NCBI GenBank assembly: GCA_965207685.1
Contig: OZ242294.1
Location: forward strand, 1,226,677 to 1,290,676
From: Thermodesulfobacteriota bacterium
GTDB taxonomy: Bacteria; Desulfobacterota_D; UBA1144; Nemesobacterales; Nemesobacteraceae
Direction: 5' to 3'
Length of the DNA stretch: 64,000 bases
Shown here piece by piece: positions 1-64,000 of the stretch (positions within the stretch are counted from its first letter, which is position 1; each line of letters starts with the position of its first letter). Below the pieces are notes generated by a model. It was not told the origin of the DNA. It ran no database searches and saw only the letters and a program-made list of their open reading frames with translations. The translations under genes and the position numbers were made by a program.

Positions 1-867
1 TTCCCTTAGGGAATTGAGCACCTTATCAACGGTTATCATCTTCATGTACTCGCAGACCGCGTCGGCCTTGGCGGGGTAAAACTCCTTTTCAGGGCTTTGC
101 TTTCTGAGCGTATGGAGAATGCCGGTTTCAGTAGCAACCACGAACTCGGGGGTTTCGGAATTGCGCGTGTAGTCAATCATCTTTCCCGTAGAGAAGAACT
201 TTATCTCCTTTGCAAGCTCGTCATCCCCGGCGGCTGAATGAAGAAAAGACGTGGTGCAGCCGCATTCGGGGTGAACTATCATCTCCGCGTTGGGATAGGA
301 CTCCTTTATCCTTCTTATGTCCTTCGGCCGTATTCCCGCGTGCACGTGGCATTCCCCGGGCCAGATGTGAATCTTCCTGCCCGTAGCCTTGGAGACGAAA
401 GCGCCCAGGAACATGTCGGGCAGAAAAAGTATCTCCCTGTCCTTGGGGATGGATTCCACTATCTTGACGGCGTTTGAGGAGGTGACGCAGTAATCGGTCT
501 CTGACTTTACGGCGGCCGAGGTGTTAACGTAGGAAACCACGAGTGCGTCCGGGTGCTCGGACTTCCACTTCTTGAGCTGTTCCAAGTTTATCGTCTCGGC
601 AAGGGAGCAGCCCGCCTCGGGATCGGGAATAAGAACCTTCTTGTCGGGAGAGATTATGGATGCGGTTTCGGCCATGAAGTGGACTCCGCAGAAGATGATG
701 ATTTCCGCATCGGTTTCAGAAGCCTTCTGCGAGAGACCCAGAGAATCTCCCGTGTAGTCGGCAAGGTCCTGAATTTCGGGTATCTGGTAGTTATGGGCCA
801 GAATTACCGCGTTTTTCTCCCTTCTAAGCCTGTCTATTTCTTCTGAAATATCATGTAAACTGTCCAT
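1..867 (-). CDS. nadA: quinolinate synthase NadA (N-terminal ~289 aa; C-terminus lies beyond window start)
   Basis: Translated by hand on the minus strand from the ATG at 867: MDSLHDISEEIDRLRREKNAVILAHNYQIPEIQDLADYTGDSLGLS...HPECGCT... This is the typical NadA fold and Cys pattern. It is not in the ORF track because no stop falls inside the window. It sits directly downstream of nadB-nadC. Confidence 0.85.
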   Translation of the reverse strand, partial: MDSLHDISEEIDRLRREKNAVILAHNYQIPEIQDLADYTGDSLGLSQKASETDAEIIIFCGVHFMAETASIISPDKKVLIPDPEAGCSLAETINLEQLKKWKSEHPDALVVSYVNTSAAVKSETDYCVTSSNAVKIVESIPKDREILFLPDMFLGAFVSKATGRKIHIWPGECHVHAGIRPKDIRRIKESYPNAEMIVHPECGCTTSFLHSAAGDDELAKEIKFFSTGKMIDYTRNSETPEFVVATETGILHTLRKQSPEKEFYPAKADAVCEYMKMITVDKVLNSLRE

Positions 868-904
868 CTCAACAGCCGGGTATCCCCTATGAAGCCCGCA
901 ACTT

Positions 905-1768
905 TCAGTCTAACACATCAAAAGAAATATCTAAACACGGAGCCGAGTGTGTAAGAGCTCCGACAGATATGAAATCGACTCCGCTTCGGGCCATCTCTTT
1001 AATGTTCTCAAGGGTAATCCCGCCGGATACCTCGACAAGCGCACGGCGGTCTATGAGAATCACAGCCTCCCCGATTTCCGCAATGTCCATGTTGTCAAGC
1101 ATTATGACGTCAGCGCCGCAGGAAACCGCCTCCTTTACCTGCTCCATGGTCTTTGTCTCGACCTCTATAGGGAAATCCCCTCCGACGCCTTTCCTTGCCT
1201 TCGCGACGGCTGCCGCTATACCCCCCGCGGCCTTTATGTGATTGTCCTTTATGAGCACTCCGTCGTAAAGCCCGGCGCGGTGATTGTGCCCCCCGCCGGC
1301 GACCACCGCGTATTTGCTGATCCACCTGAGTCCCGGAAGGGTTTTTCTCGTATCCTTTATCTTCACTCCGGAACCAGCCACGGCCTCCACGAAAAAAGAA
1401 GTGAGAGTCGAGATGCCGCTCATTTTCTGAAGGATGTTAAGAGCGGTCCGTTCCGCCGAAAGAATCGCCCTGCTCCTGCCCGTAACGCGGGCTAGGGTGT
1501 CTCCGGGCGAAACCCTGTCTCCGTCATGGACAATCTCTTCCCATACGCAGTCCGGATCAAGCTTCCGGAAAACCGCACAAGAAAGTCCCATTCCCGAAAC
1601 CACACCGGTCCCCTTCGCACGCATTTCTCCGGTTAAAACGGCATCTTCGGGAACTATGCTCCCGGTCGTAACGTCTCCGCTTCCTATATCCTCCCTAAGG
1701 GCAAGTTCCAAAACGGCATCAACTTCCTGAGGATAATTTCCGTGCGTATTCATCAGTCGGCTCCGCAA
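905..1768 (-). CDS. nadC: nicotinate-nucleotide pyrophosphorylase (quinolinate phosphoribosyltransferase)
   Basis: 287 aa of full-length NadC/QPRTase-like sequence, in operon order nadB-nadC-nadA. Confidence 0.9.
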   Translation of the reverse strand: MRSRLMNTHGNYPQEVDAVLELALREDIGSGDVTTGSIVPEDAVLTGEMRAKGTGVVSGMGLSCAVFRKLDPDCVWEEIVHDGDRVSPGDTLARVTGRSRAILSAERTALNILQKMSGISTLTSFFVEAVAGSGVKIKDTRKTLPGLRWISKYAVVAGGGHNHRAGLYDGVLIKDNHIKAAGGIAAAVAKARKGVGGDFPIEVETKTMEQVKEAVSCGADVIMLDNMDIAEIGEAVILIDRRALVEVSGGITLENIKEMARSGVDFISVGALTHSAPCLDISFDVLD

Positions 1769-1773
1769 ACCTC

Positions 1774-3336
1774 CTATTCCTTCCTGAAAACCAGGTGTTT
1801 TTCATAATCCGAGTCCTCCTCCGGATAATCAGACCTCATGTGGGCTCCCCGCGACTCCTTTCTCGAAAGGGCTGCGCGCGCGACCAGAAGACACACATCA
1901 AGCATCGTCCCGAGCTTAAAGCCAAACCATCCGGGAACCCCTTGGCCGGCCGAGGAGACCTCCTCGAGCCGCGCGGCGAATTCCTTCATGTCCTCCCGTT
2001 CTCTCACTATCCCGAGATGCTTGCTCATTCCCCCGATTATCGTAGCCTTGGCCTCGTTGAAAAACCCGGCATCGGCTTCCCTGGTGTCGGCAAGCATAAA
2101 ACCTTCGAAATCCCCGCCGATGTCCCCTGTACGCCGCCTGCTAGACGCGCTGTCAACACACCTTTTGGCAAACACCATGCACTCGAGAAGGGAATTGCTC
2201 GCAAGGCGGTTGGCACCGTGGACGCCGGTATTCGAAACCTCTCCGCATGCGTAAAGACCCTCTATGTTAGTCTCTCCCATGAGACTGGTTCTTACTCCGC
2301 CTATTGTGTAATGGGCGGCGGGAGCAACGGGAATGCGGTCTCTGGCAAGATCAAAACCCGAATCCCTGCAGAGCCTGTCTATGTTAGAGAACCTTTTCCT
2401 TACGAATCCGGGGTCCATGTGGGAGAGATCGAGATACACGTAGTCTTCCCCGCAGGATCTCATCTCGCTGTGAATCGCCTTTGAGACCACGTCCCTCGGC
2501 GCGAGTTCAAGGAGGGGACTGTAGCGTTCCATGAACCTTGTCCCCCGGGCGTTAAGGAGATAGGCTCCCTCCCCCCTTATTGCCTCGGTCAAAAGAAAGG
2601 CTTCACCTTCTGAGCCGCTGAAAACAGTGGGGTGGAACTGAACGAACTCCATGTCGGAAATCTCGGCTCCCGCTCTCCAGGCGAGCGATATGCCTTCCCC
2701 GGAAGCCCCTTCCGGATTGGTGGTCCTCCTGTAAAGGGCGCTCGCGCCGCCGGTGGCGACTATGGTGCAGGGAGAAGAAATTCTCACGTAGCTTTCCTTC
2801 CCCTCGTCGTAACCCCAGACGCCGTAGCATCTTTCCCCGTCTGAGATTATGTCGGTAACCGTGACAAGCTCCAGAATGGTTACCGATTCACTTGAACTCA
2901 CGTAAGAGATGAGAAAATCGATCATCTCCTTTCCCGTCGAGTCGCCTCCCGCGTGAAGGACTCTTCTTTTGGAGTGGCCACCCTCGAGGCCGAGCAGAAG
3001 ACCGCTGTCGTCGGAATCGAATTTCATGCCGAGATTTATCAGGTCCGCGACCCTTTCCCTGCCCTCTTCAACCAGGATCTGCACCGCGCGGGCATCGCAA
3101 AGTCCTCTTCCCGCGGCAATCGTGTCCTCTTGGTGAAAAACGGGCGAGTCCTCGGGGTCGACGGCAGCTGCGATTCCCCCCTGAGCCCAGTATGAATTGC
3201 TTTGCACGAGGGTCTGCTTGGTCACCACCACGCACCGGCCAAGAGAAGACGCGCACACCGCGGCGTAGAGACCCGCAAGCCCCCCGCCCACAACAAGAAA
3301 ATCACACTCGACGTCAATAATTTCCGCGCTCATCAA
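1774..3336 (-). CDS. nadB: L-aspartate oxidase
   Basis: 520 aa. N-terminal FAD-binding GxGxxG (VVGGGLAGLYAA) and flavoprotein succinate-dehydrogenase/fumarate-reductase-like core typical of NadB. Confidence 0.9.
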   Translation of the reverse strand: MMSAEIIDVECDFLVVGGGLAGLYAAVCASSLGRCVVVTKQTLVQSNSYWAQGGIAAAVDPEDSPVFHQEDTIAAGRGLCDARAVQILVEEGRERVADLINLGMKFDSDDSGLLLGLEGGHSKRRVLHAGGDSTGKEMIDFLISYVSSSESVTILELVTVTDIISDGERCYGVWGYDEGKESYVRISSPCTIVATGGASALYRRTTNPEGASGEGISLAWRAGAEISDMEFVQFHPTVFSGSEGEAFLLTEAIRGEGAYLLNARGTRFMERYSPLLELAPRDVVSKAIHSEMRSCGEDYVYLDLSHMDPGFVRKRFSNIDRLCRDSGFDLARDRIPVAPAAHYTIGGVRTSLMGETNIEGLYACGEVSNTGVHGANRLASNSLLECMVFAKRCVDSASSRRRTGDIGGDFEGFMLADTREADAGFFNEAKATIIGGMSKHLGIVREREDMKEFAARLEEVSSAGQGVPGWFGFKLGTMLDVCLLVARAALSRKESRGAHMRSDYPEEDSDYEKHLVFRKE

Positions 3337-3354
3337 AACCGCCTGCCTTTTCCA

Positions 3355-5970
3355 CTAGCTCACCGCTGATATAAGAAAATCCTCTATCTTTCTGAGTCTC
3401 TTGGCACCGCTTATCTTGCGCCCTCTCGAGTCACGCACGTAAAACGTATCGGTAACCTGGTCCGCCCTGGTCGAAATCTTGGCGTAGTCGATAGAAAGAT
3501 CCATCTCCGCAATTGCTTTCGTGATGCCGTAGAGAAGCCCCTCCCGGTCATGGGCATAAACCTCTATCACGGTCGCCCTGTCTGAAGACTCGTTGTCAAA
3601 CACGATTTCCGGGGGATACTCGGGAACCTTTCTTCCATAGGAGGAATAATTTCTCTTCCTCCTCTCAACCAGCTCGTCAACCTCAGCATTTCCATCAAGT
3701 ACCTTCCCGAGGTTTTTGTCGACCTTTTTCCACACCTCGCCATACTCCTCTTCGGTCAGGTGATTGGTCCTCTCCACATAGAAGACGTCAAGTGCCTTCT
3801 TATCAAGCGTGGTTACGATTCTTGCCCCCAGAATATTGAGTCCGTTCGCGCTCAGAATCCCGCAGAACACCGAGAATATCCCTTTCTTGTCGGGAGCACA
3901 GACTGTAAACTCGTCGTATTCCTCGTAGCGGATTACCTCCGTCCCGAACTTCTCCTCAATGGAGCCCAGCAGCTTCACGTGGCGCAAAATGTTCTGTCTT
4001 GAGAACTGGCCGAAATAGGAAACCGGCATTTTCTTCAATATTTTTCTCACCTTGCGCTCGGGAATCTCTCCGTCGGCGTCGGCCACTATGTCCAAGATCA
4101 TCTTCTCCATCCACTCCTGGTCGGTTTTGCGCCGGTATGTGCCTGCGGACATTTGCCGAAGGGTCTTCACGTAGAGTTCCTGGAGCAGCATCCCCGTCCA
4201 GTCTTTCCACACGTCGGGACCGACCGATCTTATGTCCGCGAAAGTCAGCAGGTAGAGCAAAGAGAGTGTTTCCTGATCGGGAATGGACTTGGCCAGCCGC
4301 TTGAGAACAACCGGGTCGTCAAGATCCCTTCTCTGGGAGAAATGGACCATGGCCAGATGGTGCCTCACCAAGAATTCAAGCTGCTCAGCGTCGGAGTCCC
4401 CGAGACCCATCCTCTCGGCTATCTTCGGAATCATGGCGGCCCCTTTCTGCGCGTGGCTTCCCCCCTGGCCCTTCCCCATATCGTGGAAAAGGCAGGCGAG
4501 AAAAAGAACATGTCTTTTCACCAAGGTCTCGGCGACTTTGGTGAGAAAGGGAAATTTCTTCTCGTATTCGTAATTTATAAGCCTTTCGATCTCCCTTACC
4601 ATGAATATGGAGTGTATGTCGACTGTATAGACGTGGTAGGAATCAAACTGCACCATGCAGACTATTTTCCCGAATTCCGGAATGAAGCGGCCCAGAAGGC
4701 GCATCTCGTTCATCTTGAGCAGCATTTTCGAGACATCCTTTCCGAAACGCAGGAGCCTCAGGAACATCCTGTTGAACTCCGGGTCGTTTCGGACCTTTTC
4801 GTCTATGCGGGTTGCCTGTTCACCCATGAGAAGTTCAAGGTATTCTGTGAATTCGACCGAGTGACGGTCAGCGTATTCAAACGCGCGCAGGAAATTGCAG
4901 AAGTCCTCGCTGAAAACGTTTCTGCTCGTCACGGAGAGATACTTGCCCCGTATCGTAAACCCGTGGTCAAGATGAATGGCCTTCTTCGCGAGCCTTCTTC
5001 GCGCGTACGCCCTCGTGCATTTTTCCGTCAGCCTCCGGGACTGCTGTACCAGCACCGCGGCACGGAGATAGTAGATCCTCATGAACTTCTCCACCGCACG
5101 GAGCTTTCCGTCCCTGTAACCGAAAGATTTTGCTGCTTGGACCTGAAGATCGAAACTCAGGTTGTCCTCCCTTCTTTTCGCCTGGTAATGCAGCTGCGCA
5201 CGCACGAGCAGAAGGAAGTTAAGGCATTTGCGTATCACCCCGTATTCCCTCTCCGAGACGAACCCCCTCTGGAGCACCTCCTCGAAACTCTTGGCCTTGT
5301 AGCTTGCCTGCGCTATCCACATCGCCGTCTGGAACTCCCTGAGCCCTCCCCTTCCTTCCTTAACGTTAGGCTCGAGGATGTAGAGGGTTTTTCCGTATCT
5401 CTCTCCCCTTACATCCCTCTCGTCCATTTTTCTCCTTATGAAATCGTGTGAAATCTTTGGGAGCACCTCGCCGTAAATTTCGTTTTCAAGTTCACCGTAA
5501 AGAGCCCTGTCCCCGCATATGAACCTCGAGTCGAGAAGAGAACTCAGGATGGTAACGTCGTTTCTGTCCATCGAGAGCTCCCTGCACTCCTCAAGGCTTC
5601 TCGTGCAGTTCCCCACATCCATCTTCGTGTCCCAGAGAAGATAAAGCATCCGCTCCACCACTTCCTCGGCTAAGCCCTTCGAGCCCTTTTTGTGAAGAAA
5701 AAGAAGATCTATGTCGGAGTACGGGGAAAGCTCCTCCCTGCCGTAACCCCCGAGAGCCACTATGGAGACGCCTTTGAGTTCCGGGTAGCCGTACCGCGAA
5801 AGGGCCCGTTTGATGAACTCGTCCACGACCGCGGTTCTCTCCTGGGCAAGCTCGTAGCCTATGAGGGCCTTGTTTTTCCTCCTCCTCGCGTAATGGCGCC
5901 TGCGTATATGCTCGTAGGAGTCCGTAAAGAAAGTCAGAAGCTCATTCTCAGTGGTCTCAAGTTTTTTCAC
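3355..5970 (-). CDS. glnD: [protein-PII] uridylyltransferase / uridylyl-removing enzyme
   Basis: 871 aa. N-terminal nucleotidyltransferase (GGYGREELSPYSDIDLLF), central HD domain (HDMGKG), two C-terminal ACT-like domains. Confidence 0.85.
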   Translation of the reverse strand: MKKLETTENELLTFFTDSYEHIRRRHYARRRKNKALIGYELAQERTAVVDEFIKRALSRYGYPELKGVSIVALGGYGREELSPYSDIDLLFLHKKGSKGLAEEVVERMLYLLWDTKMDVGNCTRSLEECRELSMDRNDVTILSSLLDSRFICGDRALYGELENEIYGEVLPKISHDFIRRKMDERDVRGERYGKTLYILEPNVKEGRGGLREFQTAMWIAQASYKAKSFEEVLQRGFVSEREYGVIRKCLNFLLLVRAQLHYQAKRREDNLSFDLQVQAAKSFGYRDGKLRAVEKFMRIYYLRAAVLVQQSRRLTEKCTRAYARRRLAKKAIHLDHGFTIRGKYLSVTSRNVFSEDFCNFLRAFEYADRHSVEFTEYLELLMGEQATRIDEKVRNDPEFNRMFLRLLRFGKDVSKMLLKMNEMRLLGRFIPEFGKIVCMVQFDSYHVYTVDIHSIFMVREIERLINYEYEKKFPFLTKVAETLVKRHVLFLACLFHDMGKGQGGSHAQKGAAMIPKIAERMGLGDSDAEQLEFLVRHHLAMVHFSQRRDLDDPVVLKRLAKSIPDQETLSLLYLLTFADIRSVGPDVWKDWTGMLLQELYVKTLRQMSAGTYRRKTDQEWMEKMILDIVADADGEIPERKVRKILKKMPVSYFGQFSRQNILRHVKLLGSIEEKFGTEVIRYEEYDEFTVCAPDKKGIFSVFCGILSANGLNILGARIVTTLDKKALDVFYVERTNHLTEEEYGEVWKKVDKNLGKVLDGNAEVDELVERRKRNYSSYGRKVPEYPPEIVFDNESSDRATVIEVYAHDREGLLYGITKAIAEMDLSIDYAKISTRADQVTDTFYVRDSRGRKISGAKRLRKIEDFLISAVS

Positions 5971-5997
5971 TTTGGGATCCCAGGAAACAAATATCCG

Positions 5998-6639
5998 TTA
6001 AATCCTGACACTTAGCGCCACCCCGTCGCGAAGGGGAACCACCGTGGAGAAGAACTCCGGGTCCGAGAACAAAAGCCGGTTAAACTCCAAGACCCCTTCG
6101 GTGCTCTCAGAACCTCCGCCACCGAGAACCCTCCCTCCCCAAAGCACGTTATCGGTAATCAGCATCCCTCCGGGGTTAAGCTTCTCCCGCGCAAGCTCGA
6201 TAACCCGCGGGTAGTTCTCCTTGTCTATGTCATTGAATATAATATCAAATTTACCGTCCGAATTCGCAAGCACGTCGAGCGCATCTCCGCAGACAAAGCG
6301 GAGCTTGCGAATCTGCTCGGCCCGCGTGAAGTACCCGCGCGCCGCCTCCGCGTTTTCCTCAAGCCAGTCCGTGCAGGTTACCACGCCCCCGTCACCCAGA
6401 AAAAGGGAGAGCCAAAGGGCCGAGTACCCGAACCCGGAACCCATCTCGAAAATGCTTTGCGGCCTGCGCAGAAGGCATATCTGCGAAAGAAACCTCCCCA
6501 CAAGAGGCCCCACTATTTTCACGTCGCTCCCCTCCGCCCTCTTTTCCATTTCGCGAAAAACCTCGTGGACGCCGGGGTAGAGAGAGAGAATGTAATCCTC
6601 GATCTCGGGGTTCGTTATGGTTGCGCCTTCGTCCATCAC
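5998..6639 (-). CDS. class I SAM-dependent O-methyltransferase (caffeoyl-CoA OMT-like family 3)
   Basis: 213 aa. SAM-binding motif EMGSGFGYSALW and overall family-3 O-methyltransferase layout. Confidence 0.6.
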   Translation of the reverse strand: MMDEGATITNPEIEDYILSLYPGVHEVFREMEKRAEGSDVKIVGPLVGRFLSQICLLRRPQSIFEMGSGFGYSALWLSLFLGDGGVVTCTDWLEENAEAARGYFTRAEQIRKLRFVCGDALDVLANSDGKFDIIFNDIDKENYPRVIELAREKLNPGGMLITDNVLWGGRVLGGGGSESTEGVLEFNRLLFSDPEFFSTVVPLRDGVALSVRI

Positions 6640-7211
6640 TCGTTCTCGCCCCGACCGAAATCAACGAAGATCTCCCCTGTTCCCGCAGCCTTGTTCTCTA
6701 CTCTCGCAAGAACGAAAAGAAGATCCGAGAGGCGGTTAAGATAAATCAGAATCCTGCTTCCCTCCTCCGAGTCCTCGAAAAATGCCTCAACACCTCTCTC
6801 CGCCCTCCTGCACACCGTGCGGGCGAGATGAAGCCAGGCGGCGCCCTCCGCCCCTCCCGGCAAAACGAACTCCCTAAGCTCCCCGACCTCGGGCAAGAAC
6901 TCATCTATACGTTCCTCAAGCCGCTTCGCCATCCCCGCAGTCACTCTCGGCGGGGAAAAAGTCGAATCCCCCGGTGTCGCCAAGTCGCTTCCCACGGTGA
7001 AAAGCGCGTTCTGTATTTCCCGCAGAAGCTCCTTGACCCTGGGATCGACCGCTTTCGTGCAGGCAACCCCCAGAACCGAGTTAAGCTCGTCCACATCGCC
7101 GTACGCACTTACCCTCGATGACGATTTTCTCACCCTTTTTCCGCCCAGAAGCGAGGTTTTCCCGTCATCTCCAAGACCAGTGTAAACAGTAGTTATTCTC
7201 TTCTTAGGCAT
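6636..7211 (-). CDS. cob(I)yrinic acid a,c-diamide / cob(I)alamin adenosyltransferase (PduO-type, MMAB family)
   Basis: Probable start at the internal Met (MPKKRITTVYTGLGDDGKTSL...), which is the classic PduO-type N-terminus. The upstream extension of the ORF-track call is probably not translated. Confidence 0.75.
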   Translation of the reverse strand: MPKKRITTVYTGLGDDGKTSLLGGKRVRKSSSRVSAYGDVDELNSVLGVACTKAVDPRVKELLREIQNALFTVGSDLATPGDSTFSPPRVTAGMAKRLEERIDEFLPEVGELREFVLPGGAEGAAWLHLARTVCRRAERGVEAFFEDSEEGSRILIYLNRLSDLLFVLARVENKAAGTGEIFVDFGRGENE

Positions 7212-7339
7212 TTGAAAAAATTTTAACCGCCATCCTGCGAGCTTCAATTGCGGTTTGAATCTCCGCCCCTTGGTGCACATCCCAAGCACCTTGCCCGCCG
7301 CCGTAAATCATGTTAGTTTTTAATTTCCGGCTTTAAGTA

Positions 7340-7831
7340 GTGAGGAGGTTCGGAGTGCCTTTCCCCCCCAGGCTCATAGATAAGATACAAGAAATAGCGG
7401 ATGACCACGAAACCAGGCTTTCGGCGCTTATTCCCGTCCTGCGGGAAGTGCAGAACGAGTTCGGCTGGCTTTCCACCGAATCCATGGAAGAAGTCGCCGA
7501 GACGCTTGATATTCCCGCCTCTTCGGTTCAGAACGTTGCTTCATTTTACACCATGTTTTTCACAGAACCCGTGGGAACTCACGTTATGTGGCTCTGCAGG
7601 ACCCTCTCCTGCGCGCTTCGCGGAGCCGAGGGCCTGGAGCATCACCTCTGCAAGCGCCTAGGGGTAAAAACCGGTGAAACGACGGCCGACGGAAAAATAA
7701 CCTTTCTCGAAGCGGAATGTCTTGCTTCCTGCGGTACTGCCCCCGCCATGCTGGTAGACGATACTCTTTACGAGAACCTTACCGAATCGGAAGTTGACAG
7801 AATAGTTGATGAAATCAGGAAAAGGGGATGA
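7340..7831 (+). CDS. nuoE: NADH-quinone oxidoreductase subunit E-like [2Fe-2S] thioredoxin-fold protein (stand-alone)
   Basis: 163 aa with the NuoE/24-kDa-subunit Cys pattern (C..C...C...C in LCRTLSC ... CLASCGTAP). No other nuo genes are adjacent. Confidence 0.7.
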   Translation: MRRFGVPFPPRLIDKIQEIADDHETRLSALIPVLREVQNEFGWLSTESMEEVAETLDIPASSVQNVASFYTMFFTEPVGTHVMWLCRTLSCALRGAEGLEHHLCKRLGVKTGETTADGKITFLEAECLASCGTAPAMLVDDTLYENLTESEVDRIVDEIRKRG

Positions 7832-9156
7832 GCGAGAAACTAAAAAAGGACGCGAGAGAGCTTTTTGATCAGGCATTGAAGGAAGCCGACCCGGGGAAAT
7901 GCGTCCTTGAGCATATTAAACTCAAGGGCAAACAACTCAAGGTCGGAGGGCAGAGCTTTGATCTCTCCGATTTCGAGTCGGTATACGTAGTGGCCTTCGG
8001 AAAGGCCGCCTCCTCGATGGCCGGAGCGCTTGAGGAACTTCTCGGCGAGCGGATAACCGAGGGAATCGTGGTATCAAACGTCCGTTCCAAGCAGGCTTTT
8101 CAGAAAATGGACTTCTATCTCTCCTCTCACCCCGTACCGGATGAAAAAAGCGTCGAGGCAGCAAAAGAAGTAGTCTCACTTCTCGAAAGATCAGGAGAGA
8201 AGGATCTCGTGATCTTCCTTATATCGGGAGGCGGAAGCTCGATATTGGCGATGCCGAGTGAGGGACTCACCATAGAGGACAAGAGAGCCGTGACCCAGAG
8301 ACTGATGCTGAGAGGAGTCGACACCTACGGCCTTAACACCGTGAGGAAGAAAGTGTCGCAGATAAAAGGAGGAGGACTTCTTAAAAAAGCTCTGCCCTCG
8401 CGGGTCATCACGCTGATTCTCTCGGATGTCGTGGGCGACCGGCTTGAATTCATAGCTTCGGGACCCACGGTTCCCGACACTACGACCTACGAGGACGCGT
8501 GGCGGGTCATAGAGGCGCTTGAGCTTGAGCACAAAATTCCCCCGAGGGTGGTGGTGCATCTTGAGAGAGGAAGGGAAAATAACACTCCTCCCACGATGGA
8601 CCGCGAGCAGTACGAACGGAGCGGAGCCACCACGGTTGTTGTCGGAAACAATCACAAGGCGATAGTCTCGATGGAGAAGATGGCGAAGAAAATGGGGTAC
8701 AACACCCTTTTTCTCTCTTCCCAGATATCAGGAGAGGCGAGGGAGGTGGCCAAGGTGCTCGCGGGAATCTCCTTTGACATAAAAAGGTTCGGGAGGCCTG
8801 TTAAGAAACCCGCCTGCATACTTTTCGGGGGAGAGACGACAGTGAACGTAACGGGGCGGGGACGCGGCGGGCGCAACACCGAGACCGCCCTTTCCTTCTG
8901 CTTTGAGATAATAGGAAGCAGCGGAATCGTGGGGCTTTTCGCCGGAACCGACGGAATAGACGGTCCCACGGACGCCGCCGGGGCGATATGCGACGGGCAA
9001 TCGCGCCTGATAGCCAGATCAATGGGCATAAGCGCGAGAGACCATCTTGCCGACAACGATTCGTACTCTTTTTTTGAAACTCTGGGCGATCTCATAAAAA
9101 CCGGAAGCACGGGAACGAACGTCATGGACGTGGGAGTGGTTCTGATAGGAGAATGA
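7828..9156 (+). CDS. glycerate kinase (MOFRL family, glycerate 2-kinase / hydroxypyruvate reductase-like)
   Basis: 442 aa with the DUF4147 N-terminus plus MOFRL C-terminus layout (ILSDVVGD, GGETTV motifs). Confidence 0.75.
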   Translation: MSEKLKKDARELFDQALKEADPGKCVLEHIKLKGKQLKVGGQSFDLSDFESVYVVAFGKAASSMAGALEELLGERITEGIVVSNVRSKQAFQKMDFYLSSHPVPDEKSVEAAKEVVSLLERSGEKDLVIFLISGGGSSILAMPSEGLTIEDKRAVTQRLMLRGVDTYGLNTVRKKVSQIKGGGLLKKALPSRVITLILSDVVGDRLEFIASGPTVPDTTTYEDAWRVIEALELEHKIPPRVVVHLERGRENNTPPTMDREQYERSGATTVVVGNNHKAIVSMEKMAKKMGYNTLFLSSQISGEAREVAKVLAGISFDIKRFGRPVKKPACILFGGETTVNVTGRGRGGRNTETALSFCFEIIGSSGIVGLFAGTDGIDGPTDAAGAICDGQSRLIARSMGISARDHLADNDSYSFFETLGDLIKTGSTGTNVMDVGVVLIGE

Positions 9157-9196
9157 AAACCCATCGGACAGGTGGAACAGGAGAAAACCTCGAACG

Positions 9197-10552
9197 ATGG
9201 AAAATCTGACGAAAGCCCCCCTTCCAAGCAACGAAGAAGCGGAACGCGCGGTACTGGGTTCCATACTCATTGAAAGCAGCTCGATAAATCAGGTCCTCGA
9301 AATTCTCATAGCCGAGGACTTCTATAACGAAAGCCACTCCAAGATAATGAACTCCATGATAGATCTTGACAGGGAGGGCACACCCATCGACGTTCTCACC
9401 CTGTATGAGTGGATGGGCTCCAAGGGGATTATAGAAGAAGTCGGGGGGGCCGCCTACCTCACCTACCTGGTCTCGACCGTTCCCACGGCGGGAAACGTCG
9501 CTCATTACGCGAGGATAGTAAAAGACAAGTCCGTTCTGAGAAAACTGGTGCTCACCGCGACCGACATAGCGCACCGCGGGTACGGGCCCGACATTGAAGT
9601 CGACGAGTTCCTAGACAGGGCGGAGCAGTCAATCCTCGACATTGCCCAGAACAAGATAAAGCCGAGCTTCTGGCACTCTAGGGACCTTGCGCCGGTGGCG
9701 ATAGACAATATCGAGCAGCTCTACAAGAAAAAGGAGCTCATAACCGGCTTAAGAACCGGCTTTGAGAAACTTGACCACCTGACCTCGGGTCTTCAGAAAT
9801 CAGATCTCGTGATAATCGCCGCGCGCCCCGGGGCGGGGAAAACCTCGCTCTGCCTCAACATAATAAGCAACGCCGCGCTGAACGAAGATCTCTCGGTCGC
9901 CATGTTCTCACTTGAGATGACGAAGGAGCAGCTCATGATGAGACTTCTTTCCATAAACTCGAAAGTCAGTTTTTCGGCGATGCGAAGCGGGTACATAAGG
10001 GATAACGACCTGGAAAGGCTGTTTGATTCAGCCGAGAGGTACGCGAGCGCGAGCATTTTCATAGACGACACCCCGGCGCTTACCGTACTCGAGATAAGGG
10101 CGAAGGCGAGACGACTTAAAAAGGACAACCGTCTCGACCTGATCGTGGTCGACTATCTGCAGCTCATGAGAGGCAGTTCGAGAAATGAAACCCGGGAGAG
10201 GGAGATAGCGGAGATCTCGGGCGCCCTCAAGGCGCTCGCCAAGGAACTTGACGTTCCGGTAATAGGAATTTCCCAGCTAAGCCGCCAGACCGAAACCAGA
10301 ACCGACCGCCGTCCCCAGCTCTCAGACCTCAGGGAGAGCGGAGCCATAGAGCAGGACGCAGACGTGGTGCTTTTCATTCACCGCCAGGACATATACAGGA
10401 AAAACCCCGAGGAAAAAGACGGCATGGCGGAACTCATAATCGGAAAGCAGAGAAACGGTCCCACGGGAACCGTGAAGCTGGTGTTTCTTGAGCAAAACGG
10501 AGTTCCGAGCTTCGAGAATCCTTCGGACGAGTTCGAGGAGGGATTAGTCTAG
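9197..10552 (+). CDS. dnaB: replicative DNA helicase
   Basis: 451 aa. DnaB N-terminal domain (AERAVLGSIL), Walker A (ARPGAGKTS) and the RecA-like helicase motifs (SLEM, VDYLQLM, SQLSR). Confidence 0.9.
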   Translation: MENLTKAPLPSNEEAERAVLGSILIESSSINQVLEILIAEDFYNESHSKIMNSMIDLDREGTPIDVLTLYEWMGSKGIIEEVGGAAYLTYLVSTVPTAGNVAHYARIVKDKSVLRKLVLTATDIAHRGYGPDIEVDEFLDRAEQSILDIAQNKIKPSFWHSRDLAPVAIDNIEQLYKKKELITGLRTGFEKLDHLTSGLQKSDLVIIAARPGAGKTSLCLNIISNAALNEDLSVAMFSLEMTKEQLMMRLLSINSKVSFSAMRSGYIRDNDLERLFDSAERYASASIFIDDTPALTVLEIRAKARRLKKDNRLDLIVVDYLQLMRGSSRNETREREIAEISGALKALAKELDVPVIGISQLSRQTETRTDRRPQLSDLRESGAIEQDADVVLFIHRQDIYRKNPEEKDGMAELIIGKQRNGPTGTVKLVFLEQNGVPSFENPSDEFEEGLV

Positions 10553-11181
10553 ACTATGAATGGCTTTACGACCGCCTTGGACTTTGATTCCTTGAGATAA
10601 AGGGCGGGAGAGCGCTGCCAGGCGACGAATTTTTCGTAGATTTCTCCGAACTTCTGCCTGACCGAGGTCCAGTGAAAATCCCAGTCGTAGTTCCTCGGCC
10701 TGTCTGAAAAAAACATTTCGGAGAATATGGCGCTCTCCTCCGGGAGCCCCTTCTCCACGATCCAGCCTGTTCTCACGTTCGCGTAGCCGCTGGCAAACCC
10801 CATAGCCAGCGTTCCCTCGAGGCCGAGGCGCAGCGCTGCCGCGTTCACAAGCTCAACATAGACGTAGAGGGCTTCTGTTGTACGGTAGCTTTTCTCCGGG
10901 AACTTCTCCCGGAACTCGCGCAGGTTATTCACAAGATACATCGGATAATAGGTGGGAGAGTAAACCGAAACGGATTTCGTCGGACTCCCAAGCGGCTCGC
11001 GCGTTATCGTTTCCCCGGAAATCGTCCCGAGCATGAAATCATCCCCGCAAAAATCCCCCGTATCCCCGCAAAGAGCCAGGGAAACCCTTATCTTCTCCCA
11101 TTCTTCTCTGGCAATTTCGCTTGCGCGCGTTATCTCGCTGGCCGTCTCGTCAGCCGAAACAAGTTCTTCAAGTGAAGGCAT
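10549..11181 (-). CDS. hypothetical protein
   Basis: 210-aa ORF with coding-like composition, 4-bp overlap with the dnaB stop. I did not recognise a family. Confidence 0.4.
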   Translation of the reverse strand: MPSLEELVSADETASEITRASEIAREEWEKIRVSLALCGDTGDFCGDDFMLGTISGETITREPLGSPTKSVSVYSPTYYPMYLVNNLREFREKFPEKSYRTTEALYVYVELVNAAALRLGLEGTLAMGFASGYANVRTGWIVEKGLPEESAIFSEMFFSDRPRNYDWDFHWTSVRQKFGEIYEKFVAWQRSPALYLKESKSKAVVKPFIV

Positions 11182-11243
11182 CTGAAATAAAAATTCTCCT
11201 CGGCTTCAATATACATACACGGGGGGATTTATCAAAAAAGCGC

Positions 11244-11690
11244 TCAGGGCAAAAACCTCTCTCTCTCCTCAGGGGACGGCACGCGGCATGTGTCCCGTTT
11301 TCCGAAAATACTGTAGCGGTTCCTCGATACGATCCCGTAAAAATAGTCTTTTACAGGCCGGGGGACACATATTAGGAGCGCGGGAAGTGTCCAGAGACCT
11401 CCGAGCCTCCTAAGAACGAGCAAAACGGCGTCGGCGCCCTCATGAACCCCATTTTTATCAACATAGGCGATTTTCCACTCGCGCGGGGGCTCCTTCTGGT
11501 AAAGGGAAAATTCAGCAGCCGTCTCCCCCTGAACCGGGGAAAAGAATATTTCCCGGTGGACATCCGCCCACATCACAAAATCGACGAACCTGTTGCAGAA
11601 CCCGCACACGCCGTCAAAGAAAATCACTGGTTTTTCTGACCCCAGAATCTGTATCTCCCGTTTACGTAAGCTCCCGTATAAGGGTTTCAT
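11244..11690 (-). CDS. thiol-disulfide oxidoreductase DCC family protein (DUF393)
   Basis: FDGVCGFCN motif near the N-terminus, ~140 aa. The exact start is uncertain because it overlaps the next gene by 29 bp. Confidence 0.7.
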   Translation of the reverse strand: MKPLYGSLRKREIQILGSEKPVIFFDGVCGFCNRFVDFVMWADVHREIFFSPVQGETAAEFSLYQKEPPREWKIAYVDKNGVHEGADAVLLVLRRLGGLWTLPALLICVPRPVKDYFYGIVSRNRYSIFGKRDTCRVPSPEERERFLP

Positions 11691-12135
11691 GCTGGGGAAA
11701 TCTCAGCAGAAGGCTCTCCTGCGCGCCGAGTTCGAAATCCTCGAACTCAAACCCCGGGGCCATCGTAGTTCCCATAAAAGCATATCCGTGCTCCCCCTCC
11801 ACCACCATTGCGCCCTGCCAGGTCCCCCTGGGAACCACAAGCTGGGTCCTCTGGCCGGAGGGAAGATTATCGCCCATGAACACTATCCTCGATTCTCCCG
11901 TAGGATAGAGAAGCAGCATCTGGACGGGATCACCGAAGTAAAAATGGAAAATCTCGTCCGAATTCACCCTGTGCATTTTGGAATTCGCCTCCGATGTTAT
12001 AAGGTAGTAAATAGCAGTTGAAAGATTGCGGTCTTCTCCGGCCATTTCCTCGCTTCTGTAAGTCTCCTTGTAGTATCCCCCCTCGCCGGGAAGCTTTTTC
12101 AGCCCGAGTCTCTGTATAAGGTGGTCGGCTTTCAT
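11662..12135 (-). CDS. cupin-domain protein (DUF985-like)
   Basis: 157 aa, beta-rich, with a Gly/His pattern typical of small cupins. The family call is from memory. Confidence 0.55.
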   Translation of the reverse strand: MKADHLIQRLGLKKLPGEGGYYKETYRSEEMAGEDRNLSTAIYYLITSEANSKMHRVNSDEIFHFYFGDPVQMLLLYPTGESRIVFMGDNLPSGQRTQLVVPRGTWQGAMVVEGEHGYAFMGTTMAPGFEFEDFELGAQESLLLRFPQHETLIRELT

Positions 12136-12228
12136 GGATTTTCCTCCAGCAAAATTGTTAAAATCAAAGCAGCAATATAATATAATACGTCAGGACGATT
12201 TCACCATACAAAAACGGGGGATATTAAA

Positions 12229-12630
12229 ATGTCAGAAGAAGACACAAAGCCGCAAGAGGGAACAGAGTCAGAAGAGGCAGTGGCCGACAACTTTATGAAC
12301 TCCATAAACATGGCCTTTAACCTCGGAGTAGCGGCCCATCAGGCATCGGGCCAGTCAAAAAGCGTCGTAGAGATCGCAACCGAGCTAGGGAACCAGATAT
12401 ACCAGAATTTCGCACAGGCATACGGCGGCGAGATAAACGAGTCCTTTCTCAAGGCAAACACCGAATACTTTCTCCAGATAGCGCTCATGGGATACATAAT
12501 CCCCGGGGTGTGCGCTTTCGACAACGACTTCAAGGAGAGATTCTTCGCTCTTGTCTACGCCAGAGCTAAGCAGAACCAGCAGAGACAAAGCGGAGGGGAA
12601 CCCGAGGGCGGAAGCAGGATAATAACCTGA
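12229..12630 (+). CDS. hypothetical acidic protein
   Basis: 133-aa ORF with a good RBS-like GGGGGA upstream. No family recognised. Confidence 0.4.
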   Translation: MSEEDTKPQEGTESEEAVADNFMNSINMAFNLGVAAHQASGQSKSVVEIATELGNQIYQNFAQAYGGEINESFLKANTEYFLQIALMGYIIPGVCAFDNDFKERFFALVYARAKQNQQRQSGGEPEGGSRIIT

Positions 12631-12652
12631 GTGCGCCTGCGACCCGAGGCTC

Positions 12653-13774
12653 ATGAAAAAAGTTCTAGGCGGCAGGGAAAAAGTAAAAGTTGCGGTTGCC
12701 CAGACGGCTCCCGTGTTCATGGACAAGGAACGGACCCTTGAGAAGGCCTGTCGCGTGATAAGGGAAGCGGGAGACAACGGGGCGGAGCTTATCGCATTCC
12801 CCGAGGCATTCATACCAGGCTACCCGGCCTACTACACAGTCGGCTACGAAACCCCGCCGCACGACTGGACGGATTTCATGATCGCGCTTCAGGATAACTC
12901 CATAGTGATTCCCGGAGACGACACCGAGATGCTCGCAGAGGCGGCCAGAGCAGCCGACGCTCACGTGGTAATAGGCTGCAACGAGCTTGACGACCGCAAG
13001 GGAAGCCGCACCGTTTACAACTCCCTTCTTTTCATATCGCGCGAAGGCAAGGTGCTCGGCAGGCACAGAAAGCTCATGCCCACCTACACGGAGAGAGTCT
13101 ACTGGGGCCAGGGAGACGGAAGCGACATAACCACCTACGACACCGACATAGGAAGAATAGGGGGACTTGTCTGCTGGGAAAATCACATGGTTCTCGTAAG
13201 GGCCGCGATGGTTCACAGCGGACAGGACTTCCACGTGGCGGTGTGGCCGGGGAACTGGAGGAGAGGAGACGACAAGCTGCTTGCCGCCGAAACGGAGGAT
13301 CCCGGAGCGGGGTGCACGGTGCAACCGCTCATAAGGGTTCACGCGTTTGAATCGGGGGCGTTCGTGTTAAGCGCCTGTGGTTACCTTGACGACGACGATT
13401 TCCCTGAAAGATGGCACTACGTGCGCGACGGCAACCACATGAATTACGACTGGGCTCGAGGAGGAAGCTCCATCGTCAACCCAGCCGGCAGATATCTTTT
13501 TGAACCCCACTTCGAAAAAGATGCGATACTCTACGCCGACTGCTACGCGAACCAGATAAAGGCGGTAAAAGCCGTTTTCGACTCCTTGGGCCACTATTCA
13601 AGGTGGGACGTGGCCAAACTTCTTATTGACAGGGAGAAACGGGAACCCGTGGCGGAAAAAACCGCGGGACTTCGCATATCCTCCCAGAAAATAAAAAGAA
13701 TTTCAGACGAGTACGGGGTTTCTGAGGATAAGCTTGAGGCAATCGCAGAAGAGCTTAAAAAACTTCTTAACTGA
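12653..13774 (+). CDS. nitrilase / carbon-nitrogen hydrolase family protein
   Basis: E-K-C catalytic triad context: FPEAF (Glu), RHRKLMP (Lys), LVCWEN (Cys). 373 aa with a C-terminal extension. Confidence 0.8.
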   Translation: MKKVLGGREKVKVAVAQTAPVFMDKERTLEKACRVIREAGDNGAELIAFPEAFIPGYPAYYTVGYETPPHDWTDFMIALQDNSIVIPGDDTEMLAEAARAADAHVVIGCNELDDRKGSRTVYNSLLFISREGKVLGRHRKLMPTYTERVYWGQGDGSDITTYDTDIGRIGGLVCWENHMVLVRAAMVHSGQDFHVAVWPGNWRRGDDKLLAAETEDPGAGCTVQPLIRVHAFESGAFVLSACGYLDDDDFPERWHYVRDGNHMNYDWARGGSSIVNPAGRYLFEPHFEKDAILYADCYANQIKAVKAVFDSLGHYSRWDVAKLLIDREKREPVAEKTAGLRISSQKIKRISDEYGVSEDKLEAIAEELKKLLN

Positions 13775-13787
13775 GAACAAAAATCTT

Positions 13788-14759
13788 CTATGTCCCGGTC
13801 ATTGCGTCGGAGAGCTGAAGAACCTGTTTTTCCGCGTGGTAAGAGCTCCTGACAAGCGGCCCCGCTTCCACATGCGGGATACCGATTATTTTCTCTCCGT
13901 AGTTTTTAAGAGATTCGAACTCGACGGGGTGGTAGAACCTTGATACCGGTATATGGTCGATAGTGGGCTGCAGATACTGTCCTATGGTGACTATGTCGCA
14001 GCCGGCGCGCTTGAGATCCTTAAGCGTTTTGACGATTTCTTCGAAGTTCTCCCCGAGACCGACCATAATGCCTGACTTGGTAAGCATCCCAGACCTTCCC
14101 GTCTTCGCGGACAGCGAAAGAAGTTCAAGAGACCTGCCGTAGACCGCCTGCGGCCTCACGGACCTCGTTCTTCCCGACTGAGTTTTCTGCGGAAGAGAGT
14201 AGAGTCTCGGGACGGTTTCAATATTATGGTTCAAAACGTCGGGAGATGACGCTATCACTTTGTGAATCGCCTCGGGTTCCCCTTTGAAGTCCGGGATTAG
14301 AACTTCGATTTTTACCCCCGGGGCGCTCTTCCTTACCTCGTTTACGGTCCGTGCGAAGATACAGGCGCTTTCATAGTTTCTGTCATCCCTGTTTACCGAA
14401 GTTATAACTACGTGGGTAATCCGCGCGTTGTTTTTCTGAAGCTCCGCGACCGCCGCGGCCACTCTGGCGGGCTCTTCCCAGTCGAGTTCGCCGCCTTTTC
14501 CCGTTTTCACATGGCAGAAGCCACAGCTTCTCGTGCAGACGTCCCCCAGAATCATAAAAGTGAGCGTTCCGGCCCCCCAGCACTCCCCTATGTTCGGGCA
14601 CTTCGCCTCCTCACACACGGTGTGAAGGCCAAATTCGCGCACCAAGCTCCTAAGCTTGGTATAATTCGGACCGCTTGGGATTCTTGCCTTTATCCATTCG
14701 GGTTTTCTGCGAGTCCCCGTACGGCCAGGCATTTGGGTTTCAGTAATGGCGGAATTCAT
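13788..14759 (-). CDS. lipA: lipoyl synthase
   Basis: Radical-SAM CxxxCxxC (CTRSCGFC) plus the N-terminal auxiliary cluster cysteines (CEEAKCPNIGEC). Full length, 323 aa. Confidence 0.9.
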   Translation of the reverse strand: MNSAITETQMPGRTGTRRKPEWIKARIPSGPNYTKLRSLVREFGLHTVCEEAKCPNIGECWGAGTLTFMILGDVCTRSCGFCHVKTGKGGELDWEEPARVAAAVAELQKNNARITHVVITSVNRDDRNYESACIFARTVNEVRKSAPGVKIEVLIPDFKGEPEAIHKVIASSPDVLNHNIETVPRLYSLPQKTQSGRTRSVRPQAVYGRSLELLSLSAKTGRSGMLTKSGIMVGLGENFEEIVKTLKDLKRAGCDIVTIGQYLQPTIDHIPVSRFYHPVEFESLKNYGEKIIGIPHVEAGPLVRSSYHAEKQVLQLSDAMTGT

Positions 14760-15121
14760 TTCGGTGTCCTGAACACATCACGGGGAGGAGTCTGCTCCCG
14801 GTAGCCGGCAGGTTTGTTCTGCAGAAGCTCCACCTCCAGCTTCCCGACTTTTTTCTCGAGATCCTTCACGGTTTCCCTGCTCCGCCTCAACTCGGACTTC
14901 GTGGAATGGCCTCTGGCAAAAGTCAGCAGAAAAAAAACAAAAGCGCCCAGAAGAAACGAGGCTCCTATTATCCCGGCATTGTAAACCGCCCACGTATTCT
15001 TAAAGGAAAAAAAACCCAGCTCGACTCTGAATACCTGCGTGGCTATCTCGAGGTTCTGTATGAAGAAAACGGCTACAAAACAGCATATGATCAGGAGAAA
15101 AAATCTTTTTACGTGTTTCAT
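14756..15121 (-). CDS. LapA-like (DUF1049) small inner-membrane protein
   Basis: Probable start at MKHVKRFF. Two transmembrane helices followed by a charged coiled tail. Overlaps the lipA start by 4 bp. Confidence 0.5.
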   Translation of the reverse strand: MKHVKRFFLLIICCFVAVFFIQNLEIATQVFRVELGFFSFKNTWAVYNAGIIGASFLLGAFVFFLLTFARGHSTKSELRRSRETVKDLEKKVGKLEVELLQNKPAGYREQTPPRDVFRTPK

Positions 15122-15275
15122 CGGTTGTTTGAAAAACGGTTTCGCTAAACCAGCGTGACCCGTCAAGCGGTACTGTATTGTAGAATATCGGTTTTTCGGG
15201 AAAATACCAGCCGCATCAGGCTGCTGTATAGGCGTTGCAAGACGAAGATTGATATGGAGTAAGCGGAAACCCCGG

Positions 15276-16196
15276 CTAGTAAACCACGTCGGCTATGTAG
15301 TAGAGACCGAAGCCGGTTCTCACGGGAGAGACAAAGGTCACGCGCTCAGACAGGACTTCGGGGAGAACGAAATCAAGTAGCGTTTTTTTCTTCATTGGAT
15401 ACTCCCTGATCCACGAATCCTCATCAAGACCCCCCAGCTTCCTCGCCTCGGCAATGGCGGCCTCAAGAGTCCCGATACGGTCAATCAGGCCGAGTTCCCT
15501 CGCCTGGCTTCCGATGAATATCTTTCCGTCAGAAAGCGAAGCGACTTTCGCCGCAGACAGCTTCCTTCTTTCGGAAATCATGTCCTTGAACTGGGAGTGG
15601 GTGCCGTCTATAAGCGTCTGCAGGTAAGCCTTCTGCGCCTCGGGCATTTTGCGAAGCGGCGAGCCAAGGTCCTTAAACTCCCCGCTTTTTATCACCTCGA
15701 CTTCCACTTTCGCCCACTTAAGCAGTTGCTCGTAGCTTGCAAACTGCGCTATCACGCCGATGCTGCCGGTCACGGTGCCGGGATTGGCATAAATCGTGGG
15801 CGCCGCGCAGGCGATATAGTAACCCCCCGAGGCAGCAACCGTTCCCATGCTGGCCACAACCGGCATTGCCTCGCCCAGACTTCTGAGTTCCTCATATATT
15901 TCCTGGGAGGCCGCGACTGCTCCTCCCGGGGAATTCACCCTTACCACGACAGCCTTTACGGAATCGGTTTCGCGTATTTTTCTTATGCTTTTAATATAGG
16001 GGTCGGGATCGATTATTATGCCGTCGATGTTTACCACCGCCACCCCGTCCCCACCGGGGGTCTGGCCATGGTCGGAGATCAGGACTCCTATGAGGATTCC
16101 TGTGAAACCGATAAGGAATATGACCAGAAGCGAGAGAAAAGTCTTAAGGAAAAAATTGAGGTCGGGAACTCTCACTTCGCTACCCTCCTCAGTCAA
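15276..16196 (-). CDS. sppA: signal peptide peptidase SppA (36K type, S49 family)
   Basis: 306 aa with an N-terminal transmembrane helix and the S49 ClpP-like fold motifs (VVRVNSPGG, GYYIA). Confidence 0.8.
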   Translation of the reverse strand: MTEEGSEVRVPDLNFFLKTFLSLLVIFLIGFTGILIGVLISDHGQTPGGDGVAVVNIDGIIIDPDPYIKSIRKIRETDSVKAVVVRVNSPGGAVAASQEIYEELRSLGEAMPVVASMGTVAASGGYYIACAAPTIYANPGTVTGSIGVIAQFASYEQLLKWAKVEVEVIKSGEFKDLGSPLRKMPEAQKAYLQTLIDGTHSQFKDMISERRKLSAAKVASLSDGKIFIGSQARELGLIDRIGTLEAAIAEARKLGGLDEDSWIREYPMKKKTLLDFVLPEVLSERVTFVSPVRTGFGLYYIADVVY

Positions 16197-17898
16197 GGGC
16201 CTTGAGCTTTTCGTTCAGGATGTCCCCGAGCTTGGAGGAACTCTCCTGCTGGGAAGACACAAAGTCTCTCATCGTGTCTTTTTCCTGCTTCTTTTCAAGC
16301 CTTCTGCGACTGAGATTCACTTGATGCTTAGGCTTGTTAAAACCTGTGACCAGACCGCTTATCTCGTCTCCAACCTTAATGGACTCCTTGCTGAACTCAT
16401 CGTCCTGGAATTCGCGGATGGCGTAAAATCCCGTTACGTTGTCGGCAAGCGCCACGGTGACGCCGCTTTCGAGAATTTCCTCTATCTTGGAGGTAACCAC
16501 GGTCTCGTTTACCTTGTAGTCCCGAAGCACCTTGTTCCACGGGTCCGGGGTGAGCTGCTTGACCCCAAGTCCGATTTTTCTCTGCCTCGGGATGACATTC
16601 AGCACAACAAGCTCTATTTCCTTACCCACGTCTTGGCTTGAGAAAACCTCAAGGGGGCTGATTTCCCCTTCCCACCTCAGATTTTCCGGGCGCACTAGCC
16701 CGACCATGTCCGGTGCAACTTCGACAAAAACCCCGAGTTCCGTGACGTTTCTTATGGTTCCGCTAACCCTGGTGTTAGGAGGATTGTTCCGCTTGAACTC
16801 ATCCCATGGGTTTTCCTGTACCTGCTTTAGGCTCAGCGAAATTCTTCTTTCCTTTGGCTTCACTCCCAGAACCGCGATCTCTATTTCGCTTCCGACTGAA
16901 ACTACTTCACTTGGATGACGGAAATTCTTAACCCAGGAAAGTTCGCTTACGTGCACAAGCCCCTCTATCCCCGGTTCAAGCTCGACGAACACACCGAATT
17001 CCGCCGCGAAGACCACCTTGCCCCTGACTCTATCGCCGACCTTGTATCTTTCCTGTATACTCTCCCACGGATCCTCGGTAGTCTGTTTCACCCCGAGGGT
17101 TATTTTCCCGTTTTCGATCTCAAGGCGAAGAATCTTTACCTGGACGTCCGTGCCCTCTTTAAGGACATCTCCAGGGTGCCTTACCCTCCCCCAGGAAAGT
17201 TCTCCTATCGGGACAAAGCCCTCTATGCCCCCTATGTCCACGAAAGCACCGGCGTCAATTATCTTCACCACGTTTCCAGAAATAGTCTGGCCTTCCGAGA
17301 TGGTGGCAAGCGTTTCCTTTTTCTTCTCCTCCCTCTGTTCTTCGAGAATTACCCTTCTCGACACTACTATGCCGTTATCGTTGTTCTGAATAATGCGGGT
17401 TTCGATAGTCTGGCCTACCATCTCGTCAAAATCCGCAACCGGCCGCAGGCCAACCTGGGAACCGGGAAGAAAGACCTTGAAGGGAGCATGCTGCCCTATG
17501 TCGCAGTTAAAACCGCCTTTAACTCTGTTTAGAATTTTCGCAGAGACTGATTCTTTGTTCTTGAATTTCTCCTCGATCGCCCGCTTTTCTCTGATCTGGT
17601 CTGCTTTCTGTTTGGAAGCCCTGACGGTGTTCGGGTTAGGTCTTTCGACCAGAACCTCTATATCCGAGCCCACCGAGACTTCATATTCGCCGTCTTTGTT
17701 TAGAAATTGGTTTATGGGAACTATGCACTCGAACTTGAACCCCAAGTCTATGAAAACAGCGTCGGAATCAACCCTTATCACCCTTCCTTTCGCTATTTCA
17801 CCGTTCTCGGGCTCGCTTAAGCGCGATTCCATGCTTTCATCAAGCAACTCCTCAAAGCTTTTTTCATTCGAATCCGTAATATCATTATCCTGAATCAT
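16189..17898 (-). CDS. rpsA: 30S ribosomal protein S1
   Basis: 569 aa. Six S1 domains (repeated G.V...G.FV.L motif). Confidence 0.9.
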   Translation of the reverse strand: MIQDNDITDSNEKSFEELLDESMESRLSEPENGEIAKGRVIRVDSDAVFIDLGFKFECIVPINQFLNKDGEYEVSVGSDIEVLVERPNPNTVRASKQKADQIREKRAIEEKFKNKESVSAKILNRVKGGFNCDIGQHAPFKVFLPGSQVGLRPVADFDEMVGQTIETRIIQNNDNGIVVSRRVILEEQREEKKKETLATISEGQTISGNVVKIIDAGAFVDIGGIEGFVPIGELSWGRVRHPGDVLKEGTDVQVKILRLEIENGKITLGVKQTTEDPWESIQERYKVGDRVRGKVVFAAEFGVFVELEPGIEGLVHVSELSWVKNFRHPSEVVSVGSEIEIAVLGVKPKERRISLSLKQVQENPWDEFKRNNPPNTRVSGTIRNVTELGVFVEVAPDMVGLVRPENLRWEGEISPLEVFSSQDVGKEIELVVLNVIPRQRKIGLGVKQLTPDPWNKVLRDYKVNETVVTSKIEEILESGVTVALADNVTGFYAIREFQDDEFSKESIKVGDEISGLVTGFNKPKHQVNLSRRRLEKKQEKDTMRDFVSSQQESSSKLGDILNEKLKALD

Positions 17899-17997
17899 TT
17901 TGTTTAGCCGCCTTTGCCATCAGTCTTTTACTAATAGAGGCAAGACTACACGAAAACTGCTTAAAAAGAAAAAGGCACTTGAGAAGAAAAGTTGTTT

Positions 17998-18672
17998 TCA
18001 ACCGCTGAGAAGGGAAATGTCCTTAACGCGAAGCGCTATCGCGGAAATCACCTCTTCGGCGTTCATGCTGGTCGTATCGATTATTACGGCGTCGGGAGCG
18101 GGGCGAAGGGGATTCTCGGCGCGAAGCGTGTCGCGACAATCCCTTCTGCGAAGTTCATTTTCGACCTCAGAAAGGGAAACATCGCCTCGCCCGATTTGAA
18201 GAAACCTTCTTTTCGCCCTCTCTGAGACCGAGGCTTCAAGGTAGAATTTGCACTTCGCACCGGGAAAAATATACGTTCCCATATCCCTTCCCTCGGCGAC
18301 TATATTTCCTCCCTCCCCGATCTTTCTCTGGATCCCGACGAGAAATTTCCTTACTTCGGCAAGTTCTGCAAGACGGGACGAAAGGGAAGATATCCGCTCC
18401 GTTCTTATGAGCTTCGATACGTCACGTCCGTCAAGTAGAACGTGACCCGCGGGGCCGAACCCCACGGTAGTTTCAGAAAGCAGTCGCGAGAAAGAAGCCG
18501 GATCGCTTGCATCCGCCGCCGCTTCATCCACCTTAAGCGCCACGGCCCTGTACATGGCACCCGTGTCAAGACACCAAAAACCGAGCAGTTCGGCAACTCC
18601 CCTGGCAACGGTGCTTTTCCCCACACCCGAAGGTCCGTCTATTGTAACAATATTGTCCCCGTTTGGCTTCAT
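17998..18672 (-). CDS. cmk: cytidylate kinase
   Basis: Start at the internal Met (MKPNGDNIVTIDGPSGVGKST, P-loop). Sits in the usual aroA-cmk-rpsA arrangement. Confidence 0.85.
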   Translation of the reverse strand: MKPNGDNIVTIDGPSGVGKSTVARGVAELLGFWCLDTGAMYRAVALKVDEAAADASDPASFSRLLSETTVGFGPAGHVLLDGRDVSKLIRTERISSLSSRLAELAEVRKFLVGIQRKIGEGGNIVAEGRDMGTYIFPGAKCKFYLEASVSERAKRRFLQIGRGDVSLSEVENELRRRDCRDTLRAENPLRPAPDAVIIDTTSMNAEEVISAIALRVKDISLLSG

Positions 18673-19958
18673 TTCCGCTCCCCAAGCGCATCGAAAAGCG
18701 GGAAAAATTCGGGAAACGAGATGGAAACACATCCCGCATCCCCAATCACCGTCTCTCCTCGGGCCCGCGTGGCAGCAACGGCAAGAGACATGGCAACCCG
18801 GTGGTCACCACGGCTCTCGCATCGGGCCCCATAAAGCTCACCCGTGCCGTTTATAATCATGCCGTCCTGTGTTTCCCGTATGTCCGCGCCCAGCTTCGAA
18901 AGCTCGCCCGTCATGGCACTTATCCTGTCGGTTTCCTTTACCCGAAGCTCCTCCGCGCCGCTTATCACCGTTTCGCCCTCGGCAAAACACGCGGCCACGG
19001 AAATAACGGGAAGCTCATCTATGGCGCGGGATACTGATTCTCCCTCTATACGCACTGCTCTCAGTGCGCAGTGACGGGCAATTACATCCCCTACCGGCTC
19101 TCCGCAGCACTCGCGGCGGTTCTCAACGGAGATGTCTGCCCCCATTTCCCGCAGGATATCTAGCACTCCCGTTCTAAGCGGGTTAAGCCCCACGTTCTTT
19201 ACCATGATTTCCGATCCCGGGTTTACAAGCGCAGCGACGATAAAAAAAGCCGCCGAAGAGATATCTGAAGGAATTTCAAGTTCGGTTGCCGAAAACTCGA
19301 CGCCCGGGCTTACCGAGACGCGGGTTCCATCCGTCTTCACCGGAACCCCGAAATGGCGGAGCATTCTTTCGGTGTGATCCCGGGTTCTTTCGGGTTCCGT
19401 CACGCTGGTCCGCCCCGCGGCATAGAGTCCCGCAAGCAGAAGCGAGGATTTTACCTGCGCACTAGCCACCGGAGAACGGTAGTCTATTCCCCGAAGTTCC
19501 GAGCCCGTTATGCGAAGCGGGAGGGTCTCTCCCTCTCCCGATATCCTGGCCCCCATGCTTCGAAGCGGAACGGTTACCCTAGACATGGGACGTCGGCGAA
19601 GCGAAGAGTCACCGGTAATGGTGGAAGAGAAGCTCTGGGCGCTCAGAATCCCCGCAAGCAGCCTGGCGGTGGTTCCCGAGTTCTCGGCGTCTATAATCTT
19701 GCGGGGCGCCTCGAGGCCGAAAAGGCCTTTCCCCGGAATCTCTACCTCTCCCGCGTCCACGTCCACACCGATTCCCATACCTCTAAAAGCGTTCGCGGTA
19801 GCGAGGGTGTCACGGGAAGCCAGAAACCCGGTCACTCTGGTTTTTCCCCGTGCGAGTGAGCCCAGAATGATCGCCCTGTGGGAAATGGATTTATCCCCGG
19901 GAGGGGCTATCTCTCCCGAAAACGTGCGGGGTTTTTCCTTGAGTATGAAATCGGACAT
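18669..19958 (-). CDS. aroA: 3-phosphoshikimate 1-carboxyvinyltransferase (EPSP synthase)
   Basis: Start at MSDFILKEK. Contains the LGNSGT-equivalent (AENSGTTARLL) and the overall EPSPS fold. The stop overlaps the cmk start. Confidence 0.85.
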   Translation of the reverse strand: MSDFILKEKPRTFSGEIAPPGDKSISHRAIILGSLARGKTRVTGFLASRDTLATANAFRGMGIGVDVDAGEVEIPGKGLFGLEAPRKIIDAENSGTTARLLAGILSAQSFSSTITGDSSLRRRPMSRVTVPLRSMGARISGEGETLPLRITGSELRGIDYRSPVASAQVKSSLLLAGLYAAGRTSVTEPERTRDHTERMLRHFGVPVKTDGTRVSVSPGVEFSATELEIPSDISSAAFFIVAALVNPGSEIMVKNVGLNPLRTGVLDILREMGADISVENRRECCGEPVGDVIARHCALRAVRIEGESVSRAIDELPVISVAACFAEGETVISGAEELRVKETDRISAMTGELSKLGADIRETQDGMIINGTGELYGARCESRGDHRVAMSLAVAATRARGETVIGDAGCVSISFPEFFPLFDALGERK

Positions 19959-19999
19959 CTTCTGACTGAGAATTATATACCAGTACCCTTCTGAAAGCT

Positions 20000-21560
20000 T
20001 AAAACAAGCGAAAAAAATAAAATCAAGTTTACTTAAATTCACGGGTTGCCTGACCGAGAGCTGCCTAATTTTACCTGTGCCATTGAGCACCTAGTTAGGA
20101 CAAGCGCCTCGGCCAGGCGCCGTGATAAATGCCCAGCAGGAAGTTCGTGCCCAAGAGCACCAGTACTGGTTCTGACAAGCATCACGGCAAACCCGAATTA
20201 AAAGGAGGTATTAGTTTACAATGAATAATCTTGAATCTCTATTTTTTGCGGGGATCGACTGGGGGAAAAGCTCCCACCAGGTCTGCGTCATTGACCCCGA
20301 AGGTTCCGTCGTCGGAGAAAAAAGCTTCAGACACACGGGAACCGGTCTTTTTGAAATGTCTCAGTGGATGAGGGAAGTATCAGGCCCTGAGAGCTGCGAC
20401 ATGGCCTTGGCCATAGAAGTGAACCACGGCCCCGTGGTGGAAAGTCTTTGCGAGCAGGGATTTATGGTTTATTCCATAAATCCCAAGCAGCTTGACCGTT
20501 TCAGGGACAGATTCTGCGTCTCTGGAGCCAAGGATGACAGAAAAGACGCCCTGGTTTTGGCCTCTGCGCTCCGCACGGACCGCAGACACTTCCGCCACGT
20601 TGAACCGCAGAATCCAGACGTCATAGTTCTGCGCGAACTCACCAGGACGAGAGAAGAACTCGTGAGAGAGCGCACGCGTCTTGTAAACCGTCTCCGCGTA
20701 CTGTTGTGGAGGTATTACCCCCAGTTCGAGGAACTTCTCGGCAGTACGGTAAGGCCATGGCACCTTGAACTGTGGGAGCTTATGCCCTGTCCTCGCGCGG
20801 CAAAAGGGAAAAGAGCCTCAACGGTACAGAAGATTCTCAAACGCAACAGGGTGAGGCGTATTGACGCCGAGGGAGCGCTCAAGATACTGCGGGCCGGGGA
20901 AATAAACGTGAGCGACGCGACCGTGAGCAGCTGCGTCTTCCATATAAGGTCGGTTGTCGAACGGTTGAAGGTGGCGGACCGTCAGCTCGGGGAAATCAAA
21001 GACTCTATAGACAAGGTTATAGTGACCATTAACGAAAAACTTAAGGCAGAAGGGAACGGGCCAACCGATATTGAGATTCTCCGCTCCATCCCCGGCGTGG
21101 GAACCGTGGTGCTCGCTACGCTTATTGCCGAGGCATGGAGTCTTGTGCGCCGTCGGGACTTCGAGGCGATTCGATGTCTCGGGGGCGTGGCTCCGGTGAC
21201 GAGACAATCGGGCAGGACAAAGCTGGTTGTCAGGAGAAGGGCTGTGTGCAGGAGCCTCTCGGCCGCGTTTCATGTTCTGGGCGGAGTGGCAGTAATCAAT
21301 GATCCGGCAAGCAGGGCAAAATACGAAGAGCTTCGGGGAAGGGGTCATGGTTACTGCAGATCCGTTCGCACCGTGTGCGACCGTCTTTTGTTCGTCGCCC
21401 GCGTCATTCTGAAAAAAGAGGAGTTGTTTGACAAGGAGCTCGGGAAACCTCTTCCGGACGCCGCGTAGTAAGGAACTATAGAGAAAAACCAGGGAGGAAT
21501 CTTAAAAAAAAGAAATTCGCTATATACATAAAATTTAAGCTTGTAAAAGACAGGAAGTCC
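20000..21560 (+). mobile_element. IS110-family insertion sequence (ends not defined; IS110 elements usually lack terminal inverted repeats)
   Basis: A single transposase gene flanked by non-coding DNA between aroA and a DUF2237 gene. The boundaries are approximate. Confidence 0.5.
20221..21468 (+). CDS. IS110 family transposase (DEDD-type)
   Basis: 415 aa. The N-terminal DEDD_Tnp_IS110 signature (GIDWGKSSHQVCVID) and the C-terminal Transposase_20 region (IPGVG...). Confidence 0.85.
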   Translation: MNNLESLFFAGIDWGKSSHQVCVIDPEGSVVGEKSFRHTGTGLFEMSQWMREVSGPESCDMALAIEVNHGPVVESLCEQGFMVYSINPKQLDRFRDRFCVSGAKDDRKDALVLASALRTDRRHFRHVEPQNPDVIVLRELTRTREELVRERTRLVNRLRVLLWRYYPQFEELLGSTVRPWHLELWELMPCPRAAKGKRASTVQKILKRNRVRRIDAEGALKILRAGEINVSDATVSSCVFHIRSVVERLKVADRQLGEIKDSIDKVIVTINEKLKAEGNGPTDIEILRSIPGVGTVVLATLIAEAWSLVRRRDFEAIRCLGGVAPVTRQSGRTKLVVRRRAVCRSLSAAFHVLGGVAVINDPASRAKYEELRGRGHGYCRSVRTVCDRLLFVARVILKKEELFDKELGKPLPDAA

Positions 21561-21622
21561 TAACTCGGTAAAACGATATATAATATTTTCCGTAAGGCGC
21601 AGTCTTTTACCCAAAGTGCAGG

Positions 21623-21997
21623 ATGAAAACGGAACAGAAAAACATCTTCGGCGAGAACCTGAAGGAATGCAGCACGGACCCAATGACCGGATTTTTCAGG
21701 GACGGCTGCTGCAGGGCGGCGGTCGAGGATGTGGGGTTTCATCTGGTCTGTGCGGAGATGACGGAGGAATTTCTCGAATTTTCGAAATCCAGGGGAAATG
21801 ACCTCTCAACTCCCCGGCCCGAGTTCGACTTTGCGGGGCTACGACCCGGAGACAGGTGGTGTCTTTGCGCGCTTCGCTGGAAAGAGGCGCTTGAGGGCGG
21901 CGTGGCTCCCCCGGTTTTTCTGCAGTCGACCCACGAATCGGTACTCAGGATCATTGACCTCTCCGATCTTAAGAAACACGCGGTCGACGTATCCTGA
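21623..21997 (+). CDS. DUF2237-like small protein
   Basis: 124 aa, Cys-rich (GCC, C..C). The family assignment is from memory and uncertain. Confidence 0.45.
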   Translation: MKTEQKNIFGENLKECSTDPMTGFFRDGCCRAAVEDVGFHLVCAEMTEEFLEFSKSRGNDLSTPRPEFDFAGLRPGDRWCLCALRWKEALEGGVAPPVFLQSTHESVLRIIDLSDLKKHAVDVS

Positions 21998-22037
21998 GCC
22001 TTGATTCCCCTGAATTTGCGTATACCATCTTCGTTCT

Positions 22038-23258
22038 GTGAAATACCTTATACTACAAGGCGACGGCATGCCCGACCACAAGCTCCCAGAACTTGAAGGC
22101 AGGACTCCGCTTGAAGTCGCTGACACCCCTAACCTTGACGCGATCGCCAAGCGGGCCGAGATTTTCGGGATCGCAAAGACCATTCCCGACCCTCTTCCCC
22201 CGGGAAGCGACGTGGGAAACCTCGCGGTGCTTGGCTATGACCCGACGAAATACTACACGGGAAGATCCCCTCTCGAAGCCGCGAGCATAGGCGTCTCGCT
22301 CGGGGAAACGGATGTCACAGTCCGCTGCAACCTGGTAACCCTGAGCGAAGAAAATGGCCACACGGTGATGGAAGACTACAGCGCCGGACACATAGCGGAT
22401 GAGGATGCAGCCAGTATAATCGAGGATCTGAAAAAGGAGTTCGACGGGGAGGAGTTCTCGCTAAGCCAGGGGGTAAGCTACAGGCATCTTCTTCTCTGGC
22501 GAGGAGGAAACAGCGATATTCAAACAACCCCTCCTCATGACATTTCAGGAAAGAAAACCGCCCCATGGCTTCCTTCGGGAGAAGGGGCGGAAAAACTCGT
22601 CATACTCATGGAGAGATCCCGCAAGATACTGAAAGACCATCCCGTGAACAAAAAAAGAAGGACCGAGGGGAAAAACACCGCAGACTCCATATGGCTCTGG
22701 GGCGAAGGGACAAGGCCCGAGATGCCGTCCCTTTCAGAGCTTTACGGGATCACAGGATCCGTCGTATCGGCGGTTGATCTGGTAAAGGGAATAGGAATAT
22801 TCGCCTCGATGGAAGTAATCGAGGTTCCGGGAGCTACCGGGTACCTTGACACAAACTACGCGGGGAAGGTAAGCGGCGCGCTTGAGTCGCTGCAGCGCGT
22901 GGACCTTGCTATGATCCACATAGAGGCGACGGACGAAACGGGTCACGTCGGAGATGCCCGTCTCAAGATACAGGCGGTTGAAGATTTCGACCAGAAGGTA
23001 GTAGGACCCGCACTTGCGGGTATGGAGCAGTTCGGCCAATACAGGGTTCTAGTGCTCTCCGATCATCCAACCCCCATAGACCTGAGAACCCACTCAAACG
23101 AGCCCGTTCCCTTCGCCATACTCGATTCCGCAAACTCTTCGGTAAAAGACAACTCGCTTGTCTACACAGAGGACTGCGCCGCCGCAAGCGGGGTGTTCGT
23201 CAAAGAAGGCTGGAAGCTCATGGGAACACTTGTCGGAAAGCAGTACGTTCAAAGATAG
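22038..23258 (+). CDS. apgM: cofactor-independent phosphoglycerate mutase, archaeal type
   Basis: 406 aa with the metalloenzyme motifs of the ApgM/PF01676 family (LQGDGMPD, HIEATDETGH, LSDHPTP). Confidence 0.75.
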   Translation: MKYLILQGDGMPDHKLPELEGRTPLEVADTPNLDAIAKRAEIFGIAKTIPDPLPPGSDVGNLAVLGYDPTKYYTGRSPLEAASIGVSLGETDVTVRCNLVTLSEENGHTVMEDYSAGHIADEDAASIIEDLKKEFDGEEFSLSQGVSYRHLLLWRGGNSDIQTTPPHDISGKKTAPWLPSGEGAEKLVILMERSRKILKDHPVNKKRRTEGKNTADSIWLWGEGTRPEMPSLSELYGITGSVVSAVDLVKGIGIFASMEVIEVPGATGYLDTNYAGKVSGALESLQRVDLAMIHIEATDETGHVGDARLKIQAVEDFDQKVVGPALAGMEQFGQYRVLVLSDHPTPIDLRTHSNEPVPFAILDSANSSVKDNSLVYTEDCAAASGVFVKEGWKLMGTLVGKQYVQR

Positions 23259-24154
23259 TACTTAAGCCCGACCGTAACGGTCCAGTTGTCTGTGTCATCC
23301 ACCTCGAAATCTGACGTAAGGGGTGTAACTCCGTCGGCGCGCACGGGTTCGTGGTCCCGGACTTGCGTCCAGGACACATCGTCGCGGTCATAACCGCTAA
23401 AGCGCGTCCAGCGGACCTTGGCGCCAACTGAGAAATCGTCGCCAAGCGCGTAATCAACTCCGCCTACTAACTGGAAGCCAAATCTGGTCTTCCCAAGCGC
23501 GGTAGCTAAAGAGCTGGTCGTGCCCTCCGCGGCATCCTGCCACGGCTCCGTTCCCAAATCGCTCTTCCGCAGGAATTTCACCGAGTAGCGCATTTCCGTC
23601 GAGGCTATACCTATACCGGCTCCAACATAAGGCGTAAAAGGTGAGTCGTTGCGCAAGTCGTAGTAGGCGTTCAGGAAGAGATGATGAGCGTTCAGATCAT
23701 ACACACGTTCTGAAGGAGGGTCGTTCTCATCCCATTCGCTAGTCTTCTGATCAAGAGGGTCGTCACTGTCCGAACCGATGCGCACGAGCCTGCTCTCGGA
23801 AGCCTGACGGCGGTTAAGGTACTCCGCTTCAAAGCGCAGCCCGTTGCCAAGCGCATAGCCAAAAGTCGCACCACCCACATACCCCAGGCCGGGGCCAAAA
23901 ACATTCGCAACGGTGGATGCCTTATCGGCCGTACATTCCGCATCAGTCGGCGGAGTCGTACCTGAGGGATAAAGAAGGGAGTCGCACCGGGTCGGGTGAT
24001 TTATAAAGGAATGAGAGACATCCAAGTCTCCCGACTTTGAAAATCCCCCTTCAAGCCCGATATAGAACCTATCCTCAGCCGAAGCTGAAGACGAACCAAA
24101 GATCAAAAGCAAGGCCGCAAGCCAAAAACACGTATTTGCCGCCACATATCTCAT
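23249..24154 (-). CDS. outer-membrane beta-barrel protein (OmpA-like/porin superfamily)
   Basis: Signal peptide (AALLLIFGSSSASA). Alternating amphipathic beta strands and a C-terminal aromatic end (LKYYL). Confidence 0.55.
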   Translation of the reverse strand: MRYVAANTCFWLAALLLIFGSSSASAEDRFYIGLEGGFSKSGDLDVSHSFINHPTRCDSLLYPSGTTPPTDAECTADKASTVANVFGPGLGYVGGATFGYALGNGLRFEAEYLNRRQASESRLVRIGSDSDDPLDQKTSEWDENDPPSERVYDLNAHHLFLNAYYDLRNDSPFTPYVGAGIGIASTEMRYSVKFLRKSDLGTEPWQDAAEGTTSSLATALGKTRFGFQLVGGVDYALGDDFSVGAKVRWTRFSGYDRDDVSWTQVRDHEPVRADGVTPLTSDFEVDDTDNWTVTVGLKYYL

Positions 24155-24222
24155 TTTAGCTCCTCCTTTCGACGCAAATTCTTTTTAAGCCTGATAAACA
24201 ATACTGAAACAATCAAAAAAAA

Positions 24223-24993
24223 CTATGGTTTTTTCACCTCTTCCCATATCTCGTCCATCTGCTCCACGGAAAGAGCGGTTACCTCTTTTCTCTCAGCCCG
24301 CACTCTTTTCTCAAGTCTTGAGAATCTTTCTATGAACTTCGCTACCGCACCGTGAGATGCGGTCTCCGCGTCGATATCAAGGTGTCTTGCAAGGCTTACT
24401 ACGGAAAAGACAAGATCCCCCCACTCCTCCTGAGACCTGTTTTTCCTGCCGGCTTCAATTTCCCGTTCAAGCTCAGCCAATTCCTCTTTTACCTTCGCAA
24501 GAACCGAAGAAACGTCGCTCCAGTCAAACCCCGTACGGGCTGCCTTCTCACCGACCCTCTGCGCTCGCATCAAAGAGGGCATGGCTCTCGGTATTTCCTC
24601 CAGATCGGACCTCCCTTTTTTCTCCTTGAGTTTTTCGGCGTTCCAGGTCCTTAAGGCTTCTTCAGCGTCCTTGGCCTTTTTCTCACCGAACACATGAGGG
24701 TGCCTTCTTACAAGCTTGTCGTGGAGCCTCTGGGTGACGTCGCCTATGTCAAACTTCCCCTCCTCATTCGCTATCTGGGAGATGAAGACGACCTGGAAAA
24801 GAAAATCTCCAAGCTCCTCTATGAGTCCGTCCGTGTCCCCAAGTTCTATTGCCTGTATCACTTCGTAGGCCTCTTCAAGAACATAAGCACGAAGCGACCT
24901 GAGGGTCTGCTCCCTGTCCCATGGACAGCCTCCCGGAGCGCGAAGGCGCCTCGCGAGCGAAACTATATCCTCGAAAGTCTTTTTCTCTTTCAT
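24223..24993 (-). CDS. mazG: nucleoside triphosphate pyrophosphohydrolase
   Basis: Two MazG EExxE repeats (LEEAYEV ... EELAELERE) and RRHPHVFG. Start set at MKEKKTFEDIV to avoid overlap with the upstream gene. Confidence 0.8.
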   Translation of the reverse strand: MKEKKTFEDIVSLARRLRAPGGCPWDREQTLRSLRAYVLEEAYEVIQAIELGDTDGLIEELGDFLFQVVFISQIANEEGKFDIGDVTQRLHDKLVRRHPHVFGEKKAKDAEEALRTWNAEKLKEKKGRSDLEEIPRAMPSLMRAQRVGEKAARTGFDWSDVSSVLAKVKEELAELEREIEAGRKNRSQEEWGDLVFSVVSLARHLDIDAETASHGAVAKFIERFSRLEKRVRAERKEVTALSVEQMDEIWEEVKKP

Positions 24994-25007
24994 AACTCCT
25001 GGCGCAA

Positions 25008-26138
25008 CTAGACCCGAAACCTTTTCGAACACCGGGTCAGGTTCTCGTTTCCATCCCGCGTCACCAGAACCACGTCCTCTATCCTGACTCCCCCGAGACG
25101 CTCGTAGTAAAGACCGGGCTCGACAGTAACGACATTTCCCTCTCTCAGGACCTCACTCCCGGGACCGATTCTCGGCGGCTCATGGATGTCAAGCCCGAGA
25201 CCGTGTCCCGTGGAATGTATGAAGCCCTCGGGGCTCCCGGAACCCGAACCCGTGGTAGGAAATCCGCGTTCCGTGAAAAAATCTATTACCGCGCCATGCA
25301 CGTCCTTTGATCTCACGCCATCCTTTATCATGGAAAGCGCGATTTTCTGGCCGCGCAAAACGGTATTGTACATCCTTGAAAGTTCCGCCGAAGGCTCGCC
25401 CTTAACAACTGTCCTCGTCATATCGCCGAAGTAGCCGTTCTCCTGGGATCTCGGGAAAATGTCGATCACCACCGGCCATCCGGCCTTAAGAGGACCCGAC
25501 CCCTTCTCATGGGGCATGGAGCCCTGGACCCCTCCGGCCACTATAGTATTCGAAGCCACATACCCACGTGTGGCAAGATAGGAGCTTACGGCGGAGCGCA
25601 CTATCTCCGAGGTAAGGGGCTTGCCGTCACGGTAAAGGACGGAGCCCTTCACCACTGAATCCGATATCATTGAAATGGCAATTCTCATGGCCCATGCCGT
25701 AGCGGAAAGCGCCTTCTTTATGAGTGAAACTTCCGCCGGGGATTTCCTGAGACGCCCGGGAAAAAGAAAATCCGTTTTCGCGGTCTTGACGAAAAAACCG
25801 GCCCCCCGAAGCGCGTCGGCATAGGAAACCGGAAAATGTCTCTGGACAATCAGGCTCCTTACTCCTCTCTGTTTTAGGATTGCCGCGGCCACCTCGGCGA
25901 TCCCGGGCCGTTTTCTCCTCCTTCCGCGAATTGCGGCAATCCACTCTCCGAGCGAGACAACCCGCTCTACCCTTGCCTCTTTTTTCCCCCGTTCAAGTTC
26001 AAGGTCGCTAAGAACCAGTGTCCCCTCCCCGTCGTGTTCGAAAAAAATGACGGGATCAGGAACGAAAAAGCCGGTTCTGTGGTAAAGGTCAGAATTACGC
26101 TCGCTCGAATCGATTATAAGGTAGGCCGTCTTGCTCAC
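25008..26138 (-). CDS. M24 family metallopeptidase (Xaa-Pro aminopeptidase/prolidase-like)
   Basis: C-terminal pita-bread domain with HSTGHGLGLDIHE and VEPGLY...IED metal ligands. Confidence 0.8.
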   Translation of the reverse strand: MSKTAYLIIDSSERNSDLYHRTGFFVPDPVIFFEHDGEGTLVLSDLELERGKKEARVERVVSLGEWIAAIRGRRRKRPGIAEVAAAILKQRGVRSLIVQRHFPVSYADALRGAGFFVKTAKTDFLFPGRLRKSPAEVSLIKKALSATAWAMRIAISMISDSVVKGSVLYRDGKPLTSEIVRSAVSSYLATRGYVASNTIVAGGVQGSMPHEKGSGPLKAGWPVVIDIFPRSQENGYFGDMTRTVVKGEPSAELSRMYNTVLRGQKIALSMIKDGVRSKDVHGAVIDFFTERGFPTTGSGSGSPEGFIHSTGHGLGLDIHEPPRIGPGSEVLREGNVVTVEPGLYYERLGGVRIEDVVLVTRDGNENLTRCSKRFRV

Positions 26139-26280
26139 GCCGAAAACTATACAGTAAACCTAGGCGGGCGGGCAAACTGGGGGGCACTTGCCGCTTCCGC
26201 TTTGACAACCGCTCCCGGCAGATGTATTTTGTTATGTGGAGTGGTAAAAGAAATTCACACTGCGAGGAGGCAGAGGAAAT

Positions 26281-26604
26281 ATGTTTTCCGTAACTCCCAA
26301 AGCCGTAGATGAAATAAAAAGGCTGCTTGCCGAAGACGACATCGAAAATGCGTTTCTCAGGGTAAGGATAGTGCCCGGGGGCTGTTCCGGGTTTTCCTAC
26401 GAGATGGGATTCGACGACGAAACCGATGAAGGGGACAACTTGGTCGAATCCGACGGCATAAAGGTCGCTATCGACGAGATCAGCTACACCTATCTCGACG
26501 GATCGGTTCTTGATTTCAAGGACGGTCTTGAAGGAAAGGGCTTTGCGATCGAAAACCCTAATGCGACCGGTTCCTGCGGCTGCGGACAGTCTTTCACCGC
26601 ATAG
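26281..26604 (+). CDS. erpA: iron-sulfur cluster insertion protein ErpA/IscA (HesB family)
   Basis: 107 aa, GGCSGF ... C-terminal GSCGCGQSF signature. Confidence 0.8.
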   Translation: MFSVTPKAVDEIKRLLAEDDIENAFLRVRIVPGGCSGFSYEMGFDDETDEGDNLVESDGIKVAIDEISYTYLDGSVLDFKDGLEGKGFAIENPNATGSCGCGQSFTA

Positions 26605-26838
26605 AAAAAGAAATCCGCAATATTCAGACTTTTCCCCAAAAAACCTTTGCCTAGTCCCGTGGCGAATCTTCGCGCGGAAGATTCATTGAGCGTTGGTAGG
26701 CCGGAAAAACGGACTTCTTGGACTGTTTACGAGCAACGAATCATGGTTTTCGGGAAAACGGATTCCTTTTCGCATAAACAAATTTGATTATATAATTATA
26801 CGTAGCGGATTCGCTAAGCGGTTACCGCAGAACATACC

Positions 26839-28686
26839 ATGGCATCGACGGCAAAAATACTTCAGGCCCACGAGGAAGCAAAGAGCTTTGACAGGATAAA
26901 GTCAAAGCACCTGATCGGAACCCTCTTTACCGACTTTACTCCCTGGGACAAACTCTACGGGTTCAGGAACTTTATCCACGCTCCCTCGGGTAAGAAGATC
27001 GAGTTTGTTAACGACCCCGTCGTCATAGTGGGTACGGCCGTGTTCAAGGGCACCGGGGAGGAAGTGGCCATAATAGCCCAGCAGACCCCCTCGAGCGAAA
27101 AGGAAAGAACCACGCTTAACTATGGAATGGTAAAGGCCGACGGGTACGGACTTTCTTTGTGCATGATGGAATACGCAGAGCAGAACCGCCTCAAGCTCTT
27201 CACGTTCATCGACACTGTAGGCGGAGACCCATACGAGTACTCGGCCGAAAAACTCCAGTCCTGGCTGATCTCCTACTGTCAATCGAAGATGATTTCCATA
27301 AGAACGAAAACGATAACCACCGTGCTCGGTCTCGGGGGAAGCGGGGGCGCGATCGCGATACAGCTCGGACACAAAAGGCTGATGCTCTCGCGAGCCGAAT
27401 ATTCGGTGATAACCGCCGAGGGCTGCTCCGCTATTCTTTTCAGAAGTGCGGACAAGGTCGCAGAAGCGCTTGAGGTGCTGCAGCCCACAGCGAATCACAT
27501 GAAAAAATACGGAATAATAGACGAGATAGTAAAAGAGGCCCCTCTCGGAAGAAACAATTACATCCCCTCGACCCTCAAGAACCTGCAGGCATCCCTCACC
27601 GCCACCTCGAAGGAACTTGACCGCTACGACGTAAGGCACCTGCGCGAGGAGCTGCGAAGGAAAATCGAGCTCTGCGGACAGATAAAAAAACAGCAGAAAA
27701 TCTACCAGGGAATCTCGAAAAAAATAAAAGCCTGGCTTCCTAACTACTTCAGCGGGAAAAAAGAAAATCCGGATATCTCCGAAATGCAGATAGCCATCTA
27801 CGGAGCGGAACCCCACTTCTGCAACGACGAAAAGGACGGCCAGGGGAAAATCATACGCCCCGGCTGCAAGAAACAGCTCACGAAAACAGAACTGCACGCG
27901 AACAATTCCTCGTGTCCTTACTGCAGCCGCCCCGAAGCGCTTAGTTCCGATGACTACCTGGACTTCCTTCTGGACGAGGCATCCTTCCACGAAATAGAAC
28001 CGGCCCTTTCCCTTGAGGACGTGGATTCGCTCTACAAATTCTTCAATTACTCGTCTTCGATACAGAAACTCGCCGGGAAAACCGACTCCAAGGATTCCCT
28101 CGTAACGGGCTACGGGACCATGTTCGGCATACCCGTGGCGGTGGCAGTCTGCGACTTCCGGTTCATGGGCGGGTCGATGAGTTCCGTTTTCGGCGAGAAG
28201 ATGAACAGAGTCGTCAGCTACGCCATAGAGAGCGGGCTTCCCCTTCTAACGATAACGGTAAGCGGGGGAGCCCGGATGCAGGAGGGAACCGTGGCACTCT
28301 ATCAGATGGCGAAAACCATAGCTGCAATCATGAGACTGAAGGAACACGGGCTCCCGAACATCTCCATACTCGGCCACCCGACAACTGGAGGAGCTCTTGC
28401 GAGCTACTCGGTCCAGGGAGACTTCATAATAGCAGAGAAAAAAGCGACAATCGCTTTTGCCGGAGACCGGGTTGTGAAGCTCACGAGCGGCGGACGCGGG
28501 GTCGACCCGAAAATAATGTCCTCTGAGTTCTACGAAGAACACGGAGGGGTTCACCTGGTAGTCGAAAGGAGCAAGATAAAACCTGCGATCTCGGGGCTGC
28601 TTAAATTCAGGGGCTTTAAGAACAGCCTGGACGCCGGGGCATTTCACCAACGCCCGGACGGTGGAGTTGAAGACGACTGGCTTTAG
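26839..28686 (+). CDS. acetyl-CoA carboxylase carboxyltransferase, fused alpha (AccA-like) + beta (AccD-like) subunits in one polypeptide
   Basis: 615 aa. The N-terminal half has the AccA-like FIDTVGGDPY...AE motif. The middle has a Zn-ribbon (C..C...C..C, CPYCSRPE). The C-terminal half has the AccD-like FMGGSMSSVFGEK and HGLP...GGA motifs. Confidence 0.7.
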   Translation: MASTAKILQAHEEAKSFDRIKSKHLIGTLFTDFTPWDKLYGFRNFIHAPSGKKIEFVNDPVVIVGTAVFKGTGEEVAIIAQQTPSSEKERTTLNYGMVKADGYGLSLCMMEYAEQNRLKLFTFIDTVGGDPYEYSAEKLQSWLISYCQSKMISIRTKTITTVLGLGGSGGAIAIQLGHKRLMLSRAEYSVITAEGCSAILFRSADKVAEALEVLQPTANHMKKYGIIDEIVKEAPLGRNNYIPSTLKNLQASLTATSKELDRYDVRHLREELRRKIELCGQIKKQQKIYQGISKKIKAWLPNYFSGKKENPDISEMQIAIYGAEPHFCNDEKDGQGKIIRPGCKKQLTKTELHANNSSCPYCSRPEALSSDDYLDFLLDEASFHEIEPALSLEDVDSLYKFFNYSSSIQKLAGKTDSKDSLVTGYGTMFGIPVAVAVCDFRFMGGSMSSVFGEKMNRVVSYAIESGLPLLTITVSGGARMQEGTVALYQMAKTIAAIMRLKEHGLPNISILGHPTTGGALASYSVQGDFIIAEKKATIAFAGDRVVKLTSGGRGVDPKIMSSEFYEEHGGVHLVVERSKIKPAISGLLKFRGFKNSLDAGAFHQRPDGGVEDDWL

Positions 28687-28714
28687 TCATCCAAAACGCC
28701 TCCCGCGGAACCAA

Positions 28715-31700
28715 TCAGAAGTTAACCTCCCCTCTCAGCATGACTCCATGCTCCGGCTCAGCAGTATCGCTCTGCCTGCGTTCTGTCTCAAGACTCAGGC
28801 TCGCGGAGCGCCCGAGATCAAGACGGCTTCCAAGCCTGTAGTGCTGCCGCCCGTCTCCGCCGAGCCTCAGGCCGCTGTATGGAGTAAGAAGTCCGTCTCC
28901 GCCGAGAGCAGCAAGCCCATAACCGAATTCCGCGTCAAGGTGCATATCATTGCCCCCGCCATCCTCAGACGAGAGCCCATCCACTCCACGCTCCCAAAGA
29001 CTGTCAACGCCGCTTGAGGTATCTCCCCACTCAGGCGCCACGCTGAACAGCACTCCCCGCTTGTCCGCCCCCGTATCGAAGATCACGGTTCCTCCCACGC
29101 CCCACTGGCTGAACTCCTCCGAGCTGTGTGCCGCAAGCCAGCGTCCCCTGCCCGAAATGCTGAGACCCAAGCTGGGGTTCTCATAGAGGAAACCTCCTCC
29201 TATTTCGACCCCCGTTCCCGTCTCCCCGTCTCCTCCGTCATGGCGAAGCGCTACCTCGACCAAGGGATTAAACCAGGTTCCGGACGCAAACCTGTACTCG
29301 TAGCTTCCCTCCATGCTGAGACGCAGTTGGTGCACGCCGAGCGACATCTCCTCGATCATGTAGTCGTCCCCCTCAACGTCCATCCACACCTTAAACGCCT
29401 CGCTCTTTAGCGAGAAAGTCGTGTCTCCCACGTCAAACACCCTGGCGCTTCCTCCCGCCGCCACCGATTTGTAGCTTAAATCGCTTGTGGCTACCTTCCT
29501 CGCACCCTCGTCGTCTATGTCTATTTGCCCACGCCCGTAGCCAAGCGCACTCCAGAGGTAAACATCTTCCGAGAGGAACCAGGAAACATAAGGAGACACG
29601 CTCACCATCTTGATATAGTAATCGCCCCTTCCTACTTCTCCCGGCGTCGTGTCCGTATAATCGAAATCTCCCTTCGTAAGAGACAGGGAAAGTCCCGTCA
29701 ACACCTTCTCGTTAAGCCACCTGTCAACTCCCATGTAGCCGCTCACGATCCGCCCGTCCCACTTGAACCATTCGTCACTTGCGACCGAAAAATTGTTGTA
29801 ATCCGCCTTGCCCCAGAATCCGATGCTTCCTCTTCTCTCGACGATCACGGGCTTTTGATCCTCGTCAACCCACATGTTGTTATCCGCAGAATCCTCCTGT
29901 GGAGACTCTCCGACGTGTCCTTTCGGGTCTTCTTCCGGATGCTTTCCCACATAGCCGCCTGGATCTTCCTGCGGATGTTCCTTCGGTTTCCTGAGCATAA
30001 CTCCGGCCTCTATTATGAATGAAGACCCGTAAAGCAGCTCCTCGAGGCTGAGAGCTTCCCACTGGTCAGGGTCGTCCCATATATCGGTTCCAATCACTTC
30101 GTGAAGGTTCGCGTGCTGATCCATAAGTCTGAACATCCCCGTACGCTCGTATGATCCCGAAAGCACGCTGTCAAGACGCCAGGTGAGGGCGTCAACCGAA
30201 TTCCTGAGCATGGTTCGCCCGAATGTGGGAAGGATTCTCAGGCTTGCGCGCCTTGCGCGCCGGATCTCTGTAGTGTTCGCCTCGGCCGTTGCTTCGGCTG
30301 AGGGGTCCCCCGGACCTACATCGTTCACCGCGCGCACCCTGAAAGAGTATACGGTGCCGTTTTCAAGGCCCGCGACCGTGTAGCTGGTTTCATTCGTCTC
30401 CCTGGAACCGCTCTGATCTATTGAGGTCCAGCCGCCGTAAGACCCGTTTTCCTCCTTCTGGCTGTACTCGTAACCGGTGATCGGCAGACCGCCGTTATCC
30501 GCAGGCCGCTCCCATACAAGAGTCACGCGCTGGTCCCCCGGCGTCGCTGTCAGATTCCGGGGCGCACCCGGCACTGTGGCGGGCGTTGCGCTTGCTGGCT
30601 CGGAGGCGGGGCCGGGACCAACGCTGTTTACCGCCCGCACCCTGAACCCGTAGGTCTCTCCATTGGTAAGCCCCGTGACGGTGTAGGAGGTGGTCGTTCC
30701 TCCTGTTGAGATCCACTCACCGTCATCAACCTTGTATTCATAACGCTCAATGGAGCTTCCTCCATTATCAGACGCATCCCAGCTAAGAGCTACCTCTCCA
30801 TTGCCCCGTGTCGCCATCAAGTTCCGGGGCGCACCCGGTACAGTGGTAAGCGTAACGCTTGCCGGCTCGGACGCGGGGCCGGGACCAACGCTGTTTACCG
30901 CCCGCACCCTGAACCCGTAGGTCTCTCCATTGGTAAGCCCCGTGACGGTGTAGGAGGTGGTCGTTCCCCCTGTTGAAACCCATGGGCCTCCATCGATCCT
31001 GTATTCGTAGCGTCCAATGGGACTTCCTCCATTATCGGGCGCATCCCAGCTAAGAGCTACCTCGCCATTGCCCCGTGTCCCCTCCAGGTTCCGGGGCGCA
31101 CTAGGTACCGTGGCGGGGGTTGCGCTTGCCGGCTCGGACGCGGGGCCGGGACCAACGCTGTTTACCGCCCGCACCCTGAATCTGTAGGTCTCTCCATTGG
31201 TAAGCCCCGTAACGGTGTAGGAGGTGGTCTTTCCTCCTGTTGAGGTCCACTCGCCGTCATCAACCTTGTATTCGTAGTGTTCAATGGGGCTTCCTCCGTC
31301 ATCGGGCGCATCCCAATTAAGCGTTGCCCTACCGTCCCCACTCATAGCCATCAACCCCGAAGGCGCACCCGGAAGCGCCGACGACGGGACGGGATTTCTC
31401 ACCTGCGAGGGCACTTTCGTATTTGAATCCGGAGATCCATTCTCATTCACGTCGGTCACGTTGATGGTCACCGTGATGGTACCAGTCAAGCCGCCCGGGT
31501 CCCGTGCGGTAACCGTAACCGTATAAATACGCTTGGGCCCCTCGTAGTCAAGGGCCGCCTTTGTCTGTATCTGCCCGGAAGTCTGGTCTTCAAGCGCAAA
31601 GGAAGCCGCATCCGTACCCCCAAGCGAATAGGTGAGACTGCCCCGGTCACCGGAGTCCGGGTCCGTAGCTGTAACCGCCGCACCGATATCTCTTCCAGGC

Positions 31701-33679
31701 GGCGTGTTCTCCGCCACAGAACGCGTGGCCGTGTTGGGCTGGAAGTAAGGCGCATTGTTTGACGGCGGCTCTACACGCGTCACAAGGTCAGAAATTGCGT
31801 ACGCCATTTTCCCGGAACCGCGCCGGTCCGTGTAGGTCACCTTTGCCCTCAGGTAATTGTCCACATCGCCCGATACCGGCGTGTAGGCGTTGCCGTTCGG
31901 GGTCCCGCTTACCGAACCCCAGCCATTCGTCCGGCTGGTTGACTTCTCCCATGTCCACGTTTCACCCGATACTGAACCGTCGGGATCGATTAGAGTCGCT
32001 TCAAGCTCCGTACCCACCTGTGGCTGCCTGGAAGAAAGAGTCACCTCTCCCTCTTCCTCCACATCGGTCACATTAATAGTCACCGTGGTCGTAATTTCCG
32101 AGGTCCTGTCCGTGACTTTAACCACCACGCCCGCATAAGAACTTTTGGTCTCGTAGTCAAGAGGCGCCTTGGTCTTTATCTGCCCGGAGGAATCAATATC
32201 AAATGAAAGTTTAGATACATCATCGAGCGAGTAGATAAGTGTTTCGTTTTCCGGGTCCGTAACCGCAATCGGTGTCCCGATGTCTACTCCAGGCCCCGTG
32301 TTCTCAGCCACAGAAAACATGTCCGGTGGGGGATCAGGATCAAAATAGGGCGCCCAGTTTACTGCCGGCACCTTTCCAGCGGACTCCGCCTCCGCGCTTT
32401 TATCAGGACCGTGGCCATCGGTATAGGAGGCCACCGCCCGCAGGTATTTATCTTCATCGTCTTCAACATTCGGGTCGCTGTCGGCAACCGGCGTGTAGGT
32501 TGCAGTCGTGGAACCGCTGCTCGTGGCACCGGTGATCGGATTCCAGTTGGTTTTGTCAGCTGACCTATACCATGTCCACTCCACATCCGTTATAGAACCG
32601 TCAGGATCAGTCAAAGTCGCAGTCAGCTCCTCATCTATTGCCAGCGTGCCGGACAGGGTCACCGTTCCAGGCTGATCTGGAGGAGGTACGCCTTCCGTCG
32701 TCGCGCTTGCTATGTTTGAAGGATCGCTTGTGCCCTCGGAGTTAATAGCAGAAACCTGGTAATGCCGCGTGTCTCCGGGAGAAAGACCGCTATGTGTATA
32801 CGTCGTGTCTGTATTGCCAGTGTCGTCTTCAAGATTCGTCCAAGAATAATTTGGGGGACCAGATGTTGAGACCTCGATTTTGTAGCCTTCCACGTAGGAG
32901 TTGGGAGCGCGCCACTTAAGCACAATCATGCTCTGCCCTTTAGGTTCCGCTTCCAGGTTCCTAGGCGGATCCGGAGCAGTGATGGAACAGACAACTCCCG
33001 CGTGTTCGAAGCTTCTGCAATTATGGGTGCCGACAGGAGTAGTAGACTGCCCAGCGCCCCTAGGACAATCAATCAGCCTCGTTTCAGTGCCTACGCAGAG
33101 AATATCGTCAAGCCAGAATTCATTGTTAGTCTTGTAGTCGCCCTTGGAAGAATCGATTATTGAAGGGCCGTCAAGCTCTAGCAGCGTCTTCGCGAATTCC
33201 GGCATATAATCCGAATGCTGACCACCTGTATCCTTCAGCTGCTTGCACGCGATTTCTGCGTCTTCGTCGGTGAAATAGTCATCGCATATTCCTCTCCACT
33301 CGGCATCGGTACCGTCATTATAATAAACTTCAAGCCTGCCTATGTCGGCCGTGACCGTACAGCTACTCGTGTTCGTGGTATCGCACAATCGAAGATCCCC
33401 GTTGCTCTGCGCATGCGCAGTTACGGAGAAAAACGCCAGCGGCAACAGTACTGCCAGCAGAAAGCAGACCCTGTCTCTCAGGCTTTCTGTTTTCCCAAGA
33501 AAGGGCGGCGGACGCAGAAACCCCCGCCCCTTCAGACAAAAGAGCGTTAACAGGGTTTCAAGTGCCTTGGTTTTTGCCCGGTTCGGGACTGGCTCAGTCT
33601 TTCTCTCGTCCGGATACGGGGACAAGAGGGATTTTCGCTGGCGCTCTACCGAAGAGACAAGCCGTTTATGTTCCACCAT
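28715..33679 (-). CDS. giant cell-surface protein: signal peptide, SRCR-like domain, FN3, 2x(Ig-like + cadherin repeat), 4x FN3, C-terminal autotransporter-like outer-membrane beta-barrel
   Basis: 1654-aa ORF. The hydrophobic signal segment LLAVLLPLAFFSVTAHA lies ~70 aa into the ORF, so the true start codon is uncertain. The SRCR consensus blocks are GRLEV.YNDG..WRGICDD, FWLDDILCVGTE..L.DCP and HNC...EHAGVVCS. The cadherin-like blocks are VAEN..PG..IG..V.A.DPD...L.YSL...FAID..SG.I.T...LDYE. Four FN3 repeats follow (WDAPDNGGSPI..YEY....GLTNGETY.FRVRAVN). The C-terminal ~520 aa are beta-rich and end in ...RGEVNF. Confidence 0.8.
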   Translation of the reverse strand: MVEHKRLVSSVERQRKSLLSPYPDERKTEPVPNRAKTKALETLLTLFCLKGRGFLRPPPFLGKTESLRDRVCFLLAVLLPLAFFSVTAHAQSNGDLRLCDTTNTSSCTVTADIGRLEVYYNDGTDAEWRGICDDYFTDEDAEIACKQLKDTGGQHSDYMPEFAKTLLELDGPSIIDSSKGDYKTNNEFWLDDILCVGTETRLIDCPRGAGQSTTPVGTHNCRSFEHAGVVCSITAPDPPRNLEAEPKGQSMIVLKWRAPNSYVEGYKIEVSTSGPPNYSWTNLEDDTGNTDTTYTHSGLSPGDTRHYQVSAINSEGTSDPSNIASATTEGVPPPDQPGTVTLSGTLAIDEELTATLTDPDGSITDVEWTWYRSADKTNWNPITGATSSGSTTATYTPVADSDPNVEDDEDKYLRAVASYTDGHGPDKSAEAESAGKVPAVNWAPYFDPDPPPDMFSVAENTGPGVDIGTPIAVTDPENETLIYSLDDVSKLSFDIDSSGQIKTKAPLDYETKSSYAGVVVKVTDRTSEITTTVTINVTDVEEEGEVTLSSRQPQVGTELEATLIDPDGSVSGETWTWEKSTSRTNGWGSVSGTPNGNAYTPVSGDVDNYLRAKVTYTDRRGSGKMAYAISDLVTRVEPPSNNAPYFQPNTATRSVAENTPPGRDIGAAVTATDPDSGDRGSLTYSLGGTDAASFALEDQTSGQIQTKAALDYEGPKRIYTVTVTARDPGGLTGTITVTINVTDVNENGSPDSNTKVPSQVRNPVPSSALPGAPSGLMAMSGDGRATLNWDAPDDGGSPIEHYEYKVDDGEWTSTGGKTTSYTVTGLTNGETYRFRVRAVNSVGPGPASEPASATPATVPSAPRNLEGTRGNGEVALSWDAPDNGGSPIGRYEYRIDGGPWVSTGGTTTSYTVTGLTNGETYGFRVRAVNSVGPGPASEPASVTLTTVPGAPRNLMATRGNGEVALSWDASDNGGSSIERYEYKVDDGEWISTGGTTTSYTVTGLTNGETYGFRVRAVNSVGPGPASEPASATPATVPGAPRNLTATPGDQRVTLVWERPADNGGLPITGYEYSQKEENGSYGGWTSIDQSGSRETNETSYTVAGLENGTVYSFRVRAVNDVGPGDPSAEATAEANTTEIRRARRASLRILPTFGRTMLRNSVDALTWRLDSVLSGSYERTGMFRLMDQHANLHEVIGTDIWDDPDQWEALSLEELLYGSSFIIEAGVMLRKPKEHPQEDPGGYVGKHPEEDPKGHVGESPQEDSADNNMWVDEDQKPVIVERRGSIGFWGKADYNNFSVASDEWFKWDGRIVSGYMGVDRWLNEKVLTGLSLSLTKGDFDYTDTTPGEVGRGDYYIKMVSVSPYVSWFLSEDVYLWSALGYGRGQIDIDDEGARKVATSDLSYKSVAAGGSARVFDVGDTTFSLKSEAFKVWMDVEGDDYMIEEMSLGVHQLRLSMEGSYEYRFASGTWFNPLVEVALRHDGGDGETGTGVEIGGGFLYENPSLGLSISGRGRWLAAHSSEEFSQWGVGGTVIFDTGADKRGVLFSVAPEWGDTSSGVDSLWERGVDGLSSEDGGGNDMHLDAEFGYGLAALGGDGLLTPYSGLRLGGDGRQHYRLGSRLDLGRSASLSLETERRQSDTAEPEHGVMLRGEVNF
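30545..31350. repeat. three tandem near-identical ~267-270 bp units (each encoding one FN3 domain) inside the giant surface-protein gene
   Basis: Near-identical ~110-nt stretches (GCCGGCTCGGACGCGGGGCCGGGACCAACGCTGTTTACCGCCCGCACCCTGAA...) recur at about 30596, 30861 and 31128. The ORF track also shows duplicated frame-shifted peptides at 30495-30716 and 30783-30983. Confidence 0.8.
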
Positions 33680-33884
33680 ATTAGCCGGTCTTTATATGAA
33701 GAATGCGGGGAATCCGAAAAAAAAGACAACCCGACTTTTCTTCAATGATTTTAGGCCTCGCACACGCACATACGAATGCCTGAGACCAAAAGAATCCTTC
33801 CGATTTAATCCGTTAAGGCGAAGCTTCGGTCGAATCGCCTGTTCCTACACAATATATTGTAGTAAAGTGAGTCTGCAGTGTCAA

Positions 33885-33900
33885 GATATTCCTTTAAATC
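33885..33900. repeat. 16-bp direct repeat GATATTCCTTTAAATC (left target-site duplication of the IS)
   Basis: Identical 16-mer immediately outside both IS termini (33885-33900 and 35313-35328). Confidence 0.75.
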
Positions 33901-33962
33901 TGTAGGGGGTCAATTAAAATGTCCGTTTTTTGAGTTAATTAGTTGTCCGGTTTGGTTTTCTT

Positions 33963-34002
33963 CAAATCAGCCTCGAAGGGCGAGCCCGAAGAGGCTGATT
34001 TG
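33963..34002 (-). terminator. perfect 12-bp stem / 16-nt loop hairpin just downstream of the transposase stop, inside the IS
   Basis: CAAATCAGCCTC-(16 nt)-GAGGCTGATTTG read directly from the sequence. No obvious T-tract follows, so its function as a terminator is inferred. Confidence 0.4.
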
Positions 34003-34013
34003 AAACCGTCTCC

Positions 34014-35207
34014 TTACCCCGTCGCCATCTTCCTTCTCTGTTCAGTTTCTTCCACGAGATTCCCTTCCCTGTCATAAAACCCCAGCCTGCGTTTCCCTTC
34101 ATGAAACACCCCTATGCTCCCATCCTCGTACTCATGCACCGCAACCTTCGCCCTCACGAAGTGATAACGATCCTTAACCGGCGGGATCTGCAAACTCATA
34201 CCCCTGTACCTGACACAATTGTCGTTGCCCACTGCCCTTGTGTGCTTAAGACACAGTATGTCATCCAAACCCACTCCGAGCAGCGGTACGAACGCACTGC
34301 CTTCCTCAGCCGCCGCTACCGCGAAACGCCCGTTGAAATCCCCTATAAAACTCTCCGAGAGAAACCTGTTCGCCTCCTCCATATCCTCTATACCCCTCTC
34401 CTCCAACTCCACAGGCAACCGCCCCTGCAACGTCTTGAACATCCTCTCGCTTCGCCCCCTTGCCTCAGGGGAGTATCCCGGAATCATTAAAACGCCCAGC
34501 TCGGCCATCGCTCTTCCAAACTGCGTGGGATTCTCCTTGTCAACCCGCCCCCCGGCCCGGGGAGTACTCCAGTAATGAGACCCTCTGTCACTGTAGAAAC
34601 TTGAGAATATGCCCTCACTCTCCAATACCTCCCGCACACCCCTCATGCTGCTCTGTGTGCCCTCCTGGGCACAGAAGAAAGCACTGTATATCCGCCCCGT
34701 GGCGTCATCCATGGTCACTACAAGGTCCCACACCTCCCGGGGAACCCACCTGTGAGTGCTCGCATCCTGATGTATCATCTCCCCCTCTCGCTTCTTGCGT
34801 TCCCTCAGCTCCCGGTGCGGCCCGCGGCGGCGCCCCCTGGGAACCGCTCCCGCATCCTGCAGACACCTCTTAACCCAGCTGTAGCCGCGGGTGCCCCCGT
34901 GGCGCTCTGTGTATGCCTCGTAGAAATGCCTTATGTTACGATTCGGATAACAACCCATGTATAGCTCCACTACCTCCGAAACCTCCTGCGGTGAAGCACG
35001 CCGAGGTGATGTCCTGCCCAAGCGCTTGTCCGAAAGTCCTTGTCTTCCCCACGCTTCGTAACGAACCACGTAGCGGCGGAAGGTCCTCTCGCTCATCTCA
35101 AGCTGCTCCCCGGCTTCTGCCTGGGTGAACTCCCTCTGCTTCCATCTGTTGTATACAGACTCAAACCGGTTTGCCCTGACCATCTGCAAATACCTTGACT
35201 GATCCAT
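34014..35207 (-). CDS. DDE transposase (N-terminal HTH + rve/integrase core)
   Basis: 397 aa. HTH region (LEMSERTFRRYVVRY) and DDE residues in the contexts IHQDAS, VTMDDAT and SPEARGRSER. Confidence 0.8.
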   Translation of the reverse strand: MDQSRYLQMVRANRFESVYNRWKQREFTQAEAGEQLEMSERTFRRYVVRYEAWGRQGLSDKRLGRTSPRRASPQEVSEVVELYMGCYPNRNIRHFYEAYTERHGGTRGYSWVKRCLQDAGAVPRGRRRGPHRELRERKKREGEMIHQDASTHRWVPREVWDLVVTMDDATGRIYSAFFCAQEGTQSSMRGVREVLESEGIFSSFYSDRGSHYWSTPRAGGRVDKENPTQFGRAMAELGVLMIPGYSPEARGRSERMFKTLQGRLPVELEERGIEDMEEANRFLSESFIGDFNGRFAVAAAEEGSAFVPLLGVGLDDILCLKHTRAVGNDNCVRYRGMSLQIPPVKDRYHFVRAKVAVHEYEDGSIGVFHEGKRRLGFYDREGNLVEETEQRRKMATG

Positions 35208-35312
35208 CTCTACCTCCTCGTTCTCCAGAGGAAATAAATCTAGTCAACCACTGCCTCTACAAACCGGACAACTAATTAACTCAAAAACCGGTCATATAAC
35301 GTACTCTCTACA

Positions 35313-35328
35313 GATATTCCTTTAAATC
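35313..35328. repeat. 16-bp direct repeat GATATTCCTTTAAATC (right target-site duplication of the IS)
   Basis: Identical to 33885-33900. Confidence 0.75.
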
Positions 35329-35465
35329 CCGATTCTTACGTCACGAAATTGAGAAAAAACTTGCAAATACAGACGCAATTCCCGCATACGGAAGAAGATT
35401 TACTCAAACAGACATGGCATGGAACTGGACGGGTGCGGTTGATCGGGAACCCGGAAGCGGGCACG

Positions 35466-36086
35466 TCATGTGGCCGGGGGCGTGTCGGGCTTCTCGGAGT
35501 AGGTGCCGTCAAGCCCCATTATTTTTGAAATTTCCTCGGGGGAATCGAGTATCTCGCCCTTGCCCATCTTGTAAAGGAAATTCGCGTTATCCCTCGGGGC
35601 ATCGCTTTTTACGTTCGGGTCGAAGAAAACCTCTTTGGTGTGAACAAGTCCCGCGCGGTTATACGAGGCGAGTTCGTACTTCATTCCCATCCTGAGCGCG
35701 TCGCACGGGCAGGCCTCGACGCAGAAGCCGCAGAAAACGCAACGCATGAAGTCTATGTTGTATACCTTGGGTCTCCTCTCGATTCCGTAATCGTCCGCGG
35801 GTTCCGAAACTATGGAGATGGCCTGGGTGGGACACGCGATCTCGCAGAGCTTGCACGCAACGCACCTTATCTCTCCCTCGTCATCGGCAGGCATTACGTG
35901 AAGCCCCCGGTAGTTCTCGGGAAGGGCCTTTACCTCCTCGGGGTATTTAACGGTTATCGGCTGGTGATTCGTTATGTGCCTTATCGTAATCATGAGGCCC
36001 TTTAGGACCTGGGGAATGTAAAGCTTCTCCCAGAAGGAAAGCCGCGGGCGCTCAAGCACTTTTACGTTTATCGCCATAGTAACCAT
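35466..36086 (-). CDS. nuoI: NuoI-like 2x[4Fe-4S] ferredoxin (NADH-quinone oxidoreductase subunit I homolog, stand-alone)
   Basis: Two CxxCxxCxxxCP motifs (CVACKLCEIACP, CVFCGFCVEACP) in NuoI-like spacing. No neighbouring nuo genes. Confidence 0.7.
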   Translation of the reverse strand: MVTMAINVKVLERPRLSFWEKLYIPQVLKGLMITIRHITNHQPITVKYPEEVKALPENYRGLHVMPADDEGEIRCVACKLCEIACPTQAISIVSEPADDYGIERRPKVYNIDFMRCVFCGFCVEACPCDALRMGMKYELASYNRAGLVHTKEVFFDPNVKSDAPRDNANFLYKMGKGEILDSPEEISKIMGLDGTYSEKPDTPPAT

Positions 36087-36120
36087 CTATATACCACAGA
36101 AAGGGAAAATACTGAAGCCG

Positions 36121-37863
36121 CTAGCGGAAAAAACTGCGGCGGCGGCGAAGGATGAGGGCAAACGCAAGCCCTGAGCCGCAAAGAAGCCAGAGCGCGGTTT
36201 CGCCGTCTCCCAGAACAAGCTTGCCCGTCCCTATCATAAAGCAGAGAAGAAAGGACACGACAAGCGACCAGTTAAAAAAGACCGAGGAGAAAACTCCCCG
36301 CCCCGGCGCAATCCCCGCTCTCGCGCGGACGGGGGACCAGAAGCCCGGGGGCCTCACCCTTGAGTAAAATTCCGAGAGTTTTTCCCAGGGCTCGGGAGCG
36401 GTGACGAAAGTGGCCGCGACCCAGCAGGCTATCGAGACGGGAACGACCAGTATCTGGTGGCGAAGCTCAAGCGGAATACCCTTGGCTTCGGTGTAGAGGA
36501 TCAGAACCAGTATGGTCGCAAGTGACGAGGCAAGCGCCACTATCTCGCTCCAGGCGTTTATCCTCCACCAAAACCACCTGAGTATCAGCACGAGGCCAAT
36601 TCCCGAACTCATGGCCCAGAGGAATATCCAGGCGTCCCCTATGTTCTTTATCCGAAGCGCCACCGCCCCCGCGATGACGGCAAGGACCACGGTCGCGACC
36701 CTCGAGACCGCCACGTAATGGCGTTGCGGGGCAGTTTGCCGCACGAACCTCCTGTAAAGATCATTCACAAGATATGAAGCTCCCCAGTTAAGATGGGTAG
36801 AAACCGTGGACATAAACGCCGCGAGAAAGGAAACCAGCAGAAGACCGCGAAGACCTGGCGGGAGAAAATCCCTTATCATCACAAGGTACACCGACTCGTC
36901 GTCCCCTCCCGCCACTCCGGCCGCCTCGGGAAAGATTACAACCGAGGCCAGGGCCACCAGAACCCACGGCCAGAGGCGAAGCACGTAATGGTTAAGCGCA
37001 AACCACGCCGTGCCCGCAAGCGCGTGTCTTTCGTCTTTTGCGGAACAGAGCCTCTGTATGAAGTAGCCTCCACCGTCGGCGTTGTGCGAGGACCACCAGA
37101 CCACGGTCATGAAAATGAGGAATGTGAAAAAGTCAGAGGAGAAAAACTCTCCAGTGCCTGCAGGCTGGGTGATGAACATGGAGGTCTGCTCGGGGGGAAG
37201 CTCCGCGATTTTGCTTACGAACTGTCCGTACCCTCCGACCGCGTCAGAATTTATAACCACGACCGCGAGTATGATTGTGCCGCCGAGCGCTATTGCGTAC
37301 TGCACGAAATCCGTTATCACGACCCCCCAGAGACCTGAGAAGACAGTGTAGACGAGTACGATTCCAACGCAGAGGGAAACCGCGTATATCTGCCCCACTC
37401 CGAAAAAGACCTCGAACACCTTGGTCATCGCGGTTATCACCCAGCCCATCACTATGAAATTGAAAATCGTCGAGAAATAGAATGCCTTGAACCCCCGGAG
37501 AAACGCGGCGGGGCGGCCCCCGTAGCGAAGCTCTATGAGTTCGTTATCGGTTATCACCTGCGCCCTTCTCCAGAGCCTTGAGAAAACCACTATCACTAGC
37601 GCGTGGCTGAAGATGTAGTTCCACCAGAACCAGTTCTTCCATATCCCCTCGGTTCTTATCCACCCGGTTATGGCAAGCGGGGTGTCCGCGGCGAAAGTGG
37701 TGGCGACCATCGAGGTCCCGAGAAGCCACCAGGGAAGCCCGCGTCCCGAGACGAAATAGTCGGAAAGACTCCCCGATGCCCTCCTTGAAAAATAAAATCC
37801 CACTCCCAGAGAAAAAACCAGGTAGAGGCCGACTAGCATCCAGTCTACGGCGTGGAGTGTCAT
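36121..37863 (-). CDS. sodium:solute symporter (SSF) family transporter
   Basis: 580 aa, ~13-14 predicted transmembrane segments, with the SSF N-terminal pattern (GR.LP....G.S..AT..SA.T..G). Confidence 0.8.
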   Translation of the reverse strand: MTLHAVDWMLVGLYLVFSLGVGFYFSRRASGSLSDYFVSGRGLPWWLLGTSMVATTFAADTPLAITGWIRTEGIWKNWFWWNYIFSHALVIVVFSRLWRRAQVITDNELIELRYGGRPAAFLRGFKAFYFSTIFNFIVMGWVITAMTKVFEVFFGVGQIYAVSLCVGIVLVYTVFSGLWGVVITDFVQYAIALGGTIILAVVVINSDAVGGYGQFVSKIAELPPEQTSMFITQPAGTGEFFSSDFFTFLIFMTVVWWSSHNADGGGYFIQRLCSAKDERHALAGTAWFALNHYVLRLWPWVLVALASVVIFPEAAGVAGGDDESVYLVMIRDFLPPGLRGLLLVSFLAAFMSTVSTHLNWGASYLVNDLYRRFVRQTAPQRHYVAVSRVATVVLAVIAGAVALRIKNIGDAWIFLWAMSSGIGLVLILRWFWWRINAWSEIVALASSLATILVLILYTEAKGIPLELRHQILVVPVSIACWVAATFVTAPEPWEKLSEFYSRVRPPGFWSPVRARAGIAPGRGVFSSVFFNWSLVVSFLLCFMIGTGKLVLGDGETALWLLCGSGLAFALILRRRRSFFR

Positions 37864-39377
37864 GGATCTATTCTCACCGGAAGTCTCGCCGTGGACACCC
37901 TCTCTCCCGTAAGGATTTCCGCGGCCGCACGGCCCGCTACGCGCGAGGAATCGAAGAGCGAAACCACAGTATCGAAAAAGGGAAACTCGGCCGCCGGATA
38001 GGGAGAGCCGAAGGTAAGCAGAATTTTTTCACCCGGAAAGGAGGAAAGGCCGTTTACGTAACCGGCTATCGCCGGGGGAATAATGCAGTTCTCCGTCCAT
38101 CCTGCCGGGGCGGCGGACAAAACGCACACAAGCGAGGAAATGTTTTCCCTTGGCGGCGGCTCAGGCCAGCAAAAGGTCTTCTCCACCGCCACCGCCCCCC
38201 CGGAGAGTCCCTCGCAAAGCCCGGCCAGAAGCTCATCCGTGTCTTCTTTGCCGAAGTGAAAGATCGAGACTTTTTCGCCGGGAAGCCTGCCTCCTCGAAC
38301 AACGCAGGCCGAGCGACGGGCGATTTCCCCTGCCTCCCGGTGGTTTTTCTTAAAATCGGGTGCCGGAATTTCTTCCCCGGCCGAGGCGAAAAGCCCCTTC
38401 GCATAGGATATCCTGGAGAGAGATTCTCCCCGTGCGGGATCTTGGAAAAAGTCATCCTCCGCCCGTCTTTCGAGAAACCCTTCCGGGTCCCTTGGATCAA
38501 GAACTATATCCACCCCACATGCAAGGGCTGCCAGGATGTTTTCCTCCTCACGCTCATCTCCTCCCAGCGCGTCCATCCTAAAGGAATCCGAGACAATCAG
38601 GCCGCTGAATCCGAGTCTTCCGCGCAGAAGACCACGCAGAATCGGGTCCGAAAGAGTGGCGGGGACTCCGAGCGGGTCAAGAGCCGGAAAACAGACGTGT
38701 GCCGGCATCACGCAGTGAAGCCTTTTCGCAATAGCTTCCCGGAAAGGGGCAAGATCCGATTCCACGAGGCACTCAAGCGATCTCCGGACGCTGGGAAGAC
38801 TCACATGGGAATCCTCAAGGGTGGCGCCGTGGCCTGGAAAATGCTTCGCGCAGGCAAGCACTCCCTCTTTCTGCATGGTTTCCGCAAAAACCCCTCCCAG
38901 TTTTGAAACCAACGCGGGATCATCGGAGAAGGCCCTTGCGTTTATTATCGGATTTTGCGGCTCGGAATTCACGTCAAGAACCGGAGCGAAAGCGAGATTG
39001 AGCCCGCAGTATCTCATCTCCCGGGCCGTTATGACTGCCTGGCGCCTTAAAAGCTCCTCGTCGTCCATTGCCCCCTGAGCCATCGCGAAAGGAAAAAGAG
39101 TTCCTCCCGAAACCCGCTGACCGAGGCCCCTTTCAACGTCGCAGCCAAAAAAAAGCGGGAACTCGGAGAGAGCCACAAGCCTACGTGTGGTCTCCCTCAC
39201 CCGCTCGATGTCCCCGTTGAATATTATGAAACCGCAGACGCAGAAATCCCGCGCGAGACGCTCCGCCTGTTTGACCGAGCCGGGGTCTTGGAAATCGATT
39301 CTCGGCATAATAAACTGCGCCGCGCGCCGGGGCGCGGGGAGATCTTTTGACGAAAAAACGGAAGGATTCTCATACAT
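37860..39377 (-). CDS. nagZ: glycoside hydrolase family 3 protein (beta-N-acetylhexosaminidase NagZ-like, with C-terminal extension)
   Basis: GH3 N-terminal catalytic domain motifs (KHFPGHG, the D-containing SDSFRMDALGG). Start set at MYENPSVF to avoid overlap with anmK. Confidence 0.7.
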   Translation of the reverse strand: MYENPSVFSSKDLPAPRRAAQFIMPRIDFQDPGSVKQAERLARDFCVCGFIIFNGDIERVRETTRRLVALSEFPLFFGCDVERGLGQRVSGGTLFPFAMAQGAMDDEELLRRQAVITAREMRYCGLNLAFAPVLDVNSEPQNPIINARAFSDDPALVSKLGGVFAETMQKEGVLACAKHFPGHGATLEDSHVSLPSVRRSLECLVESDLAPFREAIAKRLHCVMPAHVCFPALDPLGVPATLSDPILRGLLRGRLGFSGLIVSDSFRMDALGGDEREEENILAALACGVDIVLDPRDPEGFLERRAEDDFFQDPARGESLSRISYAKGLFASAGEEIPAPDFKKNHREAGEIARRSACVVRGGRLPGEKVSIFHFGKEDTDELLAGLCEGLSGGAVAVEKTFCWPEPPPRENISSLVCVLSAAPAGWTENCIIPPAIAGYVNGLSSFPGEKILLTFGSPYPAAEFPFFDTVVSLFDSSRVAGRAAAEILTGERVSTARLPVRIDP

Positions 39378-39379
39378 TT

Positions 39380-40561
39380 TTACAAGACGTTCTTCCCGAT
39401 CGAGATTTTTCCGAGAAGCGTGGCGTTTCGGGCTCCCGTGACTCCCGGCACGTTTGCCCTGTTCCCGCACACGGTTTCATTCGCGAGCACCGCGAATCCC
39501 ACGGCTTCCTTGGCATCTGCGGGAATGCCGTATTCATCCGAAAGGCAAAGCCTCGTCGGAGCGAGCTTTTCGCGAAGCCTCGAGACCATTACGGGGTTTT
39601 TGGCGCCGCCGCCGCTCAGCACGACTTCTCCCACATCCACACCAGGGTAAACAAACCTTTCATAGGCGGAAACTATGGAGCAGACGGTAAACTCGACGAG
39701 CGTGCGCAGGAGATCGGGAAGGGAAATATCCTTTTTTTCAGCAAACGAAAGAAGCCTCACGACCATTTCCTCTCCGAAAAGTTCCTTACCGGTTGATTTA
39801 GGAGGTTTTATATCAAAATAGGGGTTTTTCATGAGACTACGCAGGAGGTCCTCTTTAACCGAACCTTCCTTCGCTATTGCGCCGTCTTCGTCAAAACTCT
39901 TCTTGCCGCCCGAGGCAAGGCGCGCCACCGAGTCAATCAGGGAATTGCCGGGGCCCGTATCGAACGCCAGGGTCTCCCCGAGTTTTCCCGTGACCAAAGT
40001 GCAGTTGGAAATGCCGCCTATGTTCTGGGCAATTACGTTTTTACCGGTTCCAGAGAACAGCAGGTAGTCAACGTAGGGGATAAGGGGCGCTCCTTCTCCG
40101 CCCGCCGCCATGTCCCTAGTTCTGAAATCTCCCACTGTGGTAATTCCCGTAGCCTCGCAGATAACATCCGCTTCGCCCAGCTGAAGGGTCGAGGAAACTT
40201 CTTGCCCCAGAGAAGGGGGGTTATGAAAAAGTGTCTGGCCGTGGGTACCCACCAGGTCAATCTCGGTCGTTTTCAGTGCGGCTTTCCGGAGAAGATCAAA
40301 GACTGCTGTTGCAAACTCCTGCCCGAGCAGGAAATTCAGATCAGATAGTGAGGAGGTGTTCAGGGTGCCGGGAGAGAGAAGAAGCTTCCTCGCGGCATCG
40401 GAGTATTCCCGGCAGATAAAGTCCTCGATCTGTACTTCTGTATCTTCTCCCGAGCCGCGAATCCTTACCAGCGCCGCGTCAATACCGTCCATCGAAGTCC
40501 CGGAAATGAGACCGACTACCAGTTTTTCTTCTTTTGAAATTATCGGACGGAGCCAGTTCAC
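39380..40561 (-). CDS. anmK: anhydro-N-acetylmuramic acid kinase
   Basis: 393 aa, N-terminal GLISGTSMDGIDAALV signature of AnmK (ASKHA fold). Confidence 0.85.
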   Translation of the reverse strand: MNWLRPIISKEEKLVVGLISGTSMDGIDAALVRIRGSGEDTEVQIEDFICREYSDAARKLLLSPGTLNTSSLSDLNFLLGQEFATAVFDLLRKAALKTTEIDLVGTHGQTLFHNPPSLGQEVSSTLQLGEADVICEATGITTVGDFRTRDMAAGGEGAPLIPYVDYLLFSGTGKNVIAQNIGGISNCTLVTGKLGETLAFDTGPGNSLIDSVARLASGGKKSFDEDGAIAKEGSVKEDLLRSLMKNPYFDIKPPKSTGKELFGEEMVVRLLSFAEKKDISLPDLLRTLVEFTVCSIVSAYERFVYPGVDVGEVVLSGGGAKNPVMVSRLREKLAPTRLCLSDEYGIPADAKEAVGFAVLANETVCGNRANVPGVTGARNATLLGKISIGKNVL

Positions 40562-40579
40562 ATGGAAAAAGCTACCTGA

Positions 40580-40809
40580 TGAAAAAAGGATTTAGCAGGC
40601 AGATGTATTAATTGTTGAGCTTAGAAGAACCCACGAGCTTATGGCAAAGTCCGTTAGGCAAATTTAACGAGTTAAACATCTTACAACCATTTTAAAAGGC
40701 ACATCTTTCTGCGGATATATTATGTATATTTATATATTGACATTATTTATTATTACGTATATATATAACTATACGATGAATCTATTTGCATAGCCATTGA
40801 GGATATACA
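40580..40809. other. AT-rich non-coding segment (islet boundary / promoter region of the mobile mystery protein pair)
   Basis: Sharp drop in GC (e.g. TATATATTGACATTATTTATTATTACGTATATATATAACTATACG) relative to the flanking genes. Confidence 0.4.
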
Positions 40810-41271
40810 ATGAGTGTTAAAACGATTATTACGAGACAGTATCGCGAAAAGCTTAACCAAGCCGCTTTGAAGTTTCAGAATTTCACCCTACCTTCTGAAG
40901 GCTGGATTCGTACAGCCAGAAAAGCTCTTGGCATGTCTGCGGCGCAACTGGCCCGCCGTCTGGGAAAAACCCGAGCACTTGTCTCTAACACAGAAAAGGC
41001 CGAGCTTGACGGTAGAGTGACTTTAAAAACCATGCGGTCCATGGCGGAGGCGGCAAATTGTCGTTTCGTTTATGCTTTTGTACCAGAAGAAAGCGTAGAA
41101 ACCATCATCAGGCAGCGCGCCAGAGAAAAAGCCAAGCAACGCGTGATGGAAGCCTCTAGCCACATGGCACTTGAACAACAAACTATTTCTCAAAGCCAGA
41201 TCGAATTTGAAATAGAACGTCTTGCAGAAAACATTCTCAGAGAACGGCCAGGCTATTTGTGGGACGACTAG
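40810..41271 (+). CDS. mobile mystery protein A (XRE-type HTH; TIGR02612-like)
   Basis: 153 aa. HTH (LGMSAAQLARRLGKTRALVSNTEK) and a C-terminal region typical of the protein A partner of Fic-family protein B. Low GC. Confidence 0.75.
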   Translation: MSVKTIITRQYREKLNQAALKFQNFTLPSEGWIRTARKALGMSAAQLARRLGKTRALVSNTEKAELDGRVTLKTMRSMAEAANCRFVYAFVPEESVETIIRQRAREKAKQRVMEASSHMALEQQTISQSQIEFEIERLAENILRERPGYLWDD

Positions 41272-41280
41272 AATCCAACA

Positions 41281-41871
41281 ATGATGAACCATTCAACAGA
41301 AGATACAATGTCGCTTGATCCCGATGAGGTGCGAGGCCTAAAATTCAAGCACATAACGACGCGGAGCGAACTGAATCATCTGGAACAAGCCAACATCCAA
41401 AGCGGCATAGCATGGATGCGCCAAAGCAGACGCACTGACCTGCTGTCGGAAGGTTACGTATGTCAACTGCATAGACGTCTGTTCGGCGAAGTCTGGTCAT
41501 GGGCAGGGACATTTCGTCATACAGGCAAGAATATCGGGGTTGACCCACTCTATATTGCCGTAGAACTGCGCACACTGCTTGACGACATGAAATATTGGTT
41601 CAACAATGAAACCTATCCGCCGCGCGAAGCGGTAATCCGCTTCCATCATCGTCTGACGGCAATTCATCCCTTTCCCAACGGCAACGGTCGTCATGCCAGA
41701 ATCATGGCGGACGCACTGCTCATCAAATTGTACAAACTACCAACCATAGACTGGGCCGGAGGCCATGATCTCGCTTCTATGAACAGCAGGAGAAAAACCT
41801 ACATTCAGGCGTTGCAAGCGGCGGATAGAGGCAATTACGAGCCCCTGCTCGCATTTGCGGGTATCAGGTAA
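41281..41871 (+). CDS. mobile mystery protein B (Fic/Doc family; TIGR02613-like)
   Basis: Canonical Fic motif HPFPNGNGRHAR (HxFx(D/N)GNGRxxR), 196 aa. Immediately downstream of protein A. Confidence 0.8.
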   Translation: MMNHSTEDTMSLDPDEVRGLKFKHITTRSELNHLEQANIQSGIAWMRQSRRTDLLSEGYVCQLHRRLFGEVWSWAGTFRHTGKNIGVDPLYIAVELRTLLDDMKYWFNNETYPPREAVIRFHHRLTAIHPFPNGNGRHARIMADALLIKLYKLPTIDWAGGHDLASMNSRRKTYIQALQAADRGNYEPLLAFAGIR

Positions 41872-42034
41872 TCAGGTTGATTGGGATACAATAAAAAACC
41901 TGAGTATACCGCCCGTAAAAGTTCTTCTCGATATTGGAACTCACCCTGTCTTTTGGTAGCAAAACTGATTTGTTAACCTCGCAAGATTCCTGATTCGTCA
42001 CCGCCAGCAGAATCTAGGAAACAAGTCACAGGCG

Positions 42035-42967
42035 TCACGGATTCCCCGTTCCTCGGGATGTGCTTCTGAGGGCCTTCTTCAAGTACCCGTCGTTTTCCAG
42101 TAGTAGTTCGACGGACTCTTCAGGCGAGAGACCAACGAGTTTCATTACCACGGCAACCTTGAGATTCCCGTCGGCTTCCCGCAAAAGCGAGGCAGCTTCT
42201 TCTTCCCCCACGCCACATATGTCCATTATGATTCTTCTTGACCTGTCAACAAGCTTCGAGGAAGTGGGCTTAAGATCAACCATCAGGTTTCCGTAAGTCT
42301 TCCCGAGAAGCACCATCGCGGTCGTCGTAACCATGTTAAGAACCATCTTGGTAGCGGTAGCGGCCTTGAGTCTCGTGGAACCCACTATCACTTCAGGGCC
42401 GACAAGAAGGGTTATGACCAAGTCGGCGGGGACGTTCTCCGGCTCGCTGCAGCATACAAGTATGCTTGCGCAGCCAACCGTGCGGGCGTACTCGAGGGCG
42501 GATATCACAAACGGCGTGCCGGAACTTGCCGCGATTCCCAGGACCACGTCGCACTCTGAGAGTTTTTTGTCACGGAGGGCTTCCACGGAAGCCGTAGGGG
42601 AATCCTCAGCTCCCTCGACCGAGTTCCATACCGCATCCCGCCCTCCCGCCATAACCGCCTGCACCGTCTCGGGGTCCGTTCCGAAAGTAGGCGGGCATTC
42701 GGCAGCTTCCATCACCCCGAGCCGCCCGCTTGTTCCCGCCCCGACGAAAAAAACCCTGCCGTTGCTCTCAAGGGAGCGGAAAACCATTTCCGCCGCCTGG
42801 GAGATTGAATCTTTTTCTCTGGAAACAGCCTCAAACGCCGCCTGATCTTCCCCGCTTATAAGATCGATGATCTCAGAACATGAAAGTTCATCGATACTAA
42901 CCGTCCTCGGGTTTACTTTCTCTGTGAGCAGGTGTCCTGTCCGGCGAGTCTTCTCCACAGGAAACAT
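42035..42967 (-). CDS. murQ: N-acetylmuramic acid 6-phosphate etherase
   Basis: SIS domain (VGAGTSGRLG) and MurQ-like length and layout, 310 aa. Confidence 0.85.
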   Translation of the reverse strand: MFPVEKTRRTGHLLTEKVNPRTVSIDELSCSEIIDLISGEDQAAFEAVSREKDSISQAAEMVFRSLESNGRVFFVGAGTSGRLGVMEAAECPPTFGTDPETVQAVMAGGRDAVWNSVEGAEDSPTASVEALRDKKLSECDVVLGIAASSGTPFVISALEYARTVGCASILVCCSEPENVPADLVITLLVGPEVIVGSTRLKAATATKMVLNMVTTTAMVLLGKTYGNLMVDLKPTSSKLVDRSRRIIMDICGVGEEEAASLLREADGNLKVAVVMKLVGLSPEESVELLLENDGYLKKALRSTSRGTGNP

Positions 42968-43058
42968 TATATCTGAAACGTGCGCCGCTTATCCGGAGAA
43001 CCGTCTGTGGTGCCGGTTTGATTTGTAAGCAATATCCGTATAGAGTCCTTTGGGTATT

Positions 43059-43132
43059 GCGGGTGTAGCTCAGCTGGCCAGAGCATTGGCTTCCCAAGCC
43101 AAGGGTCGCGGGTTCGAATCCCGTCGCCCGCT
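43059..43132 (+). tRNA. tRNA-Gly (anticodon CCC)
   Basis: Folded by hand: acceptor stem GCGGGTG/CGCCCGC, D-arm GCTCAGCTGGCCAGAGC, anticodon stem TTGGC/GCCAA with loop TTCCCAA (anticodon CCC at 43093-43095), T-arm GCGGGTTCGAATCCCGT, discriminator U. Confidence 0.8.
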
Positions 43133-43245
43133 CTCACTGCCCAAAAACTGTATTTATTCCGGTCATCACGTTAATATCAAATTTGCCCAGTTTCTATTGA
43201 TAATTTGACCTGAGTTCTATTGACAATTTCACCCTTTTTGATAAT

Positions 43246-44559
43246 GTGTTCAGAAAATTATACGGAGAAAAAACGGTGTCTGAACAAGAAGAGATTTTAC
43301 CGCGTCATTTGTCGACGAAACTCGATAAGGCCCTAGATTCGGCAAGAATAGTAAACATTGTAGGTCCTAGACAGGCTGGAAAAACTACATTGGTACGGGA
43401 TTTGCATAAAAACGGCAGATTCATCACGCTTGACGACGAATCAATGCTCATGGCTATAGAAAACGATCCTGGCGGACAACTCGAAAGCCTGACGACTGGA
43501 CTAGAGACGGAACCTCTGATAATTGACGAAATCCAACGCTCAAAGGGGCTAGTTCTGGCGATCAAAAAGAAAGTCGACGGCAATCGCCGTAAAGGTCAGT
43601 TTATCCTGACGGGTTCTTCAAATATTTTCATGTCCCTTGGAGTCGCCGACTCCCTGGCCGGCCGAATGAGAGTGCTCAAGCTATGGCCGCTGACTGTCTC
43701 GGAAATCAGGAAGCGAAACCCTTCGAGGATACTGACGTGGGCCTTGCGGCCTGCACCGAAACTCGCCGCGCTACCAACACCTGAAAAAACGGACCGTAAG
43801 TCTTACATCGACATAATTCTGCGAGGCGGCTTCCCGGAAATTTTCCCCTTGGAGGCAGAAGAACGGCAAGAATATTATCGGGACTATGTTGACGCCATTG
43901 TGGACAGAGATGTGGCCGACGTTCTTCCCGTACGGAAAACGGATGCCCTCCGACGACTTATCAATCAACTGGCCGTGAGAACCGCTATGGAGTTGAACCT
44001 CTCTGAAATCTGCGAACTGGTCGGCGTTCAACGTAACACGCTTGAGCAATACCTCGAGGTGCTCTTGCGCCTGTCCGTGGTAAACAGGCTGGGAGCATGG
44101 GCGTCGGGCGAATCTAGGCGAGAAATCAAAAACGCAAAAAACCACTTTGTAGACACGGGGGTCGCCTGCGCTCTACGCAGACTGACATCCGAGAGTTTTC
44201 ACGCGGACGCAAATCCAGCTGCATTAGGTGGTCTGCTCGAAAGCTTCGTCTATTCAGAGTTGCTACGTTCAGTTCCGTATCAGGATCAGAATTTTCACTT
44301 TTATCACTGGCGAGACAGTCGCGGACGCGAAATAGATATTGTGGCTGAATCCGCAACTCGACTGATCTGCATCGAAGTGAAGGCTTCAACCACGATCTCG
44401 CCTCAGGATTTGAAGCACCTCAAGTGGTTTGCGAAAAAAGGGCCTGGAACCACCAGAGAAGTGATAGGCTTGGTATTTTATCTCGGCCAAGAAAAGCTCA
44501 GCTTCGGAAACGGCATCTTCGCTCTGCCGGTCAGCATACTGTGGAGCACCGTGTCTTAA
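43246..44559 (+). CDS. AAA+ ATPase with DUF4143 C-terminal domain
   Basis: Walker A GPRQAGKTT, Walker B LIIDEIQ, 437 aa. Confidence 0.75.
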   Translation: MFRKLYGEKTVSEQEEILPRHLSTKLDKALDSARIVNIVGPRQAGKTTLVRDLHKNGRFITLDDESMLMAIENDPGGQLESLTTGLETEPLIIDEIQRSKGLVLAIKKKVDGNRRKGQFILTGSSNIFMSLGVADSLAGRMRVLKLWPLTVSEIRKRNPSRILTWALRPAPKLAALPTPEKTDRKSYIDIILRGGFPEIFPLEAEERQEYYRDYVDAIVDRDVADVLPVRKTDALRRLINQLAVRTAMELNLSEICELVGVQRNTLEQYLEVLLRLSVVNRLGAWASGESRREIKNAKNHFVDTGVACALRRLTSESFHADANPAALGGLLESFVYSELLRSVPYQDQNFHFYHWRDSRGREIDIVAESATRLICIEVKASTTISPQDLKHLKWFAKKGPGTTREVIGLVFYLGQEKLSFGNGIFALPVSILWSTVS

Positions 44560-44684
44560 GAAAATCCTGTTCAAGCATGAAAATTGGAAATCTTCCTTCC
44601 AATTTTCCATGCTTCTTCAAGGATAGGGAAAAGACCAGATTGCATTAATTGCCGTGCTCGGGCGGAAGCTTCGGAATCACCTAC

Positions 44685-45299
44685 TCAAGATTTTTTCTCA
44701 AAAACCAGATATTTAAGGCCGAAAAAATTCCAGAAAAGCGTGAATACCAAGGACACCGCGGCCCCTATATTGGCCCACACAGTGGAAGAGATGGAACCCC
44801 CCGAACCGCCGAACTCGGCGACCACGTATGAAGCGACCGTAACGTTTATCACGAGTCCCACGCCCACGACGGCGAAGAACCTTATGAACTGGTTCATCCA
44901 CCCCTCGACCTCCCTGCTGCCAAAAGTCCAGAACTTGTTCCACGCGTAGCCGTTAACGTTTGCCAGAATAAAGGAGGCCGCCTTGAAAACCGAGTAGAGA
45001 ACCCCCTCCGCCACCCCGGAATAATAGATGAGCAGGTTCAGTATTCCGAAATCGATCACGAGGTTCGAAAAACTTATAATGCAGAACTTTGCAAACTGGA
45101 CCAGCGAGGACCAACGGGAGAAAAATCCGAGAAAAAGAAAGTGGATCACGGGACTCAGTATGAAAAGTCCCCACTGCACTCCCGCAAGCGTGGAGTATAC
45201 TCCCGGCATCTCGGCGCGAAGCATGAAGAAGAGAAGTAGTACGAAAAACGCGTTTATCTCGCTTATTACGAATAAAACGGGGTAATCCGATCTCGTCAT
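44685..45299 (-). CDS. GtrA-family membrane protein
   Basis: ~200 aa, four transmembrane helices. The GtrA-like layout call is from memory. Confidence 0.55.
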   Translation of the reverse strand: MTRSDYPVLFVISEINAFFVLLLFFMLRAEMPGVYSTLAGVQWGLFILSPVIHFLFLGFFSRWSSLVQFAKFCIISFSNLVIDFGILNLLIYYSGVAEGVLYSVFKAASFILANVNGYAWNKFWTFGSREVEGWMNQFIRFFAVVGVGLVINVTVASYVVAEFGGSGGSISSTVWANIGAAVSLVFTLFWNFFGLKYLVFEKKS

Positions 45300-45383
45300 A
45301 GCTGGTTTTCGGGGAAAAAAAGGGTTGCACCCCGGAGCACAAGGCTTCGGGATACAACCCTGAAAACTGTACTTGCCTTACCT

Positions 45384-46160
45384 TCAGTTAACTACCTGGT
45401 ACTGGGGATAGACAAAGCTTCCCTTAGTCCAGATCGCCCAGGTTGGATCCGCAAGCGGCTTAAGCTTGTTAAGCGGATGGCCTTCGGGAGCCGTGAACGT
45501 TATTTTCGGGTTAGCCATGGACACCGTCCCCCCGTTCCAGGGAATTGGGTACTTGACCACTCCCTTGTCTTCCATAAAGCCGAAGTAGTTAAGGTGTCCT
45601 CCGCCGAATCCTCCAAGTTCGCTTCCGACCTCGGCCGTGGCTTCGATCATCGACTGTCCGCCAACTTCAAGCTTTGTCTTCAGCACTCCGTTCTCCACCA
45701 CGGTGGTTGTCATTCCCTCCTGAGCGGGAATGCCGACGGGCTTGGTGAACTCCCTCATCCTTGGAGAGCTGTTATAGTAATGAACGAAGTACCTTCCCGG
45801 GTAGGTTATGTCGGAATCCATCACGTACGAGTCGTGGCCTTCAAGCTCAATCGTGAGATAGGTGAGCGTGTACGCACCGAATCCCGAGGTCTGGTTCTTG
45901 TCGGGAACCGTGTACATGTTTATGACCACGTGATTGCCCGGATGGGGCTTAAGACCCGCCGGAAGCATCGATTTCAGAACCTCCGGGTCGGCTTTATAGC
46001 CCGCAATGAACATCCAGGCACCAGTTACCAGCTGCGGCCCCGGAAGCGAAAACGCTTTGGCCGGGGCTTCGGGCGGGGCTTCGCCCGAGTGCGTGACCGT
46101 GAGCGGAACTGCACAGAAAACCAAAGCAATCAAAAAAACCAAAAACCTTCTAGCTAACAT
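45384..46160 (-). CDS. hypothetical secreted protein
   Basis: Start at MLARRFLVFLIALVFCAVP (signal peptide). No family recognised with confidence. Confidence 0.4.
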   Translation of the reverse strand: MLARRFLVFLIALVFCAVPLTVTHSGEAPPEAPAKAFSLPGPQLVTGAWMFIAGYKADPEVLKSMLPAGLKPHPGNHVVINMYTVPDKNQTSGFGAYTLTYLTIELEGHDSYVMDSDITYPGRYFVHYYNSSPRMREFTKPVGIPAQEGMTTTVVENGVLKTKLEVGGQSMIEATAEVGSELGGFGGGHLNYFGFMEDKGVVKYPIPWNGGTVSMANPKITFTAPEGHPLNKLKPLADPTWAIWTKGSFVYPQYQVVN

Positions 46161-46232
46161 CTCTATTACCTCCTTTGAAGCTGTCTGACTCTCTATTCCC
46201 GGCGCCACAAGCGGGCAGGACCCGCCCGAACC

Positions 46233-47010
46233 CTAAGGTCCTTCCGACGCCCTTTTCTCTTTTTCTTCTATCATATACCTCACGGCCGAGCGAACAAACC
46301 TGTTTCTCTCGGCCTCACCGAGCACCCCTTTAAGCGCGTCGTGAACCGAGGGGTCCACTACAAGCCCCCCAATCGAGCCTTCTCCTTCCCTGATCATCCG
46401 GGAAACCTCGGCCAAGTTGGAGGAGAAGCTCCGCATGTCAGCTGCGAACTCCTCGTCGTAGATGAGAGTATGCAGGAAACCCTCCTGCTTCTCATCCGCA
46501 AACGCCTCCACTATCTTGTCGAGATTCCTTGAGATGGCCGTGAGGTTCGTGACGAATTCCTCTGACTGGCTTATTATCTCCTGCATCTCGGGCGACGTGT
46601 AGCCCTTGATCACGATCCCGTCGCGGGCCCTGCCTATGTTCTCTCCCTGGCCGGGAACGATCTCGACGAATTTCGCCCCCAGAAGCCCTTCGGTCTTGAT
46701 CGTGGCGTGAGAATCCTTTGAGATCCTGGCAAGCGCCCGCTTGCTGATTTCCATCACGACCTGAACCTTCCCGAGGGAAGGTTCATCCGAAAATCCGATG
46801 GATGATACCGATCCCACGCCCACACCCGAGAGACGGACATAAGCACCTTCGAGCAGCCCCGCCGAGTTGTCAAAGTAGGTCTTTACCTTGTACTCCTTCT
46901 CGAAGAGCTCCTCCTGTCCGCTTATCGTAAAAACTCCGTAAACGAAGATGACGATAGATACCAGAACGAAAATCCCTACCTTGAGCTGAGTTGATCTCTC
47001 TTTTTTCACC
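46233..47010 (-). CDS. MCE/MlaD family protein (orphan, no adjacent MlaE/MlaF)
   Basis: N-terminal transmembrane helix (VGIFVLVSIVIFVYGVF) followed by the MCE domain. Probable GTG start. Confidence 0.65.
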
Positions 47011-47171
47011 TGCGCTCTCCCGGCGCGACCAGCACGCCTTACCTTTGGTATTGTACCGAAAAACCATATTGTTTGTAAGCAGAGAATTGAAAATCCGGGC
47101 GGCTGTGATAACCTCAATTATCCGATTCCATCCGAGGCGCGTCCCCTGATTCCGAAAAGGAGCTTTCATTC

Positions 47172-48737
47172 ATGGCAAGGGTAAAAAGAGCGGTAATAAG
47201 CGTTTACGACAAAAAGGGGGTAGCCAAGCTCGCAAAGGGCCTGGGGGAGCTGGGCGTGGAAATGCTCTCAACCGGAGGGACCGCAAGAAGGCTCAGGGAC
47301 GGCGGGGCGAAGGTAACGGAGATCTCTGACTACACGGGGTTTCCCGAAATACTGGGAGGAAGGGTGAAGACGCTTCACCCCAGAATCCACGGGGGGCTTC
47401 TCGGAATAAGGGACGATGAGCGCCACCTTGGGGAAATGGCCCAAAATTCCATAGAACCGATAGACATGCTCGTTGTCAACTTCTACCCTTTTGAGGAAGT
47501 GGTCGCAAAAGAGGGGACCACTTTTTCTGAAGCGATAGAGAACATAGACATAGGGGGACCGGCAATGCTTCGGGCCGCGGCGAAAAACTATGCGTCTGTA
47601 ATCGTGCTCACCGATCCCGAAGACTACGGTGCGGTGCTCAGGGAGCTTCGCAGAAACAAGGGGGAAATTTCCCCCGAGACCAATTTCCGCCTCTCGGCAA
47701 AGGCCTTTTCCTACGTCTCGAGGTACGACGCGGCGATATCGAATTATCTCTCGTCCCTCGGACCTGACGGCGAAAGAAACCCGCTTCCGGCGACCTACAC
47801 CCTCTACCTCGAAAAAAAGCTTGATCTTCGCTACGGGGAGAATCCCCACCAGCTGGGGGCCTTCTACACAGAAAACGGCATTACCGGTGCGCACTGCGTG
47901 GCAAACGCCAGGCAGCTCCAAGGGAAGGAGCTTTCGCTTAACAACATATACGACACCGACTCCGCCTTCGAGCTTGTAAGGGAGTTCAAAGAGACCGCAT
48001 GCGTAATAGTGAAGCATAATAATCCCTGCGGAGCGGCACTCGGAGACACTCCCGCAGAGGCATTCTCCCGGGCGAGGGAATGTGACCCAGAAAGCGCCTT
48101 CGGCGGGATAATCGCTTTTAACAGGGAGGTTGACGAGACTGCTGCAGAAGAGATAGCCGGCATGTTCACCGAGGTCGTGATAGCCCCCGGCTTTTCAGAG
48201 AAAGCACTCATGCTGCTATCGGCAAGAAAGAACCTGCGTGTGCTTCTCTCAGGGGGCATGGACATCGCCGGGGCAGGCACCTGGGACATAAAGAAGGTGA
48301 CGGGCGGAGCCCTAATACAGCAAAGCGACAGGGGATGGGGGGATGATTTTTCAGACATGAAGGTCCCGACCAAAAGAAAACCTACCGCAGAGGAGATGGC
48401 CGACCTTCACTTTGCCTGGAAAGTCTGTCAGCACACCAAGTCAAACGCCATTGTCTACGCGAGGGATCTCCGGACGGTAGGCATAGGAGCGGGACAGATG
48501 AGCAGGGTCGATTCCGTAAGGATCGCCGGGATGAAGGCCCGCACGCCGACCGATGGTTCGGTGCTCGCTTCTGACGCGTTTTTTCCTTTCAGGGACGGTG
48601 TTGACGAAGCGGCAAGGGCGGGAATAACCGCAATAGCACAGCCCGGAGGGTCGGTAAGGGATGCCGAAGTGATCGCCGCGGCGGATGAACACTCAATGGC
48701 GATGGTCTTTACCGGAAAAAGGCACTTCAAACACTGA
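47172..48737 (+). CDS. purH: bifunctional AICAR formyltransferase / IMP cyclohydrolase
   Basis: 521 aa. MGS-like N-terminus (RALISVYDK-type start) and AICARFT C-terminus. Confidence 0.9.
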   Translation: MARVKRAVISVYDKKGVAKLAKGLGELGVEMLSTGGTARRLRDGGAKVTEISDYTGFPEILGGRVKTLHPRIHGGLLGIRDDERHLGEMAQNSIEPIDMLVVNFYPFEEVVAKEGTTFSEAIENIDIGGPAMLRAAAKNYASVIVLTDPEDYGAVLRELRRNKGEISPETNFRLSAKAFSYVSRYDAAISNYLSSLGPDGERNPLPATYTLYLEKKLDLRYGENPHQLGAFYTENGITGAHCVANARQLQGKELSLNNIYDTDSAFELVREFKETACVIVKHNNPCGAALGDTPAEAFSRARECDPESAFGGIIAFNREVDETAAEEIAGMFTEVVIAPGFSEKALMLLSARKNLRVLLSGGMDIAGAGTWDIKKVTGGALIQQSDRGWGDDFSDMKVPTKRKPTAEEMADLHFAWKVCQHTKSNAIVYARDLRTVGIGAGQMSRVDSVRIAGMKARTPTDGSVLASDAFFPFRDGVDEAARAGITAIAQPGGSVRDAEVIAAADEHSMAMVFTGKRHFKH

Positions 48738-48904
48738 GCACCTCCCTGTTAAAGAAAAGGTTTGGCGATATCCTTTCCTAACGAAAGCCCCAAAGAAAAG
48801 AAGCTTTCTTTAGGAATCAACTAAAGAAAAATTTTCAGGGGTTTCTTTCTTAAAGGAATTTCCAGAGAAAGGTTTTTTCGCTGGAGATAAATAACGGAAG
48901 ATAC

Positions 48905-49168
48905 TTAGCGCTTAATGTCCTCGCGATATTTCGCCTCTCTTGACAGCCAGAAATCCGCACTGCCACCGAGCACCTGTTCCAGCCGAAGTGCGGCTTCCTC
49001 CGTAATCACCGCCTTGCCTTGTACAAGTTGGCTTACGTGCTTTGTCGTATAACCGGCACGGTCTGCGAATTTAGCCTGAGTCCAGTTCTTTTCCTCCAGG
49101 ATGTCACGGATCGTATCTCCAGGCGGCGGCAACAGCCATTTCGGTTCAAACCGATCAAGATTTTCAGT
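48905..49168 (-). CDS. higA: HigA-family antitoxin-like HTH protein (XRE)
   Basis: Start at MTENLDRF. HPGEIL-like (PPGDTIRDIL), HTH, and the ...SADFWLSRE tail typical of HigA. No HigB partner adjacent. Confidence 0.6.
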   Translation of the reverse strand, partial: TENLDRFEPKWLLPPPGDTIRDILEEKNWTQAKFADRAGYTTKHVSQLVQGKAVITEEAALRLEQVLGGSADFWLSREAKYREDIKR

Positions 49169-49202
49169 CATGATAGCTCTTATAAATAGAACCCATATTG
49201 AC

Positions 49203-49529
49203 TTAACCTGAAATAAGATAAATCCGCTTTTGCAGATTGCCGGAAGCAAGAGCAACAACTTTGGGGATAAACGGCCTTAATTCCTGTAAACGGTTTTGAC
49301 GCGCAACCATGATGATGACGGGAATTGTCAGGTAAGCCAAGTTCTGCTGGTATTCAATACCCCGGTCTACTGTGATCAGGACATCAAATCCATGGGCGGA
49401 GGCGAGGCGCAACAGATCGCCGTTGCTGCTGCCAGTCCATCCCATTTGCTGGACTGTGCGTACTTCAAATTCACCGGGAAAAAACGAACCGAGTCTCTTT
49501 GGAACGGATTCGTCAAGCAGTAGCTTCAT
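49203..49529 (-). CDS. DUF5615-family PIN-like protein (putative toxin)
   Basis: Start at MKLLLDESVP, which is the characteristic N-terminus of DUF5615/Mut7-C-like PIN proteins. Confidence 0.6.
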   Translation of the reverse strand: MKLLLDESVPKRLGSFFPGEFEVRTVQQMGWTGSSNGDLLRLASAHGFDVLITVDRGIEYQQNLAYLTIPVIIMVARQNRLQELRPFIPKVVALASGNLQKRIYLISG

Positions 49530-49737
49530 CCACTTTACCCACGAGCATTGCCTTTGCACGTTCAAGTACAGCAACCGCCTGATCGCGCGTTACTGTAGGG
49601 TAATCTTCCAAGAACTCGTCGAGACGGTCTCCCGCTTCCAAGTGCTCCATTAGGATTCGCACAGGAACCCTTGTTCCAGAAAAAACCGGAGTTCCGCCTA
49701 GAATGTCCGGATTTCTGTCAATTAACTTGTCCGCCAT
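49513..49737 (-). CDS. DUF433-domain protein (putative antitoxin partner of DUF5615)
   Basis: 74 aa. GGTPVFSGTRVPV motif of DUF433. Its stop overlaps the DUF5615 start by 17 bp, the usual toxin-antitoxin arrangement. Confidence 0.65.
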   Translation of the reverse strand: MADKLIDRNPDILGGTPVFSGTRVPVRILMEHLEAGDRLDEFLEDYPTVTRDQAVAVLERAKAMLVGKVDEATA

Positions 49738-49879
49738 AGCACTTTCCCCTTACGAAACAGTGTATACCGGAGAATCTGATTATCAAGAATGCACGAAGAG
49801 CCCACCAAAGCGAAGGCATAGAAACCTAACCCGGGGAAAGATAAAACCCTTCCTATCCAACCCTCTTAACCTTGATAAA

Positions 49880-51442
49880 TCAGTCAACTTCAAGATAAGG
49901 TCCGATGTCTGAGTGGTTCTCTATGAGAAAGGAGTTGCTCTCTATCATCGTCCCTCTCGCGCGCTCAAGATCGGCCAGGGCGATCCGGTGGCTGGCGAAG
50001 GCGCTTATGTAATTGGCCTCCGCGCTTATTAGGTCCCTCTGCGCTTCAAGAATCTCCCTGGTGGTGGAAAGTCCCGCCTTGAACTTTTCCTCCTCGTTCT
50101 GGAGCACTTCCTTTGCGAGATTGGTGGAAAGCGAGGCAGCCTCCATTCTCTTCTGGCTGCTTGCGATCTCCCTTATGGCGTTTCTAACGTCGAGGCGAAC
50201 TGTATCTTTCTGCTTCTGGTAGCTTATAACGCTTCGGTCATAGTCGGCGCGGGCCTTCGCGTAATCCCCCCAAGCCTTTCTACCGAAAATTGGAAAGCTC
50301 AGCCTCCCCGTAACGCTCCAGCTCGGAAAATCGCGGTCGACGATGCTGTCGTAGGCATGCGAGGAATCGACAAAGCGACGGGGGACGCCGCCAAACTCTC
50401 CGAAAACAAGCCTGTCGGGGTTCTCAGAGCCCCCAAGGCCCAGATACTCGAGGCGACCCTCGACTGTGAGGCGTGGCAATCTCTGGCGTGAGTAAAATGT
50501 CTTAAGCGCCTGCACCTTCTCCATTTCCCGCTCCGCACTGCGCATCTCGGGGCGTTTCTCAAACGCCTGTACCACGGCCACGGCCTCCGAGGCAGGCTCG
50601 TAAGCAGTCGGCATGGAGTCAGTTACCTCAAGGAGCTCAACGGTTTCTTCCAAGGGCATAGCGAGCAGGTTCTTAAGCGCGTCCATAGACGCCTCGTAGG
50701 CGTTCTCAGAGTTTATCATCCTCACCTTCCTGGCGGCGCTCTCGGAGCGCGCCTGGGTTAGGGCCACCTTGGGCAGAACCCCGACCTCAACCTTTACGCG
50801 GGTTCTCCTCTCAAGGTCCAGGGCGAGATCGTAGGCTTTTTTCTCAAGGTCGCGGTCATGGGCAGCGGCCACGACTCCCCAGTAGTTTCTCTCAAGATCA
50901 AAGAGCGTCTTCGCCACCATCCGCTCGAACTCGTAAATGGATATGTCCCTGTCCTTTCTCGAGAGCACCACAGACACCTTGTTAGAAGCTATATCGAAGC
51001 CGCGGAGCAGTTCCTGTCCCACGCTGAAACCGAGGCTTGCGGACCACGAAGGGCTCAGACTCTCAAGCGGGGAATCGGTCTCGCTCCTCGATACCTCAAG
51101 ATCGTAGAGCTTGTAGAAGGTTCCGGTAGGAAGCTTTCCAGAGAGTTCACTTCCGAAAGAAAAGACTTCGGCGTTTACTATTCCGTCCTCTATGAAAGCA
51201 CTGGGAGTGGGGTTTTTGGTGTCGGCGTAGGAGGCCATGAAGCTTATCTCGGGGTCATAGACTCCCTGTCTGCTCTTGTGCTCCCCCCGCGCAGCGTCGA
51301 CGCCAAGCATCCAGACCCTTATGTCGTGGTTTTTCTCAAGGGCCATTATCTTTGCTTGTGTAAGCGTAAGGGCATCCGCCCCGACCGGGGCGAAGAGAAA
51401 GCACACAGCAAAAACCAGAAAGATCTTAAAGCGTTTTGACAT
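49880..51442 (-). CDS. tolC: TolC-family outer-membrane efflux protein (orphan)
   Basis: 520 aa. Signal peptide and two TolC-like repeats with coiled regions. No adjacent pump genes. Confidence 0.8.
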   Translation of the reverse strand: MSKRFKIFLVFAVCFLFAPVGADALTLTQAKIMALEKNHDIRVWMLGVDAARGEHKSRQGVYDPEISFMASYADTKNPTPSAFIEDGIVNAEVFSFGSELSGKLPTGTFYKLYDLEVSRSETDSPLESLSPSWSASLGFSVGQELLRGFDIASNKVSVVLSRKDRDISIYEFERMVAKTLFDLERNYWGVVAAAHDRDLEKKAYDLALDLERRTRVKVEVGVLPKVALTQARSESAARKVRMINSENAYEASMDALKNLLAMPLEETVELLEVTDSMPTAYEPASEAVAVVQAFEKRPEMRSAEREMEKVQALKTFYSRQRLPRLTVEGRLEYLGLGGSENPDRLVFGEFGGVPRRFVDSSHAYDSIVDRDFPSWSVTGRLSFPIFGRKAWGDYAKARADYDRSVISYQKQKDTVRLDVRNAIREIASSQKRMEAASLSTNLAKEVLQNEEEKFKAGLSTTREILEAQRDLISAEANYISAFASHRIALADLERARGTMIESNSFLIENHSDIGPYLEVD

Positions 51443-51672
51443 CGAGATAACTCCGTTGGGTTGGAAGCGGACCCCAGAGTTTCGGCCCCCGGTCCGGATC
51501 CTTTGTCATCCTCTCTGAATGTGGGGTAAAAATTTACTGAGAAAACCGGAAAAAGCCTAATTTCGGGACCGGAAAAAGTTTCTCGCAGCTACAAAAAAAG
51601 GGCAAAAAAAAAAGCGGGCAACCTTTGTTAGGAAGCCCGCTTCATTCAAGCTTTGTGAGCTTTGTTTTGTTC

Positions 51673-53184
51673 TTATTTCATGAACTGATCAATGTAAACC
51701 ATCAGCCTACTCTGAAATCCCCAGATCGTATCGTCGGCTGTGGAACCGTCTCCGGCTTTAGCTTCAAGCAGGTCTTGAAGACCGTCTCCAGCGAGTACCA
51801 AGCTTCCGATGAAGTCAAGGTTTACGCCTGGATGAAGCGTCCAGGTAAGCGTTCCCTCAATCTCTGTACCGAGATAGTCGTCAACTTCAGTCGCTCCAAT
51901 ACCCGAACCGAAAAGACCGCTGTCAAAAGCCGAAACCGCATTAGTCTCGTCGTTCCAGGCAAACAGAACCTGAGGAGTTAAAGACAAGTTCTCAGCAAGA
52001 TTCACGTTCGCGTACGCCCTAGCGTAGATAGCGTTTATTACGCTTCCCTCTATCTGGTAGATAGTCGGAATGACGTGCTTGAAGAGAAGGTTATCTACGT
52101 TATAGGCCGGGCTGAACGGAAGGGCATTACCTTCAATCGTCAAAAGCGTATCACCGTCATCACCCTGCGCCCAACCGGCTTCAATACCTATAGCACTTAC
52201 CTGAGCCATCGTTGAAGGATAGATCTCAAGGCGGCCCGCCATGTCGAAAGCGTAGTCAAACTCAAACGCTGCCCCTGTAAAATCGGGCCCTCCTAAAGCA
52301 CTTGTATCTCCCGCTTCGAGTTCTCCCCCTCCGAACATCTGGACCTCATAGGTAAGGCTCCAGTTAGCAGCCTTAAGCACTAGAAGACCTGCATATAGAG
52401 AAGTGCGGTCAAGATCCCAATTGTAACCTAGGCCGGGGCTGAATACGTCGTTCTGATGCAGGTACGGGAATCCGTACGCTCCAACGGTCACGTTTACATC
52501 TCCCATCTGCTGGTTGTAAATACCCGCCGCGGCAAGTATGTCATAACCTGTACCGCTTGTACCGGCGAATAGGCTGGTTCCCTGAGTAAATACATCGGAC
52601 ACGAGAACCAGAGTAAAGGTTCCGGCACCCGCCGGGAAGGACTTGAGCCAAAGCAACCTGTCAACCACGAAACCGAGGTCCGAATGCGGATCATGTCCTC
52701 CGTTTGCGAGAATTCCGAGGCCCCAGTCAAAAGGCTGGCGTCCTACTCTAACAAAACCAAGGTTGTTCGGAAGAACTATGTCCGCGTGAAGCATGCGAAC
52801 GTTAAAATATCCGAAATCGTCGTCAAAGGTCTTAGCCCCTGTCAGAACCGCACCTCTGAAACGATCGGCTGGCCTCAAGTCTGAGAGCACCACGCTGTCG
52901 TTGTCACCAAAAAATCCGCTGGTAACACCACCCCATACCATGTTGTTCGCAACATCGACCTGAGCCCTAACGGTAACCGCATCGCTCAAGCTCAACTGGG
53001 GGGTGATCCTGAGTGTTGTGTCAGTGATATTAATCCTCTCACCGCCGGCGGTAGCATTGTCAATGACACGAGTTCTCGTTCTCATATAGCTCGGAAATCC
53101 GCCAAGCGACCAGTCTATCGCAAATGACGGAACCGACATGCCGAGAACGGCGAAAAATATAATAAGCCATCTGGCTTGAATCAT
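51673..53184 (-). CDS. uncharacterised outer-membrane beta-barrel protein
   Basis: 503 aa. Signal peptide (IFFAVLGMSVPSFA), Gly/aromatic-rich alternating strands, C-terminal ...IDQFMK. Confidence 0.5.
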   Translation of the reverse strand: MIQARWLIIFFAVLGMSVPSFAIDWSLGGFPSYMRTRTRVIDNATAGGERINITDTTLRITPQLSLSDAVTVRAQVDVANNMVWGGVTSGFFGDNDSVVLSDLRPADRFRGAVLTGAKTFDDDFGYFNVRMLHADIVLPNNLGFVRVGRQPFDWGLGILANGGHDPHSDLGFVVDRLLWLKSFPAGAGTFTLVLVSDVFTQGTSLFAGTSGTGYDILAAAGIYNQQMGDVNVTVGAYGFPYLHQNDVFSPGLGYNWDLDRTSLYAGLLVLKAANWSLTYEVQMFGGGELEAGDTSALGGPDFTGAAFEFDYAFDMAGRLEIYPSTMAQVSAIGIEAGWAQGDDGDTLLTIEGNALPFSPAYNVDNLLFKHVIPTIYQIEGSVINAIYARAYANVNLAENLSLTPQVLFAWNDETNAVSAFDSGLFGSGIGATEVDDYLGTEIEGTLTWTLHPGVNLDFIGSLVLAGDGLQDLLEAKAGDGSTADDTIWGFQSRLMVYIDQFMK

Positions 53185-53525
53185 CTCTCCTTACCTCCTG
53201 TAAAATTTATATCCAAAATAAACGACCATCTCCTGATTTCCCTAAAATGGACGCAGTATATGATCAAACTCTCTATAAGCTTACTACAAAAGCAAGCCTA
53301 ATTTCAAGCATTTTTTTCCTTAACGAAAATCCTTCCCCTTCCTTAATACGCCCTTAACAATAAATTACAAAGGCGTTTATGTCAAGAGTCTTTGACCGAA
53401 AAACCCAAATACAGATAACCTTAAAAAGCACTGTCGACTTGTGAACCCAAGCGGTCCGAAAACATGCGCATTATCCCGACCGGCGCGTAAACGACAGAAG
53501 TCTCGGTCAGAATCCCCCTTCATTA

Positions 53526-54248
53526 TCATCCCCGCCCGAAAAAACGAAGCGTAACGAAGGGTATCAGGCTAAGCACGGGTGAAAGCGCAAGCTGCGCCGT
53601 AGCGCTTTTCCGAAGAGGCTCCTTCATCGCCATTATCCCCGAGTAAAGCGAAGCAGGGTTCCCAACCAACCCTTTTACGGTCTCGCAGAAGAAAAACACG
53701 TTCCGGGGACTCAGCAAAAAAACCAGCAGGTTAAATACCAGAAATATCAGAACTCCCTTCGCAATAAGACTCAGCGTCCTTCCCCAGACAAGGGAGTTAA
53801 CAGCTTTCCTCGTGAGGTTTCCCCCATAATACCTGGCAAGCATTCCCCCGAGAATGACCGTCATCATGATGCTTATCCCGAAACCGAAAAGAAAGACCAG
53901 GCACTTACTGAAAAGATCGGCCGTCCCCCCGAAAGCCGGAATCACCTCCTCCCAAACCCCCCAGGCAAGCGGAAGAAGCAACCCCAGAAACGCCCCCTCC
54001 CAGAAACCGCTTCGAAAGCCCACCATGAAAAAAGTGAGCACCCCCCTCATAGTGAGGAAGTCAGAAGGTATGTCCTGCCCCGTGCGCTCTATTATATGGT
54101 ACTGCTGTATCTCCGATATCGCGTCTATAAGGTTGCGCGGGGACGCGTGAGGCGAAGACGATATGGGGGTGAAACCTCCCCGCCCGCCGCTCACGGCCTT
54201 TTTCCTCCACATATAAAGTGGGAGAAAACAGGAGGTTTCGCGACCCAC
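53526..54248 (-). CDS. hypothetical integral membrane protein
   Basis: ~5 hydrophobic segments. The start is uncertain. Flanked by AT-rich DNA. Confidence 0.4.
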   Translation of the reverse strand: MGRETSCFLPLYMWRKKAVSGGRGGFTPISSSPHASPRNLIDAISEIQQYHIIERTGQDIPSDFLTMRGVLTFFMVGFRSGFWEGAFLGLLLPLAWGVWEEVIPAFGGTADLFSKCLVFLFGFGISIMMTVILGGMLARYYGGNLTRKAVNSLVWGRTLSLIAKGVLIFLVFNLLVFLLSPRNVFFFCETVKGLVGNPASLYSGIMAMKEPLRKSATAQLALSPVLSLIPFVTLRFFGRG

Positions 54249-54548
54249 AGGTCAACTGGAACAGTCGCCCCGGGAAATTTTTCGGAAAAAGGTTTGGACA
54301 TTTGAAGGGAAATGTAATACTAAGCCTTTTAAATGTCCAGACTGCCATAACCAGCCGAATCAAGATTCACTCTTCTTTCCTATGAGTTGGGCAATTAAAA
54401 TAGCGATTTGAAGATTGCGTGCGCAAACTTGAATTCTGAATTCAAATATGTAGAATTGAAATCAAAGGTTCCTCCCTGATGACAAGAACCCAAGGGGTTC
54501 TCTCCGGTAACGGAGTAGTTGGGGAGGTCGTTTTTTTAGATTTACCCT

Positions 54549-55208
54549 CTAATAATAGTATCTCATTCCACTTCGGAAAATACTGAATTCGCTTCGAATC
54601 CCCTCCTTTATACGATCATAGTATTCTGTCTCACCCCTCTGCCATTTCCGAAACACAGCCCAGCAGCAGTAATCCGCGACCTGCAGTCCGTAGTGCGAAC
54701 GCGACGCGTGATGCAGGATGTGATATCTCCTGCCCTGCGGCAACATCTTCGCCAACGCGAGCTGGACACCTTTTTCAATCGCCCGCCTTTTCTTATTAAC
54801 CGGAACCGTATCAGTTATTACTATGACATCGTCAGCGTCCTCCCCCAACTGGGGAACAAGGAATTTTAACAGGTATCCGAGCATTTCCGGGTAGAAGCGC
54901 TTTACATCCTGAAGGGCCGGGCCGGTTTTTCTTTTCTCAACTACAAGACAGTCAATACGCATGCTTCCAAGATTTCTGGCGATCAGATCAAATATGCTGT
55001 TGCGGACGTGAATGTTGTCTTCTGAGCAGTGGAAATACTCCATCCCCAAGCCGTATTCGAGACAATCGTGTCTGTAGGCGTCAAGCTTCTGGTATATAGG
55101 AAACGGTCGGCGCATACTGATGCTCGTCAATATAAAGTAAGGCGTTCCGTTTGTGCTGAAGTCGAGATTGCCCGCTTCATCAAGAAAAATGTAAGTGCAG
55201 GGTGTCAT
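54549..55208 (-). CDS. DUF3800-domain protein
   Basis: Start at MTPCTYIFLDEAGN. The N-terminal YIFLDE.G and C-terminal GLQVADYCCWAVF are the two hallmark motifs of DUF3800. Confidence 0.6.
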   Translation of the reverse strand: MTPCTYIFLDEAGNLDFSTNGTPYFILTSISMRRPFPIYQKLDAYRHDCLEYGLGMEYFHCSEDNIHVRNSIFDLIARNLGSMRIDCLVVEKRKTGPALQDVKRFYPEMLGYLLKFLVPQLGEDADDVIVITDTVPVNKKRRAIEKGVQLALAKMLPQGRRYHILHHASRSHYGLQVADYCCWAVFRKWQRGETEYYDRIKEGIRSEFSIFRSGMRYYY

Positions 55209-55550
55209 ATTCTTTCCTTCCACAAGACCCGCCCAGTCCGGCAAAATCGTAAAAAGCGTGGAAACCGGACTGGATACCCGCTTCAAGGCTTGATCCAACT
55301 CCGCTTATTTCCAGTGAACTCCTTTGCCGTTAACAATCAAGAAGCGGCTGGTTGAAGTAGAAATTCAGCAGATTGATCTTGGAAAATACCTGATCGGCAT
55401 TCTCAAACCAATAATGTTTTTCAGTAAGGAAAAACCTGATTCTCTCGCACCCTGTGGACTAACCGGATTCGCCGTTCCTGGAAAATTTCTCAAAAAAAGA
55501 TATGGACATTCGGTACTAATTGTAATACACTGTATTTCAAATATCAAAAA

Positions 55551-56963
55551 ATGGACAAAAAAATAAAGGATGCCAACAGGAAAAACCAAGAAAAGACCCG
55601 GGAGAAAAACCCCTTGATCGGACTCCGCGTAAAGAAACTCAGCGACATCCCTCCGCCCGCGGGAATAGCCATAGGAGAGGGCGTCGCGCTTGACTGCGAT
55701 CCCGAAACAAAGCCCGCCCCGGTAACGGTTCCCGACGCAGACCGCGAGGGACACATATTCACCATGGGCGCCACGCGAAGCGGAAAGACCCGCCTCGCCG
55801 AGGGCATGATAGAGCACGATATAAGGGCGGGGAGAAGCATCCTGTGGATAGACCCCAAGGGGGATAACGCTATTTTCTCAAAAATAGTGGCCACAGCCAG
55901 GGAAACAGGAAGGGAAGAGGATCTTCTTTTCTTCTCCCCGGTTTTTCCCCGCTACTCGGTAAAGATAGACCCTCTCTCTCACTACTTCATGCCCGAGGAG
56001 GTCGTTAACCACGTCGTCTCGGGAGTACGGGTCCGCGAGGAGTTCTACTTCAACATAGCCTACGAGGTGACGCTCGTCGTGGTGCAGGGACTCATGCTGA
56101 TATCGAGATCCCTCGGGGAGCGACCTATGTTCACCTTCCGCAGGATAAAGGAGAACATAGGCTACAGGGAACTCGAGGGCCTTCGCGCCCAGATAGCCGA
56201 GATAGACGATCCCGAGGCGGAGGAGATCCTCATGAACCTCGACCAGATCCTATCCTCTCCCCAGGACTACTTCTCCAAGGTCTCCTCAAGCCTCCGTACC
56301 GTGATAACGTCGCTTAGCTCGGGTTCGGTGGGAGAAATCATCGGCAAGGACACATCAAACCGGTTCATAGAGCGCCTTGAGGCGGGAAAGAGAGTGATAC
56401 TCGTCGTGCAGACAGGCTCACTTCTCACCAGGAAAACGGCGCATATAATGGCGCGGGTGCTTCTCTCCATGGTGCAAAGCTTCGTAGGCAGGGTGCTGGC
56501 TTCTCACCGGAAGATCGACCCTCCCTTAGCAGTGTACGCAGACGAGGCGTCAAATGTCCTTTACTTCGGGATAGACGACCTTTTCAACAAGGCGGGCGGA
56601 GCCGGAGTGTGGATTCACATGCTGACCCAGAGCAAGCAGGATCTCGTGGCCGAACTCGGCCCAGCCTACACGGGCAAGATACTCGACAACACGAACACCA
56701 AGGTAGTTTTCCGCGTTAACGACCCCAACACCGCAGCCTACGCCTCCCGCATGGCCGGGACGAGAAAAAGATTCTCCCCAATAATGAGTCTCGGCGGGGG
56801 TCTCAGCTTGAGGGAGATAGAGGAGAGCAGGGTGCCGCCCGAGAGCTTCCTTAGGCTCGGGCGAAGGGAGTTCTACGCCTTTACCTTCGACGGCATATAC
56901 AGGGGCAGGACCCTCGATGTGAGTCCGTGCGAGGAAATACGGTTCCCGGAGATAAAAAACTGA
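55551..56963 (+). CDS. traD: type IV coupling protein-like ATPase (TraD/TrwB/VirD4 family) without N-terminal transmembrane anchor
   Basis: Walker A GATRSGKT followed by ILWIDPKGD, Walker B VYADEAS, a TQSKQDL sensor, and a TraG-D_C-like NTNTKVVFRVND. The N-terminal 60 aa are charged and not hydrophobic. Confidence 0.7.
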   Translation: MDKKIKDANRKNQEKTREKNPLIGLRVKKLSDIPPPAGIAIGEGVALDCDPETKPAPVTVPDADREGHIFTMGATRSGKTRLAEGMIEHDIRAGRSILWIDPKGDNAIFSKIVATARETGREEDLLFFSPVFPRYSVKIDPLSHYFMPEEVVNHVVSGVRVREEFYFNIAYEVTLVVVQGLMLISRSLGERPMFTFRRIKENIGYRELEGLRAQIAEIDDPEAEEILMNLDQILSSPQDYFSKVSSSLRTVITSLSSGSVGEIIGKDTSNRFIERLEAGKRVILVVQTGSLLTRKTAHIMARVLLSMVQSFVGRVLASHRKIDPPLAVYADEASNVLYFGIDDLFNKAGGAGVWIHMLTQSKQDLVAELGPAYTGKILDNTNTKVVFRVNDPNTAAYASRMAGTRKRFSPIMSLGGGLSLREIEESRVPPESFLRLGRREFYAFTFDGIYRGRTLDVSPCEEIRFPEIKN

Positions 56964-56986
56964 TGAAGGAGAAAAGGAGAACCAAA

Positions 56987-58360
56987 ATGAAGTACCTACC
57001 GCAAGTGGCGATCAGCTGGGAGACGGCAGCCGCGTTTTCGCTTCTCTGCTTCTCCCTGGGCGCGACCTTCTGCGCGCTTGCGCTAAGACGCAGAAGAGAA
57101 AAACGAAGCGGACCCGAGACAATAGAGTTCATAACGGCTTCGGCGGCGAGAGCCTCGCAGAGACAAGACGGCGCAGAATCAGGAACCATAGGAGCTCTCG
57201 CGGAGAGCCTCTGGCTGAGAAGCGATCCCGGGCTTGCGGTGCTCTCGGATTCAGAACCTTTGGTCGTAACCACCTTCAAAAATCCAGAGACCCAAACTTT
57301 CTGGACAGAAGAGATAGAACCCAATCGCCGACTCTTTGAGAAAAGACGCGAACTTGCGGTAATAGAGAGGGTTCTCCTAGAGCTTGATGAACATGGCCTC
57401 TGCTCAAGTGTCGTTTCTGGGGACGGGAAAAGCGCGTTTTTGCCAACTGCAAAGAGATTCTCGCGCGTTACCCTGCTTGACCACTCGCTTCGGGTAGCGC
57501 GGTGCATGAGGGGAATATACGATTCGCTCTACACGGAGAGAATTCTCTACGGGAAGCATCTCATCGCCGCTCTCGCCCACGATGTCGGAAAAATGGAGCA
57601 CCTGCGCCCCGAAGACAAGCGCTACATAAAGGATGACCACGCGGCGGCATCGGCAAGAGCGCTTAACGGTTGGATAATGGAGTGCGGGGGAGAAAAAGCC
57701 GCTTTTGAGTTTCGCTCCGCGGTGGACGCCGTCAGGAACCATCACAGAAGCGCAAACGCACCCGATCCCATTCTGGAGAACCTCAAAAGAGCGGATACGG
57801 CGGCACGGGAGGAGGAATTCTCGGGCGTGCGCAAAAAGCCACGCCCGGCGGCCGCGCCCGACGGCGGCACGGATGCCGAACCACCCGGGTGGCTCCTTCG
57901 CGACATGCCCCAGATACTAAACGACCATGTGGGGCCCGCAATAAACATGGCGGCACTCGAGGAGGCTCCCTTTGCCCGGGCGATCTCCTCCACAAACGGG
58001 ATCGTCTACGTCGATCCCCACTACCTTTTCGACGGCGTTAGGGAGCATATGGAGCGGGAGGAGATAGCGGACATGAGATTTTTCGACCCGTCCCGCCCCG
58101 CGGAGCTTCAGGCAAAGCTCCTGGTAACAAACTCACTTAAATCCCGCAACTGGGTGGGCGAAGGAGTTCGCGACGGCTACTACGCTGCCTTCTGGAATTA
58201 CGAGTATAGGGGGAAGAAGGTAAGAAAAGGCGGTTTCTGGATACCCGTTTTCGCGGAAGCGTTTGAAGTGCCGCTTTCCGAACTTGAAAAAAGAAAAAAC
58301 GCGGAGCTTCGCCGGATCACTTCCGTTGGGCCGTGTCTTGCGCGGGGACGGAAAAAATAA
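56987..58360 (+). CDS. membrane-anchored HD-domain (metal-dependent phosphohydrolase) protein
   Basis: Start at MKYLPQV. It is preceded by GGAGAAAAGGAG and follows the coupling-protein stop. One transmembrane helix (AAAFSLLCFSLGATFCALAL), then HD motifs H...HDVGK. The region upstream of this start is arginine-rich. Confidence 0.55.
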   Translation: MKYLPQVAISWETAAAFSLLCFSLGATFCALALRRRREKRSGPETIEFITASAARASQRQDGAESGTIGALAESLWLRSDPGLAVLSDSEPLVVTTFKNPETQTFWTEEIEPNRRLFEKRRELAVIERVLLELDEHGLCSSVVSGDGKSAFLPTAKRFSRVTLLDHSLRVARCMRGIYDSLYTERILYGKHLIAALAHDVGKMEHLRPEDKRYIKDDHAAASARALNGWIMECGGEKAAFEFRSAVDAVRNHHRSANAPDPILENLKRADTAAREEEFSGVRKKPRPAAAPDGGTDAEPPGWLLRDMPQILNDHVGPAINMAALEEAPFARAISSTNGIVYVDPHYLFDGVREHMEREEIADMRFFDPSRPAELQAKLLVTNSLKSRNWVGEGVRDGYYAAFWNYEYRGKKVRKGGFWIPVFAEAFEVPLSELEKRKNAELRRITSVGPCLARGRKK

Positions 58361-58424
58361 ACTAAACTCAACCGGGCGGCAAGTGTCTGTCCGAAAAAAA
58401 ACACATTTTACTGGAGGAAACAAA

Positions 58425-58838
58425 ATGAAAAATAAAAAAACAGGCAACGTTACACTCGTCCTTGGCCAGACACCGTACGGGCAGCTCGAGCGGGAAGCCC
58501 GCAAGAGAGCGCTCTCGCCGGGAGACTATCTCGAGATGCTGATAGAAATGGATCACATCTCCAACACGGGAGGTGACCCGGGGGAAATGGTGTCCGTGTC
58601 AATATCGGAGAGACACTACTCCCTTCTTCGCCGGGAAGCGGAAGCTGCCGGACGCGGGGCGGACAAGAGCGCCGAGATGATAATAGGCATCTCGGCGGAG
58701 ATGCTCCCTGAGAGGCCGCTTTCGAGGGAGAGGTTTGACGCCGTGGTGGAAGCGTGGGGAGGTGTCGATTTTCCGAGCGAGAGGAAACAGGGAAACGCGC
58801 AGGAGCGCGGAAACTCTCTTCAGAAAGCCTCGTCCTAG
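58425..58838 (+). CDS. small protein with two tandem ribbon-helix-helix-like repeats (TraY-like relaxosome accessory protein candidate)
   Basis: 137 aa. Two beta-strand + helix units (VTLVLGQTPYGQLEREARKRALSPGDYLEMLI and VSVSISERHYSLLRREAEAAGRG...MIIGI). It sits immediately upstream of the pilin gene, as traY does in F. Confidence 0.45.
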   Translation: MKNKKTGNVTLVLGQTPYGQLEREARKRALSPGDYLEMLIEMDHISNTGGDPGEMVSVSISERHYSLLRREAEAAGRGADKSAEMIIGISAEMLPERPLSRERFDAVVEAWGGVDFPSERKQGNAQERGNSLQKASS

Positions 58839-58962
58839 TGACTGAAGAGGCGGGGAATCTTCATTTCCCCGCAGAGGCTTAACGACAAAATCTATATGGC
58901 ATAACAAAAAAACGGACATTTGCCGCACCTGCAATCAAACGCGAAAAAATATCTCACAACAC

Positions 58963-59310
58963 ATGAAAACCACATTACTAAGGAGGCTGGCTAATATGAA
59001 AACATACGAGGCAAGATTTCCCCGCGCCGTCGCAGCCGCGCTTTTAACGGTGGTCGCGCTGGCACTTTTTTTCCCGGACACGGCACTCGGGGGGACCACG
59101 GGCACGGAGTTCCAGAGCATCTACGACAAGGTAAAGGGATGGTCCACCGGCTACCTGGGGAGGCTGCTTGCGCTCTGCACTTTCATAATAGGTCTCGGGG
59201 CTTCCATCATGCGCCAGACCCTTTTTCCCGCGCTCACGGGAATAGGAGTGGCGCTCGTGGTCTCGCTCGGCCCGTCACTCATAGAGGGAATCGCCACGGG
59301 AACGTTCTAG
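58963..59310 (+). CDS. traA: F-type conjugative propilin TraA
   Basis: The leader ends ...VVALALFFPDTALG (compare F TraA ...AAVLMMFFPQLAMA). The mature part is ~72 aa with two hydrophobic segments. The position before traL-traE-traK-traB fits. Confidence 0.65.
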   Translation: MKTTLLRRLANMKTYEARFPRAVAAALLTVVALALFFPDTALGGTTGTEFQSIYDKVKGWSTGYLGRLLALCTFIIGLGASIMRQTLFPALTGIGVALVVSLGPSLIEGIATGTF

Positions 59311-59577
59311 ATGAGAACGAGAATCCCGAGATACATAGACGACCCTCCCCAGATATTCTGGTGGGAGATCGATGAAGTGGCGCTTTTCAGCGGGGCGTTC
59401 GTGATCGGGGCGCTTTCGGGTCAGACGCTCGGAGGACTGCTCGCGGGCTTTGTCCTTTCCTGGCTGCTTGAGCGCCTCAAATCCGGGCGGGGAAGCGCCT
59501 TTCTCGTTCACCTTGCCTACTGGTACGGTCTCTCGGGGGTAAAGCCCGAGAGTCACAGAGAGAGGTTCTTCGAGTGA
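59311..59577 (+). CDS. traL: TraL-like type IV conjugative transfer protein
   Basis: 88 aa. RIPRYIDDPPQIF...DE...LKSGRGS...YWYGL pattern matches F TraL (R.P..LD.P..I.G...DE ... LK.GRG ... YW..P). One transmembrane segment. Confidence 0.6.
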   Translation: MRTRIPRYIDDPPQIFWWEIDEVALFSGAFVIGALSGQTLGGLLAGFVLSWLLERLKSGRGSAFLVHLAYWYGLSGVKPESHRERFFE

Positions 59578-60164
59578 TGCTGATACGCACGTTCCGGGAG
59601 AGATGGCTTAACCTGGCCCGGGAAAACGGCCTGCTTCGCTTCGCCGTGGGGGCACTCTGCGTAACGGTAGCGCTTCAGGGCTGCCACATGAAAAAGCTCT
59701 CCGAACGCACGACCGTGCACGTTCACGTGCCCGAATACATGCAAAAGGACTTCACCGTCAGCGCAGCGGGAACGGCTTCGCTCGCCTACACCGAGCAGTG
59801 GGCGCTCAGTCTCCTTCCCTTCGTAGCGTCCTTCACCGCGGAAACCGTGGACTTTAACATAAGGCAGTTCCTCCTCTACGTTCACCCCGAAAGCTACGAC
59901 CCCATTTCCGGATTCCTGCTTGAAAAATCAAAAGAGATAAAAACAAGCGGAGTCGCCCAGGCTTTTTTTCCGAAAACGGTGGCCATGGAGGAAGAAGGAA
60001 CGGTTGTGGCGGTAAGCGGACAGCGCACCAGGGTAGTCGGTAACGTGGTGACCGACCAGAGGGAGGTTGTCTACAGGATCCACTTCGAACTGGGGGTTAA
60101 CAACCGTCCGCTCGTAACCGAACTTATCGAAAACGAAGGAGGGCAAGGTGCAGATGAATACTGA
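59574..60164 (+). CDS. traE: TraE-like (VirB8-like) inner-membrane conjugation protein
   Basis: 196 aa with an N-terminal transmembrane helix, in the position and size expected for traE. The sequence match is judged weakly from memory. Confidence 0.45.
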   Translation: MMLIRTFRERWLNLARENGLLRFAVGALCVTVALQGCHMKKLSERTTVHVHVPEYMQKDFTVSAAGTASLAYTEQWALSLLPFVASFTAETVDFNIRQFLLYVHPESYDPISGFLLEKSKEIKTSGVAQAFFPKTVAMEEEGTVVAVSGQRTRVVGNVVTDQREVVYRIHFELGVNNRPLVTELIENEGGQGADEY

Positions 60165-60870
60165 TCTTCCCTCGCGCACTCTCGCTGTCTTCGTCGCGGC
60201 ATTTTTTGCTTTCGCCACTACCGCAACCGCTCTCACCATAGATCTCGGAAAAACCCGGGAGGAAGAACCGATATCGATCGGGGTATCCCGCACCGACACA
60301 AACAGGATCAAACTTCCGGAAACCATAATAAACGCCTTCAGTTCAAACGGGTCGATTGACGTAAAGATAATCGACCGCTCGGCGCTTGTAAGAGCAGAAG
60401 ATCCGGCGGAACTAATAATCTTGACCGGGAAAAGAAGGCTAACCCTGCTGCTTTCGCCCGAGGATGGCCCCTCGCGCACCGTCATAATGAGGGACGAAGA
60501 CTCACCGTCCCCAGATCCGGCCAAGGAGGCAACAGGAAGCGCAGAGCCCCTACCCTACGAAAAAGCCATAACGGAACTCGTGCTCTCCCTGGCCTCGGGT
60601 TCCTCCGATACGGAAAAAACCTCAGAAAAAGAGCAGGAATTCTCACCCTCGCCCTCCCTTTTCCTCGCACGCCACGCGGAGGCGGCATCGCCTCCCCTTT
60701 TCGCCTCGCTCTACATGGTAAGAAACGGGGGATCCAAAAAAGTCGTTCTCACGGAAAGCATGTTCTCCTCAGACCCCGAAACGGTAGCCGTGGGCATGGA
60801 GCGGGACGAGCTTTCGCCGGGAGAGTCCGCGCGGATCTTCGTGGTCACGAAAAAGGAACCTGGGCGATGA
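60148..60870 (+). CDS. traK: TraK-like (VirB9 N-domain/secretin-like) periplasmic protein
   Basis: 240 aa with a signal peptide (AVFVAAFFAFATTATA), in the position and size of traK. Family call by synteny. Confidence 0.45.
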   Translation: MQMNTDLPSRTLAVFVAAFFAFATTATALTIDLGKTREEEPISIGVSRTDTNRIKLPETIINAFSSNGSIDVKIIDRSALVRAEDPAELIILTGKRRLTLLLSPEDGPSRTVIMRDEDSPSPDPAKEATGSAEPLPYEKAITELVLSLASGSSDTEKTSEKEQEFSPSPSLFLARHAEAASPPLFASLYMVRNGGSKKVVLTESMFSSDPETVAVGMERDELSPGESARIFVVTKKEPGR

Positions 60871-62025
60871 TCGGGAAGATACGGAAAATCTACGCCGAAA
60901 GAAAACGCCAGACTCTCGCCGCGGCGACCGTACTGTCCGGGTTTGCCATCGTGGCCCTGGTTCTGCTCCTGCTCGGAGGAGAGGAAAAGGGACTGCTCGG
61001 GGAGAAGAAAACGCAGGGAAGCATAAAGATTCTGCGGGGAGTGGATCTTGCCCGGGAAAAATGGCGCATAGAGGGGGAAAAGCGCCTGGGAATGATAGAG
61101 ACCGAACAGAGGGAGATAAGAAAAGAACTGGAAGCAATTTCCTCCGCGCTTGGGGAGTTCAAGAAGAAATCTTCCGAACCGTACCCCTACCCGCCTCCAC
61201 TCGTCGGGAACGAAGCCTCACCCGAAGCGGAGTTCCCTCCCGCTCCGCTCCTGCCGGGCGCGGCCGAAACGCCGCCCGAGCCCCCGAAAAGACAAAACCC
61301 GATACGGGTTTTCTCTCCCATCGGGGGCATCCCGGCCGAGGAATCGGCCCCAGAGCCTGCGCTTGTTAACTGGATTCCCTCGGGAAGCTTTGTTCCGGGA
61401 GTACTCCTAAGCGGCCTCGACGCCCCCACAGCAACCGCTTCCTCGCGAAATCCGCATCCCGTGCTGATACATCTCGTGGAGGCTTCGCGCCTGCCCGGCC
61501 TGCGGCGTATGAACATAGCGCGCTGCCACGTGACGGGAGCAGGGTACGGACAGCTCGCAAGCGAGAGAGCGTACGTGAGGCTCGAGAGGATGGCGTGCGT
61601 GCTTCGTTCGGGAGACGTGATAGACACCAAGATAAAAGGATATGTGGCCGGAGAGGACGGAAAGACCGGGAATCCGGGGAAGGCTGGTTTCAAAGCAGGG
61701 AAAGATGCTCTCGCGGGGAATCCTGGCCGGCTTTGCCTCGGGCTTCGGCGAGGTGGTTGAAACTTCGAATTCAACATCCGGGGTGGTCGCGGGCGGAACA
61801 TTTACCGTGAGTTCCAGGAGTTCCCGGGATCTTGTGAAGACAGGAATCGGGGGCGGGGCTGGGGAAGCCGGAAGGCTTCTCGCGGAGTACTATCTCAAGC
61901 TCGCCGAGGAGGTGTTTCCGGTAATAGAGATAGACGCGGGGCGCCGAGTCGACGTGATCATAACCGAGGGGATGGAGCTTGCCCCCAGAAAAACCGACTA
62001 CGCCGCAAGGAAGGAAAAGGGATGA
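60867..62025 (+). pseudogene. traB: TraB (VirB10-like) gene with apparent +1 frameshift near 61650-61760 (two overlapping ORFs 60867-61760 and 61642-62025)
   Basis: The first ORF has an N-terminal transmembrane helix plus a Pro-rich linker (PYPYPPPLVG...PPAPLLP...PPEPP) and the start of a beta-domain (IDTKIKGYVAGEDGKTG). The second ORF continues in another frame with the VirB10-like tail (LSRGILAGFASGFGEVV...GRRVDVIITEGMEL). Confidence 0.6.
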
Positions 62026-62525
62026 GGAAATTCGCCCCGTTCCTTATTTTTTTCGCTCTGTTCGCTACGGCCTGCGCCGGCGGGTCGTCGCGCTACGGCT
62101 GCCCAGCGGCATCGGGTCATTCATGCAAAAGCGTCTCAGAGGTTTATGCCGAGACAATTTCGGGTCGCAGAAGCGGTGCGGATCCTCTCTCTCCGGGCAA
62201 CGGAAAAAGCGCGCGCGAAGGCGTGAGAAAAAAGTTTCTGAAAGGCAGCGCTTTCCGCCCCGGGAAAAATGAGCGGAGCGAAGCGGGAACCACCCAGACC
62301 GCGCAACCGGAGAAAACGATGCCCGTTTATGTTCCCCCGCGCACAATACGCCTCTGGATAGCCCCGTGGCAGGATGCCCGGGGCGTCTTTCACTCGGGCA
62401 AATACGTGTACCTGCTTTCGGGCAGGGGGCGGTGGACTATAGGCGGCAAAGCTGTTCCGCTCGGAGAGTCCGATAGAGGGTATCCGCAAAACATCCGCCT
62501 CCGGGGAACCGGGAGGGTTCCCTGA
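62022..62525 (+). CDS. traV: TraV-like outer-membrane lipoprotein
   Basis: 167 aa. Signal peptide with Cys (LFATAC) and a C-terminal IRLWIAPWQDARGVFHSGKYVYL motif typical of TraV. Confidence 0.6.
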   Translation: MRKFAPFLIFFALFATACAGGSSRYGCPAASGHSCKSVSEVYAETISGRRSGADPLSPGNGKSAREGVRKKFLKGSAFRPGKNERSEAGTTQTAQPEKTMPVYVPPRTIRLWIAPWQDARGVFHSGKYVYLLSGRGRWTIGGKAVPLGESDRGYPQNIRLRGTGRVP

Positions 62526-64000
62526 TGGGCGTTGCGAAAGAGCGGCTGCGGGAGCTTGCCGCAAGGGATTCGCTTTCGGATTACCTTCCCTATGTGGCAT
62601 GGGAAGAGGGGATGTACGTTCTGGCCGACATGTCGCTCGGCTTCATATGGGAAATAAACCCGCTTCTTTTCGCAGGAGAGGACGCAAAGAGGATTCTCGG
62701 CGGAATGCTCGGCAACCGTGTGCTTCCACCGGGAACCTCGGTCAAGTTCCACGTGTTTGCCTCCGAGCTCATATCCCCGTTTTTCCCCGAGGAAGAAACG
62801 GCGCAAGCCAGGATCTGCCGGGAGATCGCCGCCGAAAGAAAGCGGCTTTACACCCTCGAGATGCGCGACAGAGTCGGGACCCCCGCGAGGGATTTCCGGT
62901 TTCTCGTGTCGGTGAGGATTCCTTCCGGCTTCGGAAAAAAGAAAGTTGCGGAATCCGTGTGGGACAAGCAGACGGAGGACACCCGCAAGCTCGGGGCGAA
63001 CGTGGCGGGGGTTCTCAGTTCCGCGCAGCTTTACCCGCGCGACCTCCCTCCGGCCGAGCTGATACTCGTCCTGCGCGAGGCGCTTAACCCCGATGCGCGC
63101 TGGTATGATGACCCTTACTATCTCGGCACCGGCGGTCTCTATAACCGAAACGATGAGATAAGAAACCAGATAATAGACCGAGAGACGATGATAGAGGTGC
63201 GGGCGGGGGAAATAAAGCTCGGGGACTCTCACCTGCGGGGATATTCCCCCGCATCCATGCCCGAGTACTTTTCGCTCGACGAGTTCCACGAACTGCTTGG
63301 AGATCCGTTGCGGGGACTCTCGCAGGTGCCCGTGTATTTTTTCCTGCAGGCGGGATTCGTCGTCCCGGAGAGAAAGAAGGCCTCTCAGGTAAGTGCCAAG
63401 GCCGTCATGGTGAAGCAGCAGAGCTTCGGGCTCGTGACGAGATTCATTCCAAAGCTCAGGAAAAAAGCGGAGAACTTCGACTTTTTCGTAAACGCCCTTG
63501 AGGACGAGGACCTGGTCATGGGATCCCTGAGCCTCTTTCTCCGGACCCGAAGCGACGAGGAGGCCGAGAGGGTAAAGGAGATGGTAACGGGGATATGGAG
63601 GGCCAGAAACTTCGATCTTCGCGAGGAAAAATACATACTGCTCCCCCTCCTGCTCGAGGGCCTCCCGCTCGGCTCGGAGCCCGCGTTCGTCCGCCTTCTC
63701 AGGCGGAATTCAACGATGCAGACCTCGGCCGGGGCATCCATGCTTCCCGTCATGTCAGACTGGAAGGGAACGGGCTCGGGACCTCTTACCTTCATATCGA
63801 GAAGGGGACAGATAATGAAACTTGATCTTTTCAGCTCAGCTTCCAACTACAACTGCGCGGTGTTCGCCCAGTCGGGCTCGGGAAAGTCCTTTCTAACCTC
63901 GGACATGATCACCGGATATCTTTCGGAGGGGGCGCGGGTGTTCGTGATAGACATAGGCCGCTCATACGAGAAGCTCTGCGGTCTCGTGGGCGGTGAGTTC
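62524..64000 (+). CDS. traC: TraC (VirB4-family) conjugative ATPase, N-terminal ~490 aa (continues past window end)
   Basis: Translated by hand from the ATG at 62524: MGVAKERLRELAARDSLSDYLPYVAWEEGMYVLADMSLGFIWEINPLLFAG ... NYNCAVFAQSGSGKSFLTSDMI...VFVIDIGRSYEKLCGLVGG. This parallels F TraC (GFMLEAIP ... CGTSGAGKTGL ... FDMGDGYKSLC). Not in the ORF track because no stop falls in the window. Confidence 0.85.

What the first reader, a model, noticed from the sequence alone, without database searches (positions are those of the whole stretch)
55551..58360. Coupling ATPase without a membrane anchor, followed by a membrane-anchored HD-domain protein
The TraD/VirD4-like ATPase has all the motifs of a coupling protein. 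It begins with ~60 charged residues instead of the two N-terminal transmembrane helices that normally anchor coupling proteins. The next gene's start sits in a strong RBS right after the ATPase stop. It encodes a single-transmembrane-helix protein with an HD phosphohydrolase domain (H...HDVGK), which is not a standard F-system component. One possibility is a split coupling module where the anchor is supplied in trans. Another is that the HD protein is a MobH-type (HD-fold) relaxase or nuclease partner. A third is a novel ATPase + HD nuclease pair, such as a defense or exclusion function riding on the element.
Basis: partly seen in the sequence, partly recalled or inferred. Interest (0 to 1): 0.6.

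Follow-up and report, generated by a model that had tools for sequence, protein, structure and literature searches.

The report
Split coupling ATPase with HD-nuclease partner
A DNA-transfer (conjugation) gene cluster encodes its coupling ATPase without a membrane anchor; the anchor is a separate four-helix membrane protein nearby, and the HD-domain protein that follows is the best candidate for the DNA-nicking enzyme that no annotation tool finds in this kind of system.

Summary
The 470-aa TraD/VirD4-type ATPase (55551-56963) has no transmembrane helix. It is followed by a 457-aa protein (56987-58360) with one N-terminal TM helix and a complete HD metal site, at the head of an F-type tra cluster (TraA-L-E-K-B-V-C).

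It is not a truncation: hundreds of homologues are about 440-470 aa. The missing anchor is most likely not the HD protein. An uncharacterised 4-TM protein (53526-54248, minus strand) sits beside this TraD type in most loci examined, across several phyla. It is fused to TraD in two 697-aa proteins, and in the one fused locus examined the HD gene still follows. This is a split coupling protein, a class already known from pIP501 TraJ/TraI.

The HD protein belongs to a large family (677 clusters) that lies next to this TraD in 14 of 15 loci outside the close Dadabacteria set, and in 8 of the 9 PLSDB plasmids that carry this TraD. Of the eight HD-family plasmids, seven are typed non-mobilizable, so no relaxase was recognised. 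The HD core resembles MobH and Cas3/Cas10 nuclease HD domains, but it fails the MobH tests (no TraI_2 match, no HHH motif).

Best reading: a membrane-tethered, MobH-like HD nickase. This is unproven. Campylobacterota variants carry an inserted GGDEF domain, which keeps a signalling role open. A defence role is not supported.

The parts
51673..53184 (-). 503-aa protein with a signal-peptide-like N-terminus and no family match; it forms the left end of the conserved block
   Evidence: No Pfam hit. N-terminal hydrophobic segment. Present next to the 4-TM gene in 22 of 25 related chromosomes; the flanks to its left differ between genomes.
53526..54248 (-). 4-TM membrane protein (probable start at ATG 54212, about 228 aa) with the cytosolic N-terminal motif DAISEIQQYHIIE..G..IP.DFLT; proposed membrane anchor of the TM-less TraD
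   Evidence: TM scan. Homologues lie beside the short TraD in Dadabacteria (L001, L005, L006), in a Desulfosarcina-like contig and the Desulfosarcina BuS5 plasmid (L003; split in L002), in two further metagenome/MAG contigs (L018, L019) and in Campylobacterota plasmids (L007, L012). The protein is fused N-terminally to TraD in P0145 and P0150, both 697 aa. No Pfam or NCBIfam family.
54303..55480 (-). 1.18-kb inserted cassette carrying a DUF3800 gene (54549-55298); it separates the 4-TM gene from traD
   Evidence: Absent from the 95%-identical relative L022 and present at the same place in L031. Pfam DUF3800 2e-13.
55481..55550 (+). Conserved intergenic element GGACATT-N11-TGTAATAC just upstream of traD (the relatives have GGACATTT or AGACATTT, spacer 10-11 nt); probably a promoter or operator and a candidate oriT region. 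A second copy at 54273-54302 flanks the cassette.
   Evidence: Alignment with the 4TM-traD intergenic regions of L001, L005 and L006. About 30 bp are duplicated on both sides of the insertion. Inverted repeat at 54292-54342.
55551..56963 (+). TraD/VirD4-type coupling ATPase lacking the N-terminal membrane domain (Walker A GATRSGKT, Walker B-like VYADEA)
   Evidence: 535 homologues with a median length of 445 aa among the 120 listed.
56987..58360 (+). Single-TM HD-domain protein: TM 13-34, helical pre-HD region with the invariant CxSVV serine, HD domain about 160-280, disordered linker 282-293, C-terminal alpha/beta domain 300-450. Candidate nickase.
58425..58838 (+). 137-aa protein with two strand-helix repeats, in the position that traY holds in F (directly upstream of traA). 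Possible ribbon-helix-helix relaxosome accessory factor.
   Evidence: Conserved in L001, L005 and L006. No family hit. hhalign against F TraY is not significant, E 0.24. Position compared with F.
58963..60870 (+). F-type pilus and channel genes traA (58963-59310), traL (59311-59577), traE (59574-60164) and traK (60148-60870)
   Evidence: NCBIfam TraA_gammapb 1.5e-22, TraL 4.2e-19, TraE 2.7e-26, TraK 4.3e-6.
60867..62025 (+). traB, split into two overlapping ORFs by a frameshift near 61,660-61,700
   Evidence: NCBIfam TraB hits on both ORFs. tblastn shows the switch from frame 1 to frame 2. A single open frame spans this region in L022.
62022..64000 (+). traV (62022-62525) and the N-terminal part of traC (from about 62525; runs off the window)
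   Evidence: NCBIfam TraV 4.3e-11. Translation and 63-97% identity to the TraC regions of the related loci.

Best explanation
The region is the DNA-processing and coupling end of an F-type conjugative (T4SS) gene block carried on the chromosome of a Candidatus Dadabacteria-like bacterium. (1) The coupling protein is split. The soluble TraD ATPase (55551-56963) is held at the inner membrane by a separately encoded 4-TM protein (53526-54248). That protein has an even number of helices, so both of its ends are cytoplasmic and its C-terminus can dock onto, or in some relatives be fused to, the N-terminus of the ATPase. (2) The next gene encodes a membrane-tethered HD metal-dependent nuclease. I propose it is the nickase ('relaxase') of this T4SS clade. 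Its N-terminal TM helix would keep it beside the coupling protein. Its C-terminal alpha/beta domain, with the small repeat protein encoded downstream, would recognise an oriT. Its HD centre would cut the transferred strand, probably by hydrolysis as proposed for the MobH relaxase TraI of Neisseria. TraD would then feed the single strand into the F-type channel. Shown here: gene content, lack of TM helices, conservation, adjacency, the fusion, the intact metal-binding motif and the nuclease-type HD similarity. Inferred: physical docking of the 4-TM protein to TraD, DNA nicking, the position of oriT, and the role of the small protein.
Confidence: 0.5

Rival explanations
1. The HD protein is a regulatory phosphohydrolase acting on a nucleotide second messenger (c-di-GMP or a related molecule). 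It gates the coupling ATPase rather than cutting DNA; the nicking enzyme is something else.
Against: There is no HD_5 match and no GYP motif in the family. The profile comparison with HD_5 proteins is not significant (E 0.12), whereas the comparison with MobH gives E 1e-7. The closest sequence hits are DNA nucleases. The GGDEF insertion is confined to one lineage. The conserved C-terminal domain and the adjacent small repeat protein fit DNA recognition better. This reading leaves the missing relaxase unexplained.
Confidence: 0.2
2. The HD protein is an accessory nuclease of the transfer apparatus, for example one that trims or degrades DNA at the channel or acts in entry exclusion. A still unrecognised relaxase is encoded elsewhere in the element.
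For: It fails the MobH membership tests. The membrane anchor is incompatible with transfer of the enzyme into the recipient. Only about 20 kb around the gene could be inspected in the Dadabacteria genomes. pCIG1485E contains other candidates, namely a toprim protein, a UvrD-like helicase and several large hypothetical proteins.
Against: No other gene with nuclease potential is shared by all the contexts seen. The strict adjacency to the coupling protein across at least five phyla is the classic relaxase position (PMC12857230).
Confidence: 0.2
3. An ATPase plus HD-nuclease defence or exclusion pair that merely rides on the element.
For: PADLOC gives a weak mad8 hit for the ATPase (3e-14) and Cas3-HD hits for the HD protein (4.6e-7).
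Against: The ATPase matches TraD families far better (1.3e-47). The pair lay within F-type tra genes wherever enough of the contig was available to judge, and in PLSDB the HD family was found only in plasmids that carry this TraD. No defence-system architecture matches.
Confidence: 0.03
4. The TM-less TraD is a truncated pseudogene in a decaying element.
For: traB in the window is frameshifted, and a DUF3800 cassette has been inserted upstream of traD.
Against: The short form is conserved at 68-97% identity in 25 species-level genomes and in hundreds of other sequences of the same length. The start region aligns with relatives, and no TM-coding remnant lies upstream.
Confidence: 0.02

Closest known systems
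T4CPs lacking a transmembrane domain that work with a small membrane protein (pIP501 TraJ with TraI), and the R27 TraG-TraJ pair
   Same: A VirD4-family ATPase whose membrane association depends on a small multi-pass membrane protein of about 200 aa encoded next to it (PMC7434980).
   Different: Those examples come from a Gram-positive plasmid (pIP501) or involve a T4CP that still has its own TMD (R27). Here the system is an F-type T4SS of diderm environmental phyla. The 4-TM partner has no detectable similarity to DUF4400 (the Yaa-position membrane gene of a MobH plasmid) or to a canonical TraD N-terminus. Natural fusions show that the two parts belong together.
MobH (MOBH) relaxases, prototype TraI of the Neisseria gonococcal genetic island; the SXT/R391, IncA/C and GGI-like module MobH-TraD-small membrane protein
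   Same: An HD metal centre used for DNA cleavage; membrane association through the N-terminus; a catalytic domain, a disordered linker and a C-terminal globular domain; a gene adjacent to a TraD-type T4CP and an MPF_F system; a conserved Tyr a few residues before the third His (TraI Y212/H215, here Y213/H218) (PMC6736028, PMC4207684).
   Different: No TraI_2 or TraI_2_C HMM match and no SExHHH alternative 3H motif. The spacing between HD and the third His is much shorter (about 20 versus about 50 residues), and there is an additional HH pair (H252/H253). The anchor is a true TM helix rather than an amphipathic helix. The gene lies downstream of traD instead of upstream. The protein has 457 aa, against about 540-900 aa in the MobH sequences collected here.
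Short MobH-like HD nucleases proposed as relaxases of 'Hodor' gut megaplasmids (bioRxiv 2026, PMC12934698)
   Same: An HD nuclease inferred to replace the missing canonical relaxase next to T4SS and T4CP genes.
   Different: Those proteins hit the TIGR03760 HMM by HHsearch and pair with a separate helicase. The family here does not hit MobH models with HMMER, and no adjacent helicase was seen.
Cas3''/Cas10 HD nuclease domains and the YhaM HD exonuclease
   Same: The best non-generic sequence and structure matches of the HD core; all of them cut single-stranded nucleic acid.
   Different: The scores are far below family cut-offs, there is no CRISPR or helicase context, and the flanking domains differ.

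Membership tests
VirD4/TraD type IV coupling protein | FtsK/HerA-like NTPase domain with Walker A/B that matches the T4CP HMMs | tested here: met
   TraG-D_C 2.4e-12, T4SS-DNA_transf 2.9e-7 and TrwB_AAD_bind 8.9e-7, all above the Pfam cut-offs. GATRSGKT and VYADEA are present in the sequence.
VirD4/TraD type IV coupling protein | N-terminal transmembrane domain in the same polypeptide | tested here: not met
   No TM segment. The SXT_TraD profile is matched only from position 162. The membrane domain is present in cis only in the fused relatives P0145 and P0150.
SXT_TraD (TIGR03743) / conj_TOL_TraD (TIGR03754) equivalogs | Full-length score above the curated cut-off | tested here: not met
   162.6 bits against a cut-off of 366, and 127.2 bits against 647.6. 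This is a related but distinct TraD clade.
T4CP lacking TMD with a small membrane partner (pIP501 TraJ/TraI class) | TM-less T4CP plus an adjacent small multi-pass membrane protein | tested here: met
   The 4-TM gene lies beside traD in 9 loci from several phyla and is fused to it in two proteins.
T4CP lacking TMD with a small membrane partner (pIP501 TraJ/TraI class) | Physical interaction that recruits the ATPase to the membrane | not testable with these tools
   Needs a two-hybrid assay, co-purification or a multimer structure model.
MobH (MOBH) relaxase | TraI_2 relaxase domain (PF07514 / TIGR03760) | tested here: not met
   No hit at E<=1 for the window protein. None of 63 family members hits PF07514 at E<=0.01. 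The profile-profile comparison gives 94% / E 1e-7, but only over the HD core.
MobH (MOBH) relaxase | Alternative 3H motif (SExHHH) upstream of the first HD-domain histidine | tested here: not met
   MobH sequences have PASExHHH. The family here has GxCPSVV with an invariant Ser and no His triplet.
MobH (MOBH) relaxase | HD phosphohydrolase motif H..HD..K..H..D | tested here: met
   H166, H198, D199, K202, H218 and D270 are invariant. This feature is shared with the whole HD superfamily.
MobH (MOBH) relaxase | C-terminal TraI_2_C domain (PF07515) | tested here: inconclusive
   No HMM hit. hhalign of the C-terminal domain against the MobH profile gives colinear but non-significant matches (E 0.05 and 0.3). 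The confident model of the domain could not be compared on its own with 2IPQ.
MobH (MOBH) relaxase | Gene clustered with a TraD-type T4CP and an MPF_F system | tested here: met
   compare the MobH-TraD plasmid L008.
MobH (MOBH) relaxase | Site-specific, Mn/Co-dependent cleavage of oriT single-stranded DNA | not testable with these tools
   Biochemical assay required.
HD-GYP c-di-GMP phosphodiesterase | HD_5 (PF13487) match and the HHExxDGxGYP signature | tested here: not met
   No HD_5 hit in 63 members. No GYP motif in the window protein. hhalign against HD_5 proteins gives E 0.12.
Yaa-position small membrane proteins of MobH/ICE systems (DUF4400, TIGR03747) | Sequence similarity of the 4-TM protein to these families | tested here: not met
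   No Pfam or NCBIfam hit. hhalign against DUF4400 from L008 gives E 0.047, probability 1%. The TM layout differs from both the DUF4400 (L008) and TIGR03747 (L009) proteins.
TraY-type ribbon-helix-helix relaxosome protein (for the 137-aa gene) | TraY/RHH HMM or profile similarity | tested here: not met
   No family hit. hhalign against F TraY gives E 0.24. Only the gene position and the strand-helix repeat pattern agree.

The most novel reading that the evidence does not exclude
The HD family (677 clusters at 50% identity) is a previously unrecognised class of conjugative nickase. It would be a membrane-tethered, hydrolytic HD enzyme, only distantly related to MobH, that works with a two-piece coupling protein. 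It would serve a large clade of F-type T4SSs in Dadabacteria, Desulfobacterota, Campylobacterota, Latescibacterota, Nitrospinota and others. Plasmids and islands now scored as 'non-mobilizable' would then be self-transmissible. Because the enzyme cannot leave the donor, DNA would be transferred without a pilot protein.
Probability: 0.35. Interest if true: 0.75.

Novelty: new variant of a known kind. Interest (0 to 1): 0.55.

Why it matters
Relaxase detection is the basis on which tools such as MOB-suite decide whether a plasmid or island can move. Eight PLSDB plasmids carry the HD gene next to this coupling protein. Seven of them are called non-mobilizable, including one typed as having an F-type mating apparatus and one shown here to carry a full F-type gene set. 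If the adjacent HD protein is the nickase, a whole clade of conjugative elements in poorly studied phyla has been overlooked. In that case a second, MobH-independent route from HD phosphohydrolase to DNA-transfer nickase would exist. A nickase fixed in the donor membrane would also bear on an open question raised by Neisseria TraI: whether conjugative DNA can be transferred without a covalently attached pilot protein. The split and fused forms of the coupling protein give a natural handle for studying what the membrane domain of T4CPs does.

Tried and rejected
1. Hidden start or exon giving TraD a TM domain: all three frames upstream were read and nothing was found.
2. Truncation artefact: rejected on conservation.
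3. HD protein as the anchor: rejected because the HD gene still follows the fused, self-anchored TraD and because 23 of 63 family members show no N-terminal hydrophobic segment.
4. Direct HMM membership in MobH: Pfam and NCBIfam on the window protein and Pfam on 63 homologues were all negative.
6. PDB sequence profile search: only HD hits.
7. 4-TM protein against DUF4400 and the canonical TraD N-terminus: no similarity.
8. Small protein against F TraY: not significant.
9. Defence reading: PADLOC gave only domain-level Cas3 and mad8 hits.
10. Inverted-repeat scan for oriT: only modest repeats. The conserved intergenic motif is as likely a promoter or operator as an oriT.
11. Accession look-ups for CP087953.1 and CP000603 failed and were replaced by hits from similarity searches.
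Full report
OBSERVATION. The two ORFs are as described. The 470-aa product of 55551-56963 matches the three T4CP Pfam families. It matches NCBIfam SXT_TraD (1.3e-47), but only from profile position 162 and well below the equivalog cut-off. A hydropathy scan finds no TM segment. The upstream sequence in all frames offers no TM-coding extension. The downstream ORF most plausibly starts at ATG 56987, behind AAGGAGAAAAGGAG, giving 457 aa. An alternative ATG at 56963 overlaps the traD stop codon. The protein has one TM helix (residues 13-34) followed by a basic cluster, so the bulk of it is cytoplasmic. Its only family hit is Pfam HD (3e-6). Downstream lie traA, traL, traE, traK, a frameshifted traB, traV and the start of traC, so this is an F-type (MPF_F) system.

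NOT A TRUNCATION. A search of 5.8 billion proteins gave 535 relatives of the ATPase. The best 120 have a median length of 445 aa. Named sources include Dadabacteria, Desulfobacterales, Latescibacterota and Thermodesulfobacteriota. The only hydrophobic stretch lies after the Walker A motif, inside the soluble domain.

WHERE THE ANCHOR IS. Two relatives are 697 aa long. Their extra N-terminal 260 residues form a 4-TM domain that begins with the motif SQIQQFYVIE..G.EIPD.FLT. The same domain is encoded as a free-standing gene directly upstream of, and overlapping, traD in a Desulfosarcina-like contig; it is split by a frameshift in the BuS5 plasmid. It also occurs in two further metagenome/MAG contigs, L018 and L019, one of whose TraD proteins a source names as Latescibacterota, and in Campylobacter and Nitrosophilus plasmids. 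In the Dadabacteria-like loci, including the window (53526-54248), it lies divergently upstream of traD. The family has no Pfam or NCBIfam model. It shows no profile similarity to DUF4400, the small membrane protein of a MobH plasmid, or to a canonical TraD N-terminus. With four helices both termini are on the same side of the membrane, consistent with its C-terminus continuing into the ATPase in the fusions. This is gene-fusion plus gene-neighbourhood evidence for a two-piece coupling protein. TM-less T4CPs that depend on a small membrane protein are an accepted class (pIP501 TraJ/TraI), and R27 TraG needs the 5-TM TraJ (PMC7434980). In the fused locus L004 the HD gene still follows. The HD protein is therefore not needed as the anchor. 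In the window a 1.18-kb DUF3800 cassette has been inserted between the 4-TM gene and traD.

THE HD PROTEIN. The close family (52-95% identity) is confined to Dadabacteria-like genomes. A profile search of 1.84 billion cluster representatives found 677 clusters (451 at E<1e-10). Most of the best-scoring matches span nearly the whole profile, in proteins of about 380-740 aa. In 63 diverse members the invariant positions are S141, H166, H198, D199, G201, K202, H218, H252, H253, D270, R274 and E277, and Y213 is nearly invariant. This is a complete dinuclear HD site. A model built from this alignment is confident (pLDDT 84). It shows a TM helix, a helical pre-HD region, the HD domain, a disordered linker (282-293) and a C-terminal alpha/beta domain.

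CONTEXT. A family member lies immediately beside the short TraD in the BuS5 plasmid, L004, L017, L018, L019, L020 (after an SLT gene) and Pelobacter pPRO1. The same holds for the Geobacter anodireducens, Trichlorobacter, C. iguaniorum, C. upsaliensis, Nitrosophilus and Aliarcobacter plasmids, and for all 25 Dadabacteria chromosomes. Thermovibrio pTHEAM01 is the one exception; there topA follows traD. Within PLSDB the HD family was found only in plasmids that carry this TraD, namely 8 of the 9 that do. Seven of those eight are typed non-mobilizable. Pelobacter pPRO1 is one of them and is typed MPF_F, as is Thermovibrio pTHEAM01, the ninth TraD plasmid. I read the whole of pCIG1485E (70 kb). It has traL, E, K, B, C, H, N, G, F, U, trbC and traD, but no annotated relaxase.

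COMPLICATION. In Campylobacterota the orthologue (800 aa in C. iguaniorum) keeps the N-terminal region and HD domain (E 5.6e-26) and the C-terminal domain (E 4.7e-5). The linker, however, is replaced by a GGDEF domain with an intact GGEEF motif, and an HD_5 gene precedes traD. Thermovibrio has GGDEF and EAL genes before traD. A link to cyclic-nucleotide signalling is therefore real in some lineages and sustains a rival reading.

THE ELEMENT. The block p503 / 4-TM / TraD / HD / small protein / TraA-L-E-K-B-V-C is colinear in 25 species-level chromosomes of 1.5-2.4 Mb. These are labelled Candidatus Dadabacteria or Thermodesulfobacteriota. The sequence to the left of the block differs between genomes. 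The window is 95% identical at the DNA level to L022 across the tra block. The small 137-aa protein occupies the traY position of F and shows two strand-helix repeats, but its similarity to TraY is not significant. A conserved motif, (G/A)GACATT(T)-N10-11-TGTAATAC, lies in the 4TM-traD intergenic region. It may be a promoter or operator, or part of an oriT.

VERDICT. The HD protein is best explained as the unrecognised nickase of this T4SS clade. It is MobH-like in context, architecture and HD core, but it is not a MobH family member by the tests run. I give the split T4CP about 0.85 and the nickase role about 0.5. Defence and pseudogene readings are rejected.

Noticed in passing
window 60867-62025: traB is split into two overlapping ORFs (297 aa and 127 aa) by a frameshift near 61,660-61,700. 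A single open frame spans this region in L022, which is 95% identical here. This is either an assembly indel or recent pseudogenisation.
   Followed up: partly
window 54273-55510: A 1.18-kb cassette carrying a DUF3800 gene (54549-55298, minus strand) is inserted between the 4-TM gene and traD. It is flanked by a direct duplication of about 30 bp that contains the conserved GGACATT...TGTAATAC motif. The same cassette sits at the same site in L031 (82% nt identity) and is absent from the other 24 related genomes in the set, including L022.
   Followed up: partly
window 51673-53184 (minus strand): A 503-aa protein with a signal-peptide-like N-terminus and no family match is conserved at the left edge of the tra block in 22 of 25 related chromosomes. 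It may be an unrecognised envelope component of this T4SS.
   Followed up: no
window 58425-58838: A 137-aa protein with two internal strand-helix repeats lies between the HD gene and traA, the position of traY in plasmid F. It may be a tandem ribbon-helix-helix oriT-binding factor, but sequence comparison with TraY was not significant.
   Followed up: partly
L007 (pCIG1485E) 19367-23715; L012 5391-9601; L011 4666-5939: c-di-GMP turnover domains recur around this TraD type. There is an HD_5 gene before traD and a GGDEF domain inserted into the HD-family protein in Campylobacterota. There are GGDEF and EAL genes before traD in Thermovibrio, where topA replaces the HD gene.
   Followed up: partly
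window 43059-44559: A tRNA-Gly(CCC) gene is followed by a DUF4143/AAA_14 ATPase that matches the PADLOC candidate defence family PDC-S01 at 2e-139. It lies outside the tra block.
   Followed up: no
L021 (BuS5 plasmid) 9010-9666: A 218-aa paralogue of only the N-terminal (pre-HD) part of the HD family sits upstream of a second tra segment (traL-traH) on the same plasmid. In the BuS5 copy both the 4-TM gene and the HD gene next to traD are split into two ORFs.
   Followed up: no
L010 5238-5966; L007 17835-18524; L012 3863-4552: A soluble protein of about 230 aa (sharing an IVLxRxSK motif) precedes the 4-TM gene, or traD directly, in the Pelobacter, Campylobacter and Nitrosophilus plasmids. It may be a further conserved partner and is not present next to traD in the window.
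   Followed up: no

Follow-up and report, generated by a model that had tools for sequence, protein, structure and literature searches.

The traB/virB10 gene of the window, a 64,000-nt stretch of DNA that was analysed as a whole, was a single gene interrupted by one extra nucleotide. The insertion was found in this assembly alone, and the coding sequence on its two sides carried the same signature of selection. Judged from sequence, the extra base is best read as either an error of assembly or a knockout of very recent origin, rather than as programmed frameshifting.

The gene was listed as two overlapping open reading frames on the forward strand, ORF1 (60867–61760; 297 aa) and ORF2 (61642–62025; 127 aa), with ORF2 shifted into frame +1 with respect to ORF1 ((61642 − 60867) mod 3 = 1). 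Residues 170–272 of ORF1 matched positions 2–98 of the Pfam TrbI profile (PF03743) with 49.2 bits, and residues 9–113 of ORF2 matched positions 93–188 with 63.4 bits, both against a cutoff of 35. The two matches jointly spanned the whole 188-position profile, and the break was located in the middle of the domain. The preliminary description had proposed that the pair was one TraB/VirB10 gene split by a +1 shift, and at the level of sequence ORF1 and ORF2 were confirmed as the halves of one traB/virB10 gene. The protein was not encoded in one uninterrupted frame, being split by the 1-nt insertion at 61666–61672.

The 5′ part of the gene (60867–61670, + strand) was read in frame 0 and encoded native residues 1–268, which were composed of an N-terminal transmembrane (TM) helix, a coiled stretch, a Pro-rich linker, and the first half of the TrbI/VirB10 β-barrel domain (TrbI profile 2–98). 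This part was collinear with the orthologues and with 7spb. The hydrophobic helix (LAAATVLSGFAIVALVLLLLGG, aa ~17–38) and the linker (aa ~104–142, with EPYPYPPPLVGNEASPEAEFPPAPLLPGAAETPPEPP at aa 104–140) were both read directly off the translation. The layout described earlier, a TM helix, a Pro-rich linker, and a VirB10 β-domain, was thereby recovered from the translation and the Pfam TrbI match. The 3′ part (61672–62025, + strand) was read in frame +1 and encoded native residues 269–385 and the stop codon, containing the second half of the VirB10 β-barrel domain (TrbI profile 93–188) and the C-terminus, with 80–96% identity to orthologues. The out-of-frame tail of ORF1 (61671–61760, + strand) encoded 29 non-native residues (NPGKAGFKAGKDALAGNPGRLCLGLRRGG) that ended at a TGA codon and were without counterpart in intact orthologues. 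The N-terminal extension of ORF2 (MWPERTERPG; 61642–61671, + strand), read in frame +1 upstream of the indel, was also non-native and lay outside TraB. In a frame-by-frame translation of the overlap, the native protein passed from ...GYVAGEDGKTG in frame 0 to IRGRLVSKQGKMLSRGILAGFASGFG... in frame +1. Joining the frames at Gly268|Ile269 gave a fusion of 385 aa.

A search of a large protein collection returned dozens of unbroken homologues of 379–388 aa, with 80–92% identity to the fusion at ~100% coverage, and some of these were named as Candidatus Dadabacteria MAG proteins. More than 50 homologous protein clusters were full-length single chains. The traB products of Dadabacteria/Thermodesulfobacteriota MAGs (for example OZ219814.1, hereafter L001; P0006; P0017) shared 80–96% amino acid identity with the fusion over the full 385 residues, with 96% for the L001 orthologue, and their genes had the same flanking genes and chromosomal locus as in the window. 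However, they were unbroken at the window's site, and the extra base was present in the window alone. P0006 and P0017 are carried as 'hypothetical protein' at NCBI. The junction was seamless in the protein alignment of the fusion with intact orthologues. The earlier statement that the two ORFs together make a TraB of normal length was correct for this clade (385 aa against 379–388 aa in orthologues), with the fusion being shorter than the solved chains.

When the fusion was compared with the PDB by phmmer, its residues 47–375 were aligned with residues 80–399 of TraB in 7spb/7okn (E = 3e-39), unbroken over the junction. The junction corresponded to Gly296|Ile297 of pED208 TraB, inside the C-terminal domain. 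The fusion shared with F-type TraB (pED208/F; PDB codes 7spb, 7spc, and 7okn) the order of a TM helix, a coiled segment, a Pro-rich linker, and a C-terminal TrbI/VirB10 β-barrel, and the gene order traL-traE-traK-traB-traV-traC was the same as in the F-type systems of pED208/F. However, the fusion of 385 aa was shorter than the chains of 453 aa (7spb) and 461 aa (7okn), and the window traB was chromosomal and conserved in its lineage whereas the F-type TraB of pED208/F is plasmid-borne. The match to the NCBIfam F-type TraB equivalog (NF010289) was 174 bits, below the 504-bit cutoff. By its domain, architecture, context, and likeness to the solved structures, the window protein belongs to the TraB/VirB10 (TrbI) family, in which it is a distant F-type-like TraB and no equivalog of plasmid F TraB.

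The extra nucleotide was located by MAFFT alignment of 22 traB DNAs and by BLASTN against L001, which placed the gap at 61671. It was confined to positions 61666–61672 (+ strand), CC GGG AA (ACCGGGAA). The preliminary description had placed the frame change in ~61650–61760, and this interval of ~110 nt was narrowed to one base in 61666–61672. Frame 0 was native up to Gly268 (GGG, 61668–61670), and frame +1 was native from the ATC at 61672–61674 (Ile269). At the site, the window contained AAGACCGGGAATCC, and the relatives contained AAGA-CGGGGATCC, AAGA-CGGGAATCC, or AAGA-CCGGAATA. The added nucleotide was C (ACG GGA ATC to ACCGGGAATC), G (ACC GGA ATC to ACCGGGAATC), or A, according to which synonymous codons were ancestral. 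The GGGAAT/GGGAA runs that had been pointed out near the site were present, but they were merely 2–3-nt runs. Eight 5-nt runs within traB were all correct. The insertion was absent from 21 of 21 orthologous Dadabacteria/Thermodesulfobacteriota loci in the MAFFT alignment; these loci came from a search in which each species was represented by one genome, and several of the assemblies were chromosome- or megabase-scale. The closest relative was L001, with 95.5% DNA identity over window positions 55481–64000, and the traB insertion was the only uncompensated coding indel against L001 in that 8.5 kb. An independent copy of either site allele was sought in JGI metagenome contigs by using a pattern with a 4–6-nt variable gap, which gave 0 matches.

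In order to estimate selection on each side of the break, one base was removed and dN/dS was obtained by Nei–Gojobori counting against L001. The value was 0.116 upstream of the break (266 codons); downstream, with the frame restored, it was 0.124 (119 codons; 18.5 synonymous and 7.5 non-synonymous differences). The dN/dS values were equal on both sides (~0.12) and, therefore, the 3′ half was kept under purifying selection in the restored frame. This selection has lasted for essentially the whole time since the split of the window and L001, and the extra base, private to the window assembly, arose essentially 'yesterday' relative to the divergence from L001. An old pseudogene or long-decaying element was rejected by the downstream dN/dS and the intact neighbouring tra genes. 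The decaying conjugative element that had been considered earlier was, in the sense of old decay, not supported, for the same reasons and in view of the conservation of the locus in 21 genomes.

The traB gene was located within a cluster of tra genes, all on the + strand. A type IV coupling protein gene (TraD/VirD4-like; 55551–56963) was intact and matched NCBIfam SXT_TraD (1.3e-47, below cutoff); Pfam TraG-D_C/T4SS-DNA_transf matches were found on its L001 orthologue. It was followed by a gene for a conserved HD-domain protein (56927–58360; Pfam HD, 3.3e-06), which in 21 of 21 related loci separated the coupling protein gene from the pilin gene. The next genes were intact, namely a TraA-family pilin gene (58963–59310; NCBIfam NF041281 TraA_gammapb, 79 bits against a cutoff of 50; a single tblastn HSP against L001), traL (59311–59577; Pfam TraL, 1.9e-22; TIGR02762, 69 bits, above cutoff), traE (59574–60164; Pfam TraE, 6.8e-26, profile 4–179 of 182), and traK (60148–60870; Pfam TraK_C and TraK_N), the stop codon of which overlapped the traB start (ATGA). 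Downstream, an intact traV lipoprotein gene (62022–62525; Pfam TraV, 1.1e-15) overlapped the traB stop codon with its start (ATGA), an arrangement that would fit translational coupling of traV to the +1-frame 3′ part of traB. The traC gene for a VirB4-type ATPase (62525–64000) was open to the window end over its first ~491 codons, as seen by frame translation and tblastn. These were residues 1–491 of 807, with 97% identity to L001 TraC in a single HSP, and L001 TraC itself scored 601.6 bits, above the TIGR02746 cutoff of 567.

Thirteen L001 cluster proteins were used as tblastn queries, namely the coupling protein, the HD-domain protein, orf137, the pilin, TraL, TraE, TraK, TraB, TraV, TraC, a TrbI_F-like protein, an S26 TraF-type peptidase, and the TraW-like orf207. 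Each of the cluster genes in the window except traB gave a single full-length HSP (TraC to the window end). A check of the other tra genes for disruptions had been advised, and all of those in the window were intact. By Pfam and NCBIfam, the genes traA (pilin)-traL-traE-traK-traB-traV-traC were adjacent, as in an F-type (MPF_F-like) cluster. In L001, the region 3′ of traC contained a TrbI_Ftype-like gene, an S26 TraF-type peptidase gene, and a TraW-like gene (TIGR02743, E = 2.9e-31, below cutoff), and no TraU, TraN, TraH, or TraG was found within the 10 kb searched; the window itself ends inside traC. Among the features of a conjugative element (ICE or plasmid), the coupling protein alone was present: no relaxase or integrase was detected by Pfam among the genes scanned from 43 kb to the cluster, and a variable insertion site was not seen. 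The cluster was flanked by housekeeping genes, and unk503, unk240, and a TolC-like OEP accompanied it in related genomes too. In 21 related species-level genomes, it was conserved and occupied a single chromosomal locus. The cluster is a chromosomal, F-type-like type IV secretion cluster carried by an uncultured member of Candidatus Dadabacteria (GTDB: Thermodesulfobacteriota). A literature search on type IV secretion or conjugation in Dadabacteria returned nothing relevant. Eukaryote-like domains, such as have been reported in sponge symbionts, were also present in the window.

No second split gene was found among ~50 window proteins scanned, which had full-length Pfam domains or were distinct genes, in a check that could overlook truncations lacking a domain signature. 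All of the same-strand overlapping ORF pairs, namely 11244/11662, 17998/18669, 24223/25008, 37860/39380, and 48905/49203/49513, were different complete genes, with examples including cmk/aroA, mazG/M24 peptidase, and nagZ-like/anmK. Full-length Pfam matches were obtained for ~30 further window proteins. The window assembly is not generally riddled with indels.

Frameshifts were also observed in the clusters of related MAGs. In traB, these were G4 to G3 in L019, a change inside a G10 tract in L020, C5 to C6 in L021, and G to GG in L081 (P0043), 36 nt upstream of the window's site. The L081 gene shared its out-of-frame stop with the window, and its product was hence also 297 aa. Single-nucleotide deletions were present in traC of L003 and L019, in the coupling protein gene (T4CP) of L010, and in the S26 peptidase gene of L013. 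The cluster indels in related MAGs amounted to ~1 per 32 kb of cluster DNA, and all were singletons, with none common to two genomes. This unshared pattern fits consensus errors or short-lived deleterious alleles. Of all 23 Dadabacteria loci examined, 5 had a single-base frameshift in traB. Three of the seven frameshift events in the 21 genome loci fell in traB, which makes up ~11% of the cluster coding length (binomial estimate, P ~ 0.03), a mild excess among the relatives. Sporadic MAG indels and nascent frameshift pseudogenes form the category to which the window traB belongs; like them, it had an unshared 1-nt indel located in a short run of a gene otherwise under purifying selection, and nothing set it apart from them.

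Among the explanations offered in the preliminary description, a sequencing or assembly indel remained, alongside a very recent inactivating mutation. We infer, with a confidence slightly above even, that the extra base was introduced into the MAG during sequencing, polishing, or consensus calling. As the sequence is written, the extra nucleotide in 61666–61672 would shift the traB reading frame to give a product of 297 aa (268 native and 29 junk residues), which would be without the C-terminal 117 residues that form the second half of the VirB10 β-barrel. If the base is an artefact, the real traB would be intact and functional, and the reads would carry ACCGGAATC and/or ACGGGAATC, perhaps with both synonymous haplotypes mixed. 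The strong conservation of the gene and of the whole cluster argues for this, as do the 1-nt indels that are dispersed over related MAGs without being shared; many of these MAGs are assembled at chromosome or megabase scale. In addition, ACCGGGAATC was equal to the union of two synonymous haplotypes, ACC GGA ATC and ACG GGA ATC; in the relatives, ACC was seen as ACC GGA ATA in L014 and L016, and ACG GGA ATC was seen in L003, L013, and L017. A mixed-strain consensus that kept the insertion without the matching deletion would possibly yield exactly ACCGGGAATC. However, the indel was outside long homopolymers, where long-read errors concentrate. Furthermore, L010 and L021, which by contig-name convention (k141_ and NODE_..._cov_, respectively) are probably short-read assemblies, were also frameshifted in the cluster, so real frameshift alleles probably circulate in these populations.

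A genuine and very recent loss-of-function mutation, that is, a 1-nt duplication in traB fixed or segregating in the symbiont population as a first step of pseudogenisation, is a substantial possibility, held at somewhat less than even confidence. The short 2–3-nt run at the site is untypical of long-read error, while the eight 5-nt runs were correct, and the rest of the window was clean, as expected of an assembly that is not generally error-ridden. The independent cluster frameshifts in relatives, including the apparent short-read MAGs L010 and L021, and the over-representation of traB among these events also point to real mutation. However, selection was not relaxed downstream of the break (dN/dS of 0.124 against 0.116 upstream), and a second lesion was not found in the neighbouring tra genes. 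That the cluster is strongly conserved at one chromosomal locus across 21 species-level genomes also speaks for its being needed. All of the frameshifts were singletons on terminal branches, which fits errors as well as short-lived deleterious alleles.

It is also conceivable, but improbable, that the scattered traB frameshifts are real as a group, in which case the symbionts would repeatedly be shutting down, or be in the course of losing, the outer-membrane core of a chromosomal F-type secretion system that is passed on vertically. Such losses would be contingency-like or a form of decay, and in the window genome a low rate of +1 slippage at GGG-A would possibly buffer them.

A programmed +1 ribosomal frameshift or tolerated slippage at GGG-A, by which some full-length TraB would be made as a regulatory device, is very improbable. 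The preliminary description had ranked a programmed shift as the least likely of its explanations, and it was effectively excluded, with the insertion present in 0 of 21 orthologous loci and no signals at the site. A slip of tRNA-Gly from GGG (61668–61670) to GGA (61669–61671), with ATC as the next codon, would yield the conserved ...GKTG-IRGRLV..., and a Shine–Dalgarno (SD)-like GGAGAGGA was located upstream at 61650–61657. However, the shift was absent from the 21 loci and from the >50 full-length protein clusters. The 0-frame codon after the site was AAT (9.4 per 1000), which is neither rare nor a stop codon, and the 0-frame stop was 30 codons further downstream. The SD-like GGAGAGGA ended 10 nt before the shift codon, whereas the SD spacing of prfB-type +1 sites is ~3 nt. 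The predicted RNA structure of 61640–61760 was no different from that of shuffled sequences (z = −1.13), and no A/T run permitting transcriptional slippage was present at the site. Like the prfB/RF2-type +1 frameshift genes, the window traB requires a +1 shift for a full-length product. Unlike them, its shift is not conserved and the site is without an in-frame stop or hungry codon, an SD at ~3-nt spacing, or autoregulatory logic.

Two separate genes, either a short TraB with a small protein such as TraP or a VirB10 split into two chains, are scarcely credible: ORF2 began with an ATG of its own at 61642 that had AAGGA in front of it, but the AAGGA was merely 1 nt from this ATG, which is a poor ribosome-binding geometry, the break was inside the TrbI β-barrel (profile ~93–98 of 188) and not between domains, both parts formed one chain in every orthologue, and neither the first 10 residues of ORF2 nor the last 29 residues of ORF1 had a counterpart in any homologue. 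Comparison with orthologous traB genes, as had been advised, gave intact and collinear sequences, and the alternative of traB plus traP was excluded because the fusion aligned seamlessly with intact orthologues and with 7spb/7okn.

For annotation, ORF1 and ORF2 should be joined into a single traB that is marked as frameshifted, and they should be counted neither as two genes nor as a recoding event. In solved structures, the corresponding C-terminal region of TraB/VirB10 contributes, together with TraK and TraV, to the outer-membrane core. Were the mutation real, the product would retain the TM helix, the linker, and one half of the β-barrel but lose the 117 C-terminal residues; the secretion/pilus apparatus would be expected to be non-functional, and the secretion and conjugation channel of the strain would be dead. 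An artefact would mean that the organism has a complete TraL-E-K-B-V-C core. Either outcome would leave the knowledge of VirB10 proteins and of frameshifting unchanged. The context is more interesting than the frameshift, as an F-type cluster is retained at a single chromosomal locus throughout an uncultured lineage.

The traB genes of four other assemblies, namely the orthologous loci L019, L020 and L021 and the further contig L081, carried independent single-base frameshifts, mostly in runs of G or C. In locus coordinates, these lay at about 10440–10760 in L019 and L020, at about 6740 in L021 and at 6764–6804 in L081. The traB gene of L020 contained a G10 tract at the position where GGGG stands in its relatives. 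Among the 21 genome loci, three of the seven frameshift events fell in traB, although this gene contributes ~11% of the coding length; our own binomial estimate gives a P of about 0.03. This excess could reflect the homopolymer-prone sequence of the Pro/Gly-rich linker, or real instability of the gene. In the L081 contig, which encodes the 297-residue TraB product P0043, traV was also in two frames (7156–7646), in addition to the split traB, and the coupling-protein gene (753–2102) was called as two genes. Therefore, several lesions were present on one 22.8-kb contig.

Elsewhere in the window, an apparently intact IS110-family transposase gene (20221–21468, plus strand) was surrounded by the housekeeping genes aroA, cmk, an rpsA-like S1 gene and the phosphoglycerate mutase gene. 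Two small modules resembled toxin-antitoxin systems: one encoded an HTH protein and a Fic/DOC protein (40810–41871, plus strand), and the other encoded DUF433, DUF5615/PIN-like and HTH proteins (48905–49737, minus strand). The gene at 28715–33679 (minus strand) encodes a 1654-residue protein with fibronectin type III, cadherin and SRCR domains. It belongs to the eukaryote-like repeat proteins, a kind that has been reported in sponge symbionts.

A DUF3800 gene (54549–55298, minus strand) was located between the conserved 240-residue protein gene and the coupling-protein gene. Among the 22 loci, this insertion was found only in the window and L012, and the spot adjoining the secretion cluster is thus variable. 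The HD-domain protein of 477 residues (56927–58360, plus strand) was encoded between the coupling-protein and pilin genes in every related locus. It gave no match in NCBIfam and is not known to have a role in F-type systems.

The secretion cluster occupied 55551–64000 in the window, which ends inside traC, and about 4700–15500 in the locus coordinates of the orthologous loci L001–L021. It was composed of genes for the coupling protein, the HD-domain protein, orf137, the TraA pilin, TraL, TraE, TraK, TraB, TraV, TraC, a TrbI_F-like protein, an S26 peptidase and a TraW-like protein. Near the cluster, the analysis found neither a relaxase nor an integrase. The common upstream neighbours were genes for a secreted 503-residue protein, the 240-residue protein and a TolC-like OEP. 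The gene order was kept in all 21 species-level Dadabacteria/Thermodesulfobacteriota genomes, and the core genes shared 63–98% amino-acid identity across these loci. The secretion system looks chromosomal and vertically inherited rather than part of a mobile element.
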